A stretch of 50,284 nucleotides of DNA from an uncultured Candidatus Bathyarchaeia archaeon (GTDB taxonomy: Archaea > Thermoproteota > Bathyarchaeia > Bathyarchaeales > Bathyarchaeaceae): contig CAYFZQ010000003.1 in assembly GCA_964347825.1 (NCBI GenBank), forward strand, positions 1-50,284, in the 5' to 3' direction. A program made the translations under genes and the position numbers. Below, one piece after another: positions 1 through 50,284 of the stretch. Position 1 is the stretch's first letter, and each line of letters opens with the position of its first letter. The notes under the pieces were generated by a model, which had not been told where the DNA came from, searched no databases, and saw only the letters and a program-made list of their open reading frames with translations.

Positions 1-157
1 CAAGGTGATTGAAGAGGAGTCCGGTTCCGCATCCCAAATCTAGTATCAGGCTACCGCGTCCAACGTGTAGGTCGCTCAACGCTACACTGATTTTCTCTTC
101 TTGTTCTTCAGCGTATTGTAAATCGTATGTTGGGGCGATTCGACTGTAGTGCCGCAT
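1..157 (-). CDS. Class I SAM-dependent methyltransferase, N-terminal fragment (gene runs off the left edge)
   Basis: Not in the ORF track because it is short at the edge. A reverse-strand ATG at 157-155 opens MRHYSRIAPTYDLQYAEEQEEKISVALSDLHVGRGSLILDLGCGTGLLFNHL. This places the Rossmann methyltransferase motif I (LDLGCGTG) at the usual distance from the N-terminus. Confidence 0.55.
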   Translation of the reverse strand, partial: MRHYSRIAPTYDLQYAEEQEEKISVALSDLHVGRGSLILDLGCGTGLLFNHL

Positions 158-245
158 GACTTTGCGTTTCTTGTCCCACGCCGGCATCTCTGCTCAGAAG
201 TTTTATCTGCATTTGTCCGTTTGTAAAGGTTGTTGGCGTATTGCC

Positions 246-1025
246 GTGAACCGAAATTCCACCATCACTCTAGAACAACCAAGCCTGGAAGACGCGTGGA
301 AGTTGGTCAGAGAAGCGCTTTCTGAACGTAGGACGCTCTTGATTGTTGGGAACTGCTGGGTCGATTACAAAGGCAGAGCGCGGTCCAAGTTGGAACCTGG
401 CGAGCGCATCATAGTTATCAAGGAGGATGGCTCTGTTCTGGTTCATCGCCCGTATGGCTATGAGCCGGTGAACTGGCAACCGCCCGGCTGCTTGTTTCAA
501 AGCCGTTTGGATGGAGATACATTAAAGATAAGGGCCATTCGACAGAAGCCTGCTGAATCAATCAATCTCGTTTTTGATCAGGTTGGACTTGTTTCCGCTT
601 TGCGCTTGGTGGATACTGGCAGGTTTTCTCTCTATGCAAGTGAAGAAGACATGCAGAAGGCGATTCTGCTCGAACCTTCGCTTCTTGAGCCGTACTTCAG
701 ACCAATCTCATATGAGAAGAAAGTGGAGCCTGGCTTCATTGATGTGTACGGAACAGATGAGAAAGGACGGTTTGTGGTGGTAGAGATCAAGAGGAAGACT
801 GCAGGGCGAAAGGCCGCTTTGCAGTTAGCCAAGTACGTAGAAGCGATCAGGGGGATGGTGAAACGAGACGTCCGAGGAATTTTGGCTGCTCCCCGTTTGG
901 GCAAGAATGTGCAGAGATTACTGATGAGCCTAGAGTTGGACTTCAAAGCTTTGGACCCGAAGAAGTGTGCCGAGATTCTGACGCGCTCCCGGACGCGGAA
1001 GTTGGCAGACTTCTTCCAAAATTAG
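246..1025 (+). CDS. nucS: Endonuclease NucS / EndoMS (mismatch-specific, RecB-like nuclease)
   Basis: ORF 156..1025. The N-terminal half (PSLEDAWKL..., GRARSKLEPGERIIVIKEDGSVLVHRP...PVNWQPPG) and the C-terminal VVVEIKRK nuclease core match NucS. GTG at 246 gives the usual length of about 259 aa. ATG 156 would overlap the divergent methyltransferase start. Confidence 0.85.
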   Translation: MNRNSTITLEQPSLEDAWKLVREALSERRTLLIVGNCWVDYKGRARSKLEPGERIIVIKEDGSVLVHRPYGYEPVNWQPPGCLFQSRLDGDTLKIRAIRQKPAESINLVFDQVGLVSALRLVDTGRFSLYASEEDMQKAILLEPSLLEPYFRPISYEKKVEPGFIDVYGTDEKGRFVVVEIKRKTAGRKAALQLAKYVEAIRGMVKRDVRGILAAPRLGKNVQRLLMSLELDFKALDPKKCAEILTRSRTRKLADFFQN

Positions 1026-1121
1026 CAAATTCTGCTATGTTGCATTCTTCGGAAATCTGCATCTCGGCGTCGAAAACAGGAGAGTTGCTTGCAGCAGCAT
1101 GCACGCATGCGGAGCTCAATC

Positions 1122-1128
1122 TTTAATA
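1122..1128 (+). promoter_or_regulatory. TATA-box-like element (TTTAATA) upstream of tRNA-Ser
   Basis: AT-rich heptamer centred about 31 nt upstream of the first tRNA nucleotide, which is typical archaeal promoter spacing. Confidence 0.35.
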
Positions 1129-1155
1129 GCAGTACGATTTCTTTGGTTTGTAGTC

Positions 1156-1257
1156 GCCGGGATGGCAGAGTGGACTATCGCGCAGGCCTTGAGACGAAGA
1201 CAAGAGAGCCTGTGGACCTCTTGGTCCGCATGGGTTCAAATCCCATTCCCGGCGCCA
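1156..1257 (+). tRNA. tRNA-Ser(UGA), class II, with a 13-nt intron (1194..1206) and encoded CCA
   Basis: Acceptor GCCGGGA pairs with TCCCGGC, followed by discriminator G and CCA. T arm is ATGGG-TTCAAAT-CCCAT. Anticodon stem is CAGGC/GCCTG with the loop CT-TGA-G interrupted after position 37. Long variable arm is GGACC-TCTT-GGTCC. Intron CAAG pairs with CTTG of the loop, leaving AGA bulges on both strands (a relaxed bulge-helix-bulge). Confidence 0.85.
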
Positions 1258-1339
1258 GTCAACACAAACAATGCGTGCGCCGCGTTTTCGATATCGATCT
1301 GCAATCCATGACGCTGTTGCAGACTGCCTGATTTTCTCT

Positions 1340-2503
1340 TCATTGTATAACCGAGTGATACCAGTTGATTATGTATTCTGGCAGTTTGAGGCCCCGCTCA
1401 CTAAGTCGTTCAGCGAGCTTAACGGGTAGAGGGCTTAAGACGTAGGCCGCGCGCATATAGAACCGCCTAGGCTGGCCCAGCTTGGCCTCTTCTTCCAAGG
1501 TGATTCGGAAGTCTGCCCTTTGGGCTAAGGTTGAGTCCTTTGTTCCGGTAATCGCCAAGACGATTCCTTTGAGTTTCTTGAATACATCGCACCAGACAAT
1601 CACGGGCTTTGTTTCTCCGGAAAATGATAGCAAAATCTCGAGATCTCCTGCCCTTGGGTGTGGCGTGTTGACGCCTCGGGCGATGTAGACGTTGTCGCCC
1701 ATGAACCCTTTGATGTGGAAGAGTCGGACGCCGGTCATCTTGGCGATCTCGTTTGCTGTGCCCTTTCCCCCGAGGAAGACATTGGTCCGTCGCTCCAATA
1801 CATCAACAAGTTGTGAGTATGATTCTGACTCCACATTCGTGTCGATCATTGGTCCTAGCTTGGAGAATTCCTCCTCACACAGCCGAAACACGTCGGCAAC
1901 CTCTAGGTTCCGGAAGATCGCCTCGGTCATCATGCATAAAAGGAGGAGACTCCCCAGCTCGAACATGTCACCCATTATCCCTATCTCGCTATACTCAAAA
2001 GAGGGCTTCGACTTGCCTCGGCCTTTGAGGGCAACGACGTGTCCGTGTTTGTTGACGATCTGAGCCAGAGGAGAGTTCACGTTGGAGGTTATGAGGCCCA
2101 TCGAAGACTTGGTCGTCTTCTTGTCCTCAATGTATCGTGCCAGATCTTGAGCCATGGACAGGGGATCACCAGAGAGGCCGCTGCCAGAAGCTATCAGCAG
2201 CAGGATTCTCTTGTATCGCCGCTCAAGCTCCGCTGCGGCATCGTACATGTTTTTGCCGGGAAACCCTGGATCGTCAGGCGTCAGTACGACTTTGTTCCTC
2301 CAGCCGATTTGGCTCATCGCTATCTGGCTCATCGCCGCATTAAGCGAAAACATGGACCTGCCAGACCCGCCGCAGACCACACAATTGGCAGACTTCAGGT
2401 CTTCATACAGAGGCAGCAGTTTCTTTTTCCTCACACCAAGAAGGTTATGCCTGATTCGGTTGACATACCCTACGTGGCTGATCTTGTCTTTCATCGCCCG
2501 CAC
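1340..2503 (-). CDS. Double SIS-domain (sugar phosphate isomerase/binding) protein
   Basis: 387 aa with two SIS-like halves (VVCGGSGRS...LLLIASGSG and FLGGKGTA...LLSFSGET). The specific substrate is not inferable. Confidence 0.5.
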   Translation of the reverse strand: MRAMKDKISHVGYVNRIRHNLLGVRKKKLLPLYEDLKSANCVVCGGSGRSMFSLNAAMSQIAMSQIGWRNKVVLTPDDPGFPGKNMYDAAAELERRYKRILLLIASGSGLSGDPLSMAQDLARYIEDKKTTKSSMGLITSNVNSPLAQIVNKHGHVVALKGRGKSKPSFEYSEIGIMGDMFELGSLLLLCMMTEAIFRNLEVADVFRLCEEEFSKLGPMIDTNVESESYSQLVDVLERRTNVFLGGKGTANEIAKMTGVRLFHIKGFMGDNVYIARGVNTPHPRAGDLEILLSFSGETKPVIVWCDVFKKLKGIVLAITGTKDSTLAQRADFRITLEEEAKLGQPRRFYMRAAYVLSPLPVKLAERLSERGLKLPEYIINWYHSVIQ

Positions 2504-2693
2504 ACCTCACTTAGCGAGTTTTTCCAGCAGTCTAGATCTTAGACCATGCCCGCATATATCATTTGGTCAGATAACCTGGGCGTTCTTTGCATTTCTCCGG
2601 AAACAACCATGACAACTTGTGCCCCATGAATATCGCGGGATCGGACTGCAGAAACAGCTCCTGACGCGCACTCTTCGGAGCTCGGTTTGGAGC

Positions 2694-4076
2694 CTAGATC
2701 CGCTTGCCCCATTCCGCTTTGTGAGCTAAGGCTTTCGAGTAGGCTCTTAACACCCGTAATGCCTGAGCAGCCTTCTCGGGGGAATTGTAGATGGGAACAT
2801 GCGTCTCACCGAGGGCTTTGTGGACAATTTGGAAATCTTCTCCGCCTCCTGGAACGTCGACAAGGGGTTTGTCTGGATGTCTCTTGGAAGCTGCCACGAT
2901 TGCGTCCGCATCTTCTTGTTCGAAAAAGCAGGACTTCAGCATGTTTATGACCAAGACTCCGTCAACGTTCGGGTCTGATAAAACGCTGTCCAGTGCAACT
3001 GAATATCGTTCGGCTCTGGCATCTGCCACTAAATCTATTGGATTCAGCACATCGACTCCAGGATATTGACGTTCTATCTCATGGCGAGTCTTGTTCGATA
3101 GTTGAGCCAATTTCAAGCCGGTCCTTATGACTGCGTCAGCGGCTAGAATGGCTGGTCCACCGACGTTGCTGACTACAGCGATGTTATCTCCCTTCAACGG
3201 AGGCTGCTTTGCCAAGGCTATAGCGGCGTTGAGGAGTTCTTCAATGTCTCTTACGCGTATGATTCCTGCTTTTTTGAAGGCGGCTTCAAAGACGGCGTCT
3301 GAGCCGACCATGGAGGTCGTATGGGACAAGGCCCTTCGTGCTGCTTCTTTCGTGGTGCCGCCCTTTAGGGCTAGGATAGGTTTTTTCTTCACAACCTCTC
3401 GGGCGGTTCGTATGAATTCTCGGCCGTCTCCGATTCCTTCCAAGTATGTGCAGATCACTCTTGTCTCGGGATCTTCCTTCAGATATTGCAGAAGGTCTAT
3501 ATCGTCGACGTCTATCTTGTCGCCGGTGAAGGCAAACTTGCTGATGCCAATTCCGTAATGGCAGGCCCAGTCAAGGATGCAGGCGCCTACGCCTCCACTT
3601 TGAGCGATGACCGAGATGCTCCCTTGGCAGGGCATCAGATCTTTCTCAAATGTCGTGTTTAGCCCATTTGCCGTGTTGATTACTCCTAGAATCGTGTTTG
3701 GGCCGAGTATTCGGATGCCGTGCTCTCTTCTGAGGTTTCGCAGCTTCTGACGGTGGTGGTCCTTGTATCCGCCCGTTAGGGCTACTACCGCTTTCACTCC
3801 TATCTCGGCGCAGGCCTCTGATTGGCGGGTGGATTGATCGGCTGGGAGCATGGTTACTGCGAGGTCTGGGGTTTCCGGCAGGTCTTCAAGTGTCTTGCAG
3901 CCCATTTCGCCTTCGGTGTCCAGAATGTAGGTCTTTCCCTTGAAGAAGTGTCGCATATTGTGGATGACGTTCTTGAAGAGTTGTGGAGAACTCATTCCGA
4001 CTTCTTGCTTGATCCTACTTGAACCGATCAGTACAACGGTATTTGGCTCGAAGAGGCTTCTTGCCTGGTTCATCAA
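2694..4076 (-). CDS. acdA: Acetate--CoA ligase (ADP-forming), alpha subunit / CoA-binding domain protein
   Basis: 460 aa. It has an N-terminal CoA-binding Rossmann fold (VVLIGSS), GPNT.LGVIN, VIAQSGGVG, and a phosphohistidine-type segment LSHTTSMVGSD. No beta/ATP-grasp subunit lies adjacent. Confidence 0.75.
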   Translation of the reverse strand: MMNQARSLFEPNTVVLIGSSRIKQEVGMSSPQLFKNVIHNMRHFFKGKTYILDTEGEMGCKTLEDLPETPDLAVTMLPADQSTRQSEACAEIGVKAVVALTGGYKDHHRQKLRNLRREHGIRILGPNTILGVINTANGLNTTFEKDLMPCQGSISVIAQSGGVGACILDWACHYGIGISKFAFTGDKIDVDDIDLLQYLKEDPETRVICTYLEGIGDGREFIRTAREVVKKKPILALKGGTTKEAARRALSHTTSMVGSDAVFEAAFKKAGIIRVRDIEELLNAAIALAKQPPLKGDNIAVVSNVGGPAILAADAVIRTGLKLAQLSNKTRHEIERQYPGVDVLNPIDLVADARAERYSVALDSVLSDPNVDGVLVINMLKSCFFEQEDADAIVAASKRHPDKPLVDVPGGGEDFQIVHKALGETHVPIYNSPEKAAQALRVLRAYSKALAHKAEWGKRI

Positions 4077-4170
4077 GCGTCAACTCACGCAGCAGTCAAG
4101 CGTTGGAGATGAAGATAAGAGAGAAGCAATTTCTCGTTATTATTCTTAGCGAATGGTATGAATCAACGTT

Positions 4171-5478
4171 CTATCTGGAGAGAAGGTTTTGAGCCGTCTT
4201 TTTGGCCTTTTCTAAGATTTCCGCCTCGTCTAACGTCTTCACCTCTCGGTCTTCCATTACTACTTCACCGTCAATGATCACGGTGTCTACGTCGCTGCCG
4301 CTCGCCGAATAGACAATGCTTGCGTAAGGGTCATGGATCGGCGTCAGGTGGGGTTTTTCGAGGTCAACGAGGATGATGTCGGCCTTCTTGCCGACCTCCA
4401 AAGAACCTATGGACTTCTCTAGCCCCAAGGCCCTCGCTCCGTCAATCGTTGCCATTCTCAGTCCGGTTGACGCAGGCAACACTGTCGGATCGTGATAATG
4501 TTGTTTCTGAAGCAGGGCGCCAATCTTTACTGTCTGAAGCAGGTCGAGACTGTTGTTGCTTGCCGGTCCGTCTGAGCCGAATCCTACTATAAGGCCTGCT
4601 TCCAGAAGGTCGTGGATTCTGGGCGTGCCCTGGGCGAGTTTCATATTGGCAACTGGGTTGTAGGAAATCTTCACACCGTGTTTGGCGAGTGTGGCCATTT
4701 CTTGATCGGATAGATGGATGCAGTGGGCCGCGAGGACATCCGAGTCTAGAAAGCCGAGACCTTCCAGGAGTTGGACCTCCGAGAGGCCGTGTTCCGTCTT
4801 GATCTGCCTTGCCAACTCTAATGATTCAGCCAAGTGAATGTGTATTCCCACCTTGAGTTCAGTCGCTATCCGCCGCACCTCTTTCAGAAGCTCGGGGCTA
4901 CATGAGTAGACCGCATGAGGCCCTAGACGAGGGATGACGCCTCCATCTGCCCGAGTCTTGAAGCGCTTCACGAAGTCGACGGAGTCTCTGAAGATTCTCT
5001 CGTCCATATCTTTGTTGCCAGTCTCTATCACAGCTTGGGACAAGACAGCTCGCAGCCCGGCTTCTTCCACGGCTTCGGCAACCTTGTCTTCATGGAAGTA
5101 CATGTCGACGAAGGTTGTTGTGCCAGTCTTTAGCATTTCGAGACAGCCTAGCAAGGCACCAGTGTAGACGTCTTCCGGCTGGAGTTTTGCTTCCAGAGGC
5201 CAGATCGTCTCTCTCAGCCAAGTTTGCAGGGGTTGGTCTTCCGCGATCCCCCGGAAGAGCGTCATGGACAGGTGGGTGTGACAGTTGATTAGGCCTGGTA
5301 AGGCGATTTTCCCTCGGCCATCAATAGTTTTCGTAGCTTCTATTCGGGCTGCAGCATCTCTTCTTCCTACGTGGGTTATCCGGCCATGCTTCACCGTGAT
5401 TATGCCTTCTTTTATGATACCGTCAGAATGCATGGGAAGGATCATGCAGTTTTGAATTAGCGTATCTACTTCTTCCAA
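4171..5478 (-). CDS. mtaD: Amidohydrolase, 5-methylthioadenosine/S-adenosylhomocysteine deaminase-like
   Basis: 435 aa. It carries the metal-binding LINCHTHLSMTLFRG motif, later HLAES and GSDG motifs, and has the overall length of the MtaD/DadD/guanine-deaminase-like clade. Confidence 0.7.
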   Translation of the reverse strand: MEEVDTLIQNCMILPMHSDGIIKEGIITVKHGRITHVGRRDAAARIEATKTIDGRGKIALPGLINCHTHLSMTLFRGIAEDQPLQTWLRETIWPLEAKLQPEDVYTGALLGCLEMLKTGTTTFVDMYFHEDKVAEAVEEAGLRAVLSQAVIETGNKDMDERIFRDSVDFVKRFKTRADGGVIPRLGPHAVYSCSPELLKEVRRIATELKVGIHIHLAESLELARQIKTEHGLSEVQLLEGLGFLDSDVLAAHCIHLSDQEMATLAKHGVKISYNPVANMKLAQGTPRIHDLLEAGLIVGFGSDGPASNNSLDLLQTVKIGALLQKQHYHDPTVLPASTGLRMATIDGARALGLEKSIGSLEVGKKADIILVDLEKPHLTPIHDPYASIVYSASGSDVDTVIIDGEVVMEDREVKTLDEAEILEKAKKTAQNLLSR

Positions 5479-5661
5479 CTTGACACCCTTTGAGGATCTT
5501 ACCTCGATAGCGAATACTTGTGAGAAAGTAGGAGTGCAATGGATTTAGGTTTTGCTTGGAACAGAATCTTTCTGTTTGTTGTTAGGAAATGGTGCGCGAC
5601 CCAAGAAGCAAACATATAAACTGAAAGACGGACACACTCTAGACGAGTCCACGAGAGGAAG

Positions 5662-6504
5662 CTGAGACAAACGACAAAGTGCCAGAAATGTGGCGAGGAC
5701 GTCACATTACCCTTCAAGTGCCAATTCTGCGATCAGTATTACTGCCCCCAACATCGACTGCCAGAGAATCATGACTGCCCAGAATACTGGAAAGCCTTAA
5801 CCCCTCGAAGAGAAACGCCGACGTTCACTCTCGAAAGAACACCAAAAGAACCATCCTACGAGCACACAATCACCTACACACCTCAACCAAAGAACAGAAT
5901 CTTCTGGTTCAGCCCCACCGAACTCAAGCATCTCATCCTCAGCGCCCTACTAGTTACAGGCGTCGGCTTGTCAATCTTCATAACATGGGGCGGCGCAACA
6001 GCCCTGCTGAATATTGAGCCACTATTTCTAATCAGCTTGGCCACAGTCTTCACGTCGGTCTATCTGCTACACGAACTTGCCCACAAAGCCGTGGCTCAAC
6101 ACTATGGGCTTTGGGCAGAATTCCGCCTGACAATTTTCGGGGCCCTCATTACACTGCTCTCCATATTCTCTCCGATCAAGCTGATTTCTCCAGGAGTCGT
6201 GCTCATCGCGGGTCCCATGGGTAGAGAGACGGCTGGCAAGACCGCACTCGCCGGACCAGGAACAAATCTCCTCCTCTCGCTGGCATCTCTGATATTTGTG
6301 CTTTCTCCGATAAGCGGGTTTCTGGCGGAGTTAGCGTTGTTGAGTGCCGCCTTTAACGCGTGGATAGCCCTCTTCAATCTCATTCCCTTCGCAATCATGG
6401 ATGGCTTGAAAGTATTTAGATGGAACAAGCTAGTCTGGGCTGCGACATGCACTGCGTCACTAGCGTTGACAGTCTACACTCTTATGATGACAGGAGTATT
6501 GTAG
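5662..6504 (+). CDS. AN1-type zinc finger fused to an M50 (site-2 protease-like) membrane metalloprotease; start codon unresolved
   Basis: The frame is open from 5620 to 6504. AN1 pattern: C-QK-C-x9-C-QF-C-x4-C-PQ-H-x5-H-D-C (5680..5780). Downstream are transmembrane helices with HELAH (HExxH) and FNLIPFAIMDG (the NxxPxxxxDG motif of S2P). The track ORF begins only at TTG 5968. No ATG, GTG or TTG exists between the stop at 5617-5619 and the first Cys codon, so 5662 (CTG) is a placeholder. Confidence 0.7.
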   Translation: MRQTTKCQKCGEDVTLPFKCQFCDQYYCPQHRLPENHDCPEYWKALTPRRETPTFTLERTPKEPSYEHTITYTPQPKNRIFWFSPTELKHLILSALLVTGVGLSIFITWGGATALLNIEPLFLISLATVFTSVYLLHELAHKAVAQHYGLWAEFRLTIFGALITLLSIFSPIKLISPGVVLIAGPMGRETAGKTALAGPGTNLLLSLASLIFVLSPISGFLAELALLSAAFNAWIALFNLIPFAIMDGLKVFRWNKLVWAATCTASLALTVYTLMMTGVL

Positions 6505-6543
6505 ACATCGTCCACGGGATGCTGAGTACTCAAAACACTGCAG

Positions 6544-6852
6544 CTACATCAGTTCTATACTTACAAAAACCTCTTCTGGAACTCGAATCCGCATTATTCG
6601 CCTCATGACACGCTCCTCAGCGTCAATATCGATGAGACGTTTGTGGATGCGCATCTCCCACTTGTCCCATGTAGCGGTTCCTTCGCCACATGGGGTCTTG
6701 CGAACGGGAACTCGAAGTCGCTTGGTTGGAAGGGGAATAGGGCCGGTCATCTTGACGCCGGTCTTCTCAGCGATGGCCTTCAGTTCTCCGCACACATTTT
6801 CAAGCTTGTGGTAATCGGTACTGGTCAACTTGATCCGCGCTTTTCTTACCAT
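6544..6852 (-). CDS. rps10: 30S ribosomal protein S10 (uS10)
   Basis: 102 aa reading [14 protein letters not shown]...[12 protein letters not shown]...[15 protein letters not shown], a full-length uS10 pattern. Confidence 0.95.
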
Positions 6853-6936
6853 CGCTGCGTTTTCTCCAAGTGTTGGTTCTATCCAAAAAAACCGACGTCT
6901 TAAATATGTTTTGTCATGGATCTTCCAAAAATGTGG

Positions 6937-7143
6937 TTACCGTGTCCGTTCGCCAGTGAGGGTCTTGGTCTGCCACGCATATCGCCTAACGGTCGTTGAC
7001 GCTCCATAGCCACAAGCTGAGCACCGTTTCTCCTTGACATTATACGCTCTTCTGCCACACCGCCTGCAGCGGATGTGACCAGTCTTTCTTCCCCGTTTCC
7101 CAAAAGAAGACGTACCTTTACTGATTTTTCCCACAGACTTCAC
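6937..7143 (-). CDS. rpl37e: 50S ribosomal protein L37e (eL37)
   Basis: KGTSSFGKRGRKTGHIRCRRCGRRAYNVKEKRCSACGYG is the eL37 zinc-ribbon signature. The GTG start overlaps the LSm stop (GTGA). Confidence 0.9.
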   Translation of the reverse strand: MKSVGKISKGTSSFGKRGRKTGHIRCRRCGRRAYNVKEKRCSACGYGASTTVRRYAWQTKTLTGERTR

Positions 7144-7367
7144 CCAGGTGGTGGGGAAATTATCACGACATTGTCTCCTCGTACGATGATAGAACCCAGC
7201 TTCTTCACCGTTTCAACATCTGTGGTATCCTCTGTTTCTTCAAGCACCAAGTTGAGGTGCTGATCGAACCCTCTGAGCTTTCCTCGAAGACTCTTTCCGC
7301 CTCTCAGTCGCACCAATACGGTCTTCCCGAGACTATCCTCCAGGATTTTAGTGGTCATCTCGCTCAT
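7140..7367 (-). CDS. Sm-like archaeal protein (LSm/SmAP)
   Basis: Sm1/Sm2 motifs are present (VLVRLRGGKSLRGKLRGFDQHLNLVLE...IIVRGDNVVIISP). ATG at 7367 gives 75 aa. The longer track ORF (to 7442) adds an implausible N-terminus. Confidence 0.9.
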   Translation of the reverse strand: MSEMTTKILEDSLGKTVLVRLRGGKSLRGKLRGFDQHLNLVLEETEDTTDVETVKKLGSIIVRGDNVVIISPPPG

Positions 7368-7436
7368 AGTTGCCCTCTCGCTCGTCCAATCAGTTTTGCT
7401 TTTTATAGGTGGTAACGTGCATAATTTAAAGATATT

Positions 7437-7955
7437 GTGCAAGGGATGCTGCTAATGGCACCTGGAGCCTATAAACGGCACTTCCTCAGGGAGAATGAGG
7501 CAAAGCGGATTATTGCTGAAATCTCTAAGAGTCTCAAAGTGAGATCTGAAGAATTGTGGGGATCAAAGCCTGACGTCGAAATAGCAGAGGTTGGGACAGA
7601 TGAGGTCTTCATCATAAACAGCGAACCTGCGTTAGCCAAATCTGGCGAACGCCTGTTTCCCACCTTGGTCTTTGAGAAGCTGCTACGTCTTCTTCCGAAA
7701 GTCGTTGTGGACATGGGTGCCGTTCCGCATATCTGCAATGGAGCCGACGTGATGGCTCCTGGAGTTCTCCGCATTGAGGGCGACTTCAACAAAGAGGAAT
7801 TCGTTCTGATCACGGACGAACACCACGGTAAACCCTTAGCGATAGGTATCGCGCTTTTCGACTCACGAGCCACAGAAAACCGGAAGCAAGGTAAGATAGT
7901 GAAGATAATCCACCATGTGGGCGACAAGCTCTGGGATGCACTGAAGAAGATCTAG
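7437..7955 (+). CDS. PUA-domain RNA-binding protein (MCT-1/Tma20-like)
   Basis: The C-terminal PUA signature HICNGADVMAPGV...GKPLAIGIAL is present. The start is ambiguous (GTG 7437, ATG 7446 or ATG 7455). A TATA-like ATAATTTAAAG around 7421-7431 would favour a near-leaderless ATG at 7455. Confidence 0.7.
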   Translation: MQGMLLMAPGAYKRHFLRENEAKRIIAEISKSLKVRSEELWGSKPDVEIAEVGTDEVFIINSEPALAKSGERLFPTLVFEKLLRLLPKVVVDMGAVPHICNGADVMAPGVLRIEGDFNKEEFVLITDEHHGKPLAIGIALFDSRATENRKQGKIVKIIHHVGDKLWDALKKI

Positions 7956-8070
7956 CGACTCATTCAATGTGCCCTCGATTTCACACAATCCAGAAGAAAA
8001 GCAGCGGGCTTCTAGAGCTTTGTATCAATACTGCTTATATCACAGCGCAAGCTATGGGGTTTGGAATTCA

Positions 8071-8793
8071 ATGATGCAAGTCAAAGCCGTGCTTTTTGAC
8101 CTGTTCGATACCCTACTTTTGCTTGAGGGAGGTGACGCCTTCTATGCGCCCTCCTTGAAGAGGCTTCACGGAATTCTGACTGAGAACGCGATCAACGTTT
8201 CTTTCGACGATTTCCAACGGGTTTATTTTGAGGTGAGGGATGAGCTCTACGCACGATTTGAGAAAAATCTGGAGGACCCGCACTTTCGCGTTCGGGTTTC
8301 TGGAACACTACAGCAACTCGGCTACGATTTTGAGGAATCACATCCAATTGTGGCGGGGGCAGTAAAGGCCTTCGCCGACGAGTTCAAGCGCTACATCACT
8401 CTGGACAGTGATGCCTTGGATGTTCTGCAGAAGTTGCGTCGAAGGTTCAAGTTGGGTATTGTCTCGAATTTCGCTATCCCCGAGTGCGCTTGGCAGTTGC
8501 TTGATCAGTTCGGCCTTAGCGAGTTTTTTGAGGTTGTCTTGATCTCTGCTGAAGTCAACATACGAAAACCTAGTCCCAAGATTTTCGATATGGCGTTGAG
8601 GCTCTTAGGGCTCGAGGCGTCAGAGGCGGTTTTTGTTGGTGATACTCCCGGTCCAGATGTTAAGGGCCCTCGAAACGTTGGAATGGAGGCCGTGCTTATC
8701 GAGAGAAGGCCTATGAAGAGAATTTTGGATGCTGAACCTGACAAAGTCATCAGAAGGCTGAGGGACCTATTAGATGTGCTGGATGTCTGCTAA
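8071..8793 (+). CDS. HAD-superfamily hydrolase (subfamily IA-like)
   Basis: Motif I is AVLFDLFDTLL directly after MMQVK (ATG 8071). Also present are IVSNF, a K in RKPSPKIF, and motif IV VFVGDTP.D. GTG 7969 in the track adds 34 unlikely residues. Confidence 0.7.
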   Translation: MMQVKAVLFDLFDTLLLLEGGDAFYAPSLKRLHGILTENAINVSFDDFQRVYFEVRDELYARFEKNLEDPHFRVRVSGTLQQLGYDFEESHPIVAGAVKAFADEFKRYITLDSDALDVLQKLRRRFKLGIVSNFAIPECAWQLLDQFGLSEFFEVVLISAEVNIRKPSPKIFDMALRLLGLEASEAVFVGDTPGPDVKGPRNVGMEAVLIERRPMKRILDAEPDKVIRRLRDLLDVLDVC

Positions 8794-8928
8794 TTCAGTC
8801 TCGCTGTGTGCACGTACCGTATGCGCGCGCATAGATATCGGTTTTTACCAAATCTTAAAAGTCAAACGCTTCCTAAAGCTAGACCAAAGTGCCTGGCGTT
8901 TGGCACGTCCGTAGGGGCAGCTGAAACA

Positions 8929-9291
8929 GTGAACGGCAAACCAAAGAAGCTTGAGAAGCCGCGATCTTCTGAAAAAGCGGCTCCTGTTTCAACCAGCTTC
9001 TCTGCAAAAGCCTACGTCAAAGCCCTTCCTTTACGTTCCCTTGATGATGTGCACATCGTCAAAAATGAGGTTCAATCAGGAAACATCCTGATCCTCAGGA
9101 TTAGTCCTCTAGCGAAGAAGAGTGTTGGGGATGTTAAACGCGCTGTTGATGAATTGTGCAAGTTTGTTGAGTCAATTGGAGGGGACATCGCTCGTTTAGG
9201 AGAGGAGCGTGTGGTTGTCACACCCTCCGCGGTCCGCATTTGGCGGGAAGAGCCCACGGCGTCGGAAACGAGCGTGCCTACCGCAGCCTGA
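8929..9291 (+). CDS. sepF: Cell division protein SepF (DUF552)
   Basis: The conserved core is LRSLDDVHIVKNEVQSGNILILRISPL...VDELCKFVESIGGDIARLGEERVVVTPSAVRI. GTG 8929 gives about 120 aa. The track ORF start (8806) lies upstream of a TATA-like CTTAAAAG and encodes Arg/Cys-rich junk. Confidence 0.7.
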   Translation: MNGKPKKLEKPRSSEKAAPVSTSFSAKAYVKALPLRSLDDVHIVKNEVQSGNILILRISPLAKKSVGDVKRAVDELCKFVESIGGDIARLGEERVVVTPSAVRIWREEPTASETSVPTAA

Positions 9292-11215
9292 TGGTCTCCA
9301 GGACTTCGGGCACAATGGTCTCGACTTTGTATTTCCGTCGGACGACGTTGGCCACGTTTAGGCACTTTCTCCGTTCCCCGTGGCCTACTATCACTTTCTC
9401 GGGTTTCGGCTTCATCCGCCGCAGATAGTTGAAGATCTGCCGTCTATCCGAATGTCCAGAAAACCCTTCGATCGACTCAACGTTGAGATTTGCCTTGACA
9501 ACCTCGATTTTTCCTCTCCCATTCAGCATCGGCATATCCCCCATCCCTTTCTGCAACCGACTACCCAGAGTTCCTTCAATCTGGTAGCTGACGAAGATTA
9601 TCGTGTTACGCTTATCCGAAGCCAAGCGTTTGAAGTAGTCGATCACTGGACCGCCTTCTAACATTCCTGAGGTCGCCATTATTATGCATTGGTCGCCATT
9701 CACGATCTCTTCCCTGGCGCTAGGATGCTCCACTATGGTGAAGTAGTCGGATTGGAAGGGGTTAACGCCTTCATGCAGAATGTTGTTTCGCACCCCCCTC
9801 GCTAGATATTCGGGATAGGCAGTATGGATGGCTGTTGCTTCGGAAATCATTCCTTCGATGAAGACTGGCGCCTCGGTCATCAAGCCTCGCCGCATGTATC
9901 CGTCGATGATTAGCATGATTTCTTGAGCCCTGCCAACCGCTGGAACGGGAATTAAAACCCGACCGCCTTGGTCTAAGGTTTGATTCACCACAAACGCGAA
10001 TTTCTTTTCAGCCTCTATTCTCGACGGCATTATATCCCTTGGCGATCCGTAGGTGCTCTCCGTTATGATGGCCTCGACCCTTGGAAAAGTCGTGACAGCC
10101 GGTTCAAGGAGCATGGATTGCCCGTACTTGTAATCGCCAGTGTACACGACGTTGTACAAACCTTCTCCGATATGAAGATGAACTAGGCTTGAGCCGAGAA
10201 TATGCCCAGCGTTATGCAAGGTCAGCCGGACATCAGGGGCTATATCAGTTACGGCGCCGTGGCGCAACCTAATTGTATGCAAGACGGCTTCTCGTACGTC
10301 CCTTTGATCATACGGTGGTATAGTTCCTTGTTTGCTCGAAACGTCAAGGTAATCCAGTTGAAGCAGCGTCATAAGACTCGAGGTGGGCGACGAGCAATAG
10401 ACAGGTCCGTCATACCCATACTTGAACAAAAACGGCAGAAAACCACAATGATCTAGATGGGAGTGACTTATGACAACGGCGTCCAGCGTGTCTGGATCAA
10501 ATTGAGGGGCATCCAACCTGGGAAAAGTGTTTAGCGGGTCGGTGGAACCCGGGTTAATGCCGCAGTCCAGTAGAACATTGCTTTCTCTCGTTTGCACGAG
10601 TATCGCCGATCGTCCAACTTCTTGAAACCCGCCTAAAGCAGTAAGTCGGACGTCCCCGACGCCGTGGTAAGCAGGTCGAAAGATCCGCTCACCAATTGTG
10701 CGAAGGATTCTCTCGCGTTCTTTGCTCTCACTGTGCAGAAAGTGTCGCACGTGCGCCATGATCTTTGACGGAATGGGAGGACTCCTAAGAACACGTGGTC
10801 TCCACCGGGTTTGCTTCACAATCTCTTGCAGGGTCGCGCCGTCCTTTCCGATGGCAAGTCCGGGTTTCTTCGCTTCTATGACAACCTCGCCCAAGCTGGG
10901 ATCAAAGGTTATGTTGGTGATCTCTGCGTCACGGGGGACTACCGACTGTATTGTTCGTTCTGCCTCTCTTTCTTCTAGCCTAACAGCTGGATCAGAACGG
11001 ACCACAATTCGCTTCCTGATCAAGTTAACAATGTCGGCGACTATGTAGCTCTGCTCGATCAGAATCTCCGGCTTTTTCGTATATACTGCTAGCGCAGGGC
11101 CCTCAAATTCGATGCGCGTGACTTCGGCTTCTTTGGGTATGTGTTCCAGTATATGCTGGCTAACTTCTAGCTTTCCTCTATCCGACGCTGTCACGCTTTT
11201 TTGTCGCTCCATCAA
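9278..11215 (-). CDS. fttA: aCPSF1 / FttA: KH-KH-metallo-beta-lactamase-beta-CASP ribonuclease (transcription termination factor)
   Basis: 645 aa with two N-terminal KH-like modules, HSHLDHCG (the HxHxDH motif) and a beta-CASP region. The stop of psmB overlaps its start. Confidence 0.9.
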   Translation of the reverse strand: MMERQKSVTASDRGKLEVSQHILEHIPKEAEVTRIEFEGPALAVYTKKPEILIEQSYIVADIVNLIRKRIVVRSDPAVRLEEREAERTIQSVVPRDAEITNITFDPSLGEVVIEAKKPGLAIGKDGATLQEIVKQTRWRPRVLRSPPIPSKIMAHVRHFLHSESKERERILRTIGERIFRPAYHGVGDVRLTALGGFQEVGRSAILVQTRESNVLLDCGINPGSTDPLNTFPRLDAPQFDPDTLDAVVISHSHLDHCGFLPFLFKYGYDGPVYCSSPTSSLMTLLQLDYLDVSSKQGTIPPYDQRDVREAVLHTIRLRHGAVTDIAPDVRLTLHNAGHILGSSLVHLHIGEGLYNVVYTGDYKYGQSMLLEPAVTTFPRVEAIITESTYGSPRDIMPSRIEAEKKFAFVVNQTLDQGGRVLIPVPAVGRAQEIMLIIDGYMRRGLMTEAPVFIEGMISEATAIHTAYPEYLARGVRNNILHEGVNPFQSDYFTIVEHPSAREEIVNGDQCIIMATSGMLEGGPVIDYFKRLASDKRNTIIFVSYQIEGTLGSRLQKGMGDMPMLNGRGKIEVVKANLNVESIEGFSGHSDRRQIFNYLRRMKPKPEKVIVGHGERRKCLNVANVVRRKYKVETIVPEVLETIRLR

Positions 11216-11847
11216 GAGCTTCCAAGGATCTTCTTTTTCGTGTCGTCGTCCAATTCGCGATATCCTTTACCGTCAATCACTGCGACGTCGAAACTATCCC
11301 CGCTGGCTGTATCTCGCTTCATGGCTGAGTCTACCGCCTTAACAACTATCGGTATGATGTCTTGGATCATAGAACCTTCCTTGTATCTGTCTTCTAGTAC
11401 TCCATAGGCTATTGGAGATCCCGATCCAGTGGCAACGCATTCCTCTTCGGTAAGACTGCCTAACGGGTCTATGGAGAAGACGTGAGACCCCGTGTCGTCC
11501 ACGCCGCCAACAAGGACTCGAGTCACCATGGGAGCCAAGCGTGATGAGAAAAGACGGTTTGCTAGGAGTCTAGCTGCGGAGCTCACGGGCATTCGTCGTT
11601 CGTTGTTTAGCTTGTAGAGCTTCGCATTCACCTTGAGCAAATCAACAATCTGTTGAGCATCAGCTACAACCCCGGCGATCGTCATGGCCAGATGGTCGTC
11701 TATCTTGTATATTTTCTTTCCTTTCTTGTGGGCAACATAATATCCCATCGTGACACGGGTATCTGAAGAGAGTACAACACCGTCTTTACAGACAACGCCG
11801 ATGGTCGTTGTTCCTTTTAGGGCTAATCTGTCTATTGTTTCATGCAT
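11212..11847 (-). CDS. psmB: Proteasome subunit beta
   Basis: A short propeptide is followed by GTTTIGVVCKDGVVLSSDTR (catalytic Thr). 211 aa. Confidence 0.95.
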   Translation of the reverse strand: MHETIDRLALKGTTTIGVVCKDGVVLSSDTRVTMGYYVAHKKGKKIYKIDDHLAMTIAGVVADAQQIVDLLKVNAKLYKLNNERRMPVSSAARLLANRLFSSRLAPMVTRVLVGGVDDTGSHVFSIDPLGSLTEEECVATGSGSPIAYGVLEDRYKEGSMIQDIIPIVVKAVDSAMKRDTASGDSFDVAVIDGKGYRELDDDTKKKILGSS

Positions 11848-11974
11848 TTTGATATCCCCCGAAAAGTTAGTGTCGATTGATCATTGTCGGGAGATGTATT
11901 ACTCACTACCGACGGATTTAAAAACGTTTCGAACCCTAATAGCGAATTGACCTGAACCCGTGATTCTGATCACT

Positions 11975-13027
11975 ATGAAACTACATCGGATGCAGCTACC
12001 CAGAGAAGTCGTTGTAGGAAATGAGACTTTATCACTGATAGGCGACATCTGCAAGAGATTGGGATTCTCCAGCTCCGCCTTTGTAGTTACAGGTCCTAGA
12101 ACACAGCTTGCGGCCGGCAAGGCCGTCATTGACATATTGGAAGATACAAGCATTGATGTCGGTCACATCATGGTATCTTCCTCCACTCTTTGGGATGTCA
12201 AAGCCGTTGAAGAGAAAATCAAGGAGCTGAAACCACAAGTTGTTCTAGGAGTGGGAGGTGGAACCAAAATCGATGTTGCAAAGCTGAGTTCTGCTCGTCA
12301 GGGTATCCCCTTCATAAGTGTCCCAACGACGGCTTCGCATGACGGCATCTCCAGTCCAGTAGTCTCGCTCAAAGGCTTGGGGAAACCATACTCGATGATG
12401 GCTCAGGCCCCTATGGCAATCATCGCAGACACCAACGTAATTATCCAAGCAGACTATCGCTTCATGGCCAGCGGCTGTGCGGATGTAGTGTCCAAATTTA
12501 CAGCGATTCGCGATTGGAAACTGGCTCATGAGGAGAAAAACGAGTACTACGGCGAGTATGCGGCAAGCCTAGCCCTGATGAGTGCACGTCTAGTGAGGAG
12601 AAATGCGGACATCATTAAACCTGGAAAAGAGGAGGGGCTCCGCATTCTTCTGGAAGCGTTGATAAGCTGCGGTGTCGCGATGAGTATTGCTGGAAGCAGT
12701 AGACCTTGTAGCGGCTCTGAACACTTATTCAGTCATGCCTTGGACGTCGCTACCGACAATCCCGCAATGCATGGTGAACAGTGTGGCGTGGGTAGCATAA
12801 TGATGGCCTACCTTCACAAAATGGATTGGAAAGAAATCAAGGGGACACTACACGCGGTGGGAGCTCCGACCACAGCAATGGAGCTTGAAATTAAAATTGA
12901 AAGCATTGTGCAAGCTTTGGTTCGGGCGTGTAGCGTTCGCCCCGAACGATATACGATTCTCGGGAAGTGCGAACTTGATGAAAATGCTGCCAATAGGCTT
13001 GCTGAGGCAACTGGAGTTGCAGCTTGA
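11975..13027 (+). CDS. egsA: sn-Glycerol-1-phosphate dehydrogenase (archaeal lipid backbone)
   Basis: Motifs are QLPREVVVG, GVGGGTKIDVAK, VPTTASHDGISSP and the metal ligands GSEHLFSH...HGEQCG. ATG 11975 (MKLHRMQLPRE) is preferred over GTG 11960. Confidence 0.85.
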   Translation: MKLHRMQLPREVVVGNETLSLIGDICKRLGFSSSAFVVTGPRTQLAAGKAVIDILEDTSIDVGHIMVSSSTLWDVKAVEEKIKELKPQVVLGVGGGTKIDVAKLSSARQGIPFISVPTTASHDGISSPVVSLKGLGKPYSMMAQAPMAIIADTNVIIQADYRFMASGCADVVSKFTAIRDWKLAHEEKNEYYGEYAASLALMSARLVRRNADIIKPGKEEGLRILLEALISCGVAMSIAGSSRPCSGSEHLFSHALDVATDNPAMHGEQCGVGSIMMAYLHKMDWKEIKGTLHAVGAPTTAMELEIKIESIVQALVRACSVRPERYTILGKCELDENAANRLAEATGVAA

Positions 13028-13058
13028 CACAAGAGCATTTGATATTTGAATTGCTGGA

Positions 13059-13766
13059 CTAGTTGGACTGCTTTCCGCCTGTTTCTCGTTTTTTGAAATC
13101 CTCAACGAACCTCACTTTCGTTATCTGGGGAAAGAATTTCTGAAGATCGGTCGCTAGTCCTCTTTTTGCAAGCTGAACACCCTCTAGGTAGAAAACTGCC
13201 TCAGGCACATTCACCACAATGCTCTTCTTTCCGAGTCTGAAGTTGAACTCTTCGACATCAACTGTCGGTATCCTTCGATGAATCAGTGCAGCAATTTTTT
13301 CCTTCTTCGTCGTCAGTTTCTTTTTGACGGTGACTTCGTAGATCAAGGTTTTTCCGGCTAGTGGCGGATTGAAATCCAGCTGAACCCTTCCAGATCCCAT
13401 AGTTCTAACTGTTGCAAGCTTCTTGTCGAATTCGATTCGCATACCCATTTTTGGGGTGATTCCACGGGCCGTTAGTCGTCGCAGCGGAACCAACTTGATC
13501 TTCTCTGGGTCGCGTGGTCCAAATGCCTTCTCTGGTGGGATTTCGATTGAGCCTGTTTTCTCTGTGAGATCAAGCAGGCCTACATCCAACGCTTCCAGCA
13601 TCCATCCTTCGCCGACGACAACCAGCTTGGGTTCGTAGATCTCGCCCTCTTTATACAGTCTTCCTTCCTTTGCTTCTTCTTCCTTTGTGGTGTCAAATAC
13701 ATCGCCGGTTTCTTTGACCTTGCCAACGTACTCTACGAGTATGAAGTCTCCTTTTTTGACAGGCAT
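13059..13766 (-). CDS. FKBP-type peptidyl-prolyl cis-trans isomerase (long archaeal type)
   Basis: N-terminal GDFILVEYVGKVKETGDVFDTT, an insert-in-flap region and a C-terminal domain. 235 aa. Confidence 0.85.
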   Translation of the reverse strand: MPVKKGDFILVEYVGKVKETGDVFDTTKEEEAKEGRLYKEGEIYEPKLVVVGEGWMLEALDVGLLDLTEKTGSIEIPPEKAFGPRDPEKIKLVPLRRLTARGITPKMGMRIEFDKKLATVRTMGSGRVQLDFNPPLAGKTLIYEVTVKKKLTTKKEKIAALIHRRIPTVDVEEFNFRLGKKSIVVNVPEAVFYLEGVQLAKRGLATDLQKFFPQITKVRFVEDFKKRETGGKQSN

Positions 13767-14076
13767 CTTCTCTCCATCTCTGGAATGCTACACTTTGTCA
13801 GATTCCGCCTTTAATCTTTATCTGCATCAATCTTTGCGTAGGTTCTGAGCGAGGTTAGCGGAACGAGATTCTGTCGAACAGACCAGCAAGCATGTCCACG
13901 AAATTCGTTACGGTGTTGATCGTGTGCTCGTTGACATATGCAGGGTGTTATGATTATCCAGCCAAAGAGCGTTCCCGCTCTTGCAGTCTGGTGTATCCTT
14001 ACAGGGCAAAATGAGAGAACGGGCTACGATGTTCGAAAAGCAGCTGTAAGCACAAAAAAGAGGAGAGTTGGTAACT

Positions 14077-14931
14077 CTACCACTCAGTTTCTTCTTCGGC
14101 TTCTTCCTCTGTTGTCGCTATCTCCTCTTCATGGGGAGAAGTTTCTTCTGTTGGGGTCTCTGTCTCTTCTTCTGTTGCTGTTTGAGCTTCTTCCACTTCT
14201 TCTTCGACAGCTAGTTCTTCATTAGATGCCGCCTCAGGTTCTGTGACAGTCTCTTCTGGTGAAGAAACCGTCTCTTCGAGCTCTTCAACGGATGATTCGG
14301 AAGGCGTCTCAAGGCTCTCCTGAACGGGCACTTCTTCAACAGGTGCTGCTTCGATTGCCGCTTCACTGACCTGTTCAATTGTTGTCTCTTCGCCGGCCGC
14401 TTCGATTTCTTCTGGTGTTCCAGTCGGCTGTTCAACCGCGATTTCTTCAGAAGGCGTTTCGGCTTCTTCGGGTATTCCAACAGGGGCTTCTTCAACAGGA
14501 GTTTCCACTGGTATCTCAGCCGTTTCTTCAGCGATCTCTTCTGTTGGGGGCACCTCTGCTTCCGCAGTTTCTTCTGGTTCTGCTGGTTCCGCTGGCACAG
14601 GAGGAGTGACTGCTTCAGGTAGGATGTCGCCGACTATTCCCTTGATGCTGTCGAGTTGTTGTCTAAGAGCGTCAAGTCCAAGGCTGAAAGCCTGACTTTC
14701 CCGTTCGTGAAGCTGATCGTCGATTTCGCCGGCCACGTGCTGAATCTCTGAGTTGGCTAGGAAAATCTCTAGCGTGTTGATCTGATCTTCGAGTTGGGTG
14801 ATTTTTGATGTCATTGTCTCGGCTAACGCTTTCTGCCTCTTCTCAATCTCGGCGATTGTGTTGCTGATGTCACTGTTGAGGGATTCGAAAGTGGATTCGG
14901 AGATCTTCTCTGCGTTGAACAGATCGTCCAA
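14077..14931 (-). CDS. Hypothetical coiled-coil protein with a long acidic E/T/P/A-rich low-complexity tail
   Basis: About 110 aa of heptad-like helix (ISNTIAEIEKRQKALAETMTSKITQLEDQINTLE...) are followed by about 170 aa of Glu/Thr/Pro/Ala repeats ending EEETEW. TTG start at 14931. Coding-like sequence continues upstream (see findings). Confidence 0.6.
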   Translation of the reverse strand: MDDLFNAEKISESTFESLNSDISNTIAEIEKRQKALAETMTSKITQLEDQINTLEIFLANSEIQHVAGEIDDQLHERESQAFSLGLDALRQQLDSIKGIVGDILPEAVTPPVPAEPAEPEETAEAEVPPTEEIAEETAEIPVETPVEEAPVGIPEEAETPSEEIAVEQPTGTPEEIEAAGEETTIEQVSEAAIEAAPVEEVPVQESLETPSESSVEELEETVSSPEETVTEPEAASNEELAVEEEVEEAQTATEEETETPTEETSPHEEEIATTEEEAEEETEW

Positions 14932-15310
14932 TGCTTGCTTCTTTTTCCTCGCTAGCTCCAGATCTTTGCTTATTTCCTCAAAAGAATACTTCCATGAAAT
15001 CAGATTCTTACACCACGGTCCATGCTAGCATAAAATTGCGAAATAACCTTTGCTAACATGTAGATATATTGCTAGTTGTCAGAATCAGCCTGTTTTCAGT
15101 TTTTCTTCGACGAAACCTTTTAAATGTCACAGTCTAGTGCAACAAGCTGAGGCATTGACATGAACACGCTACTGATTAACGAAAAATGCCTTTCTCGACC
15201 GAAATATCTGTGACATATTGCAGACTCCTAAGCTGGAGGTGCACGGCATTCTCATATGAGGTTTTGCCGCGCGCGCATTGTGAGCTGCGCAGAATCTTGA
15301 ACTGACGAGT

Positions 15311-15559
15311 CTATCGCAACTTCGGAAGAAGTTTCTCAATTGACTCTCTTATTCGCACCCATGCCTCTTCGTTTTTCACGACAAATTTCTGTTTCCTCTT
15401 CCATTGATCGCCTCTCTTTATCCATAGATACACTGCCAATTGTCTGGTTCCAAAATAATCTTGAAGAACGACAGCAGACCACCACTTTTCCGTCTTGTAC
15501 AAGTTTATGCCTTCGATAACCTTGATGGTTTCTGAGACAGGAAATTTCGCTTCTAGCAA
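15311..15559 (-). CDS. Small hypothetical protein, possible PC4/YdbC-like ssDNA-binding fold
   Basis: 82 aa with a TTG start preceded by a GGTGA Shine-Dalgarno-like element. AVVLQDYFGTRQLAVYLWIKRGDQWKRKQKFVVKNEEAWVRIRESIEKL follows the PC4 C-terminal domain pattern ([30 protein letters not shown]..L...I). Confidence 0.45.
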   Translation of the reverse strand: MLEAKFPVSETIKVIEGINLYKTEKWWSAVVLQDYFGTRQLAVYLWIKRGDQWKRKQKFVVKNEEAWVRIRESIEKLLPKLR

Positions 15560-15619
15560 AGTCTCACCTCACTGGAGATATCCCTTAGGAGTATTAATGT
15601 TTTTGAAGCTGCACGCAGC

Positions 15620-15856
15620 TCATCTGCGTTCAGGAAGCTTTGAGTAGGTTCCTTCGGACGTCCGATAGACCGCTAACCGTCCAACAGTCTCCCAGTCATC
15701 TCCCGTTCTCCGTCTGAGCTGCACAACAATGACTTCTGCGGTAGGATCGGTTTTCCCAGACCAGATGCTGATGCCTAGAAAATCTTGCTCATTGAGTCGT
15801 GTATAGAAACGTGCTTTTGGGCTTCTTGACTGAGAGGTTGAGCTCAACTTTGCCAC
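15620..15856 (-). CDS. Small hypothetical protein, paralogue-like to 15311..15559
   Basis: 78 aa with a GTG start. ISIWSGKTDPTAEVIVVQLRRRTGDDWETVGRLAV parallels the beta-strand / RGDxW / beta-strand core of the neighbouring ORF. Confidence 0.4.
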   Translation of the reverse strand: MAKLSSTSQSRSPKARFYTRLNEQDFLGISIWSGKTDPTAEVIVVQLRRRTGDDWETVGRLAVYRTSEGTYSKLPERR

Positions 15857-16029
15857 AATTCTCCCTGTGGGATTTGCTTTCCTATCTCTCTGGTTTGCTA
15901 TTACTTATTTGCCACCCTTCCTGCACCATTTGCGCGACTAAGTTAGAAGCGCGCGCACCTGCGGCGTGATTAATCGCTGGGAGCTCGGTTTGAGATCTTC
16001 CATACTGCCGAAACACCAGGATTTCACGA

Positions 16030-17034
16030 CTAAACCATGAACTTGCCTTTCTCCACCACGTTGAAAGCTGATCCTTCTTCCTTCTCTATCTTTACCGTGG
16101 GTTTTGAAATGAGCAGATCCATATGGTTCTGGGACGCATTTCTGCCACCAGGCATATCCAGATTGTGGCCAAAAGCGATGTGGATGGTCCCTAAGATTTT
16201 TTCATCTTCAAGGAACTCTTGAACAAGGCGTGCTTTGGGATTTATCCCGAGCGCAAACTCTCCCACGATATCGGACCACTCGTCAGTGTTTAGCGTGTCT
16301 TTGACTTTCTTGAGAACCGTGCCATCCTTAGATGTAGCTTGCGCAGCTTTGCCCTTTTCAGCGGTTATGGTTACTGGGGAACCTATAGGTCCAATTCCGC
16401 CAATTGCCATGTCGCAAACAAGCGTCCCATTCAGAGAGTTCTCCAGAGGTGCCACAATGACTTCCCCGGTGGGAAGATTCATCCACTTTCGCAGTCGCCA
16501 ATCGTATTTCGTGTCCGTGAAGAACTCCCTCCCCTTCACACTCATGGACAGATTGGTGCCAGCCGGATTTCTGACGTCAATCTTGGCCACGCCGTCAAGT
16601 GTCAGGATCAACTTGTCAGCGAAGCTTTGCATACTCTTATGTTCCTCGGGTGTGAGAGCCAATGAACCCTCGGTTAGCATCTCCATTGTTACGCCTGGAC
16701 AGTGCCCCAAGCGTGTTCGTGGATCACGTCTCTGTAATCGGATGATCTTAATCCGGAAGGGAGTCTCTTCCCTCGTTTCCCGGAGAAGGTTGACATAAAC
16801 ATCTGATCTCTGCCCCGTCAAGACTTCTAGGAGATGTCGTGGAAGCTCTCTCCTTGTTTCACTTGAAGTCTTAAGCACTATCAGTCTAGCCCAAAGGCCG
16901 AGTGCTAGAGCACCTTCAGCAAAGGCTTTTCCAACTTGGTCTTTCTCGTCGTCACACACTACAACAAGGCTTTCACCTTGCTCCGCTTCCAGAACACATT
17001 TCAGCGCGTTCTTTGCAGCTTCCCATGCTTTCAT
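16030..17034 (-). CDS. M29-family (AmpS/aminopeptidase T-like) metallo-aminopeptidase
   Basis: 334 aa. The C-terminal GEFALGINPKA...EDEKILGTIHIAFGHN is typical of the thermophilic metalloprotease M29 fold. Confidence 0.6.
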   Translation of the reverse strand: MKAWEAAKNALKCVLEAEQGESLVVVCDDEKDQVGKAFAEGALALGLWARLIVLKTSSETRRELPRHLLEVLTGQRSDVYVNLLRETREETPFRIKIIRLQRRDPRTRLGHCPGVTMEMLTEGSLALTPEEHKSMQSFADKLILTLDGVAKIDVRNPAGTNLSMSVKGREFFTDTKYDWRLRKWMNLPTGEVIVAPLENSLNGTLVCDMAIGGIGPIGSPVTITAEKGKAAQATSKDGTVLKKVKDTLNTDEWSDIVGEFALGINPKARLVQEFLEDEKILGTIHIAFGHNLDMPGGRNASQNHMDLLISKPTVKIEKEEGSAFNVVEKGKFMV

Positions 17035-17180
17035 TCTGACCAGCTCACAAACCGAATTTTGTGTTAAACCAATTTCGGAAAGCTCACTTATTCACGTAGG
17101 AAACTGATTAGCTTTTTGCGAAGAATGCCTCTCGTTTCTGATTCGCACTAGTCAGAAGAATCAGAAGAAATCTCGTTTGC

Positions 17181-18392
17181 TCAGAAGATTGAGATCTTCC
17201 CGCTTGCCAAGTCGCTGCAAAACGTCCCTATGTTTTCCAGTTCGTAATCGACGACCTCTTCTATTTCTCGCTGAACACTCTTGAAAGCGTTGCCCTGTTT
17301 CATGACAACTTGGGCAGCGGCAATAGCGGGCTGATCAATGGGTTTCCCTATCTGACTGAGCAACCAGATATATACTTCCGCTAATCCTGAGACTTTGTTG
17401 TAGATGTCATCTGCGATCTTATGTGTGAGAGAGTTGTAGATCTTGCCTACGTGGCTGACCGGATTCTTTCCAGCAGCAGCCTCAGAACAGAAGGGTCTGT
17501 TTAGGGGTATGACACCGTTGGTGCGGTTGCCTCGACCAACCTGACCCGAGTCGCCAGCCTCTGCACTAGTGCCCAGTACCGTGATGTAGACGCCTTCTAC
17601 GCCTTTGGCCTTCTCGTCAAGGGTGTTTAAGTCTACGTTGACCTTCTCGAAGTCTGTGTTTTCTTTCACGAATCTACGGATCTCTTCTTCCAGGGCGGCT
17701 TTCTTTCGGAAGTAATCCTTCTCGTTGTTCACATAGCGGTCAACCAGCGCCATCGCCAAAGTTAGGTTCAACTTGTTGTTCCTTCTGAATCCCATGACTT
17801 TGACGTCTTCGCCAGATTCTGGAAAGCGTTTCTTGAACTCGGGCGAGTTCACATGATTCTCAAGGCTCAAGACAATCTGCTCAGTTCGGGTCATCGGAGC
17901 GTAGCCAACTGCAGCGGAAGTGTCATTGGCACCTAGGACTCTCCCCCTTCTGTCGAATATGTCCATTAGTTCAGGATGCCCTGGCTTTAACTGAACCTGA
18001 TACTCCACATGCTTCTCCGGATCAACGAATCGCAGATTCTCCTTCACCCACTCTTTGGCCGTTTGAATAGCAATTTCCTCAACTGGTATGTGGACTCCAC
18101 CCACCTCGAATGTTGCCCTGTCACCGATAACGAGGAGCATCGGCTTCCGTATGGTACCGCCTCCGAAGCGGGTTTCCGCTTCGCCAGCAGCCAAGAGAGA
18201 TTTGTCAATGTTGTGATGCCTTATTCCACCAGTCTTGCTCTTGTACTCTTGGCTGAGTTGCACTGAGATTCGGTCCATTATGGCATCGCAGATGTAATCT
18301 GGGTGGCCCAAGCCCTTTCTCTCAACTATCTCCAATTGCTGTCCTTCAACAGGCGTTTGCTTTAGAACGTCAACAAGTATGTTCCTGACCAT
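17181..18392 (-). CDS. mat: Archaeal-type S-adenosylmethionine synthetase (methionine adenosyltransferase)
   Basis: MVRNILV...VERKGLGHPDYICDAIMDRIS...GDSGQVGRGNR is the archaeal MAT signature. ATG at 18392 gives 403 aa. The 109-aa N-terminal extension in the track ORF overlaps the divergent regulator and is discarded. Confidence 0.9.
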   Translation of the reverse strand: MVRNILVDVLKQTPVEGQQLEIVERKGLGHPDYICDAIMDRISVQLSQEYKSKTGGIRHHNIDKSLLAAGEAETRFGGGTIRKPMLLVIGDRATFEVGGVHIPVEEIAIQTAKEWVKENLRFVDPEKHVEYQVQLKPGHPELMDIFDRRGRVLGANDTSAAVGYAPMTRTEQIVLSLENHVNSPEFKKRFPESGEDVKVMGFRRNNKLNLTLAMALVDRYVNNEKDYFRKKAALEEEIRRFVKENTDFEKVNVDLNTLDEKAKGVEGVYITVLGTSAEAGDSGQVGRGNRTNGVIPLNRPFCSEAAAGKNPVSHVGKIYNSLTHKIADDIYNKVSGLAEVYIWLLSQIGKPIDQPAIAAAQVVMKQGNAFKSVQREIEEVVDYELENIGTFCSDLASGKISIF

Positions 18393-18422
18393 CTGAGATC
18401 GCCTTGGCGGACGTTTAGAAAC

Positions 18423-18479
18423 GATAACAGATATATATTTTGCGATATCAGTTATACATGGAAAATAACCTCGGGTTAT
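18423..18479. promoter_or_regulatory. Divergent promoter/operator region: two inverted repeats sharing ATAAC/GTTAT half-sites around an AT-rich TATA core
   Basis: The first is GATAACAGATAT-(10 nt ATATTTTGCG)-ATATCAGTTATA, with arms matching 10 of 12 (18423..18456). The second is a perfect ATAACC-TCG-GGTTAT (18465..18479). Both lie between mat (start 18392, minus strand) and the HTH-CBS gene (ATG 18502). Confidence 0.5.
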
Positions 18480-18501
18480 CATCGTGGTCGTCAACGGATC
18501 C

Positions 18502-19026
18502 ATGCTCAGGAGACTTAGGCAGGAAGTTGGACTAACACAGAGGCAACTCGCCAAGTTAGTAGGAGTTTCACAAGCCCACATCTCCAAGATCGAAGGGCAG
18601 AATGTAGATCCTCGACTATCCACGGTAAACAAGATTCTCATGGTCTTGACCGAAGGGAAAGGCAAGAAGTGCCATGAAGTCATGACGAAGAACGTCCTCT
18701 TCGTGACTCCACAGGACAAGGTTCTGAAAGTCAGTCAGGTTATGATGAGAAACGCGATATCTCAAATCCCAGTGATCGATGACGGGCGTGTTGTAGGCAC
18801 CGTGACAGAGGAGGGCATTGTCAGGAACTTGAGCTCCACGATAGCCGATGAGAAAGTTGCAGGAGTAATACAAGCGCCGCTGCCAAGCGTTCCTCATGAT
18901 ACTGACTTGAGTTTGATCAGGCCACTACTGGAGGAGCATCCAGGTGTGTTGATCGTAGAGAAGGACGAGATCGTCGGTATCATAACGAGGTCAGATCTCT
19001 TGAAGACCCTCTCCAGACCCATATAA
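18502..19026 (+). CDS. XRE-family helix-turn-helix transcription regulator fused to a CBS-domain pair
   Basis: MLRRLRQEVGLTQRQLAKLVGVSQAHISKIEGQNVDP is a Cro/C1-type HTH. It is followed by two CBS motifs (VMTKNVLFV...ISQIPVIDDGRVVGTVTE and ...HPGVLIVEKDEIVGIITRSDLL). ATG 18502 is preferred over GTG 18484. Confidence 0.8.
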   Translation: MLRRLRQEVGLTQRQLAKLVGVSQAHISKIEGQNVDPRLSTVNKILMVLTEGKGKKCHEVMTKNVLFVTPQDKVLKVSQVMMRNAISQIPVIDDGRVVGTVTEEGIVRNLSSTIADEKVAGVIQAPLPSVPHDTDLSLIRPLLEEHPGVLIVEKDEIVGIITRSDLLKTLSRPI

Positions 19027-19111
19027 TCCGTTGATGGATTTCTGTATAGACACGCGATGGCAGATCACTCTGAGTTACATAGGAGTTTATGTGAAGTTGT
19101 TACAAAGATTG

Positions 19112-19118
19112 ATAAATA
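19112..19118 (+). promoter_or_regulatory. TATA-box-like ATAAATA upstream of purF (near-leaderless mRNA)
   Basis: Centred about 25 nt upstream of the purF ATG at 19140, with no Shine-Dalgarno-like element between. Confidence 0.35.
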
Positions 19119-19139
19119 GCCGATCTCATACTTCAAAAT

Positions 19140-20630
19140 ATGCTAGAACATTTAAAAGAAGCCTGCGGAGTCTTCGGAGCACAAGACCTTGGCGGCGGTC
19201 CGGTGTTCCCGTATATCTACTGGGGGTTAAGATCGCAAAATCATCGAGGGCACCAGTCGCACGGTTTTCTCACTTTCGATGGGACCTTCCATGTGCGCAA
19301 AGGCTTGGATCTGGTTCCGAAGCTGAAATCGAAAGATGTCGAAAAATGGTTGCGTGATTTGCCTGGCTACGTAGGTGTAGGAAACGTACGGTACACGACT
19401 TCCGGCGGGACAGATGAAAGATCGCTAGTTGAGGGAACTCAGCCATTCTTGACCAGCACAGACAAGAAGAGAATGGCGGTCTCATTCAACGGCAACATTG
19501 TGAATACCGCTCAGCTCACAAAGGAAATCAGACGCCAGTTCCCGGGATTCTGTTACGAATGCGACGGAGAATTGATCTGCCGAAAGCTCCTGTTGGGACT
19601 ATTGAAAAATCATGATTTACGCTCGTCTGTCAAGACCTGCATGAAAGAGGTAGAAGGCGCCTTTTCCGTTGCCGGAGTAACTCAAAAAGGAGAGTTATTC
19701 GCCTTCAGAGACCCCTACGGAGTAAGACCGCTTTGCTGCGGGAACGGCAACCATCGGCAAATCCGTGCGGTGTCCTCCGAAACCGTTGGTTTGGACATCA
19801 ACGGGTTTGAGCACAGCTTTGAGGTAAAACCTGGGGAGTTCGTGGCTGTGACTCAGGATGGTTTTGAACGGGAGCAACTTGTTGAATGTGAGAGAAAAGC
19901 TCTTTGTGCTTTCGAATTTGCCTACTTCGCTAGGCCAGACTCTAGGCTTGGAGATCAATTTGTGTATGAGGTGAGAGAGAACTTCGGACAAAACCTTGGT
20001 AGAGAATACCCTGAGATTGCCGCAAACGCGGATATCATTCTCTCGATGCCCGAAACGGGTGATGACTCTGCTTTAGGTCTTCACGAAGAGACGGGCGTCC
20101 GTTGGGAACGAGCCACAAGGAGACATAGATACGTAACGGAACGAGCCTTCATTCTCTTGCCAGAAGAACGCCATAGCACCATTGACAGAAAGATCAACAT
20201 TCTCGACCACAAGATCTCAGGGAAGACAGTTGTAGTTACTGAAGACAGTATCGTCAGGGGCGACACGACGAAAGTTGTGGTCAAGAAACTGCGTAGAATG
20301 GGTGCCAAGAAGGTCTATCTATTTATCACCTTCCCAAGGATTATCGGCCCCTGTTTCTATGGCGTTGACATGGCCACCTATGGTGAATTGATAGGTTCCA
20401 GATATGATGCTGAAGAAATCGCCAGGATCATTGATGCTGATGCCGTCTGCTATCAATCGGTAGCAGGATTCGTCGAAGCCACTGGTTTCGACAAGAACGA
20501 GTTGTGTCTGGGATGTGTTACTGGGGAATATCCGACTCCACTGGCGCAAAGGCTAGCTGACAAGATGAAGAAACACTTTGACAATGGACACAAAGAGATT
20601 GGGCGAATATACGAAATGGCAGTTGCTTAG
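19140..20630 (+). CDS. purF: Amidophosphoribosyltransferase
   Basis: A propeptide precedes the catalytic Cys (ACGVFGA). An Ntn glutaminase domain is followed by a PRTase domain (VVVTEDSIVRGDT). Confidence 0.95.
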   Translation: MLEHLKEACGVFGAQDLGGGPVFPYIYWGLRSQNHRGHQSHGFLTFDGTFHVRKGLDLVPKLKSKDVEKWLRDLPGYVGVGNVRYTTSGGTDERSLVEGTQPFLTSTDKKRMAVSFNGNIVNTAQLTKEIRRQFPGFCYECDGELICRKLLLGLLKNHDLRSSVKTCMKEVEGAFSVAGVTQKGELFAFRDPYGVRPLCCGNGNHRQIRAVSSETVGLDINGFEHSFEVKPGEFVAVTQDGFEREQLVECERKALCAFEFAYFARPDSRLGDQFVYEVRENFGQNLGREYPEIAANADIILSMPETGDDSALGLHEETGVRWERATRRHRYVTERAFILLPEERHSTIDRKINILDHKISGKTVVVTEDSIVRGDTTKVVVKKLRRMGAKKVYLFITFPRIIGPCFYGVDMATYGELIGSRYDAEEIARIIDADAVCYQSVAGFVEATGFDKNELCLGCVTGEYPTPLAQRLADKMKKHFDNGHKEIGRIYEMAVA

Positions 20631-20682
20631 ACGAAGGCAATTGAGGATTCCAGTAGAAGTCGATGAATATTGAGGTGATCTA

Positions 20683-22092
20683 ATGGACCGAGTTGGGATA
20701 CTAGTCGTGTCCTATGGTTCAAGAGGAGTAGCCGTGATAGACGCGTTCAGTCGCAGTGAAGACTATGATGCAGAATTCTACATTGCAGACAAACAGAGGA
20801 ATCCCTTTAACGCAAAAAAAGCGAGAAAACATGCTGTCATACCAGATCTTGATGTAAAGAAGATCTGCAGGTTTGCCAGAAAACATGAGAACAAGATCGA
20901 CTTCGGCATCGTGGGACCTGAAAAACCGATAATCAATGGCGTAAGAGACCTCTTTGAGGTAGAAACGCACATCCCCCTAATCTGCCCGACCAAAAAATTC
21001 GCAATAGAAGGAAGCAAAGTCGCGCAACGCTATCTCCTGGAACAAGTCGCTCCGGAAGCGAACCCAAGGTTCAGAGTGTTCGATCCCGCAGAGCATGGCA
21101 GCAAGAGTAAAGTGCGCAAAAAACTCGCTGCCTGGCTAGATGAACTCAACAACCGAGTCGCCGTCAAGCCGGACACCCCCGCCGCCGGAAAGGGAGTGGG
21201 TGTGTGGGGTGATCACTTCACAACGCGCAAGGGGTCGCTGGAGCACTTCCTGGCCAACTACGAACATGGTCCAGTACTAGTTGAGGAGAAGGTAGAAGGT
21301 GAAGAGTCAAGCTTTCAAGCTTTCTGTGACGGCAAACACATAGTTCCCCTGCCGGAGACTCGCGACTACAAGAGAGCATTCGACAACGACAAAGGACCAA
21401 ACACCGGAGGAATGGGATCATACAAAGACTCTGGCGACCTCTTGCCTTTCATGACGCCAGCAGATCGCCAGAAAGAGCTGAGAATCGTAGAAAAAGTCTT
21501 CAAGAAACTTAAGGGGAAGGGAAGCAATCCTGAGCTGCAAGGCATTCCGTTCTATTATGCATTCATCCACACCAGCAACGGACTAAAAATCCTCGAAAAC
21601 AACAGTCGCCCGGGCGATCCTGAGATACAGAACCTGCTGCCTGTGCTGAAGGACGACTTCGTCGAAGTTTGCTTCAAGATACTAGACGGCAACCTAAGAC
21701 GAGTCGAATTTGACAAACGCGCAACTGTTGTGATCTACAAGGCCCCCCCAGGATATGGAGGATTCATGAACGTCTTTCCTGAACAGGTAGAGAAGAATGA
21801 GGTGGGCAAACCTGTGGACTTAGGTGGCGCCTACAGACTAGAAGAAGAATATGGTGAGGCGATCAGAACCTATCCGGGATCAATGGAATTGAGAGAGGAC
21901 AAAACCTACGCCCTCACGTCACGAACTGTATGCGTCGTAGGCGTGGCAGACGATATTCCGAGAGCCAAAGAGATCTCGGTCGACGGGATAGAGGCGATTA
22001 AGGGGGGTTCGCTGTGGTTTAGAAGAGACATTGCCTCCGAAGAGCACGTCAAGAAGAGCATTGCACACATGCGAACCCTGAGGAAACGCTAA
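20683..22092 (+). CDS. purD: Phosphoribosylamine--glycine ligase
   Basis: ATP-grasp fold with GPNTGGMGSY and NSRPGDPE motifs. 469 aa, with insertions relative to the bacterial enzyme. Confidence 0.9.
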   Translation: MDRVGILVVSYGSRGVAVIDAFSRSEDYDAEFYIADKQRNPFNAKKARKHAVIPDLDVKKICRFARKHENKIDFGIVGPEKPIINGVRDLFEVETHIPLICPTKKFAIEGSKVAQRYLLEQVAPEANPRFRVFDPAEHGSKSKVRKKLAAWLDELNNRVAVKPDTPAAGKGVGVWGDHFTTRKGSLEHFLANYEHGPVLVEEKVEGEESSFQAFCDGKHIVPLPETRDYKRAFDNDKGPNTGGMGSYKDSGDLLPFMTPADRQKELRIVEKVFKKLKGKGSNPELQGIPFYYAFIHTSNGLKILENNSRPGDPEIQNLLPVLKDDFVEVCFKILDGNLRRVEFDKRATVVIYKAPPGYGGFMNVFPEQVEKNEVGKPVDLGGAYRLEEEYGEAIRTYPGSMELREDKTYALTSRTVCVVGVADDIPRAKEISVDGIEAIKGGSLWFRRDIASEEHVKKSIAHMRTLRKR

Positions 22093-23180
22093 TGGCTAGC
22101 GACCGACTATTCATCTCCGATTGTGAAGGTCCCGTATCAAAGAACGATAACGCATTTGAACTGACAAACAACTTCGTTCCACATGGAGATTACTTCTTTG
22201 CATTGGTAAGCAAATACGATGACATGCTTGCCGATGTCCTCAAGAAACCTGGCTATAAAGCTGGATACACCCTGAAGTTGATTCTACCCTTCTTGAAGAC
22301 CTACGGAGCGACCAACCGCAAGATGAAGGAGTACTCTGCAAAGAACATCCTACTCGTCCCAGGAGCCCAAGAGACGCTCGGATTCGTCAAAGACACAATG
22401 CCATCCTTTATGGTCAGCACCAGTTACGAACAGTACATTTCCTCCCTATGCACACTCGTAGGCTTTCCATACGAGAACACCTACTGCACGAAACTAGACT
22501 TAGACAAATACGAAGTCAGCGAGAGCGAGAAGAGGAAACTGAGAAAAATCCGAGAAGAAATCTCGCACATGCCCATGATCGAAATCCCGGAAAACGCCCA
22601 ATCCGTACAAGACTTCTCCACCAGAGATCAGAAGACAATCCAGCGACTAGACGAAATATTCTGGAATATCATCGCTGAGATGAAATCGGGCATCATGCTT
22701 CAGGAGGTTCAACCTGTCGGTGGTAGTGAAAAGGCTAAGGCGGTTCAGAATGCCGCCGAGAAGATGAATGGAAATCTTCAAGACGTGATGTACGTGGGTG
22801 ACAGCATAACGGATGCCACGTGTTTTCGGTTAGTGAGAGAAAATGAAGGGTTAACCGTTTCTTTCAACGGCAATGAATACGCTATCAAAGAAGCGGAGAT
22901 TGCTGTTCTCTCCGACAATACCATCGTCACTTCAGTTCTTGCCGACACCTTCAACACGGCAGGCAAAGACGGCGTGATCAACCTTGTCCGAGAGTGGGGA
23001 CATTCCGGACTGACGAAACACTGTGCCAACTCGACGCTGAGAAATCGCGCTTTCAAACTGTATCCTGAGAAGCTTCCTCAAGTCGAAATGACAACTCCGG
23101 CCAACAAAGAAAGGCTGATAAGAGAAAGTAATGCATTCAGAAAAAGAGTTAGAGGAGAAGCGATAGGAAGACTTGGATGA
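22092..23180 (+). CDS. Uncharacterised HAD-fold-like protein (recalls the archaeal family annotated 'energy-converting hydrogenase A subunit R')
   Basis: 362 aa. N-terminal LFISDCEGPVSKNDNAFEL has D-x-E in place of the HAD DxD. A C-terminal VGDSITD (motif IV-like) follows a large cap insertion. The ATG overlaps the purD TAA. The family assignment is from memory and unverified. Confidence 0.4.
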   Translation: MASDRLFISDCEGPVSKNDNAFELTNNFVPHGDYFFALVSKYDDMLADVLKKPGYKAGYTLKLILPFLKTYGATNRKMKEYSAKNILLVPGAQETLGFVKDTMPSFMVSTSYEQYISSLCTLVGFPYENTYCTKLDLDKYEVSESEKRKLRKIREEISHMPMIEIPENAQSVQDFSTRDQKTIQRLDEIFWNIIAEMKSGIMLQEVQPVGGSEKAKAVQNAAEKMNGNLQDVMYVGDSITDATCFRLVRENEGLTVSFNGNEYAIKEAEIAVLSDNTIVTSVLADTFNTAGKDGVINLVREWGHSGLTKHCANSTLRNRAFKLYPEKLPQVEMTTPANKERLIRESNAFRKRVRGEAIGRLG

Positions 23181-23230
23181 TTTAGTCAACCAGTTTCACA
23201 ATAGCTCGTTTCTGCTCAAGGAGAAATCAC

Positions 23231-24136
23231 ATGCAGCCCGAAATCGATGACACCTTCGCCGAAGCCTTCCAAGGCTTGTACTGCAGAATCATCGTGACTG
23301 CTGATGATGAAGTTGTCTTGCGGGAAGCAGCTCAAGATGCAACTGCGATGCCTTCAGTGGTCATCGGAAGGACGGAAGGGGGCGTTGAGAAGTATCTCAG
23401 TGAGGCGCAGACTTTAGACGGACGTAGGGGCGCAGTCTTGCAGTTTTGGGGCGCGATCGATGAAAAAAAACGTCTTGTCGATTCAGTGGAGAAGCTTGAA
23501 AAGGAGCTATCGTACCGCATACGCCAAGACATACTCGTCAAACCCTTCACCGCGATTTTTGATGCCCATCCCAAGCCCGAAGGTAGACTTGACATGATGA
23601 AAAGGGTCGGTCACTGTGGAGACGGATTTGAGTGGGAGGAGAAACGCTATGGGCGCAACATGATCATCGTGCCAATCATGGTTCCTGACTTCCAGATCGA
23701 ACGCTACTTGGGGTATGGTAGGGGGGTGATGGGGGCAAACTTCTGGTACATGTGCAGGACCAAAGAGTCAGTGACAACTGCCGGCAGAAAGGCGCTGCAA
23801 GCCATAGGCGAAATTGAAGGATCCATCACACCTTTCGGCATCTGCTCGGCAGGGTCCAAACCTGAGACCAAATTTCCGTGGATAGGTCCAACCACGAATC
23901 ACTTTTATTGCCCCACATTGAAAGAACGACTAGACAGAGAGTCACGGGTCCCTGCAGGCATCAGTTACATTCCAGAAATTGTGATCAACGGTTCTTCACT
24001 GGACGTTGTCAAGAAGGCAATGAAAGTCGGCATTCAGAGCGCGCTTCATGTAGCTGGCGTCGCTAGAATCTCCGCAGGCAATTATGGGGGAAAACTCGGA
24101 AAGTACAAAATCCACCTGCGAGAGTTGTTCAAATGA
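23231..24136 (+). CDS. ftr: Formylmethanofuran--tetrahydromethanopterin N-formyltransferase family protein (Ftr/FhcD-like)
   Basis: 301 aa, collinear with Ftr. N-terminal [30 protein letters not shown] and C-terminal [21 protein letters not shown] closely parallel Methanopyrus Ftr (EDTFAEAF ... ISAGNFGGKLGQYEIHLHDLF). The N-terminal lobe is more divergent. Confidence 0.8.
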
Positions 24137-25035
24137 AACTCGATGTCATCGGCTTCGGCGCCGTCAACTTAGATAGGCTATATAGAGTCGACTTCATTGC
24201 CAAAGAAGACGAGGAAAGCTCTATCCTAGATCTAACAGAGTCTCCGGGGGGTTCCGCAGCCAACACGATTGTTGGTCTGGCCAGGCTGGGGTTGAAGACT
24301 GGATTTGTCGGCAAAGTCGCTGAGGATCGCGCGGGAGAGCTTCTTCTGAAGGATTTCACAAACGAAAATGTGGATTTGAGCGGCATCGGGATTTCCAAAA
24401 CCGGTAGAAGCGGCACCGTCATGGGCTACGTGGACAAGAAAGGCGGCAGAGCACTCTACGTTGATCCAGGTGCCAATGATCTCCTAGAATTTGGCGAAAT
24501 CGATCTAGAATACGCCAACAACACTAAGTTCTTCCATCTAACATCCTTCGCCGGTGGAAAACCTTTCCAAGCTCAATGTAGACTCGTCAAGACTCTTTCT
24601 GACGTTGCGATAAGCCTTGATCCTGGCACTCTATATGCTAGAAAGGGCTTAGAGTCTTTGAAGCCCATTGTAAAACGTTGCTCAGTAATGTTTCCAAGTG
24701 GGCATGAAGTGAAGCTGCTCACTGGAAAAGACTATGAAAAGGGATCCAAGATTCTGACAAGAAAGGGTGTTGACATAGTCGCTGTGAAGCTTGGTGAGAG
24801 AGGGTGTTACGTCACAGATGGCCAAGAAAGCTATGTGGTAGAACCTTACAACGTAGAGGTCGCAGACACGACCGGGGCTGGTGATGCCTTTTGCGCCGGT
24901 TTCTTGTACGGTCTGATCGAAAACAAGGAGCTCTACGAGTGTGGAAAACTCGGGAACTTTGTGGCGTCCAGATGCATAACGAAGAGTGGCGCCAGAAGGG
25001 GACTTCCACGGCTTTCGGATTTGGGGAACATCTGA
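24133..25035 (+). CDS. PfkB-family carbohydrate/nucleoside kinase
   Basis: N-terminal GAVNLD...GGSAANT and the C-terminal anion-hole DTTGAGDAF motif. 300 aa. The ATG overlaps the ftr TGA (ATGA). Confidence 0.8.
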
Positions 25036-25040
25036 CGGCT

Positions 25041-25859
25041 CTAGAGCTTTCGAGTCAGATATTCGACCACAGATTCGAACACTAGCCTGCCATCGCCATA
25101 GTCCGGCATCCTTTGCTGAGTTGTCCAGTCAGGAAGTTGCCAGCCGTAGTAGGCTCTCTCCGGATGAGGCATCAGACCGAAGACGATGCCACTTGGATTG
25201 CAGATTCCAGCGATGTCGTGCAATGCCCCGTTGGGATTTGCAGGATATCTTCCCTCAGCGTATTCACCGTTCTCATCGCAGTATCTGAAGACAAGTTGGT
25301 CATTGTCATACAGCTTTTCCAAGTAGTCTCTTTCCTTTTCCTTTGAGAATACGAATCGCCCTTCTGCATGCGCCACAGGGATTCTCAGTGTTTCACCTTT
25401 GGGGATGTTCTTCGTGAAGACACAGTTGCCAGAGTTTTCGTTCTTAAGGTGAATCCAAGCGCAGCGATAGCCAACAGGAGTATTGGTTGCCAGCGCAGCT
25501 TTTGGATATTCGCCGGCATTCCTAAAGCCTGGTAAGAATCCTGCTTCAACCAAGACTTGGAAACCATTACAGATTCCCATGATAGGTCTTTCCATTTCCA
25601 CGAAGCGTTTCAAGTCAGGGCCCAGTTTGGCTATGAGGCTCTTAGCTAATATGGCGCCAGCTCGAACATAGTCTCCGTAAGAAAAGCCACCTGGAAATAC
25701 AAGAGCGCTATAGTCGAGAAGGTTTCCCTTTCTGACCAATTCGTTGAGGTGAACGACTTCAGCCTTGATACCTAGGTCATCGAACGCGCTCCTAGTTTCT
25801 GCGTCACAATTCGTTCCGCCGACCCTCGCTATGCAAACGTGGATTTCAGCCTTCTTCAC
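25041..25859 (-). CDS. purQ: Phosphoribosylformylglycinamidine synthase, glutaminase subunit
   Basis: GTNCD, a catalytic Cys in GICNGFQ and HAEG in VAHAEGRF. 272 aa. Confidence 0.9.
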   Translation of the reverse strand: MKKAEIHVCIARVGGTNCDAETRSAFDDLGIKAEVVHLNELVRKGNLLDYSALVFPGGFSYGDYVRAGAILAKSLIAKLGPDLKRFVEMERPIMGICNGFQVLVEAGFLPGFRNAGEYPKAALATNTPVGYRCAWIHLKNENSGNCVFTKNIPKGETLRIPVAHAEGRFVFSKEKERDYLEKLYDNDQLVFRYCDENGEYAEGRYPANPNGALHDIAGICNPSGIVFGLMPHPERAYYGWQLPDWTTQQRMPDYGDGRLVFESVVEYLTRKL

Positions 25860-25862
25860 TGT

Positions 25863-28235
25863 TCAACCTCCTAGCGCCCTTTCCCAACAGACCCGCAGTT
25901 CAGCCAAGCTGGTGTCTATGAGTCTCTTGCCATCTAGACCGTGCACAGAGAAATTGCGATTCTTTTCGACTCTCCCGACTGCTGAATAGATCGAGCCCCT
26001 CATCAGAGTCTCGAAATCCTCTCTGCGTTTCTCGATGACTTCTACGAGGAACCGGCTGCTAGACTCAGAGAAGAGAACGAAGTCATTCCGCCGAATCTCC
26101 TTACCCCCAGGCACGTTTTCCAGAAGCAGCTTCATTCCGTAGTCGCTGCTGAAGGCCATTTCCGCCGCCGCGACCGCCAAGCCCCCCTCTGAAAGATCAT
26201 GACACGACTTGATGTACCCAGCATCTATCGCCTTTCGCATCGCATCCATGATCTTTCTCCCTTGTCTTACTCTGACCCGAGGAACAGTTTTTCCCAAGAA
26301 CCCGCTCATTTGGTAGTATTCCGAACCGCCCAATTCCGGATAAGTCTGGCCTACTAGGTAGATCGGGTTTCCTGGGTGTTTCAATTCCATTGATACCGCC
26401 TTTCTCACGTCGTTGATTATTCCGATCGCTGTGATTAGAAGCGTAGGAGTGACTGGGCCGAGAGGTGACTCGTTATAAAGGCTGTCCTTTCCTGAAATGA
26501 ATGGAGTTCCGAAGCCTTTGGCAGTGTCGTAGCAGGCTTTGCAGGCCCTCATTAGTGAAGCTAGTCTGTCAGGTTTTTCAGGATTTCCCCATGTGAAATT
26601 GTCGAGTAGCGCGATTCTTCGTCCGCCTACCGAGGTGTTGTTTCGCAGGGCTTCGTCTATTGATGACGCAGCCATCCAGTAGGGATCGATCTTTCCATAA
26701 TTCGGGTTCATGCCACAAGATATGACGAGCCCTTTCCAAGACTTTCGCAGCGGTTTGACTATTGCGGCATCATTTGGCCCACTGTATTTGCCTTGCAGAG
26801 GTTTCAGCGCAGTATTTCCTTTGACTTCATGGTCATACGTTCTCACCACTGATTCGCGACTGGCAACATTTGGGGAAGCTAGCATCTTTAATAAGACGTT
26901 CGGGAGGCTTTCTGGCTCAGCAAATTCAGGTTCAGCATACGGTGGCGCCTTCCGTCTTCCAGTCCTCTTGACTTTGGGCGGTTCAAACAAGAAATGCGTT
27001 GCTAGATACGCGACTCTCCTTCCTTGATAGTCAGCTCTAACAAACTGATCGTCTGTGAACCTGCCAATTGGAGTAGCCTGGACGTTTTCGCTCTCAAAGA
27101 TTTTCAAGGCGTCTCGAAGGTTCCTTTTGGGAACACTTATGAACATTCGTTCCTGGGATTCAGAAATGTAGATCTCCCATGGAGCCATACCTGGGTACTT
27201 CAGTGGGATTTTCTCTAGCTCGATATGCACGCCGCAGTGGGATCGGTGGGCCATCTCACCGGCAGCACTGGAAAGCCCTCCGCCGCCCAGGTCAGTTATG
27301 GCGGAGCCTAATTCTTCATCTCTTATTTGGATGATCGCACGTCGTAGTTTCTCCTCCTCGATAGGATTGGCTATCTGAACAGCTGGCCTAGATACTTCTT
27401 CAGATTCTTCTGTCAGTTCAGCCGAGGCGAAGGTCACTCCGTGAATTCCGTCCCTTCCAGTTTTTCCTCCTGCTAGAACTGCGATGTCACCGGGCATCGT
27501 GTTTCTCACAAACTTCTTCATCGGGAGGATGCCCATGCACCCACAGTAAACGACGACGTTGCCCACGTAGCTCTCGTCAAAGTAGAGTGCTCCGTTGACC
27601 GTGGGAATGCCCATGTTGTTCCCGTAGCAGCCTATGCCCGCGACAACTCCTCTGAAGACGTATTTGGGATGCTTTATTCCGAGAGGGAGCTTCTCGTATT
27701 CGAAATCCAGTGGCCCAAAACAGAGGACGTCTGTGCACGCTATTGGATCAGCCCACACTCCAAGGACGTCGCGGATTACTCCCCCTGTTCCAGTTGCTGC
27801 ACCCCCAAAAGGCTCAATGGCTGAGGGATGATTGTGCGTTTCGACTTTGGCTGCAACGGCATAGCCATTTTCGAACTCGATAATACCTGCATTGTCTTCG
27901 AATACGGAGAGGCACCAAGGCAGATTGAGTTCACGCGTTACGCCTGCTATGTATGTCTTGAACGGGCTCTCCACTTCCCCGTCTTCCGTGGTAATATTTC
28001 CTTTGAAGGTCTTGTGGAAACAATGTTCGGACCACGTCTGCCCAATTGCTTGGAGTTCGACGTCTGTGGGAGTTCTTCCATTCTTCCGAAAATATCTTTG
28101 AACGGTCTTCATCTCTCTTAGATTCAAGCCGATTCCTAGTTCTCTGCTTGCCTGCAGGAGCTGTCTGTCATCTGCATTAAGAAGGTCAACTGTAAATAGC
28201 TCGAACGGCAGATCTTGTTTGATGAACAGGCTCAT
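25863..28235 (-). CDS. purL: Phosphoribosylformylglycinamidine synthase subunit II
   Basis: 790 aa with a duplicated PurM-like fold and the ETHNHPS, GGAATGTGGVIRD and QERM motifs. Confidence 0.95.
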   Translation of the reverse strand: MSLFIKQDLPFELFTVDLLNADDRQLLQASRELGIGLNLREMKTVQRYFRKNGRTPTDVELQAIGQTWSEHCFHKTFKGNITTEDGEVESPFKTYIAGVTRELNLPWCLSVFEDNAGIIEFENGYAVAAKVETHNHPSAIEPFGGAATGTGGVIRDVLGVWADPIACTDVLCFGPLDFEYEKLPLGIKHPKYVFRGVVAGIGCYGNNMGIPTVNGALYFDESYVGNVVVYCGCMGILPMKKFVRNTMPGDIAVLAGGKTGRDGIHGVTFASAELTEESEEVSRPAVQIANPIEEEKLRRAIIQIRDEELGSAITDLGGGGLSSAAGEMAHRSHCGVHIELEKIPLKYPGMAPWEIYISESQERMFISVPKRNLRDALKIFESENVQATPIGRFTDDQFVRADYQGRRVAYLATHFLFEPPKVKRTGRRKAPPYAEPEFAEPESLPNVLLKMLASPNVASRESVVRTYDHEVKGNTALKPLQGKYSGPNDAAIVKPLRKSWKGLVISCGMNPNYGKIDPYWMAASSIDEALRNNTSVGGRRIALLDNFTWGNPEKPDRLASLMRACKACYDTAKGFGTPFISGKDSLYNESPLGPVTPTLLITAIGIINDVRKAVSMELKHPGNPIYLVGQTYPELGGSEYYQMSGFLGKTVPRVRVRQGRKIMDAMRKAIDAGYIKSCHDLSEGGLAVAAAEMAFSSDYGMKLLLENVPGGKEIRRNDFVLFSESSSRFLVEVIEKRREDFETLMRGSIYSAVGRVEKNRNFSVHGLDGKRLIDTSLAELRVCWERALGG

Positions 28236-28483
28236 TCTATTTCCTCTAACTCGAAGCTATAGTCATCTTTCGTTGGGTTTGCCAGCAGCCGTCTACACAT
28301 CTCCTCTGCTACGCCTCTAGCTTCTCTCTGTGAAGACGCTTCGAAGATTATGGAGTAGATTTTCCCGACGCCAACGCTTTTGACTGGGTAGTTCAGCTCC
28401 TTGAGAGAACGCCAAGTCATTTCGCCTTCAGGATCAGAATGCCCGGGTTTCAGTTTAACCTCGATCTTCGCGTGGAACCTCAT
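28232..28483 (-). CDS. purS: Phosphoribosylformylglycinamidine synthase subunit PurS
   Basis: 83 aa reading KLKPGHSDPEGEMTWRSLKELNY...ANPTKDDYSFELEE. It overlaps the purL start. Confidence 0.85.
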   Translation of the reverse strand: MRFHAKIEVKLKPGHSDPEGEMTWRSLKELNYPVKSVGVGKIYSIIFEASSQREARGVAEEMCRRLLANPTKDDYSFELEEIE

Positions 28484-28497
28484 GGGTTATAGTCAAA

Positions 28498-28513
28498 CAA
28501 ATAAAAATTTAAG
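28498..28513 (-). promoter_or_regulatory. TATA-like element (minus strand CTTAAATTTTTATTT) for purS-purL-purQ
   Basis: Centred about 23 nt upstream of the purS ATG, in the 208-bp gap that splits the minus-strand purine arm. Confidence 0.35.
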
Positions 28514-28691
28514 TGTTTTTGGACCGATTTTGACACTTTTCATTAACCTCGACAGGGTGAGGCTTCATTGTTACCAGTTAGGTTGTTCATGGAAATCTCT
28601 GTGTCGTGAGGCCCATACGCGATTTTCAAGCCGAAAAACGAATGCTGCAGTTGCCGAGACTAGCCGGACCTGGCAAGGCAACTCATGCTGA

Positions 28692-29087
28692 TCATCCACT
28701 GGCCCAAGTCAAGACCATAACAACGACGAGTGCGATTCCAATTATTGTCGACGATGATTCATGGTTTGACCGGAGTGCAAACGGATGGTCTTGGGTGAAC
28801 TCGGCAACAATCAAGCAGATCCCAGTACCAGCGAAAAACAGGAACGCGCTATGAACCCTCAGTAGCATTTTCAGTATAATCAACGACAGCATACCCCAAT
28901 GATAATGCTCAAAAACCTCCAGTCGCTTCTCATACTTATTACCCCCGAGTCGCCACCACAAAAAATCGAGGATCAAACCTGCTAAGAGACCTATGCAAAG
29001 CCCAATCAGAAGGGAGCCCAGTTCAAGATTGCTTCCGAAGGCTTCAACCATGCAAATGAGATTGGGCCAGCGGGTATAAGAATTCAT
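28692..29087 (-). CDS. Small integral membrane protein (about 4 TM helices), unknown function
   Basis: 131 aa with four hydrophobic segments (LGSLLIGLCIGLLAGLILDFLWW, WGMLSLIILKMLL, FLFFAGTGICLIVAEF, IIGIALVVVMVLTW). Its ATG overlaps the purM TGA (ATGA at 29084..29087). Confidence 0.6.
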   Translation of the reverse strand: MNSYTRWPNLICMVEAFGSNLELGSLLIGLCIGLLAGLILDFLWWRLGGNKYEKRLEVFEHYHWGMLSLIILKMLLRVHSAFLFFAGTGICLIVAEFTQDHPFALRSNHESSSTIIGIALVVVMVLTWASG

Positions 29088-30172
29088 TTCAGCGCTATCT
29101 TTTTGCCTTTGTACAAGGCCACGATGTGTCCAGAGTCAGTTACTCGTCCAATGCGTTCAGCGTCAACCGCCGTTTTCTTGAAACTCTCAACGACGCCATT
29201 TTCCTCGGTCTTCTCCACGATGACTGCAAAACCCCAGCCCAAGTTGAAAGTCTTCAACATCTCCTCATCTGTAATGTCACCTCTAACCTCTGAAGACGTC
29301 TTCTGAATCAGGTTGAAAATGGGTTGCGGTGCGAAGTTGTCGAACTCGAATCCGATTCCTTTGGAGAACTCCATCAGCTTATCGAACTTCAGGTAGCCGT
29401 CACCAGTAATGTGGACCACGCCCTTGAATCGATAATCCTCGGCCACGGTCAGCAGCGGCCTAGCATAGATTCTCGTTGGTTCGAGAACCTCAGTGACGAG
29501 GTCTCTGTCAAAGCCATCGGGGATATCATTCGGATTGTATTTTCCGCCCCATCGTTTGAACAGGACTTTTCTTGCCAAGGATAGACCGTTGCTGTGAATG
29601 CCGGAACTTCTCAAGCCAATTACGACGTCTCCGGGTTTTATGTTGTTTCCATATACTATTTCGTCTTCTGTCAATTCGCCTATGCAGGCGACCACCATGT
29701 CGAAGCCCTTGTCTTCTGTTATTCCTTTGATGATCTCGGCTACGTCTCCTATTTCTCCGCTTGGGACTGGACAGCCGGCTTCAGTGGCTCCTTTCGCGAT
29801 GCCTTTCATCCACGCCTCGACCAAGAGAGGACTGGAGACCTGGGCATGTATGTTGTCAACGACGGCTAGTGGGGTAGCCCCAGATCGTATCACGTCGTTT
29901 ACGGCCATGGCAACTCCGTCTACGCCGATGGTGTCGTACTTGTCCGCGAGTTGGGCCACGAGAACCTTGGTTCCGACGCCTTCGATCACTAGGTCGAGAT
30001 ATCGGTCGCCTATTGGAAAGATGTTGCCGTACGGAAGGTGGACTACCTTGCCGTATTTGCTGAGCCTGTAGGTTTGCTTGAGAGCTGATAACGCTGCTTT
30101 GGATTTCGCCCTTAGTTCTCGGTCAACACCAGCTCTGGCATAGGAGAACTCTTCGGGCACCCACTTCACCAT
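29084..30172 (-). CDS. purM: Phosphoribosylformylglycinamidine cyclo-ligase (AIR synthetase)
   Basis: PurM fold with DGVGTK-like EGVGTKV, and SGIHSNGLSL. 362 aa. Confidence 0.9.
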   Translation of the reverse strand: MVKWVPEEFSYARAGVDRELRAKSKAALSALKQTYRLSKYGKVVHLPYGNIFPIGDRYLDLVIEGVGTKVLVAQLADKYDTIGVDGVAMAVNDVIRSGATPLAVVDNIHAQVSSPLLVEAWMKGIAKGATEAGCPVPSGEIGDVAEIIKGITEDKGFDMVVACIGELTEDEIVYGNNIKPGDVVIGLRSSGIHSNGLSLARKVLFKRWGGKYNPNDIPDGFDRDLVTEVLEPTRIYARPLLTVAEDYRFKGVVHITGDGYLKFDKLMEFSKGIGFEFDNFAPQPIFNLIQKTSSEVRGDITDEEMLKTFNLGWGFAVIVEKTEENGVVESFKKTAVDAERIGRVTDSGHIVALYKGKKIALK

Positions 30173-30177
30173 GGTTT

Positions 30178-31611
30178 CTATGTAACGATGTCACCGAGTC
30201 GTTTCTCTCTAGACGCTCTCTTCATCTCGAGAGCTATTCTGTCCCCCATGCTCATGATCTTTCTATATTTGGCATTCGCATACTGGGAACCGATTCCCAT
30301 GTGGACATTGGTTCCGCCACCATGTCTCAGAGCCACGTCTTGGGTAACGGGAATGTGCATGTAGGCTTCTTTTCCCTCTGGCACATCGTACAGACCATAG
30401 TCAACAGCAGTCTTTGCTTCGGCGCCTCCGGTGAAGTCCACTTTGATTTTTGGTTTTAGTTCATATTTTGATATTCTGTCCCACGTGACTAGCGTCTGCA
30501 GGCACCAAGCGCCCACAATGCCAGGGGGTTCATGTTCTCGCGTGGCGAGCAGGAACCGGTCAGCATATCGGTGCATGTCTTTGAGCAACGATTCTCTCAG
30601 GCTCATGAGAACATGAGCTGTGACTTCAAATGATGGGACCCGTCTGATCTTCTCTTGAATGTCTATCGGCAGTCTCTTCACGCCGTCGAGGATCGTCTCC
30701 CTTCGTTCATCGATAGACAGGAACTGGTTTGCCAAGCAGACTCGTGTCTGTTCCCGGCTGACGCGGTACAATTTGGAGTACCAGTCTTCGGCATCTCCCC
30801 ACGCACTATTGGCATCCAAGGGGGAGAAGAAGAAGTTGAAGTTTGCGTGTGGACCCAGAACGATTTGCTCAGCCCGTGCTCTTTCCAGACTTTCTTTGGT
30901 GAGGGTTCCTGCTTCCATTTCTTTCTCCACCTTTTCTTCTAGGTCTTGGGAGTTGGCTGCGAAGATGAATTCTCTTTCGAATTCTCTGTGGGCGTGTTCG
31001 GCCTTCACCAGAAGTGGTTCATCGATCGGTTCTTTGAATTGTATGCCTTTGTCAGAGACTGTGTACTCGTAGGATTTGGGATAAGGGATGCCAGCTTGAT
31101 CAGCGAACCAGTAGTAGTCCTTCTCAATCTCTCCGCGGTTCTCGATCTTCAGGAGTTTTCTCGAGCCAACGATGGGAACGGCGAATTTCTTTTCGATGAC
31201 GCTGCAAGTCTCGTCTCCGCCGACGTAAACGGAGAAGGCTCTGTTAGTGATTTGCAGGCACTCCAGGTTGATCAGATCGTCTACGTACTTCACAATGTCG
31301 GAGTATTTGTCGAGGATCAGCAGGACGCTTTTCCATTCATCTTTCTTTTTGATGTCGCTTGGATCACCTACAACTTTCAGATCTCTTCTAACGAGTTTCG
31401 GTAGGTCCTCTACGGTTTCGTCTGCCCTGCCAACCATGGGGTTTTGCAGGTAAATTCTCGCCCGTTGTGGGGTGACGTAGATGATGCTTCGCAAACCATA
31501 GTCTCGTTGGCCCTGCCAAGCGTCGAGTGCTGAATGGGAGCCTAAGTTGAGGCCAATTGGTTCCTGATATCTCTTGGCGATTTCCTGCATTTCGCTTCTT
31601 TCTATAACCAT
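30178..31611 (-). CDS. purP: 5-formaminoimidazole-4-carboxamide ribotide (FAICAR) synthetase, formate/ATP-dependent, enlarged form
   Basis: N-terminal LGSHSALD... and a C-terminal ATP-grasp region ending RHGGGTNVHMG are PurP-like. ATG 31611 (MVIERSEMQEI) is chosen because the track start (31764) overlaps purC out of frame. Confidence 0.75.
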   Translation of the reverse strand: MVIERSEMQEIAKRYQEPIGLNLGSHSALDAWQGQRDYGLRSIIYVTPQRARIYLQNPMVGRADETVEDLPKLVRRDLKVVGDPSDIKKKDEWKSVLLILDKYSDIVKYVDDLINLECLQITNRAFSVYVGGDETCSVIEKKFAVPIVGSRKLLKIENRGEIEKDYYWFADQAGIPYPKSYEYTVSDKGIQFKEPIDEPLLVKAEHAHREFEREFIFAANSQDLEEKVEKEMEAGTLTKESLERARAEQIVLGPHANFNFFFSPLDANSAWGDAEDWYSKLYRVSREQTRVCLANQFLSIDERRETILDGVKRLPIDIQEKIRRVPSFEVTAHVLMSLRESLLKDMHRYADRFLLATREHEPPGIVGAWCLQTLVTWDRISKYELKPKIKVDFTGGAEAKTAVDYGLYDVPEGKEAYMHIPVTQDVALRHGGGTNVHMGIGSQYANAKYRKIMSMGDRIALEMKRASREKRLGDIVT

Positions 31612-31658
31612 TGATATTTCTCCATTCAAATGGAGCTTCTTAGAGGTCTGACCTTCTA

Positions 31659-32501
31659 CTAAAATTTTCTGCCCGTTAATCTTTCGTATGCTTCGACGTA
31701 TTTTCTTGAGGTTTCTCTGATTATGGGATCGGGTAAGTTGGGGGCAGGAGGTGCTTTGTTCCATTTCAGGGAGTTCAGATAATCTCTAACGTATTGTTTG
31801 TCAAAGCTGTCTTGGTTCTTTCCTACGTCATATTTTTCTGCTGGCCAAAACCGTGACGAGTCGGGGGTGAAGAGTTCATCAATGAGCATGAGTTCCCCGT
31901 TTAATAGACCGAATTCGAACTTTGTGTCGGCGACAATGATGCCGTTGGCTTCAGCCTTCTTGGAGACGCGCTCATAGAGCTTCAAGCATGTTTGATCGAT
32001 TTTTTGCGCCGCTTTCTTTCCGATTTTTTCGGAAACCTCGCTTTTGGTCATCTCGATATCGTGACCGGACTCAGCTTTGGTGGTGGGTGTTAGAAGTGGT
32101 TCCCGCAGTCTCTCTGCCTTTTCTAGTCCGCTTGGCAGCTTGATTCCGCAGACGGGCTTGCCATGGCTATATTTTTCCCAAGCAGAGCCATATAGGTAGC
32201 CTCGGACAACGAACTCGATCTTTATCGAGTCGGCTTTTCTGACTAGAACGGTTCTTTGGTCAAGGACGTCCAAGATATGATTGGGAATGATGTCTTTGGT
32301 TTGGTTGAACCAGTAGACTGAGAGTCTGCTAAGTGCTTCTCCCTTGTGAGGAATACCATCAGGTAGGACGACGTCAAAGGCGGAGATTCGGTCCGTGGAG
32401 ACTATCAATAGTCGGTCTTTCAAATCATAGACGTCTCTCACCTTTCCTTTCTTGAACATGGGAAAGGGTAGTCCAGTTTCGAGCAGAACATCAGAACTCA
32501 T
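31659..32501 (-). CDS. purC: Phosphoribosylaminoimidazole-succinocarboxamide synthase
   Basis: GKVRDVYD, STDRISAFD and ADTKFEFG motifs. 280 aa. Confidence 0.95.
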   Translation of the reverse strand: MSSDVLLETGLPFPMFKKGKVRDVYDLKDRLLIVSTDRISAFDVVLPDGIPHKGEALSRLSVYWFNQTKDIIPNHILDVLDQRTVLVRKADSIKIEFVVRGYLYGSAWEKYSHGKPVCGIKLPSGLEKAERLREPLLTPTTKAESGHDIEMTKSEVSEKIGKKAAQKIDQTCLKLYERVSKKAEANGIIVADTKFEFGLLNGELMLIDELFTPDSSRFWPAEKYDVGKNQDSFDKQYVRDYLNSLKWNKAPPAPNLPDPIIRETSRKYVEAYERLTGRKF

Positions 32502-32507
32502 TTTGCC

Positions 32508-33020
32508 TTACCTTTTGTCCTTCGGCCTTATAGATTTCTCTAACTCTTCGGCATCTGCGTAAACATTTCTTTTCATTCTCTCTCTAAGGCGGGCAATTTT
32601 ATCATGCAGAGAATGGTCTGAGAGCGCAAGCATCCTTACCGCTGCTAAAGCGGCGTTCTCAGGCATAGGAATGTAGGCGACTGCGATGCCTTTCGGCATG
32701 ACAGCGGATGAAAACGTCTTGGCCCATTCGTATTTCTCCGAATCTGGAGGACAAGCTATGACCGGATACTTTGTGTAGCCCGCAACTACCCCTGAAAGCG
32801 CATCCGACAAGCCCGCCACCGTTATGAAGATTGTGTTCTCCTCCGTCGCCTCGTATTCCTGCAAGTTGTCTAGCAGTTTTCTGGGAGTTCTATGTGCCGA
32901 GACAATCTTGTATTCGCAGGGAACTGGAAAACCTGCTTCTTCAAGGAAGGCGCCGATTCGTGAAGCGAAGGCGTAATCGCTCTTGGAGCCCATTAGAACA
33001 ACGATTTTCTCTTTAGGCAT
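32508..33020 (-). CDS. purE: PurE (AIR carboxylase / N5-CAIR mutase family)
   Basis: VVLMGSKSD...VSAHRTP...AGLSDALSGVVA. 170 aa. No purK lies nearby. Confidence 0.9.
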   Translation of the reverse strand: MPKEKIVVLMGSKSDYAFASRIGAFLEEAGFPVPCEYKIVSAHRTPRKLLDNLQEYEATEENTIFITVAGLSDALSGVVAGYTKYPVIACPPDSEKYEWAKTFSSAVMPKGIAVAYIPMPENAALAAVRMLALSDHSLHDKIARLRERMKRNVYADAEELEKSIRPKDKR

Positions 33021-33093
33021 AGTTAAGGATGCAAGGAGAGAGGATTTAAGTCTTGACTGGGCGTTTGCAGGATCTGATACGAATAGCTTAGGC

Positions 33094-34422
33094 TCACAGA
33101 TCTTTGTATCTATTGAGTTCCCAGTCCGTAACGCTGCTCTGGAATTCGTCCCACTCTGTCGCCTTGATCTCCAAGTATTTGCCGAAGACGTGTTCCCCTA
33201 AGGCCTCTTTCATGAACTTGCTTTTTCTGAACTCTTCGATGGCTTCCCCCAAGCTCGGCGGCAGGGTCTTCATGTAGAACTTGGCAAGTTTCTTGTCGTC
33301 GAAGCCGTATACATCCTCTTCCACTGGAGCTGGTGGTTCGATCTTTTTCTCAATTCCGTCGAGGCCTGCGGCAAGCATTACGGCAAAGGCTAGATACGGA
33401 TTGCAGCTTGGATCGGGACACCTTAGCTCGAGTCTGGTTGATTTCTCTCGTCCTTCGCTGTATCTGGGAACTCTGATGAGGGCGGACCGGTTTCTCTGGC
33501 CCCAGCAAATGTATACTGGCGCTTCGAATCCACGGCGAAGGCGCTTGTAGCTGTTCACCGTAGGACATAGAACGGCTGCCATCTCTCGGATGTGTTTAAG
33601 CTGACCGCCCATGAAGTGGTAGGCGACTGGGGACAGCCTGTACTTGTCCTTTTCATCATAGAAGACGTTGTCGCCCTGTTTGTCAACCAAGGATTGGTGG
33701 ACGTGCATTCCGCTTCCATTGACGCCGAAGATAGGTTTGGGCATGAACGTTGCGTTTAGCCCCTTGCTATGAGCCACCGTTTTTATGGCTTGCTTGAGGA
33801 TCATTACATTGTCCGCGGTTTCCAGTGCTCCCGCGTATTCGATGTCTATCTCGTGTTGGCTCGGGGCGCATTCGTGGTGGCTCATCTCAACGTTTATTCC
33901 CAGTTTCTCGAGGGTCGATACCATGACGGCGCGTATGTCGGTTGCGAAGTCTCGAGGAGAGAAGTCGAAGTAGCCCGCGGTGTCGTGGTAGGTTCGGGTC
34001 TCCTTGGATCTGAAGAGAAAGAACTCGGTCTCTGGTCCCACGTAGTAGGAGTACCCTTTTTCCCCGGCCTTTCGCTGGAGCCGTCTTAGAACGTACCGGG
34101 GGTCACCGATAAAAGGGGTCTTGCCGGGTTCATGAACATCGCAGATCATCCTTGCGACGTTCTTCTCGTCCCTTGGCCAAGGAAGAAGGACGTACGTTGA
34201 GAAGTCGGGAACCAGTAGCATGTCGCTTTCATGTATCCTAGTGAAACCCTCAATCGAGGAGCCGTCGAACCATTTTCCGTTATCGAGGCAATCCCTCAAC
34301 TCTCGCGGGGAAACGGTCACACTCTTTAGCTGGCCTGACAAGTCGGAGAACATCAAATCGAGGAATTCAACTTTGTCACGCTTCACCTTTTCAATGATCT
34401 TCTCTTTATCCATAGAAACCAC
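33094..34422 (-). CDS. glnA: Glutamine synthetase, type I
   Basis: 442 aa with FDGSS, GPE.EFFLF, HHE and NGSGMH.HQS motifs. Confidence 0.95.
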   Translation of the reverse strand: MVSMDKEKIIEKVKRDKVEFLDLMFSDLSGQLKSVTVSPRELRDCLDNGKWFDGSSIEGFTRIHESDMLLVPDFSTYVLLPWPRDEKNVARMICDVHEPGKTPFIGDPRYVLRRLQRKAGEKGYSYYVGPETEFFLFRSKETRTYHDTAGYFDFSPRDFATDIRAVMVSTLEKLGINVEMSHHECAPSQHEIDIEYAGALETADNVMILKQAIKTVAHSKGLNATFMPKPIFGVNGSGMHVHQSLVDKQGDNVFYDEKDKYRLSPVAYHFMGGQLKHIREMAAVLCPTVNSYKRLRRGFEAPVYICWGQRNRSALIRVPRYSEGREKSTRLELRCPDPSCNPYLAFAVMLAAGLDGIEKKIEPPAPVEEDVYGFDDKKLAKFYMKTLPPSLGEAIEEFRKSKFMKEALGEHVFGKYLEIKATEWDEFQSSVTDWELNRYKDL

Positions 34423-34532
34423 AACTCTACGCAGAATACGCCACTTAACTCTTTTATGGTCTCAGACTCTCGACTTAAGATTTTCTCACACCAAAATACC
34501 GTACTCTCACGACAAGCCAGCACTGAATGCAG

Positions 34533-34607
34533 TGGACCGGGCGGGATTTGAACCCGCGGCCTCCTGAGTGCAAGTCAGGCATTCATTCCAGACTGAACTA
34601 CCGGCCC
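34533..34607 (-). tRNA. tRNA-Ala(UGC)
   Basis: The reverse strand reads GGGCCGG-TA-GTTC...GAAT-G-CCTGA-CTTGCAC-TCAGG...GCGGG-TTCAAAT-CCCGC-CCGGTCC-A. It carries the G3:U70 Ala identity pair and discriminator A. CCA is not encoded. Confidence 0.9.
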
Positions 34608-34697
34608 GATGGCATTGATGATAATGGAAGAAGAACTAAACTCTTTCGATAGCGAGTCTACTTGGTTGGAAAGAATTGTGACTTGCGATTAGCCATC

Positions 34698-35159
34698 TCA
34701 AGCCACGTAGTAGTCAATGACCTTTTTCATTCTCTTCGGCCGAGGCGGCGGCCCGAGCTCAGAGATCTTCTTCAGTATTTTCACGATTTGTGGTTGAAAA
34801 CGTACAAGATCTGTAAAGGTCACGAGTCCAACTAGCTTCGGTCCTTTTATGACAGGCAGCTTTTTGATGTTCATTCTAAACATAAATTTTGTGACGTCCT
34901 CCACATCCATATCGGGTTCTGCAGTCCTTAGAGGGGCTGACATGATTTGACGGATCCTGACCTTCTCAGGGTTCTTTGACTTGGCTAGGATCCTCTTCAA
35001 AAAGTCCCTTTCTGTAACGATCCCTACAGGTTTGTCTTTCATGGTTACGACTAGGCACCCTATTTCGTGCTTGTTCATGAGGTTTACTGCATCTCTTGCG
35101 TTCTTGCTGGCGTCTATGGTTACCACCTTGTCAACCATGACATCTTCAACTTTCAGCAT
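34698..35159 (-). CDS. CBS-domain pair protein
   Basis: 153 aa with two CBS repeats (VMVDKVVTI...IGCLVVTMKDKPVGIVTERD and IMSAPLRTA...KLPVIKGPKLVGLVTFTDL). Confidence 0.8.
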   Translation of the reverse strand: MLKVEDVMVDKVVTIDASKNARDAVNLMNKHEIGCLVVTMKDKPVGIVTERDFLKRILAKSKNPEKVRIRQIMSAPLRTAEPDMDVEDVTKFMFRMNIKKLPVIKGPKLVGLVTFTDLVRFQPQIVKILKKISELGPPPRPKRMKKVIDYYVA

Positions 35160-35780
35160 CGTAGATACCTCAGACTAAGCTGCTTCTTTGGGGATTTTAG
35201 GATTATGGATTTCAGATAATTCCTGCAAATAACGGTCCAAGAAATATTTCTAGAATCTACGGTGTCGCTAGCTTAGCTAAGTCGCTTCACCCAACGCGCC
35301 CTCTTTTTATACGTGTACAGCTGAGAAGAAAGCAATCTCTCTTTCTAGCGACCTCGAGGTCCTAGAAAAGACTACGCGTCAATTGCCCGATTCTGAGACT
35401 GCACGATGGTGATGCCTATAAGAGGACTCTAGAGAACTTTCACCTTGCCCCGCAGCCAACGAAAGCTTTGACTCACTTAAATAAGCAACATGAGACCACT
35501 TGGATAGACTCTAATGATGTTACGCTATGGCGTTAAAATTGTCAATACCCACGTTTGCAGGTGTTAAGGAGTATGCCCAATTTTTTGCATAAGCGCTTTA
35601 TGCATTTCCACCATATGGGTTGAGTGCCCAAGTTGGGAAGCACGCTTGAGCAGGCTGACAAAGCCGAGTTGGCTTCTTGACTGTTGGTTGCAGTTCGCTC
35701 TATGAGATCGCATCAAATGGAATGAGTTGCGGCTGATGGCTGAGCGGCCGATCAGGTAGCGTTGGTGTGCTAAGGCTTAG

Positions 35781-35806
35781 GCCCGATTTGGGCTTTTTCA
35801 TTTTTT
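35781..35806 (+). terminator. Hairpin plus oligo-T (GCCC-GATTT-GGGC TTTTT CA TTTTTT) closing an unannotated plus-strand transcript
   Basis: The T-runs are on the plus strand only. The convergent DUF5615 gene would read them as A-runs. Confidence 0.3.
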
Positions 35807-36087
35807 CACTGTTTTGCGTGGGGGTATTTTTCTCTGATTCTGGCATCGGCCATTTTCGCGATCATTTTCATACTAATCAGAACGTATGGGACACCTTTGA
35901 GATCAGCGAGGTCTGCCGGTTTCTGGTCTTGAGTCACGACTACTAGGTTGTTGTTCTCAGCGTATTCGATGACTTTCCTGTCTTTTGCCCCCTTCAACCC
36001 TGCATCTTGGAGGGTTATCACATCCCAGCCGAGAGTCTCGAAGTATTCTTTGAGTCCGGTGTACATCTCGTCGAGAAGCAGTTTCAA
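35806..36087 (-). CDS. DUF5615 / Mut7-C-type PIN-like domain protein (toxin-like), no cognate partner adjacent
   Basis: 93 aa reading MKLLLDEMYTGLKEYFETLGWDVITL...DRKVIEYAENNNLVVVTQDQ, which matches the N-terminal PIN-like half of Mut7-C/DUF5615 proteins. TTG start. Confidence 0.6.
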   Translation of the reverse strand: MKLLLDEMYTGLKEYFETLGWDVITLQDAGLKGAKDRKVIEYAENNNLVVVTQDQKPADLADLKGVPYVLISMKMIAKMADARIREKYPHAKQ

Positions 36088-36219
36088 GGTGTGTTCACAT
36101 CTGGCTACCTTCGATTCTGGATGTTTCGTGTATTTAAGAGAAGTGCCTAGTTTCTGAACAGCTATTGTGGTGTGAGTGCTGGGCTGGGCGATCGATTCAG
36201 ACCAAAAGGTTTATATCCT

Positions 36220-36262
36220 CGTAAACGGTTTACGTAAACTGGTTACGCGTAAATGATTTACG
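36220..36262. promoter_or_regulatory. Operator array: three abutting 15-bp palindromes, consensus CGTAAA-NNN-TTTACG
   Basis: CGTAAAC-G-GTTTACG (36220..36234, perfect), CGTAAAC-T-GGTTACG (36233..36247, one mismatch) and CGTAAA-TGA-TTTACG (36248..36262, perfect). They sit between a TATA-like TTTATAT (36210..36216) and the GAGGAGG Shine-Dalgarno/TTG start of the RHH gene. Confidence 0.65.
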
Positions 36263-36273
36263 CATAGAGGAGG

Positions 36274-36864
36274 TTGAAAAGACTGCATCAGAACGAAGGA
36301 AAAGAATGGAAAGAATGGTATAAGGAATCACTACGCGAGTGGAAAGAAAGATACCGAAGCGCTCTCCAAGAATGGAGAGACAAGTATCGTGAGTGGAAGA
36401 CTAAAGCTAAGTCCGAAGAGGCGTTTCCGCATCTACCGCCCATGCCACCTATTCCGCCACTGCACTCTATCTCGTCCAGCCGAACCAACGTTGTGGCCTC
36501 ACGCATAGGCACGGAGCAGCTTCAGGTTATCGACATGTTGATTGAGGCCGGGGTCTTTGGCACGCGATCCGAAGCCGTGGCCTATCTTGTAAACGAGGGA
36601 ATGAAAGCGCGACAAGACATTCTCGACAAGGTCTCTTCAGCGCTCAAAGAGATCCGAGGGATACGAAAGAAGGCGGAAGAGCAGGTGAGGAGATTGAAAG
36701 AAGACATCGGCGTCGCAGAGCCACATGTTGAAGAGACAGAAGCAGAGAGCGAAGAACCCAAGGAACGGAAAACGATGTGCTTTGCGTGTGGCAAAAAGCT
36801 GTCCAATCTGCCTGAAGATATCTCAGTGTGTCCGTATTGTGGAACTGAGATTGAGGAGGATTAA
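36274..36864 (+). CDS. Ribbon-helix-helix (CopG/Arc-like) DNA-binding protein with an N-terminal Trp-rich repeat and a C-terminal zinc ribbon
   Basis: TNVVASRIGTEQLQVIDMLIEAGVFGTRSEAVAYLVNEG is a beta-strand/helix/helix RHH. The N-terminus has EWKEWYKESLREWKERYRSALQEWRDKYREWK. A proline linker PHLPPMPPIPP follows. The C-terminus is C-FA-C...C-PY-C. TTG start with a strong Shine-Dalgarno element. Confidence 0.7.
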   Translation: MKRLHQNEGKEWKEWYKESLREWKERYRSALQEWRDKYREWKTKAKSEEAFPHLPPMPPIPPLHSISSSRTNVVASRIGTEQLQVIDMLIEAGVFGTRSEAVAYLVNEGMKARQDILDKVSSALKEIRGIRKKAEEQVRRLKEDIGVAEPHVEETEAESEEPKERKTMCFACGKKLSNLPEDISVCPYCGTEIEED

Positions 36865-37109
36865 TGCAAGCAGTCTACTGGAGGAGATGGGTAGTGTTTG
36901 AGACAACAAGCAGCGTCGGAATAGCAAAGAAGAAGCTGATCACGTTGGTCCGACTGATTAGGGGATCGAAGAGAGAATACCCTAGCATTTCCTCACACGA
37001 CACTTCTTATGATCCAGTGGAGCTACGTACAGAATTTATGGAGGCCGAGGCGAAGAAGGCGCAAGCGCTATTGTACTGGAACATTACACGACGCCTCAGA
37101 GCGCAATAG
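36864..37109 (+). CDS. Hypothetical 81-aa protein, translationally coupled to the RHH gene
   Basis: The ATG overlaps the upstream TAA (TAATG). No recognisable motif. Confidence 0.35.
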   Translation: MQAVYWRRWVVFETTSSVGIAKKKLITLVRLIRGSKREYPSISSHDTSYDPVELRTEFMEAEAKKAQALLYWNITRRLRAQ

Positions 37110-37235
37110 TCTTCTTCAAAACACTCAGATACTGCGATTTCCGTCGCTTCGGCTGAGAGGCGCGCGCCCAGGAAAAGTCGCGTTGGCTAAGACTTGTAGT
37201 CCAACCGAATCGAAGAGGTGCTCGTCTTCTATGGT

Positions 37236-37556
37236 CTATTTGCCGAGTTCTCTCTCGACTCTTTCTCTAATCTTGGGAATTCTTTCGGTGATCATCTCTC
37301 TGATTTTGGCTTTGTCGTCGTAGCCAAGGTCATTGGTCCATCCGCTGGAGGCGAAATCTGCACCTATGCCCATTAACGCCCCCACCAAGTATCCGAGATA
37401 GAAGTCTCTGGGCGAGGATAACGAGATTTCCTCTTGGAGAAAGGCTAGAACTCCGACAAGGTTTCCTTCTTCGATTACTCCGTCCATTATTCTCCCGACG
37501 AAATCTTTGGTAGACTTATCCAAACAATCGTCACCTACCTGAGGTCTTGCTGCCAA
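37236..37556 (-). CDS. Hypothetical 106-aa protein
   Basis: Clean ORF with no competing frame and predicted helical character. No recognisable family. Confidence 0.4.
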   Translation of the reverse strand: MAARPQVGDDCLDKSTKDFVGRIMDGVIEEGNLVGVLAFLQEEISLSSPRDFYLGYLVGALMGIGADFASSGWTNDLGYDDKAKIREMITERIPKIRERVERELGK

Positions 37557-37716
37557 GCTGTAGCGGCTTTCTCTCTTCGTCTTTCAGATATATATGGTTC
37601 GTCATCTTTCCCTCACGTTCTTTATCTCAATGGTCCGTGTTTCTTGGTTGCACCCCAACACCGTCCCTAGACGCGTTGTTCTAAACTGTAGGATAATAAG
37701 AGCGCAGATTGCGTTT

Positions 37717-38055
37717 ATGACATGTAGAGTTGTGGGTTTGAGGAGATTCTTTGTTGCCTACTTTTCTATTTTGGTAGTCACGTTTTCGCTCGTCGTCCTC
37801 TTGCATGAGACTTCTAGTGCTGATCAAGGATATCTTGAAGTTGATTTGGAGGATTTAGTTGTCAACATTGAAGCCTTCCAGGACGTGAAAATTGGAGCGA
37901 AGGGAACTGTGCAGTTCTGGGCGAGTTTCTACATGTACGCGGACTTCTGGCTTGCCGTGGACACACAAGGTAGACACGGAATACCGGTTGTGGTGAGAAA
38001 TGCTGGACTATCTCAGCCATCCGAAGACGCGTCAATAGAAGTTGGGGAACCATAG
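37717..38055 (+). CDS. Small secreted or membrane-anchored hypothetical protein
   Basis: ATG 37717 gives MTCRVVGLRR-FFVAYFSILVVTFSLVVLL-HETSSA, a signal-peptide-like N-terminus. It is preceded by a TATA-like GATAATAAG about 25 nt upstream. The track ORF starts at 37594. Confidence 0.4.
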   Translation: MTCRVVGLRRFFVAYFSILVVTFSLVVLLHETSSADQGYLEVDLEDLVVNIEAFQDVKIGAKGTVQFWASFYMYADFWLAVDTQGRHGIPVVVRNAGLSQPSEDASIEVGEP

Positions 38056-38494
38056 AATATTGTGAGCTTGAGGGGGGTTTGCTTGTCTGGACGCAGCCTC
38101 GTGGGAGCTCGCAGAGAAGATTGTGTCAGGAACAGGCACCATTAGGTTCTTGGACTTTGAAGGCGGGTTCTACGGCATAGTCAGCGATGATCACCTCCAC
38201 CATGACCGAGATGAAGACCACAATAGAAGAACTCGAAAACAACGAAGAAAGGTCTTCATGTGATAGAAGTCTGTGAATTGTGCGAGAGACTTTTTCGCGG
38301 AGCGCCGCGTAGCGGCAGAGAACCCTAGGACAGGGGTTGCAGTGTTTCGGACACCCTGCTCGTTGCCGAAAGTGAGAGATAGTCGGCTCATTCTCGCTTG
38401 ACCATGCAGCGGGGTCTACTTGATCAAGCAAAGAGTAAATCGCCTTGGGAAGAGTTTCAGATTGGCTCTCGCAAGTTGGAGACAACAAGTCAGA

Positions 38495-38513
38495 AGAAAA
38501 GAAAAAAGGGGAG
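38495..38513 (-). terminator. C-tract plus oligo-T terminator-like element downstream of the giant surface protein gene
   Basis: The minus strand reads CTCCCCTTTTTTCTTTTC beginning about 16 nt after the stop codon. Confidence 0.45.
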
Positions 38514-38528
38514 TGTTGACCGTTATTG

Positions 38529-41500
38529 TTAGCTCTTCCTCGACTCCATGGATCGCTCATGCTTCTCTCTTGTGGCGCACAGCCCAGCAAAAATCACTAA
38601 TATGCTGCTGACGATGGTCGTGTAGATACCTAGGCCGCAACCTATGCCTGCTCCGGTAATGGTATTGATCTGCCCTTGGACAAAGACAAAAGTGTGGATC
38701 ACCGAAGTTGCGATGAGGACACCAGCGATTATCAGAATCGCTGCTTTGAGACGTCTTTGGCGCACCGTTTTGGGCTTGTGCAAGCCTACTAGGGCCACAA
38801 CGTATCCTGCTGCTGCTAGGTAGAGCGTCAGCACCGGACCTGCGCTCCCTGCGACGGTTTGCCAGTCAGAATGCACGAGTGAAGGCACTCTGGCGCCTAT
38901 ATACTGGATGTCTTCAGTTATCGAGATCAATCCATCCTGGAAAGGATGAAGGGAGATGTCGACTTGATAGGGTGCCTCGGTGACCAACGTTCCAGTGACT
39001 ATCACCCAGTTGAGTGCTAGGGAGACTGCTCCCAAAATCAACCCAGCGTAGCTGAGGATGAATGTGATGCGCCACCAGGTTTTGCCGTTCTTCACTCTCT
39101 TGACGGGGGGAATGTACGCGATGAGTCCAACAGCTATGATTGCTCCTGCCATCAGAATCGGGTGGAACTGCCCGACCGCACGGGGTTTGACTCTCAGGGT
39201 CGTCGATGTGTGCGCGTTCTCGTGGTCGGTATCACCTAGGCGACGAGCCGTGATCACCCACTCTCCGCCGTCGACGAAGAGGCTGTACGGATAGCTCTGA
39301 TCCAGCGAGAGGATATCGTCGAAGCTTCCTTTACGCCTTGAGTACACAGTGTGTTCGATTTCGGTTCCGTTTGGCGTCGTATAAGTCACTAGAATTGGAA
39401 CGCCAGCTTGACTGGGCACGATGGTTCCTTGGATTACTATCACGTCGCCACTAGCAATTGTCTCATTGGAGATGTCTATTGTCAGAACGGGAGCTATCTT
39501 CCAGTGGGCAGTCTCACTGATGGCACTGGTAATGGTCACTAGAGCTGGATTATCGGAGCCACCGTAGGATCCTTCGCCAGTCGCGGTCCATCCATACCAC
39601 ACGTATCCTTCACCTTCAATGATTTCAGGAGCTGTGGCCTCGATTGGGACGACCGAGCCAACGTCGTACCAGCCACTTTCCGGAATGACGACTCCAAGGT
39701 TCGTGGACATTGTTAGGTGGAATTGCTGGATGAAGACTGCTTTCGCGGTCTTCGGCGCATCCATCAATATTGTTGTCGAGGCTGCGGTTTTGCCAACGAT
39801 GTCGGGTCCAATCCAGCTTTGGAATCGATAGCGAGATGAAATGCTGTCTCCGCCCGTGGGAGAGTGCACCGAAATCGGCGCGTCCGTTCCCTCGTCGTAC
39901 CAGCCGTCGCCGCTAGGATTGTCGAGATCCGTGGGATCCGTTAGGACTGTTAGATAGTATTGTGTCTTCCAGGTCCATTCTATGGATGAGGGGGCAGTTA
40001 TGTCGAAGACAACCTGAGTGCTGGGGCCTTCACTGGGAACGGAGCCAGTTCCGAACCAGCCTGTGTTTCGGTAGCGGCTGCCGTCGCTTTCTCCAGCTGG
40101 GCTTTGAACTGAAGCCGTGATGACGTCGCCTTCGTCATACCAGTGGTCGCCTACCGCTGGATCGGGTGACCCCTGATCGGAGATGACGGTGAGTTTGTGT
40201 TGTCTGACAAAATGTGCCACGGCAACTTTGGGTGAATCCATCAGAATCTGCGTGGCTGGGCTGCCCTCGTCATCGATGCCTATTCCCGTCCAGTGATCAA
40301 AGCGATAGCGCGTTGTCACACTGTCTCCACCAGTGGGAGTTTCTACTGCCACGTTTGCATAGGCTCCTTCACTGTACCAACCACTATGCTGAGGACCATC
40401 GAGCCCAAGGGGATCAGTGACCACCTCGAGGTAATACTCGGCGTCGTAATGACCTGTAACTACGGTAGGAGCAGTGACCACGATTGATGTGTCGGTCGTG
40501 TTCCCAGAGACGGACGTTAAGACGTAGCGGGTGGTTCCTGCTATATCTGTGAGTGGAGAGGGATAGCTGAACGCTACGCTGGAGCCCTCTGAGATCCAAA
40601 TTGACTGAGGAAGCGCTTCAGAGAGTTGGGTTCCGTCGATGGTTACATACACGGGCTCGGAATCACCGATTTGTTCGAAGGCTAGAGTGTACTCTGTTCG
40701 ATAATTCAGCGTGACTGTTTTGTCTGAATCCATGAGCACTGTGGCGGATGGTGCGCAGTGTGAGAAGACGTATCGAACATCGCCCTTGGTGATTGGACTC
40801 TCTGGATAGCTGATGGTAACCGATGTGTCTTGGTCACAGAGCACCTGTTTTTTAGTGGTGAACGTGCCTGCTCGGCTGGTGCCATGCTCGATCCACGTAA
40901 GGCTGATACTTCCTCCGATGGCTTCAATCGGCGTGGCGGTCACGGTCAGTGTGTAGGAGCCAATGAGCTGTAGCTCTCTGTTCACGTAGGTAGCGCTAAC
41001 GAGATTGCCGAACTCATCCTCCGCATCAATCACGTTGGCACTCTGTCTCACAACGGCGTCACCAGCCGTTGCTACAAACGTAACCGTTACCACTACGCTC
41101 TGACCCGGCTCGAGGGCAGTCAGGTTTTCCCACTGAATAGTTCCTGCGGTCTCATCATGTGCATCTTCAACGGGATCGGCGGTCGAAAAGTTGAGGCTGG
41201 TGGTTTCATACGCGTCGTCCAGAGGGATTTGTGTTAGCTTGGTGTTTCCCAGGTTCTCTACGCGTATCTGATACGCCACGAAGTCTCCTTCGTATCCGGG
41301 ATTTTCGGAGACCAGCGTCTTCTGTACCCGTAACAGTGGTGCCGATTTGACCGTGGTGGTGTCGTTCACGGAATCATAGTTTCCGCTCGTCACGCCCGTC
41401 GCGGTTATTTCAGCGATATCTTGGGTGGCGGCGGGAGTGCTATAGGGGACAGTAATGTTGATCAAAATGTAGATCAGGCCGTTTTTGGGCAGCTGACCAA

Positions 41501-42680
41501 CATCTACATAGCCGCTGCCGTCGGTGTCCTCGAGGACTGTTCCATTGTCAAAGCAGAATGTATAATCCCATCCCATGAGCGACGTACAGTTCAGATCGAT
41601 GACTTCGGTTTGCCCGCTGTTGATCATGATATGTCGATAGACCATTGCATCGCCAGGATTCGCGTAGCGCGAGTAATCTGGCGCCAATGTTATCCCCGCA
41701 ACGCTCTTGACGATCGTTAGCTCATCCGCGAGGCCTGAGACAGTCGGGTCGAACATGGAGGTCGCGACGAGATAGACATCAAGATAGGCATCACCAGAGC
41801 CGCTGGTACCTGCTGCCTCGGTGACTCGGAGTATGCTCCAGGCCAGTTCGCCGCTTGCAAGCGTGACGTCGGTAACGACTCCATGGTCTGTCCACGAGGT
41901 GCGGTTTTCCTGGTTGGTGTCGTACACGGTGGCCACTGGGATCATTTGAGGATATCCTGTGGAGTTGAAGAAATCTATTTTCCACGCATGGTTGGCGCTT
42001 GAAGGGTTGTAGGCAACGGATCTGAGGGCGATATTGAACGTGTCCAAGCCATTTCCAGTGTTCTCGATGGTAACATTGTATTCAGTCCACTCGTCTGTGT
42101 GAGGCGCAACGCTATGGATTTGATCATGATAAACATCCACGCCTGCTGCTTGTGTCACAGTAATTGTCACATCTGAGATTAGTTCAACTCGGGCGCCAGT
42201 ATCAAGCTCGTACGTCAGATGGGCGGTGTGAACTAGCTCGCTGCTTACAGGGACATTCTCGACCATAGCTCTGATGGTGATGGTTCCAGCTTGACCTGAT
42301 AGAACATCCCCGCGGCTCCACCGGAAAAATCTAGTTTCAGGATCACTCACACCATCGTAGAATGGATTGGAGCTGAGGAGAATCAGACCTGAAGGCATCC
42401 ACTCGAAGATCGTGACATTGTACGCAGCCACGTCCATGAAATTGGCATAGGCGATCGTGAAGGCCACCACATCTCCTGGCTTGGAGAAGTTCGAGTCAAC
42501 AGTGGTTTCAAACGTCATCGCGGGGTCGAGGGAAGAGGCTGGTTCCGTGCTGACAACCGGTATAAAACCTATCGAAAAGGCAAGAATGCACAGAAATGGT
42601 AAAATCGCGTACCAACGATGTAGACGGTTTTTGTTTGACTTTTTCAGCTTCGCTAAACTCTTGAATGATTTAGAAATCAT
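38529..42680 (-). CDS. Giant (1383 aa) cell-surface protein: signal anchor, DUF11-like domains, six tandem roughly 80-aa beta-repeats, polytopic C-terminal membrane domain
   Basis: N-terminal KKSNKNRLHRWYAILPFLCILAFSIGFIPVV. DUF11-like segments are SKPGDVVAFTIAYAN...YNVTIFEWMPSGL and GDFVAYQIRVENLGNT. Repeats follow the pattern Y.L.V..DP......GWY.EG......SP.GGDS...RY.F..W.G. About five hydrophobic helices lie in aa 1171-1370. Confidence 0.8.
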   Translation of the reverse strand: MISKSFKSLAKLKKSNKNRLHRWYAILPFLCILAFSIGFIPVVSTEPASSLDPAMTFETTVDSNFSKPGDVVAFTIAYANFMDVAAYNVTIFEWMPSGLILLSSNPFYDGVSDPETRFFRWSRGDVLSGQAGTITIRAMVENVPVSSELVHTAHLTYELDTGARVELISDVTITVTQAAGVDVYHDQIHSVAPHTDEWTEYNVTIENTGNGLDTFNIALRSVAYNPSSANHAWKIDFFNSTGYPQMIPVATVYDTNQENRTSWTDHGVVTDVTLASGELAWSILRVTEAAGTSGSGDAYLDVYLVATSMFDPTVSGLADELTIVKSVAGITLAPDYSRYANPGDAMVYRHIMINSGQTEVIDLNCTSLMGWDYTFCFDNGTVLEDTDGSGYVDVGQLPKNGLIYILINITVPYSTPAATQDIAEITATGVTSGNYDSVNDTTTVKSAPLLRVQKTLVSENPGYEGDFVAYQIRVENLGNTKLTQIPLDDAYETTSLNFSTADPVEDAHDETAGTIQWENLTALEPGQSVVVTVTFVATAGDAVVRQSANVIDAEDEFGNLVSATYVNRELQLIGSYTLTVTATPIEAIGGSISLTWIEHGTSRAGTFTTKKQVLCDQDTSVTISYPESPITKGDVRYVFSHCAPSATVLMDSDKTVTLNYRTEYTLAFEQIGDSEPVYVTIDGTQLSEALPQSIWISEGSSVAFSYPSPLTDIAGTTRYVLTSVSGNTTDTSIVVTAPTVVTGHYDAEYYLEVVTDPLGLDGPQHSGWYSEGAYANVAVETPTGGDSVTTRYRFDHWTGIGIDDEGSPATQILMDSPKVAVAHFVRQHKLTVISDQGSPDPAVGDHWYDEGDVITASVQSPAGESDGSRYRNTGWFGTGSVPSEGPSTQVVFDITAPSSIEWTWKTQYYLTVLTDPTDLDNPSGDGWYDEGTDAPISVHSPTGGDSISSRYRFQSWIGPDIVGKTAASTTILMDAPKTAKAVFIQQFHLTMSTNLGVVIPESGWYDVGSVVPIEATAPEIIEGEGYVWYGWTATGEGSYGGSDNPALVTITSAISETAHWKIAPVLTIDISNETIASGDVIVIQGTIVPSQAGVPILVTYTTPNGTEIEHTVYSRRKGSFDDILSLDQSYPYSLFVDGGEWVITARRLGDTDHENAHTSTTLRVKPRAVGQFHPILMAGAIIAVGLIAYIPPVKRVKNGKTWWRITFILSYAGLILGAVSLALNWVIVTGTLVTEAPYQVDISLHPFQDGLISITEDIQYIGARVPSLVHSDWQTVAGSAGPVLTLYLAAAGYVVALVGLHKPKTVRQRRLKAAILIIAGVLIATSVIHTFVFVQGQINTITGAGIGCGLGIYTTIVSSILVIFAGLCATREKHERSMESRKS
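39495..40955 (-). repeat. Six tandem protein-coding repeats (about 76-87 aa each) inside the giant surface protein, resembling divergent InlB B-repeat-type modules
   Basis: aa 576-1062. Units begin YTLTVTATP, YTLAFEQIG, YYLEVVTDP, HKLTVISDQ, YYLTVLTDP and FHLTMSTNL. Units 3 and 5 are the most similar (GWYSEGAYANVAVETPTGGDSVTTRYRFDHWTG versus GWYDEGTDAPISVHSPTGGDSISSRYRFQSWIG). Confidence 0.7.
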
Positions 42681-42962
42681 GCTGATTCCCTTTAGTCTAG
42701 TATTCGTCGAGATAGTCTCTCTTTGGAAGCTATATTGAGTCTTACTTCAGAAGTCTGCATATTTCATAAATCGACATACACAAGCACTGTGTTAGGCGTC
42801 CTCGAAGACTAAGCGGATTGGATTCGATTGAGATGAGCTTGACTGTTTCCTTGTTGGTCAGCTAGGTTGGCATGCGAGTAATTCGGGGTGTGCATCAGAT
42901 GTGGGTTGAGAGCCAGCACTTAATTACTGCCAATTTGTGAGTTATGGGAAGAGGAAGATTCG

Positions 42963-44192
42963 TTGACGGAAGAGGGTGCTCAGGCAGAGACCACCAAACC
43001 AGGGCGACTCGAATTCCACTTTCCGCTGCTAGCCATTCGCACCACAATGTTTTCTGGAGTCTTCAATCGGCTCGGTGCCCTTCGTACCTCAGGCTACCTG
43101 GCGTGGGCAGCGCTTATCGTCGTGCCACTGGTTGCAGGTCCAGGGCTCTATCTGATTTTCAATAGCCTCGTCACTTTGCTGTGGACACCAGCCGCGCGAG
43201 AAATTGGACGTGAGCTGGGACCTGGAGTGTACTTGCCGCTCCCAGGACTCAATCCCTACCTCCCGCTCCTCTACGGTTGGCTAGCCTTAGTCATCGCCAT
43301 AGTGATCCATGAGGGCCTGCATGGAGTAATCGCGCGACACCTACGATTCAACGTCAAATCGAGCGGACTGCTCTTCTTCTTAGCCATCCCCATAGGCGCC
43401 TTTGTGGATGTAGACGAGGAGCAGATAGCAAAAGCCAAACCCCGAGATTCTGCGAGGATTATGGCGGCTGGAGTCAGCGGCAACATCGCCGTCGCGGGAG
43501 TCTGTCTGCTCTGCGTTCTCGCAATCACCAGCGGGTTGACGCCGATTATCGACGGATTATACGTCTTTGAGGTTGTAGAGGGAATGCCTGCTGAGCAGGC
43601 TGGCTTGTTGGCGGGCGACGTGTTAGTGCGAGTTGAACAAATCGACGCTGTCACCTACGACGAATTGGCAGCGTTACTAGACGCGAAACGCCCCGGGGAC
43701 ACCTTGGAGGTGAGTGTGGTGAGGGGAGACATGTGGACAGATCACTTTTCGACATCTGTGGAACTGACTGAATATGAGGGGCGCACCTTCATGGGCGTGA
43801 CACTGGGTGACATACGAACGGAAAATCGACTCACGTCTTATCAATCGCTCAATCCAGCTACGCTTTCCAAATATCTGATTCCCCCCGCGGTAGCTCCCGG
43901 TCTGGTGCCGTTCTCTGAGGCATTAGCTCCATTCTACGTGCATGCACTCGGGGCCCACTGGGTGACCCTAGCGAACATCTTCTTCTGGTTGTGGTTTATA
44001 AACGTCAACGTGGCCATATTCAATGCTCTACCCATCTACCCTCTAGATGGAGGACGCCTCTTCGAAATCGCACTGCAGAGACTGTTGGGTCGGAAGACAG
44101 ACGATAGGATGATTTGGGGGCTTACGTATGCAGTCACTATCACCTTGATCGGCGTGTTGTTGTTAACTATGGCCCTTCCCTTCATTCTCTAG
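42963..44192 (+). CDS. Site-2 protease family (M50) membrane metalloprotease with an embedded PDZ domain
   Basis: HEGLH (HExxH) sits in a TM helix. PDZ segment is GMPAEQAGLLAGDVLVRV. FNALPIYPLDGGRLF is the NxxPxxxLDG motif. The start is uncertain (TTG 42963 or ATG 43047). Confidence 0.85.
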   Translation: MTEEGAQAETTKPGRLEFHFPLLAIRTTMFSGVFNRLGALRTSGYLAWAALIVVPLVAGPGLYLIFNSLVTLLWTPAAREIGRELGPGVYLPLPGLNPYLPLLYGWLALVIAIVIHEGLHGVIARHLRFNVKSSGLLFFLAIPIGAFVDVDEEQIAKAKPRDSARIMAAGVSGNIAVAGVCLLCVLAITSGLTPIIDGLYVFEVVEGMPAEQAGLLAGDVLVRVEQIDAVTYDELAALLDAKRPGDTLEVSVVRGDMWTDHFSTSVELTEYEGRTFMGVTLGDIRTENRLTSYQSLNPATLSKYLIPPAVAPGLVPFSEALAPFYVHALGAHWVTLANIFFWLWFINVNVAIFNALPIYPLDGGRLFEIALQRLLGRKTDDRMIWGLTYAVTITLIGVLLLTMALPFIL

Positions 44193-44437
44193 CCTCCGCG
44201 ACTGCACACGAAAATAGAAGCAACTATCGTATGATAATGCTCTACTGACTAGATATCGATTTACATATGCTTTCAAGCGGCTTGCGCGTGCACAGTGACC
44301 ACATTTGTTTTGTGCTACGCATCGTCTGGGCATATCGCTTGTAGGCCATTAGACACGAAGGCATCTGAACTAGAGGCTTCGACCTGGTCATGGCGTATTT
44401 CCACATCTCTATGTTGACAAGAAAGAATCGCACAAAC

Positions 44438-44455
44438 AGAAAGAAAAAGGGGGAG
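44438..44455 (-). terminator. C-tract plus oligo-T terminator-like element downstream of the second surface protein gene
   Basis: The minus strand reads CTCCCCCTTTTTCTTTCT beginning about 7 nt after the stop. It is near-identical to the element at 38495..38513. Confidence 0.45.
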
Positions 44456-44461
44456 TACCTT

Positions 44462-45880
44462 CTAGGTTGGTTTCTTCTTCACTAATATTACAACTACTAT
44501 CGCGGCTACTGCTGCTATGGCAGCGAGGATCATGGATCCTATGCTGAACCAGTAGGTTGGCGTTGTGGTTTCGTCTATGCCACCGACTACGTCTTCGATG
44601 CCCCCGATTAGATCCTCGATGTTATCTACGCTCGTTTGCATAGTGCCTATGTCTGTTTCTATAGTTGCGGTGTCGCCTTCTAAGCTAGTTACTTTCGCGT
44701 CTATCTCAGTGAGATCCACTTTGATGGTGTCTAGGTTTGGGATCACTACGGTGGCTACGTTGTCTACGATGTCAACTATGTGGCTATTTTGGCTTGTCAA
44801 CGTTGGGCTTATTAGGAAGGATGCGGTTGCGTGTCCGGTTGCGGTTATCATTCCTGTTCGATAGCGGGCTTCTAGCGATAGCGTATATGTTCCTACGACG
44901 GCATCGAAGGGAATTGCATAGGTAATTTTGTACAAGCCCACTGCGAGCATCTCAACGTGAGGCATTAGGTCTGCTTGCTGATTCCCGTTTTCGAAATACA
45001 TAGTGGCTTCCCATATGGAAGCGTTTATTGCATTGCCGTGAAGCGACGTTTCCACGTAGAATTCAGCGATTTCACTTCGGAAGTGAATGGTGCCTACGCG
45101 GATTCCGACGTCCAATTTTTCGTAGGGAGCCAAGTACAAGAGGCTGTTTTCCAGAGCAAAACTGTCGCCATTCTTGTACGCATATTCTAGCGTTTGCGAG
45201 GAGGCGATGATTACTCCTGACCCGTGAGGGGCTTCGATGTACACTGGGGTGAATGGTGATGCGCCTTGTTCAAAGATTTCGATATGTCCAGATGGATAAG
45301 GAGATGCGAAATACCCGTGCGCAGATGATCCCCAATTGTCAAGATCGGTATTAGTGATCTCGTTGGGCGTTCGCACAACGGGGTGAGATTCCGCACTAGA
45401 TACGATGTTAACGTCGTTAGTGGACCCTGATGTATAGTTGATTCCGCCTGGAAGCATGTCTATCCATGAGCCTCCGTTCCATCCATTGTCGGCAGCATGG
45501 ATTTCGAGCACGCCACCCTTTTCTACATAGCCTTCGAACCACGTGCGTGAAGCGTTCACCGTGTCATAGAAGACCTGCGGTTGATCTGACACAATCACCA
45601 CTTTAGCATACGCGGAAAGGTCGACGCCGGCAATGTCACTGGAGTTATACAGGTCGTACGGTATGCCGTATCGTTTTAGAATCAGCTCGTTAGCCGGGTA
45701 ATCCCATGGGTCTGCGTTCTTGAATAGGGCCACGCCGAATCCATATCGATCAACTGGAGCATCTATTGCTGCATTCACTACGCCTGACAAAGCTGTCATA
45801 ACCATCATCGCAGCTAGGAGGCCCAAGCTCGTTGACGCCACAATGCTCTTGAGTGAAGGTGCTCTCGACATTTTTCTCAT
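44462..45880 (-). CDS. Secreted surface protein with a C-terminal transmembrane anchor
   Basis: ATG 45880 gives the signal peptide MRKMSRAPSLKSIVASTSLGLLAAMMVMTALSGVVNA. After a globular N-terminal domain and an Ig-like middle comes a coiled segment (VDLTEIDAKVTSLEGDTATIETDIGTMQTSVDNIEDL). The protein ends ILAAIAAVAAIVVVILVKKKPT. A TATA-like TATTTAA lies about 45 nt upstream. Confidence 0.65.
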   Translation of the reverse strand: MRKMSRAPSLKSIVASTSLGLLAAMMVMTALSGVVNAAIDAPVDRYGFGVALFKNADPWDYPANELILKRYGIPYDLYNSSDIAGVDLSAYAKVVIVSDQPQVFYDTVNASRTWFEGYVEKGGVLEIHAADNGWNGGSWIDMLPGGINYTSGSTNDVNIVSSAESHPVVRTPNEITNTDLDNWGSSAHGYFASPYPSGHIEIFEQGASPFTPVYIEAPHGSGVIIASSQTLEYAYKNGDSFALENSLLYLAPYEKLDVGIRVGTIHFRSEIAEFYVETSLHGNAINASIWEATMYFENGNQQADLMPHVEMLAVGLYKITYAIPFDAVVGTYTLSLEARYRTGMITATGHATASFLISPTLTSQNSHIVDIVDNVATVVIPNLDTIKVDLTEIDAKVTSLEGDTATIETDIGTMQTSVDNIEDLIGGIEDVVGGIDETTTPTYWFSIGSMILAAIAAVAAIVVVILVKKKPT

Positions 45881-46151
45881 CTCGTTGAATCTATGAAAAG
45901 CAACGTAACCGTGCATCACCCTTAAATAGCTTATTACATCTAGCGGCAAATCGGTGCGTCTGAAGAGTGGACACCTAGCTGGTTGCACCGTTTTTCCCGA
46001 TGTGCCCTACCATTCCAAGCCGTGTAGGGGCTTTTGCCCAATGTTGTTCTACCGCTGAATTGACTATATATCGTATTAAGCACAAATCCTGACGCTAGTC
46101 CACGCGTAGACCGCCTTACCTTGCTATGAGCCTGGAAATACGCCCACCCAG

Positions 46152-46466
46152 CTAGAGGCGTTCGAGTTTGAATACGACCGGCCTGAGCCCGTCAGTGCAA
46201 CAACGCACAATAGATGTCTCTTTCTCTGTTGCTCCTGAGAAGTTGCCACCGTACTTCAGTGTGGTTACCACTTTGTACAGGTCGTTCCAAGCCCAATGGC
46301 AGAAACCGTCTGGCATTTCCCCGTCTTCCCCGACGACATACTCCTGCCCCACCTCAAATTGACTGCACGCCGCTGAACTCTCGCCCGTTGGAGGGTTGCC
46401 GCCGAATATCTCCTGTGTGCTCAGCTTTTTCAGAATCGTTATCTTGACGCGGCCGCGTTCGACCAT
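46152..46466 (-). CDS. TIGR04076-family small protein
   Basis: VKITILKK...MPDGFCHWAWNDLYKVVTTLKYGGNF...CCTDGLRPVVFKLERL matches my recollection of this family (PEGFC.WAW..., CCTDG.RPV.F...R). Confidence 0.6.
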   Translation of the reverse strand: MVERGRVKITILKKLSTQEIFGGNPPTGESSAACSQFEVGQEYVVGEDGEMPDGFCHWAWNDLYKVVTTLKYGGNFSGATEKETSIVRCCTDGLRPVVFKLERL

Positions 46467-46761
46467 GGGATCACCGGCTTCTTGTGGTTCGACTCTCTAA
46501 TTACTCTTGCCAAAGAGAAGGGCACGGTTTGTGGCCCATTTCTTCTTGATGTTAAGCTCTTTCGCGAGGAGCGTGTGCATGCATGTCAAACTTCCATCTT
46601 TTCCAATTTGACCAACCTAGCTGGCCCTGCTAGATGTTTCTCCCGTGGGGTTGCTCGGACCCCCGTGGCATGATGTGCGGACAGCTACATGATGCCCTCT
46701 GGGGGAAAAGCCGAGGCAGCGGCATAGAAAGTCTCATATTCAATGCCTTTGAGTTTATGAT

Positions 46762-47403
46762 GTGAACTCGATGTCGCAGCTCGAAACAGATCTCGAAGCT
46801 TTATGCAATCTAGCAAAGGAACGCCAAGCAACAAACGCAGTGTCCTTTGATGCTGAAGGAGTCGTTGTTGATGAAAGGGTCAGACTGAAGTGTCTTGTAC
46901 CAGTGTGCGATGACTATGGCTTGAACTTGATGTGCCCTCCTAACGTGATGGGTGTTCAGGAATTCAGAGAGGTGTTAACCAAGTACAGTTGGGCGATACT
47001 CATCCAGATTGAAAGGATGATACCAACTTATATGAAAAAGGAAATACAGCAGGCGAAAGACGTTGCAGCCCTCTACAAGAGCACCAAGTTCTTGGACAGC
47101 TACAGAAAGTCATTTGATCCAATCAAATCGAAACTGCATCGTATAGTCCACGAGGTAGAGGCGCAGGCATTCGGACTAGGATATCGGTTTGCAGCCGGAT
47201 TCATAGGTGGATCATGCAAGTTGTGCCCTGCGTGTGTGGCCATCAGCAACTCACAGGAACCTTGCAGACATCCTTTCCGAGCTCGACCATCCATGGAAGC
47301 GGTAGGAATCGATGTGTTTAAAACAGCCGAAAACGCAGGCTTGCCCTTCACCATTCCCCCAAAGAACAAAACAGTATGGAATGGACTTGTTCTAATCACT
47401 TAG
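46762..47403 (+). CDS. DUF2284-like predicted metal-binding protein
   Basis: Cys clusters are KCLVPVCDDYGLNLMCPPN and GSCKLCPAC...CRHP. 213 aa. Confidence 0.55.
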   Translation: MNSMSQLETDLEALCNLAKERQATNAVSFDAEGVVVDERVRLKCLVPVCDDYGLNLMCPPNVMGVQEFREVLTKYSWAILIQIERMIPTYMKKEIQQAKDVAALYKSTKFLDSYRKSFDPIKSKLHRIVHEVEAQAFGLGYRFAAGFIGGSCKLCPACVAISNSQEPCRHPFRARPSMEAVGIDVFKTAENAGLPFTIPPKNKTVWNGLVLIT

Positions 47404-47545
47404 TCACTCACGCGCCCGCAGATACGTATACGCCAAAAACGACTATCATGAGTGCCCAGAAGAGCGGGTCTGTCACTTCTCTCCATCCATGCACATAAGA
47501 GTTATCTACCTTTGTTGGCTGCTTATCGAGAACGTTGTATAGACG

Positions 47546-48124
47546 ATGATTGTGAATAAACCCAAGACTAAACTCACCCATCCACCCTTGATTCTGCCAG
47601 TTTGTCTTGTAGGCGCCAACGTGCAAGGAAAACCTAACTTCGAGGCAATCGCATGGCTTAGCATGGCGGACTACAATCCACATCTCCTTAGCATATCGTC
47701 CGAAAAGCGTCACCACACGAACAAGGGGATACGGGAACACAAGGAATTCAGTGTAAACATACCGTCAGCCGACATGGTTGCGGTGACAGACTACTGCGGC
47801 ACACATTCAGGCGAGAAAGTTGACAAGTCCAAGGTTTTCAGTGTCTTCTTCGGGAAGCTCAAGAATGCGCCTATGATAAGTGAATGCCCCATCAACGTCG
47901 AATGCAGACTTGTGAGAACAGTCGAGCTGCTGCATGGCGAAGTGTTCATCGGAGAGATCGTTGGAGTATACATGGAAGGCAAGTATCTGACCGACACTAA
48001 GCCGGACATGAGAAAAATCAACCCCCTCATATTCGAGGACGGTCTCGGCAACTATTGGAAACTCGGAGAACACATTGGAAGAATCGGCAACATGGAAAAG
48101 AACCACAAACCACACCCTGAATGA
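47546..48124 (+). CDS. Flavin reductase-like (FMN-binding split-barrel) domain protein
   Basis: PVCLVGANVQGKPNFEAIAW...SVNIPS...DYCGTHSGEKVDKSKVF...PINVECRLV is the COG1853-type pattern. An in-frame stop lies immediately upstream of the ATG. Confidence 0.7.
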   Translation: MIVNKPKTKLTHPPLILPVCLVGANVQGKPNFEAIAWLSMADYNPHLLSISSEKRHHTNKGIREHKEFSVNIPSADMVAVTDYCGTHSGEKVDKSKVFSVFFGKLKNAPMISECPINVECRLVRTVELLHGEVFIGEIVGVYMEGKYLTDTKPDMRKINPLIFEDGLGNYWKLGEHIGRIGNMEKNHKPHPE

Positions 48125-48386
48125 AGGCAATTGCATGCATGCGGTTCACCAGCATTTCTCTTGCGATCAACTACCCGTTCATTAAATCACGAAGAAAGAA
48201 AAGATTGCGGAGAGAGCTTGGAAGAGTGTCGAGGGGAAATGGCTCTCTCCGAGTAGAGGGCTTCTCCTCTCTCTCACGTGTATGCAGTGAACAAAGAGAA
48301 CAAGGACGAGACCAAGGACGCCAATGGCTATGAATCCTCTTCTTTTTCCAGGGGTTTGCCACGAGTCATAAGTGAGAATTCTATTC

Positions 48387-48911
48387 TCAAGCCTGCGATA
48401 GCACCTCTCGGGCAAACTCCTTGGCCTTCTGCAGATCTTCGGAGCTGGGATGTTTTCTGACCTCCTCGAAATATTCCTCATATCTATCAGCAGAGGCGAT
48501 GGCCTCGCGCTTTATGAATTCTTGGACGGGAGGAGAGGGCACACCTTGGCAATTGTAATAGCCCCTAAAGTCAATGTTCTTTTCTCTGCTTGTGTTCTGG
48601 AAAGATGAATGGCATTTGGATGCCCATCTATAGAACCCGGCTGGGGAGGTTGCATGAGTGAAGAACCCGGCGAGCGCGAACTTGGGTGAGTGGGGGATCG
48701 CTTCTAAGATTCGTTTGACTGGGGGCGCCAAGTCCGTCGAATGGCAAGCTGAACCCAGAAAAACCACGTCGTAATCATTCAGATCGTCCACGGCGATCTC
48801 ACCGACTCGCTTCAAATCGGCCTCATGCTTAGTTGAAACTTCTTCACAGATTGCTCTAGCAACCTGCTCGGTGTTGCCAGTTTCGCTATAGTAAGCGACC
48901 AAAACTCGCAT
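48387..48911 (-). CDS. Flavodoxin-family protein
   Basis: MRVLVAYYSETGNTEQVARAI is the FMN phosphate-binding loop. DVVFLGSACH is also present. 174 aa. Confidence 0.75.
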   Translation of the reverse strand: MRVLVAYYSETGNTEQVARAICEEVSTKHEADLKRVGEIAVDDLNDYDVVFLGSACHSTDLAPPVKRILEAIPHSPKFALAGFFTHATSPAGFYRWASKCHSSFQNTSREKNIDFRGYYNCQGVPSPPVQEFIKREAIASADRYEEYFEEVRKHPSSEDLQKAKEFAREVLSQA

Positions 48912-49294
48912 CTACGCAACTCCTGATTCTAGCCCTACCGACTGCACCAACGCCTTGACTTGACAAGCAACACACTTAAGACTTCCTGATCCGCCTCTTG
49001 CATGGGTACTCTGTTCTAGGGGTGTTAGATGTCCTCCTCGGTTTTCTTCTCCTACAATACTGGAAATGTTAGACACCCTTGAAGTGCGATCACATCGTTC
49101 CAATCAAGTCTAAGCTCGGTTGCTTTGTTGGAGGCAATGCTGAAAGCTCGAAGCAAGAGACCTGACTGATGGTCCCACATGCATGCAAAGCAGATCTTGG
49201 GTGCAGCCGCTTCTGCTCGGAACCTCAACTTCGGAGGTTCTAAGCTGCATTCACGCGAGAAAAGGATGAAAGGTGGTTCGGATTGGCGAATCGT

Positions 49295-50284
49295 TTAGGG
49301 ATATTCCCGTTGCTTGCCCCAGTTCCTGCCGAGTTCGGCGATGTCGCGGATGTCGACGCGGTCGTCGTTGTTGTGGTAGGTGGGCTCAGGCGCGATGTCG
49401 GCCTGCGCGTTGTAGCCGGGTGATCCGGAGGTTTTGCCGTAGGCTTTGCCAGCGGTGCTCATGTCGTAGATGTTGATGAGACCGTCTTCCTCGTTGGGTG
49501 TGAGACTGCTCACGTCGCCGATCCAGTGGAACTGCTCCGTCAGCTCGGTCACCATGCCTTCGACGGTCTGCCAGTAGTGCGCGGTCGGGTGCGGCGCGAC
49601 CCCAGGCCTAAAGGCGACAATCTCACAATAGCCACCCGGCACCATGGTCGATTCGATGAAGACGTAGGGTCCCGTGCCGACGAGACACTTCATCCCTGCG
49701 GCAGCCAGTGTAGAGTCGGGGTGTGGGGTCGCTTCGGGTCGGAAGCACTCATCTTCCCCGTCGTAGATGTGCGAGGGGAACAAGGGTGCCCAGCCTGCAC
49801 AGTCGTAGAGGGTGAACATGCTCGTCTTGTTTTGGTAGACGCTCACGCAGTAGTCATTCCAGACTTCGCTGTTGGAGTACTTCGCCCAGAATGCGCCAGC
49901 GTGCCCGACACCAGGCATTGGAGGCACCAGTCCAGAGATGTAGTCCCACGAGAACTTGACTTCGTCCGCGGTCACGTGGACGCCGTCATGCCAGTCGACG
50001 TCATCGCGCAGCCAGAAGGTGATGTTGATGCCGGTGGTGTACGCGTCAGGGGTCCATTCTTCCACGGTCCAATCCGTGGCAAGCAAGGGGATGTCGTCGT
50101 GCGTCCACGGATCGATGCCGATCAGGCCCTCCACAATCAGGTCCATGATCAGCCACTCGTCCGGGGTGCTCGCGAACGCGGGGTGGTAGTTGATCGCCGC
50201 CGATGAGAGGACCATCCTGATCATGCCGCCGATGCCGTAGGGGTTGCCGGTGCCAACGTTGCTTGCCCAGTACCAGTTCGTCTT
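49295..50284 (-). CDS. Family-5 (peptide/oligosaccharide-type) ABC solute-binding protein, C-terminal part, ending in a dockerin-like double Ca-loop module; the 5' end lies beyond the window
   Basis: The frame is open to the right edge (KTNWYWASNVGTGNPYGIGG precedes the track's Met). LIVEGLIGIDPWTHDDIPLLATDWTVEEW...ITFWLRDDVDWHDGVHVTADEVKFSWDYI fits the SBP_bac_5 core. The tail EEDGLINIYDMSTAGKAYGK ... NNDDRVDIRDIAELGRNWGK resembles two dockerin EF-hand-like segments. Confidence 0.6.
   Translation of the reverse strand, partial: KTNWYWASNVGTGNPYGIGGMIRMVLSSAAINYHPAFASTPDEWLIMDLIVEGLIGIDPWTHDDIPLLATDWTVEEWTPDAYTTGINITFWLRDDVDWHDGVHVTADEVKFSWDYISGLVPPMPGVGHAGAFWAKYSNSEVWNDYCVSVYQNKTSMFTLYDCAGWAPLFPSHIYDGEDECFRPEATPHPDSTLAAAGMKCLVGTGPYVFIESTMVPGGYCEIVAFRPGVAPHPTAHYWQTVEGMVTELTEQFHWIGDVSSLTPNEEDGLINIYDMSTAGKAYGKTSGSPGYNAQADIAPEPTYHNNDDRVDIRDIAELGRNWGKQREYP

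Follow-up and report, generated by a model that had tools for sequence, protein, structure and literature searches.

The window, a stretch of 50,284 nucleotides from an uncultured Candidatus Bathyarchaeia archaeon, contains a divergent gene pair in which a gene for archaeal-type methionine adenosyltransferase (SAM synthetase, MAT) faces away from a gene for a protein with an HTH domain and two CBS domains, here called the regulator. The features of the pair and of the spacer between its genes are as follows.

17181..18392, minus strand: archaeal-type methionine adenosyltransferase (SAM synthetase, MAT), 403 aa, assigned by PF01941 and NF003363
18397..18405, minus strand: Shine-Dalgarno-like AAGGCGATC, read from the sequence directly 5' of the MAT start
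18423..18456, no strand: imperfect inverted repeat, GATAACAGATAT (18423-18434) -N10- ATATCAGTTATA (18445-18456), complementary at 10 of 12 positions
18431..18444, minus strand: putative MAT core promoter, TATA box ATATATAT (18431-18438) and BRE-like CGCAAA (18439-44), from footprint conservation
18445..18448, no strand: conserved ATAT directly upstream of the MAT BRE, 1.8-2 bits in 74 spacers
18452..18464, plus strand: probable TATA region of the regulator gene, TTATACATGGAAA, an A/T-rich block
18465..18479, no strand: candidate operator, perfect palindrome ATAACC-TCG-GGTTAT with core ATAAC-N5-GTTAT and half-site centres 10 bp apart, from conservation and helix covariation
18484..19026, plus strand: HTH-CBS regulator, 180 aa, Pfam HTH_3 and two CBS, start GTG 18484 placed from the conserved N-terminus

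Profile searches identified the MAT gene (PF01941, E 3.6e-167, 556.7 bits; NF003363, 642.6 bits against a cut-off of 557). Its start codon was read at 18392-18390 on the minus strand, where a preliminary description of this DNA had also placed it, and a 512-aa open reading frame at 17181-18719 is merely a mechanical upstream extension of the same frame. In the regulator, HTH_3 (PF01381) matched residues 2-49 of a 174-aa form of the protein (E 1.2e-10, 41.7 bits against a cut-off of 23), and PF00571 matched two CBS stretches (E 3.4e-21, 75.8 bits). A Cro/C1-type HTH with the recognition helix SQAHISK occupies about residues 5-55, and the CBS pair about residues 61-177. An assignment as HipB/XRE antitoxin was rejected: the scores were 44 bits against 71.65 for TIGR03070 and 30 bits against 79 for NF007271, and MAT and purF, the neighbouring genes, encode no toxin.

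The preliminary description had started the regulator at ATG 18502, leaving a spacer of 109 bp. That ATG is in frame, and the HTH and CBS pair that it was said to precede are present. However, the 1128 homologues found, most of which are 180 aa long and the named ones among which are from Bathyarchaeota/Bathyarchaeia, share an N-terminus M-x-x-T-G-S that precedes ATG 18502. Because this N-terminus is conserved, the wobble positions of its codons vary and most loci have no alternative downstream start, the start is most likely GTG 18484, which would shorten the spacer to 91 bp (18393-18483).

An AlphaFold2 model of the regulator (mean pLDDT 88.7, pTM 0.66) placed helices at residues 5-15, 19-26, 30-37 and 45-55 and, after them, a canonical CBS pair. 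In 108 homologues the CBS2 motif G165-I-I-T168-x-x-D171 was invariant or nearly so. We take G-h-h-T-x-x-D to be the canonical ribose-binding form; it is kept in CBS2 only, and CBS1 has an invariant Glu109 instead, so that one canonical adenosyl site per monomer is likely. Foldseek returned CBS-pair matches at probability 1.00 with target-normalised TM-scores up to about 0.8. The Foldseek and phmmer matches were CBS pairs only (AcuB, MJ0922, PH0107, MJ1225 and MJ0100), and neither search found a solved structure with the full HTH plus CBS layout. A family profile search (threshold E <= 1e-30; expected member length about 175-195 aa) yielded 815 clusters at 50% identity of full-length collinear proteins, HTH first and CBS pair second, nearly all of 177-205 aa and matched end to end; this is presumably COG3620, the archaeal HTH-CBS family of about 180 aa. 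By its domains, the regulator is a predicted transcription factor of this uncharacterised archaeal HTH-CBS (Bateman) family.

The short palindrome and the two promoters

Alignment of 75 distinct spacers, mostly 82-131 nt long, revealed two conserved blocks at fixed spacing. Block 1, AAAATAAC[CT]-N3-[GA]GTTAT, covers the perfect palindrome at 18465-18479 that had been singled out from the window at the outset; its arms carry about 2 bits per position and its three central positions 0.3-0.6 bits. Judged from the window alone, the short palindrome does not exceed chance (1 site, with 0.75 expected at no more than one mismatch), and its significance comes from conservation across loci. The related loci, 440 kb in all, hold 78 exact copies of ATAAC-N5-GTTAT, one in each locus and always in the same place, against about 1 after shuffling; the spacers are phylogenetically related, so that these counts are not independent events, and the clades differ widely outside the conserved blocks. 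One-mismatch copies elsewhere in the 440 kb are few, and the recurrent one falls within the coding part of a DHH gene.

The palindrome is directly preceded by an A/T-rich block of 1.1-2 bits, mostly [CT]ATAAAAA in the relatives. The distance from the end of the palindrome to the regulator start codon is 2-7 nt across relatives and 4 nt in the window, and in one Aenigmarchaeota locus (L004) the regulator ATG lies inside the palindrome. Since this gap is only 2-7 nt and holds no Shine-Dalgarno sequence, the regulator mRNA is probably leaderless, and the palindrome would lie between the TATA box and the start. If the TATA element were the A-run that abuts the palindrome, transcription would start a few nucleotides inside the open reading frame.

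On the MAT strand, block 2 reads ATATCG-Y-AAA-ATATATAT, with 1.5-2 bits per position in 74 distinct spacers; the ATAT at 18445..18448 and the CG of the BRE together make up its ATATCG. From the archaeal promoter consensus we take block 2 to be the BRE and TATA box of MAT. Words resembling AGGTG or GGAGG occur before the MAT ATG in the relatives' spacers, at the place equivalent to that of the Shine-Dalgarno-like sequence in the window, and the MAT mRNA would therefore have a leader, in contrast to that of the regulator. An AT-rich GTTTATA block lies 10-18 nt downstream of the MAT TATA box in the relatives' spacers. It was rejected as a half-operator, since it has an extra base relative to GTTAT and sits where an AT-rich proximal promoter element is expected.

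The BRE-flanking block of MAT keeps a fixed distance of 16-17 bp from the palindrome in about 74 spacers. The MAT BRE itself is about 20 bp away, and the palindrome lies upstream of it, roughly at -55 to -70 from the expected MAT transcription start. One locus (L003) has an insertion of about 100 bp that separates the promoters, and there the palindrome remains on the regulator side. In the distinct spacers of the window's subfamily, the stretch from the MAT TATA box to the MAT start held no conserved copy. As a counterpoint to control of MAT, there is a single operator in this subfamily, on the regulator side.

The preliminary description had envisaged several operators around the MAT TATA box, whose four arms share the ATAAC/GTTAT half-site. 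The letters of the long inverted repeat at 18423-18456 are there as described, and the repeat flanks the ATATATAT core at 18431-18438. Its arms, however, are partly kept in only one relative, the closest one (L019), and absent from the other relatives' spacers. Of 74 distinct spacers, 12 had ATAAC or GTTAT words near the MAT TATA box, where 6.2 were expected and shuffles gave up to 14, which is no enrichment. The long repeat was accordingly rejected as a second operator; it is lineage-specific and unlikely to serve as one, and the idea of several operators did not survive the comparison.

Contigs from wetland metatranscriptomes, from relatives of 90-97% identity, cover MAT and, more thinly, the regulator, indicating that both genes are transcribed. 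None of these contigs crosses the spacer, which is weak evidence for separate divergent transcripts, and their ends are too coarse to place a transcription start.

Gene neighbourhood and recognition helices in the HTH-CBS family

Of the archaeal loci found in a scan of species-representative genomes, three belong to Bathyarchaeia and one each to Aenigmarchaeota and Thermoplasmata; all five have MAT and the HTH-CBS gene in divergent orientation. A metagenome scan, seeded with the peptide SQAHI[AS]KI and therefore a sample of the window's own subfamily only, gave 80 loci of 63-92% identity; MAT was divergent in all 76 with enough upstream sequence, the other four having at most 196 nt. Overall, the pairing of HTH-CBS gene and MAT noticed in the window is conserved in 76/76 informative Bathyarchaeia-type metagenome loci, three Bathyarchaeia genome loci, two Aenigmarchaeota loci and two Thermoplasmata-type loci.

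We also compared the neighbourhoods of 14 distant family members. A Met/SAM gene adjoins or lies near the HTH-CBS gene in 10 of them, as listed here by locus.

L004, L005, L105, L112: archaeal MAT
L108: bacterial-type MetK
L103 (Altiarchaeota), L110: HcyBio (homocysteine synthesis)
L106: metY-metX with a PALP enzyme
L113: metY-metX with a PALP enzyme, plus metW
L111: SAM_HAT (SAM-cleaving enzyme gene), with MetRS nearby
L099, L101, L104, L109: no evident Met/SAM neighbour (4 of 14)

The Met/SAM associations span Bathyarchaeia, Thermoplasmata-type archaea, Aenigmarchaeota and Altiarchaeota. Woesearchaeota and Nitrososphaerales have members as well, with no evident Met/SAM neighbour in the loci examined. 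The pairing of HTH-CBS genes with two different SAM synthetase types argues for a functional rather than an inherited link. Bathyarchaeota appear to carry two paralogues, one beside MAT and the other beside metYXW.

The recognition helices fall into two main classes, with SQAH[IV][AS]K in 38 and SQSLIAK in 58 sequences of a 108-sequence alignment. All 78 spacers belonging to SQAH-helix proteins contained ATAAC-N5-GTTAT with no more than one mismatch. This motif was found in none of 12 loci with an SQS helix (11 SQSLIAK and one SQSTIAK); there, exact TATTC-N6-GAATA was present upstream of the regulator gene in 9 of the 12, and a one-mismatch form in two more. The second motif lies mostly at -42 to -48 from the regulator start, overlapping the expected BRE. 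No exact copy of either motif was found elsewhere in 105 kb of SQS-helix loci, and one-mismatch copies precede metY (L106) and SAM_HAT (L111). In the window, neither motif has further sites beyond chance. In L105 and L108, by our reading, the apparent core promoter of the SAM synthetase gene contains a site. Of the computational arguments for taking the palindromes as operators of these proteins, the strongest is their covariation with the recognition helix.

Proposed mechanism and competing readings

The domain architecture, conserved pairing, single palindrome and its position, helix-operator covariation and Met/SAM association come from computation, whereas binding as a dimer, autorepression, the nature of the ligand and an effect on MAT are inferences. 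A dimer of the regulator would bind ATAAC-N5-GTTAT at 18465-18479, where the half-sites are one helical turn apart. With the operator downstream of the TATA box and ahead of the transcription start, the classic position of archaeal repressors, occupancy would block recruitment of RNA polymerase, resulting in autorepression. An adenosyl ligand in the CBS pair, most probably SAM, would gate DNA binding. The same operator probably also tunes MAT through the tightly packed back-to-back promoters. As the operator stands upstream of the MAT BRE, activation of MAT by the bound regulator, or competition between the initiation complexes of the two promoters, would be as likely as repression, and by analogy with SurR-like factors the position suggests an activating or neutral role rather than an occluding one.

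We consider it rather probable, on balance, that the regulator is a dimeric autorepressor, gated by an adenosyl ligand that is probably SAM and tied to Met/SAM metabolism. Within this reading, autoregulation through the short palindrome, already proposed in the preliminary description, is well supported by comparison, through the conserved site that orthologous spacers hold, its position and its covariation with the helix; so is the Met/SAM link. Control of MAT in the window's lineage is plausible but indirect, given the position of the operator and the insertion in L003. The choice of SAM comes from gene context, as the common denominator of the neighbouring pathways. CBS pairs bind AMP, ADP or ATP more often than SAM, and ligand specificity cannot be read from the sequence or fold of the regulator, for which the Foldseek matches are generic (for example AcuB, with AMP/ADP).

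It is unlikely, in our estimate, that the regulator is a pure autoregulator in the window's lineage, with MAT constitutive or otherwise controlled (for example through ATATCG or GTTTATA) and the true targets elsewhere in the genome. Such a protein would fit the sole operator on the regulator side with none between the MAT TATA box and start, the tolerance of a 100-bp insertion between the promoters in L003, and the unexplained conserved blocks that the MAT promoter holds of its own. It is harder to reconcile with the universal adjacency of the two genes and the fixed distance from the MAT BRE-flanking block to the operator, or with the independent lineages in which the family is paired with two SAM synthetase types and the sites read as lying inside the promoters of these genes.

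Still less likely is a sensor of energy charge or adenine nucleotides (AMP/ADP/ATP), rather than of SAM, that would serve purine synthesis and, incidentally, the ATP-consuming MAT. The regulator gene does head a same-strand run purF-purD-HAD-FTR-PfkB, the window holds a purine supercluster (purQ, purL, purM, purP and purC at 25041-32501), purF lies downstream of the regulator in 25 of 47 informative relatives, and structural neighbours such as AcuB bind AMP/ADP. However, the linkage to purF is absent from the other 22 of these relatives and from all 14 loci of other lineages or subfamilies, whereas the Met/SAM linkage spans phyla and survives a swap of archaeal MAT for bacterial-type MetK. No operator copy precedes purF or the DHH gene in 440 kb, the near-matches at +687 lying inside coding sequence, and purF has a conserved promoter-like block of its own, AAAGATTGATAAATAG, which ends about 25 nt before the purF ATG. 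The missing operator and this block together led us to reject a purine regulon.

It is highly improbable that the palindrome belongs to another factor, or acts in RNA as a hairpin or terminator, instead of being the operator of the HTH-CBS protein: it could form a 6-bp hairpin, but with both start codons and the MAT TATA box downstream of it, it is probably untranscribed, it changes along with the recognition helix of the adjacent protein, and an RNA element was rejected because no Rfam family matches the region and the arm variants (ATAAT in five loci, GTAAT in L092) are one-sided and never compensatory.

Comparison with known regulators

The only characterised transcription factor with an HTH and a CBS pair that we know of is CcpN of Bacillus subtilis, the repressor of gapB and pckA. 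CcpN has an HTH fused to two CBS domains, and its repressor activity is modulated by adenine nucleotides; in both respects it resembles the proposed regulator. It differs in being bacterial, in its type of HTH and in controlling gluconeogenesis rather than Met/SAM metabolism, and the regulator reaches only 25.4 bits against a cut-off of 260 with NF053704, over the CBS region alone.

SurR of Pyrococcus furiosus offers a parallel in site geometry. Its single site in a divergent region represses when downstream of the TATA box and activates when upstream of the BRE, and the site between regulator and MAT has the same geometry. SurR differs from the regulator in being a winged HTH protein with a redox switch, unrelated in sequence, that responds to sulfur.

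SAM-binding CBS pairs that switch conformation are known from MJ0100 (HcyBio family), which also binds MTA, and from human cystathionine beta-synthase. The CBS part of the regulator matches MJ0100 in sequence (E 2.3e-8), a likeness generic to CBS and uninformative on the ligand, and HcyBio genes neighbour members of the family. MJ0100 and cystathionine beta-synthase differ from the proposed system in that their CBS pairs regulate enzymes and not DNA binding.

In function, the proposed analogue is MetJ of E. coli, a SAM-sensing repressor of the met genes and of its own gene. The metJ gene is divergent from metB, and SAM is the corepressor of MetJ. MetJ, known only from gamma-proteobacteria, is a ribbon-helix-helix protein without a CBS domain and recognizes tandem 8-bp metboxes. 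The regulator, in contrast, has no MetJ-type Pfam match and no sequence relation to MetJ, and its predicted operator is a spaced palindrome. To our knowledge, Archaea lack both MetJ and the bacterial SAM riboswitches. Rfam covariance models found no SAM riboswitch upstream of MAT (two unrelated matches, at E 0.2 and 0.9, were at chance level), in agreement with the preliminary description, which had seen none in the spacer.

More tentatively, and with confidence a little short of an even balance, we suggest that HTH-CBS proteins may be the transcription factors for methionine/SAM metabolism so far missing from Archaea, with a Bateman module that couples the level of SAM directly to DNA binding, and that the family may comprise at least two specificity classes, SQAHISK with ATAAC-N5-GTTAT and SQSLIAK with TATTC-N6-GAATA. 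If so, the role that MetJ and the SAM riboswitches play in bacteria would fall to this family in Archaea, and its two helix/operator pairs would offer orthogonal, compact sensor parts. Should SAM prove to be the effector, we know of no earlier case of a Bateman module that switches a transcription factor in response to it. A full-text literature search returned no description of the HTH-CBS family, of a SAM-responsive regulator in Archaea or of a regulator of archaeal methionine/SAM synthesis, and the regulator with its operator is a strong and apparently undescribed candidate for a protein that controls archaeal methionine/SAM metabolism. For direct testing, the locus offers a concrete protein, a delimited 15-bp operator, the operator class of a sister subfamily and candidate ligands.

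Other regulators in the literature touch on parts of this picture. MetJ is listed as a SAM-binding regulator (PMC1282579). SahR, SamR and the bacterial SAM and SAH riboswitches place methionine and SAM-cycle genes under feedback by SAM or SAH (PMC4239095). They have other folds or are RNA, and the neighbours of the HTH-CBS genes are biosynthetic (MAT, HcyBio, metYX) rather than SAH hydrolase. HhpR of Pyrococcus yayanosii is an archaeal protein with four CBS domains that acts as a transcription factor (PMC11705074). It differs from the regulator in lacking an HTH and in responding to pressure, and the regulator scored 31.1 bits against a cut-off of 520 with NF053603. Uncharacterised proteins with HTH and CBS domains have been noted in Thermococcaceae (PMC11705074).

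MAT start and the MAT-side promoter block

The true start of the gene for the archaeal SAM synthetase, MAT, is at position 18392. A 512-amino acid open reading frame (17181-18719), which begins at TTG 18719 and runs through the spacer into MAT, was rejected as a mechanical artefact of the open frame. On the MAT strand, the ATATCG directly upstream of the BRE was almost invariant, at 1.5-2 bits (positions 18445-18448 of the window and their counterparts in an alignment of 74 MAT/regulator spacers). In the L021 clade, which comprises about 10 relatives, this block is extended to TATTC-N6-GCATA, one mismatch away from the operator of the sister subfamily; this closeness hints that the paralogous HTH-CBS regulator might cross-regulate MAT. 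The MAT/regulator spacer of another relative (L003:3789-4001) is 190 nt long versus the usual ~90, with an insert of ~100 bp separating the MAT promoter from the candidate operator of the regulator; both genes carry frameshifts in this assembly.

HTH-CBS genes with other divergent partners

Bathyarchaeota and relatives harbor a second HTH-CBS paralogue with the helix SQSLIAK (L113:2086-4055 and L106:1583-4020), which is divergent from metY-metX(-metW) and has TATTC-N6-GAATA at -42/-43 from its start in both loci. In an uncultured archaeon (L108:2222-4145), a bacterial-type MetK (S-AdoMet_synt N/M/C) replaces the archaeal MAT and, like MAT elsewhere, is still divergent from the HTH-CBS gene; on the MetK side, TATATTC-N6-GAATATA overlaps a TATA-like box. 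In this locus, the start annotated for the 214-amino acid product probably lies 20 codons upstream of the true one. At a further locus (L111:2175-3500), the HTH-CBS gene is divergent from a SAM_HAT (SAM hydroxide adenosyltransferase-like) gene and a 61-amino acid ORF; three TATTC-N6-GAATA-like sites lie at -359, -93, and -18, and a MetRS gene is nearby.

The probable purF promoter and the purine-synthesis supercluster

The features of this region of the window are as follows.

19096-19139, conserved block GTTACAAAGATTGATAAATAG resembling a promoter; its end lies ~25 nt upstream of the purF ATG
19140-34422, both strands, purine-synthesis supercluster
Within 19140-34422, plus strand, purF, purD, a HAD-like gene, an FTR-like formyltransferase, and a PfkB kinase
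Within 19140-34422, minus strand, purQ, purL, purM, PurP (DUF1297/DUF1246), and purC, followed by glutamine synthetase

The block upstream of purF is common to the window and four relatives (L019, L020, L047, and L049), and this conservation suggests that the purF mRNA would be leaderless and driven by its own promoter. In many Bathyarchaeia, a DHH-like gene of 391 amino acids (L034:3595-4770) sits between the regulator and purF; the window has no such gene, and purF directly follows the regulator.

Elsewhere in the window are genes for the NucS endonuclease (156-1025), the FttA/aCPSF1 termination factor (9278-11215), and a CdvA-like division protein (14077-14931), housekeeping markers typical for this archaeal lineage.

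Follow-up and report, generated by a model that had tools for sequence, protein, structure and literature searches.

The three genes that follow purF and purD in this 50,284-nt stretch of DNA (hereafter the window), encoding a HAD-fold protein, an Ftr homologue and a PfkB kinase, are best explained as one conserved purine-biosynthesis module, neither hydrogenase subunits nor a stray C1 gene. The module recurs across archaea and is the best available candidate for a purine enzyme that many of them appear to lack. The more specific proposal, that the Ftr homologue acts, together with EhaR and PfkB, as a folate-independent GAR formyltransferase, has about an even chance of being right, judging from the sequence comparisons detailed below.

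The purF-purD-HADlike-Ftr-PfkB series is a single tight string of five plus-strand ORFs, the junctions of which were read from the sequence (Table 1). The TAA of purD and the ATG of the HAD-like gene have one A in common (cgcTAATGgct), a GGAG sits within the 50-nt spacer 5′ of the Ftr ATG, and the Ftr and PfkB genes meet in an ATGA overlap, from which the kinase is predicted to be translationally coupled to Ftr. The convergent purQ stop lies only 5 nt away from the PfkB stop. The motifs FISDCEGP and VGDSITD were both confirmed in the HAD-like protein, and what a sequence-only reading had observed at this locus holds in every detail when checked by ORF list, junctions, motifs and profile HMMs. 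The upstream HTH_3/CBS gene, which has the same position in loci L002, L003, L012, L035 and L056, may also belong to the module.

Table 1. Features of the purine locus, in positions of the window
Feature	Position	Strand	Basis
HTH_3 + two CBS domains, possible regulator between metK and purF	18484..19026	+	Pfam
purF, amidophosphoribosyltransferase, step 1	19140..20630	+	TIGR01134 311 bits; Pfam GATase_6/7
purD, GAR synthetase, step 2	20683..22092	+	GARS_N/A/C domains; TIGR00877 254 bits
EhaR-family HAD-fold protein, 362 aa	22092..23180	+	EhaR-named homologues; 1Y8A match; AF2 model
Ftr-family formyltransferase (Ftr2/EhaS-like), candidate GAR formyltransferase, 301 aa	23231..24136	+	PF01913 + PF02741
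PfkB-family kinase (EhaT-like), 300 aa	24133..25035	+	PF00294 171 bits
Convergent purine cluster	25041..33020	-	ORFs; recurs as conserved block in Bathyarchaeia loci
purQ	25041-25859	-	
purL	25863-28235	-	
purS	28232-28483	-	
Unknown 131-aa ORF	28692-29087	-	
purM	29084-30172	-	
PurP-like gene	30178-31764	-	Pfam + NCBIfam
purC	31659-32501	-	
purE	32508-33020	-	

The identities of purQ, purL, purS, purM, purC and purE in the facing cluster are those of the sequence-only reading, Pfam and NCBIfam matches being cited for the PurP-like gene alone. The latter encodes a divergent protein, with a score of 138 bits where the equivalog cutoffs are near 556. The reported absence of purN and purT from the 50 kb window is borne out by Pfam, which found neither domain in the likely genes among ORFs of 110 aa or longer or in one 93-aa ORF (opposite-strand ORFs nested in called genes were left out), and by tblastn of the window with PurN and PurT probes, which gave nothing better than E >= 0.1. 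Neither was found within 10 kb on either side of 81 Bathyarchaeia loci.

The gene order is kept in relatives. Among Bathyarchaeia loci, ehaR lies directly 3′ of purD in 68/68 (median gap -4 nt). Both ORFs could be located in 73 loci, and in 66 of these the two genes overlap or abut, while purF is kept upstream of purD in 52 loci. An Ftr gene stands 3′ of ehaR in 66/72 loci, a PfkB gene in 59/69, and EhaR identity across these loci reaches down to 52%. Recurrence in about 60/80 independent Bathyarchaeia genomes puts the arrangement far from chance. Six loci that retain purD-ehaR with no Ftr nearby count against the GAR-formyltransferase reading, as does locus L001, where fae, a C1 gene, follows Ftr.

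Outside Bathyarchaeia, the slot adjacent to EhaR is held by a PurN-like or PurT-like gene, either adjacent or fused, and purD, purF or PfkB often stand beside it. The PurN-like, EhaR, PfkB type is represented by 13 loci, with PfkB present in 11 of them and purM in front in one, and PurT-like followed by EhaR by 9 loci. Other arrangements are EhaR, Ftr, then purD/purF (8 low-GC loci) and purF-purD-EhaR with a convergent PfkB (7 loci). A PurN-like::EhaR fusion occurs in one bacterium (P0307/L084), PurT-like::EhaR fusions were found in P0317, P0346, L105 and L109, and in Methanomassiliicoccales the EhaR-like gene is abutted or overlapped by a PurN-like gene. Fusions inside a pathway are no proof of consecutive steps. 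Such filling of the same EhaR-side slot favours the non-orthologous GAR formyltransferase that the sequence-only reading had raised as its alternative. The partner enzymes look catalytically competent from their residues: the PurT-like ones retain 11/13 PurT active-site residues (E82, K155, S160, G162, E195, E203, E267, E279, D286, K355 and R362), and the PurN-like ones N106, H108 and D144. That these partners have GAR-site residues of their own counts against the proposal, as it gives no reason for EhaR to be needed.

The Ftr homologue passes the NCBIfam Ftr model NF002554 (338.9 bits, cutoff 297), a point against the GAR-formyltransferase reading, and falls under the cutoff of the FhcD model TIGR03119 (233 bits against 292.6). 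Its identity to Ftr1 structures (36-40%) is lower than that between Ftr1 and bacterial FhcD (41-47%), Ftr1 proteins sharing 60-68% among themselves, and its identity to FhcD is 33%. In the phylogeny, EhaR-linked Ftr sequences group into a clade of their own (bootstrap 97), apart from the characterised housekeeping Ftr1 enzymes (bootstrap 98), with which the window Ftr is thus not orthologous. Twelve positions discriminate this clade, including the loss of 'PG' at residues 201-202, and the catalytic Glu245 is invariant. Shared neighbours and exclusion from Ftr1 suggest that the protein belongs to the 'Ftr2'/EhaS-type clade. Should it be the sole Ftr of genomes that have a Wood-Ljungdahl pathway, it must at least also perform the housekeeping reaction.

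The literature provides a parallel distribution. An uncharacterised Ftr2 paralogue has been described in ANME-1, Archaeoglobales, M. kandleri (Methanopyrus) and Methanothermobacter (Methanobacteriales) (PMC9012536). PurN and PurT are both missing from Archaeoglobi, Methanobacteriales and M. kandleri (PMC3261824), as well as from ANME-1 (PMC9012536); the Ftr2-bearing Archaeoglobales, Methanobacteriales, Methanopyrus and ANME-1 are thus the groups reported without both enzymes. ANME-2a/2b carry both PurN and Ftr2 (PMC9012536), which counts against a GAR formyltransferase. In Methanothermobacter, the eha operon ends with EhaR, EhaS, which is the second Ftr of this organism, and the ribokinase-like EhaT, and these three genes are co-transcribed with ehaA-Q (PMC3087415).

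The name EhaR, given tentatively in the sequence-only reading, is supported by this operon end (PMC3087415) and by JGI naming, in which homologues of the HAD-like protein are called 'energy-converting hydrogenase A subunit R'. Profile HMMs give only weak C-terminal HAD matches, and the protein matches PDB 1Y8A (AF1437, the EhaR homologue of A. fulgidus) at E 6e-34 and about 26% identity. Its AF2 model (pLDDT 95.8) superimposes on 1Y8A with TM values of 0.80/0.91, the next structural matches being phosphoserine phosphatases. Four motifs emerge from the family survey, DxEGP (motif I, where Glu replaces the second Asp), STSY, K214 and GDSITD, together with a conserved C-terminal tail, RKxVRGxxIGxLG. 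We know of no member of the EhaR family with an assigned function, AF1437 itself being a structural-genomics 'hypothetical protein'. Solitary EhaR homologues, with neighbours that give no clue, are found in Deltaproteobacteria, in a further bacterium, in ANME-2 and in A. fulgidus, so that the link between EhaR and missing PurN/PurT is not a strict one, which is a further point against the GAR-formyltransferase reading.

As a GAR formyltransferase, Ftr would transfer the formyl group of formyl-methanofuran, or of N5-formyl-H4MPT, onto the GAR newly made by PurD; with N5-formyl-H4MPT, the aminomethyl group of GAR would replace that of methanofuran. The resulting FGAR would feed PurLQS. EhaR, presumably coupled to PurD at the level of translation, would be the dedicated partner of the formyl-donor enzyme of each lineage, be it Ftr2, PurN-like or PurT-like, and its probable task is to bind or handle the phosphoribosyl substrate, with the PfkB kinase as a third, ATP-using member. 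The best NCBIfam matches of the kinase, both under cutoff, are ribokinase (144.8, cutoff 299) and ribose-1-phosphate kinase (136.9), and outside Bathyarchaeia it adjoins EhaR in context types T3, T4 and T5. That it accompanies EhaR in four or more types of lineage weakens the earlier suggestion of a plain salvage kinase.

These family matches also suit the strongest competing explanation, which we consider unlikely but worth keeping in mind: Ftr would be the Wood-Ljungdahl/C1 enzyme of Bathyarchaeia, placed near pur genes through a common C1 pool, with EhaR and PfkB supplying ribose phosphate or salvage and GAR formylation encoded elsewhere. EhaR and PfkB could then form a kinase/phosphatase pair like HldE/GmhB, converting ribose-1-phosphate through ribose-1,5-bisphosphate to ribose-5-phosphate or PRPP for PurF, or else a nucleoside kinase/nucleotidase salvage pair. 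The score of Ftr above its family cutoff, its conserved catalytic Glu and C-terminal motif, and fae after ftr in L001 fit this scheme, as do the nucleoside phosphorylase that follows ehaR in locus L005, the EhaR-PfkB pair without a donor gene in types T3 and T4, and the phosphatase-type HAD site of EhaR, whose fold is nearest to phosphoserine phosphatases. However, it does not account for three observations: EhaR is fused or adjacent to PurN-like and PurT-like proteins in particular, and not to PurF or Prs; the Ftr clade stands apart from Ftr1; and Ftr2 tracks the lineages devoid of PurN and PurT. In addition, the catalytic Asp is lost in the EhaR-like proteins of Methanomassiliicoccales, which argues against an essential phosphatase role there.

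It is improbable that the module delivers formate, i.e., that an FhcD-like Ftr and a HAD-fold hydrolase free it from formyl-MFR/formyl-H4MPT for PurP and an unseen PurT. FhcD is indeed an Ftr homologue (6S6Y match), the cluster includes a PurP-like gene, and enzymes of the PurP/PurT type require free formate (PMC3261824). But the protein scores under the FhcD cutoff and is only 33% identical to FhcD, genes like FhcA/B/C (FwdA/B/C) were not found among the scanned window ORFs, PurT was not seen, and the PurN-like partners of other lineages use no formate. HAD-fold enzymes are, to our knowledge, not amidases. The genomic linkage is moreover to purD and not to purP; being entirely to purD/GAR, it also speaks against the role at step 9 that had been envisaged. 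The initial interpretation is supported for the EhaR identity, the conserved order, the non-Ftr1 status and the alternative of a GAR formyltransferase, not supported for formate release and step 9, and weakened for the plain salvage kinase. Finally, the historical annotation of the trio as hydrophilic accessory subunits of the energy-converting [NiFe] hydrogenase (Eha), which draws on the JGI name and on co-transcription with ehaA-Q in Methanothermobacter (PMC3087415), is very improbable here, since neither the window nor the annotated neighbours of the related loci examined yielded a hydrogenase gene, and the trio sits inside pur operons of several lineages and occurs in organisms without Eha, e.g., A. 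fulgidus and bacteria.

Compared with known systems, the module recalls EhaR-EhaS-EhaT (EhaS being the 'Ftr2' of Chadwick et al. 2022), with the same three protein families side by side, orthology being suggested by naming and common neighbourhood; the window trio is joined to purF-purD, whereas that of Methanothermobacter is joined to hydrogenase genes. With Ftr1 (PDB 1FTR, 1M5H, 1M5S), the window Ftr shares the two-lobe fold family PF01913 + PF02741 over a full-length alignment, Glu245, the C-terminal AGNYGGKLG motif and a passing NF002554 score, but its context is purD/EhaR/PfkB instead of C1 genes. FhcD (PDB 6S6Y) is likewise an Ftr homologue employed outside methanogenesis, from which the window protein differs by its low identity, its score under the TIGR03119 cutoff and the lack of FhcA/B/C partners among the scanned ORFs. 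EhaR has the HAD Rossmannoid core, the helical cap and intact motifs II-IV of AF1437 and phosphoserine phosphatase-type enzymes, from which it departs by DxE instead of DxD in motif I and by an extra C-terminal helical region with the conserved RGxxIGxLG tail. Lastly, the GAR transformylases PurN (10-formyl-THF) and PurT (formate/ATP) act at the step proposed for the window Ftr, and PurN-like or PurT-like genes of other lineages fill the same EhaR-adjacent slot; the FGAR proposed as the product of the window Ftr is also theirs, whereas its fold is unrelated and its donor would be formyl-MFR or formyl-H4MPT.

The gene string purF–purD–HAD-like–ftr–pfkB described in the sequence-only reading is confirmed, junctions included, by the open reading frames (ORFs), the junction sequences and profile HMMs, and the latter also confirm the Ftr and PfkB families of its last two members. 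The purD and HAD-like genes join at TAATG, the Ftr start is preceded by a 50-nt spacer containing GGAG, the Ftr and PfkB genes overlap by ATGA, and the stop of the convergent purQ gene lies 5 nt beyond that of PfkB. The opposite strand carries purQ, purL, purS, purM, a divergent PurP-like gene, purC and purE. Close homologues of the proteins studied here are all from Bathyarchaeota. The reported absence of purN and purT was borne out as well: a Pfam search of the likely genes among window ORFs of 110 aa or more, minus those nested opposite called genes, and tblastn with four PurN/PurT-type probes, which returned only noise, revealed neither a PurN (PF00551 with Asn-His-Asp) nor a PurT-type ATP-grasp protein in the 50 kb window.

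The gene read as purP is indeed present, but its role at step 9 of purine synthesis is not secure, because this protein, made of DUF1297 and DUF1246, is divergent and far below the NCBIfam equivalog cutoffs (~138 bits vs ~556). Its ORF as listed overlaps purC by ~100 nt, and its true start is thus probably later. It is conserved at 77-81% in four related loci (L002, L003, L044 and L048), and in another one, L035, this slot is occupied by two PurP paralogues of ordinary appearance. Between metK and purF lies a protein combining HTH_3 and two CBS domains, kept at this position in L002, L003, L012, L035 and L056, which may regulate the pur operon in response to nucleotides or SAM. The metK ORF shows a ~110-aa N-terminal extension ahead of its AdoMet synthetase domain, which probably arose from the mechanical choice of start codons. 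A hydrophobic ORF with no Pfam match separates purS from purM, and a glutamine synthetase gene adjoins purE; in L010 and L011, the latter gene is found directly after pfkB.

Coordinates of the features discussed, in the window and in related loci
Locus	Feature	Position	Strand	Basis
Window	metK ORF, extended	17181-18719	-	
Window	HTH_3-CBS protein	18484-19026	+	
Window	purF	19140-20630	+	ORF, profile HMM
Window	purD	20683-22092	+	ORF, profile HMM
Window	HAD-like (EhaR family), 362 aa	22092-23180	+	ORF, JGI naming of homologues
Window	EhaR C-terminal tail	23130-23180		Family alignments
Window	Ftr-family, 301 aa	23231-24136	+	ORF, profile HMM
Window	PfkB, 300 aa	24133-25035	+	ORF, profile HMM
Window	Hydrophobic ORF, 131 aa	28692-29087	-	
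Window	PurP-like	30178-31764	-	
Window	Glutamine synthetase	33094-34422	-	
L005	PNP_UDP_1 nucleoside phosphorylase	3229-4047		
L056	Truncated Ftr, 188 aa	11100-11666		
L087	Small conserved ORFs	221-730		
L089	Small conserved ORFs	416-1172		
L105	Small conserved ORFs	7391-8154		
L109	Small conserved ORFs	7415-8171		

The suggestion that the HAD-like protein belongs to the EhaR family proved right, since JGI names its homologues, dozens of which are 63-75% identical to the window protein, “energy-converting hydrogenase A subunit R”, a name also borne by more distant relatives. The sole solved relative is AF1437 (PDB 1Y8A), a protein of Archaeoglobus fulgidus that was deposited as hypothetical. 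The AlphaFold2 model of EhaR (pLDDT 95.8), of Rossmannoid fold, matches this structure with TM-scores of 0.80/0.91, the next best matches being phosphoserine-phosphatase/SerB-type HAD enzymes. HAD motifs II-IV are present (S109-T110-S111, K214 and G236-D237-S-I-T-D241). In motif I, the nucleophile D10 is present, but the +2 position is occupied by Glu (DCEGP), where the HAD signature DxDx(T/V) has its general acid/base Asp, and the whole family shares this DxEGP form. In 150 representatives (50% clustering), DxEGP, STSY, a Lys, GDSITD, SFNGN and the tail RKxVRGxxIGxLG are all kept. This near-invariant tail ends at the carboxy terminus of the protein, and might be a docking element. Solitary EhaR homologues occur in A. 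fulgidus, in ANME-2 and in bacteria; no informative neighbours were found for AF1437, a Deltaproteobacteria homologue and the bacterial protein P0424.

A genome-collection scan with the EhaR alignment delivered a set of the best 80 loci, all from different Bathyarchaeia MAGs, with 52-72% identity in EhaR. The gene order clearly recurs in these relatives: purD is directly upstream of ehaR in all 68 loci with enough sequence, Ftr follows within 2.2 kb in 66 of 72, PfkB lies downstream in 59 of 69, and the purQ-purL-purS-purM block is usually convergent. A chance insertion of Ftr was rejected because of these conservation statistics. When the start codon nearest to the upstream stop is chosen, the median gap is -4 nt both for purD-ehaR (66/73 pairs overlap or abut) and for ftr-pfkB (55/62 pairs). 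Six loci keep purD-ehaR with other genes downstream, and the tightest link is therefore that between PurD and EhaR. No PurN- or PurT-like gene was found within ±10 kb in any of 81 Bathyarchaeia loci. In one locus, L001, Ftr is followed by fae. On the complete Bathyarchaeia chromosome carrying L056, the Ftr after ehaR is truncated to its N-terminal lobe and purD also appears split, which may reflect gene decay or an assembly error.

Both lobes of the formyltransferase are recognized in the window Ftr (PF01913, FTR, 146.8 bits; PF02741, FTR_C, 186.1 bits), and it passes the NCBIfam model NF002554 (338.9 bits vs a cutoff of 297). Glu245 (M. kandleri numbering), which we take from Ftr structures to be the catalytic residue, is invariant in 26/26 aligned sequences. 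A neighbour-joining tree (291 columns, 100 bootstraps, few outgroup sequences) was built from EhaR-adjacent Ftr of Bathyarchaeia, of a low-GC lineage and of the related locus L151, with FhcD and three structurally and biochemically characterised housekeeping enzymes (Ftr1) as references. All the EhaR-linked sequences fall in one clade (bootstrap 97), separate from the Ftr1 clade (bootstrap 98), and the window Ftr thus lies outside Ftr1. Its identity to Ftr1 is 36-40%, as compared to 60-68% within Ftr1 and 41-47% between Ftr1 and bacterial FhcD. Twelve alignment positions discriminate the EhaR-linked clade from Ftr1. If it is the sole copy in Wood-Ljungdahl genomes, the cluster Ftr must also perform the housekeeping reaction there.

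EhaS and EhaT, encoded at the end of the eha operon of Methanothermobacter, were first annotated as Ftr and ribokinase, the “second Ftr” of this organism being the Eha subunit EhaS (Kaster et al., PMC3087415). The window trio would therefore correspond to EhaR-EhaS-EhaT, carried by a purF-purD operon and not by a hydrogenase operon. Divergent Ftr2 paralogues have been described in ANME-1, ANME-2a/b, Archaeoglobales, M. kandleri and Methanothermobacter, all of which have Ftr1 too, and only Ftr1 has been characterised (Chadwick et al., PMC9012536). PurN and PurT are both missing in Archaeoglobales, Methanobacteriales, M. kandleri and ANME-1, and both papers concluded that GAR formylation there must fall to an enzyme yet to be identified (PMC9012536; Brown et al., PMC3261824). 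ANME-2a/b carry both PurN and Ftr2. The distribution of Ftr2 and the missing PurN/PurT are connected neither in these two papers nor in the other literature found. Searches for AF1437, 1Y8A, MTH402/403, EhaR, or GAR together with methanofuran (MFR) retrieved nothing, and an archaeal fusion survey makes no mention of PurN-like or PurT-like::EhaR fusions.

Such fusions exist outside Bathyarchaeia. P0307 is a 599-aa protein encoded beside ruvAB in a bacterium; its N-terminal PF00551 domain precedes an EhaR domain with intact motifs, and PurN is the best family match of the PF00551 part (E 3e-15), with E. coli GAR transformylase as its best structural match (E 7.5e-11). In P0317 (899 aa) and P0346 (961 aa), EhaR is fused to an N-terminal ATP-grasp, for which PurT is best by family and structure, ahead of PurK. 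Separate genes are found in L087, where 10 nt separate a 571-aa PurT-like gene from the EhaR gene downstream, and in Methanomassiliicoccales, where a PurN-like gene of 275 aa adjoins or overlaps a degenerate EhaR-like gene. Scanning metagenomes with the EhaR subgroup marked by “DWEGPW” added 80 loci, with GC contents from 0.32 to 0.65. PurT-like precedes EhaR in nine of them; EhaR is followed by an Ftr homologue, purD and purF in eight, and five more have this order without Ftr; purF-purD-EhaR faces a convergent PfkB in seven, and EhaR-PfkB stand together in five. PurN-like precedes EhaR in 13 loci, with PfkB also in 11 and purM ahead in one. Beyond these modules, ten representative loci show no related genes, only unrelated housekeeping neighbours.

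The PurT-like proteins keep 11/13 PurT active-site positions, including E82, D286, K355 and R362 of the GAR site, and the PurN-like ones keep the Asn106-His108-Asp144 triad (the E. coli reference sequences used here behaved as expected in BLAST). Judging from these residues, both types of partner look catalytically competent. The PurT-like proteins are ~570 aa long, vs 392 aa for E. coli PurT, and one or two small conserved ORFs of ~104 and ~150 aa, with no family match, precede the PurT-like(::EhaR) genes. Depending on the locus, the slot beside EhaR thus holds one or another of three formyl donors unrelated to each other. Two of these belong to the families already known as GAR transformylases, and such a pattern is the classical mark of non-orthologous displacement in place.

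The EhaR-linked Ftr-clade protein is the best-supported candidate for a folate-independent GAR formyltransferase. This was the second of the two earlier readings; it is now favoured by the PurN- and PurT-like proteins in the EhaR slot and by the position of Ftr apart from Ftr1, and it retains candidate status. A fusion inside one pathway is no proof of adjacent steps. In chemical terms the reaction is plausible: FGAR and formyl-MFR each carry an N-formylated primary aminomethyl group, so that GAR could replace MFR as acceptor. In the proposed scheme, GAR would take the place of MFR in the readily reversible Ftr reaction, with the formyl group coming from N5-formyl-H4MPT, or alternatively the group would pass straight from formyl-MFR to GAR. 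The ATP-driven PurLQS step would pull the formylation forward. EhaR, translationally coupled to PurD and fused to donors elsewhere, would bind or handle the phosphoribosyl substrate, or serve as a scaffold between PurD and the donor enzyme. The Methanomassiliicoccales subgroup is devoid of the nucleophile Asp, motif IV and the C-terminal tail, and loss of the catalytic Asp fits a binding role of EhaR in that lineage.

The main alternative, which we regard as rather unlikely, leaves Ftr as a housekeeping enzyme and makes EhaR and PfkB a kinase/phosphatase pair that would supply ribose-5-phosphate or PRPP, like HldE/GmhB. It draws on the best matches of PfkB, which are ribokinase and ribose-1-phosphate kinase, and on the nucleoside phosphorylase that replaces Ftr-PfkB directly after purD-ehaR in one Bathyarchaeia lineage (L005). 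The kinase scores 171.3 bits with PF00294 (cutoff 25.8), and its DTxGAGD catalytic motif is matched in the translation as '[10 protein letters not shown]'. It falls below every equivalog cutoff, including those of the ribokinase model TIGR02152 (144.8 vs 299.65) and of the ribose-1-phosphate kinase model (136.9 vs 330), and looks like a generic sugar or nucleoside kinase. Its closest PDB entries are uncharacterised sugar kinases, with no close characterised structural relative among the matches. PfkB accompanies EhaR in at least four lineage types, which weakens the earlier suggestion of a plain salvage kinase. It is found alongside EhaR with Ftr or PurN-like donors (Bathyarchaeia, L154-L177) and never beside PurT-like ones (L098-L109), perhaps because the module requires one component that depends on ATP.

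A bolder version of the GAR formyltransferase reading, improbable in our opinion, makes EhaR an obligatory and hitherto overlooked subunit common to the Ftr2, PurN-like and PurT-like donors. Many archaea and some bacteria would in that case formylate GAR in a complex using phosphoryl chemistry, with ATP entering via PfkB or the ATP-grasp partner, which would explain the presence of PfkB with Ftr and PurN-like but not with PurT-like proteins. If true, this would be a new mechanism for purine step 3, and EhaR/S/T would move from hydrogenase subunits to purine enzymes coupling the methanogenic C1 pool directly to nucleotide synthesis.

The gap at archaeal GAR formylation, recognised from 2011 at the latest (Brown et al.) and ~15 years old, was restated in 2022 as the work of “an as yet unidentified enzyme” in Archaeoglobales, Methanobacteriales, Methanopyrus and ANME-1. 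Concrete candidates now come from this locus and its relatives, namely the Ftr2/EhaS clade with EhaR and EhaT, together with a testable reaction, GAR + formyl-MFR or N5-formyl-H4MPT → FGAR. If confirmed, it would define a third class of GAR formyltransferase, distinct in its cofactor, provide the first functional setting for an uncharacterised HAD family that is widespread and whose structure has been solved since 2005, and correct metabolic models of Bathyarchaeia and methanogens. It would also explain the “second Ftr” and “ribokinase” in the operon of Eha, the anaplerotic hydrogenase replenishing the C1 units withdrawn for biosynthesis.

As for known systems, an Fhc-like formate-releasing role of the Ftr module, the other earlier reading, is very unlikely and was rejected on score and context, since the window Ftr stays below the FhcD cutoff of TIGR03119 (233.4 vs 292.6 bits) and the scanned window ORFs include no FwdA/B/C-like genes. 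The historical reading as subunits of Eha, a complex encoded with large, small and membrane subunits of a [NiFe] hydrogenase, is hardly conceivable and was dismissed because no hydrogenase domains were found in the window ORFs scanned or in the annotated neighbours of the related loci examined. With respect to Ftr1, the window protein does not cluster with the M. kandleri, A. fulgidus and M. barkeri enzymes in the neighbour-joining tree; this exclusion, together with its EhaR and PfkB neighbours, makes it a candidate member of the Ftr2/EhaS clade.
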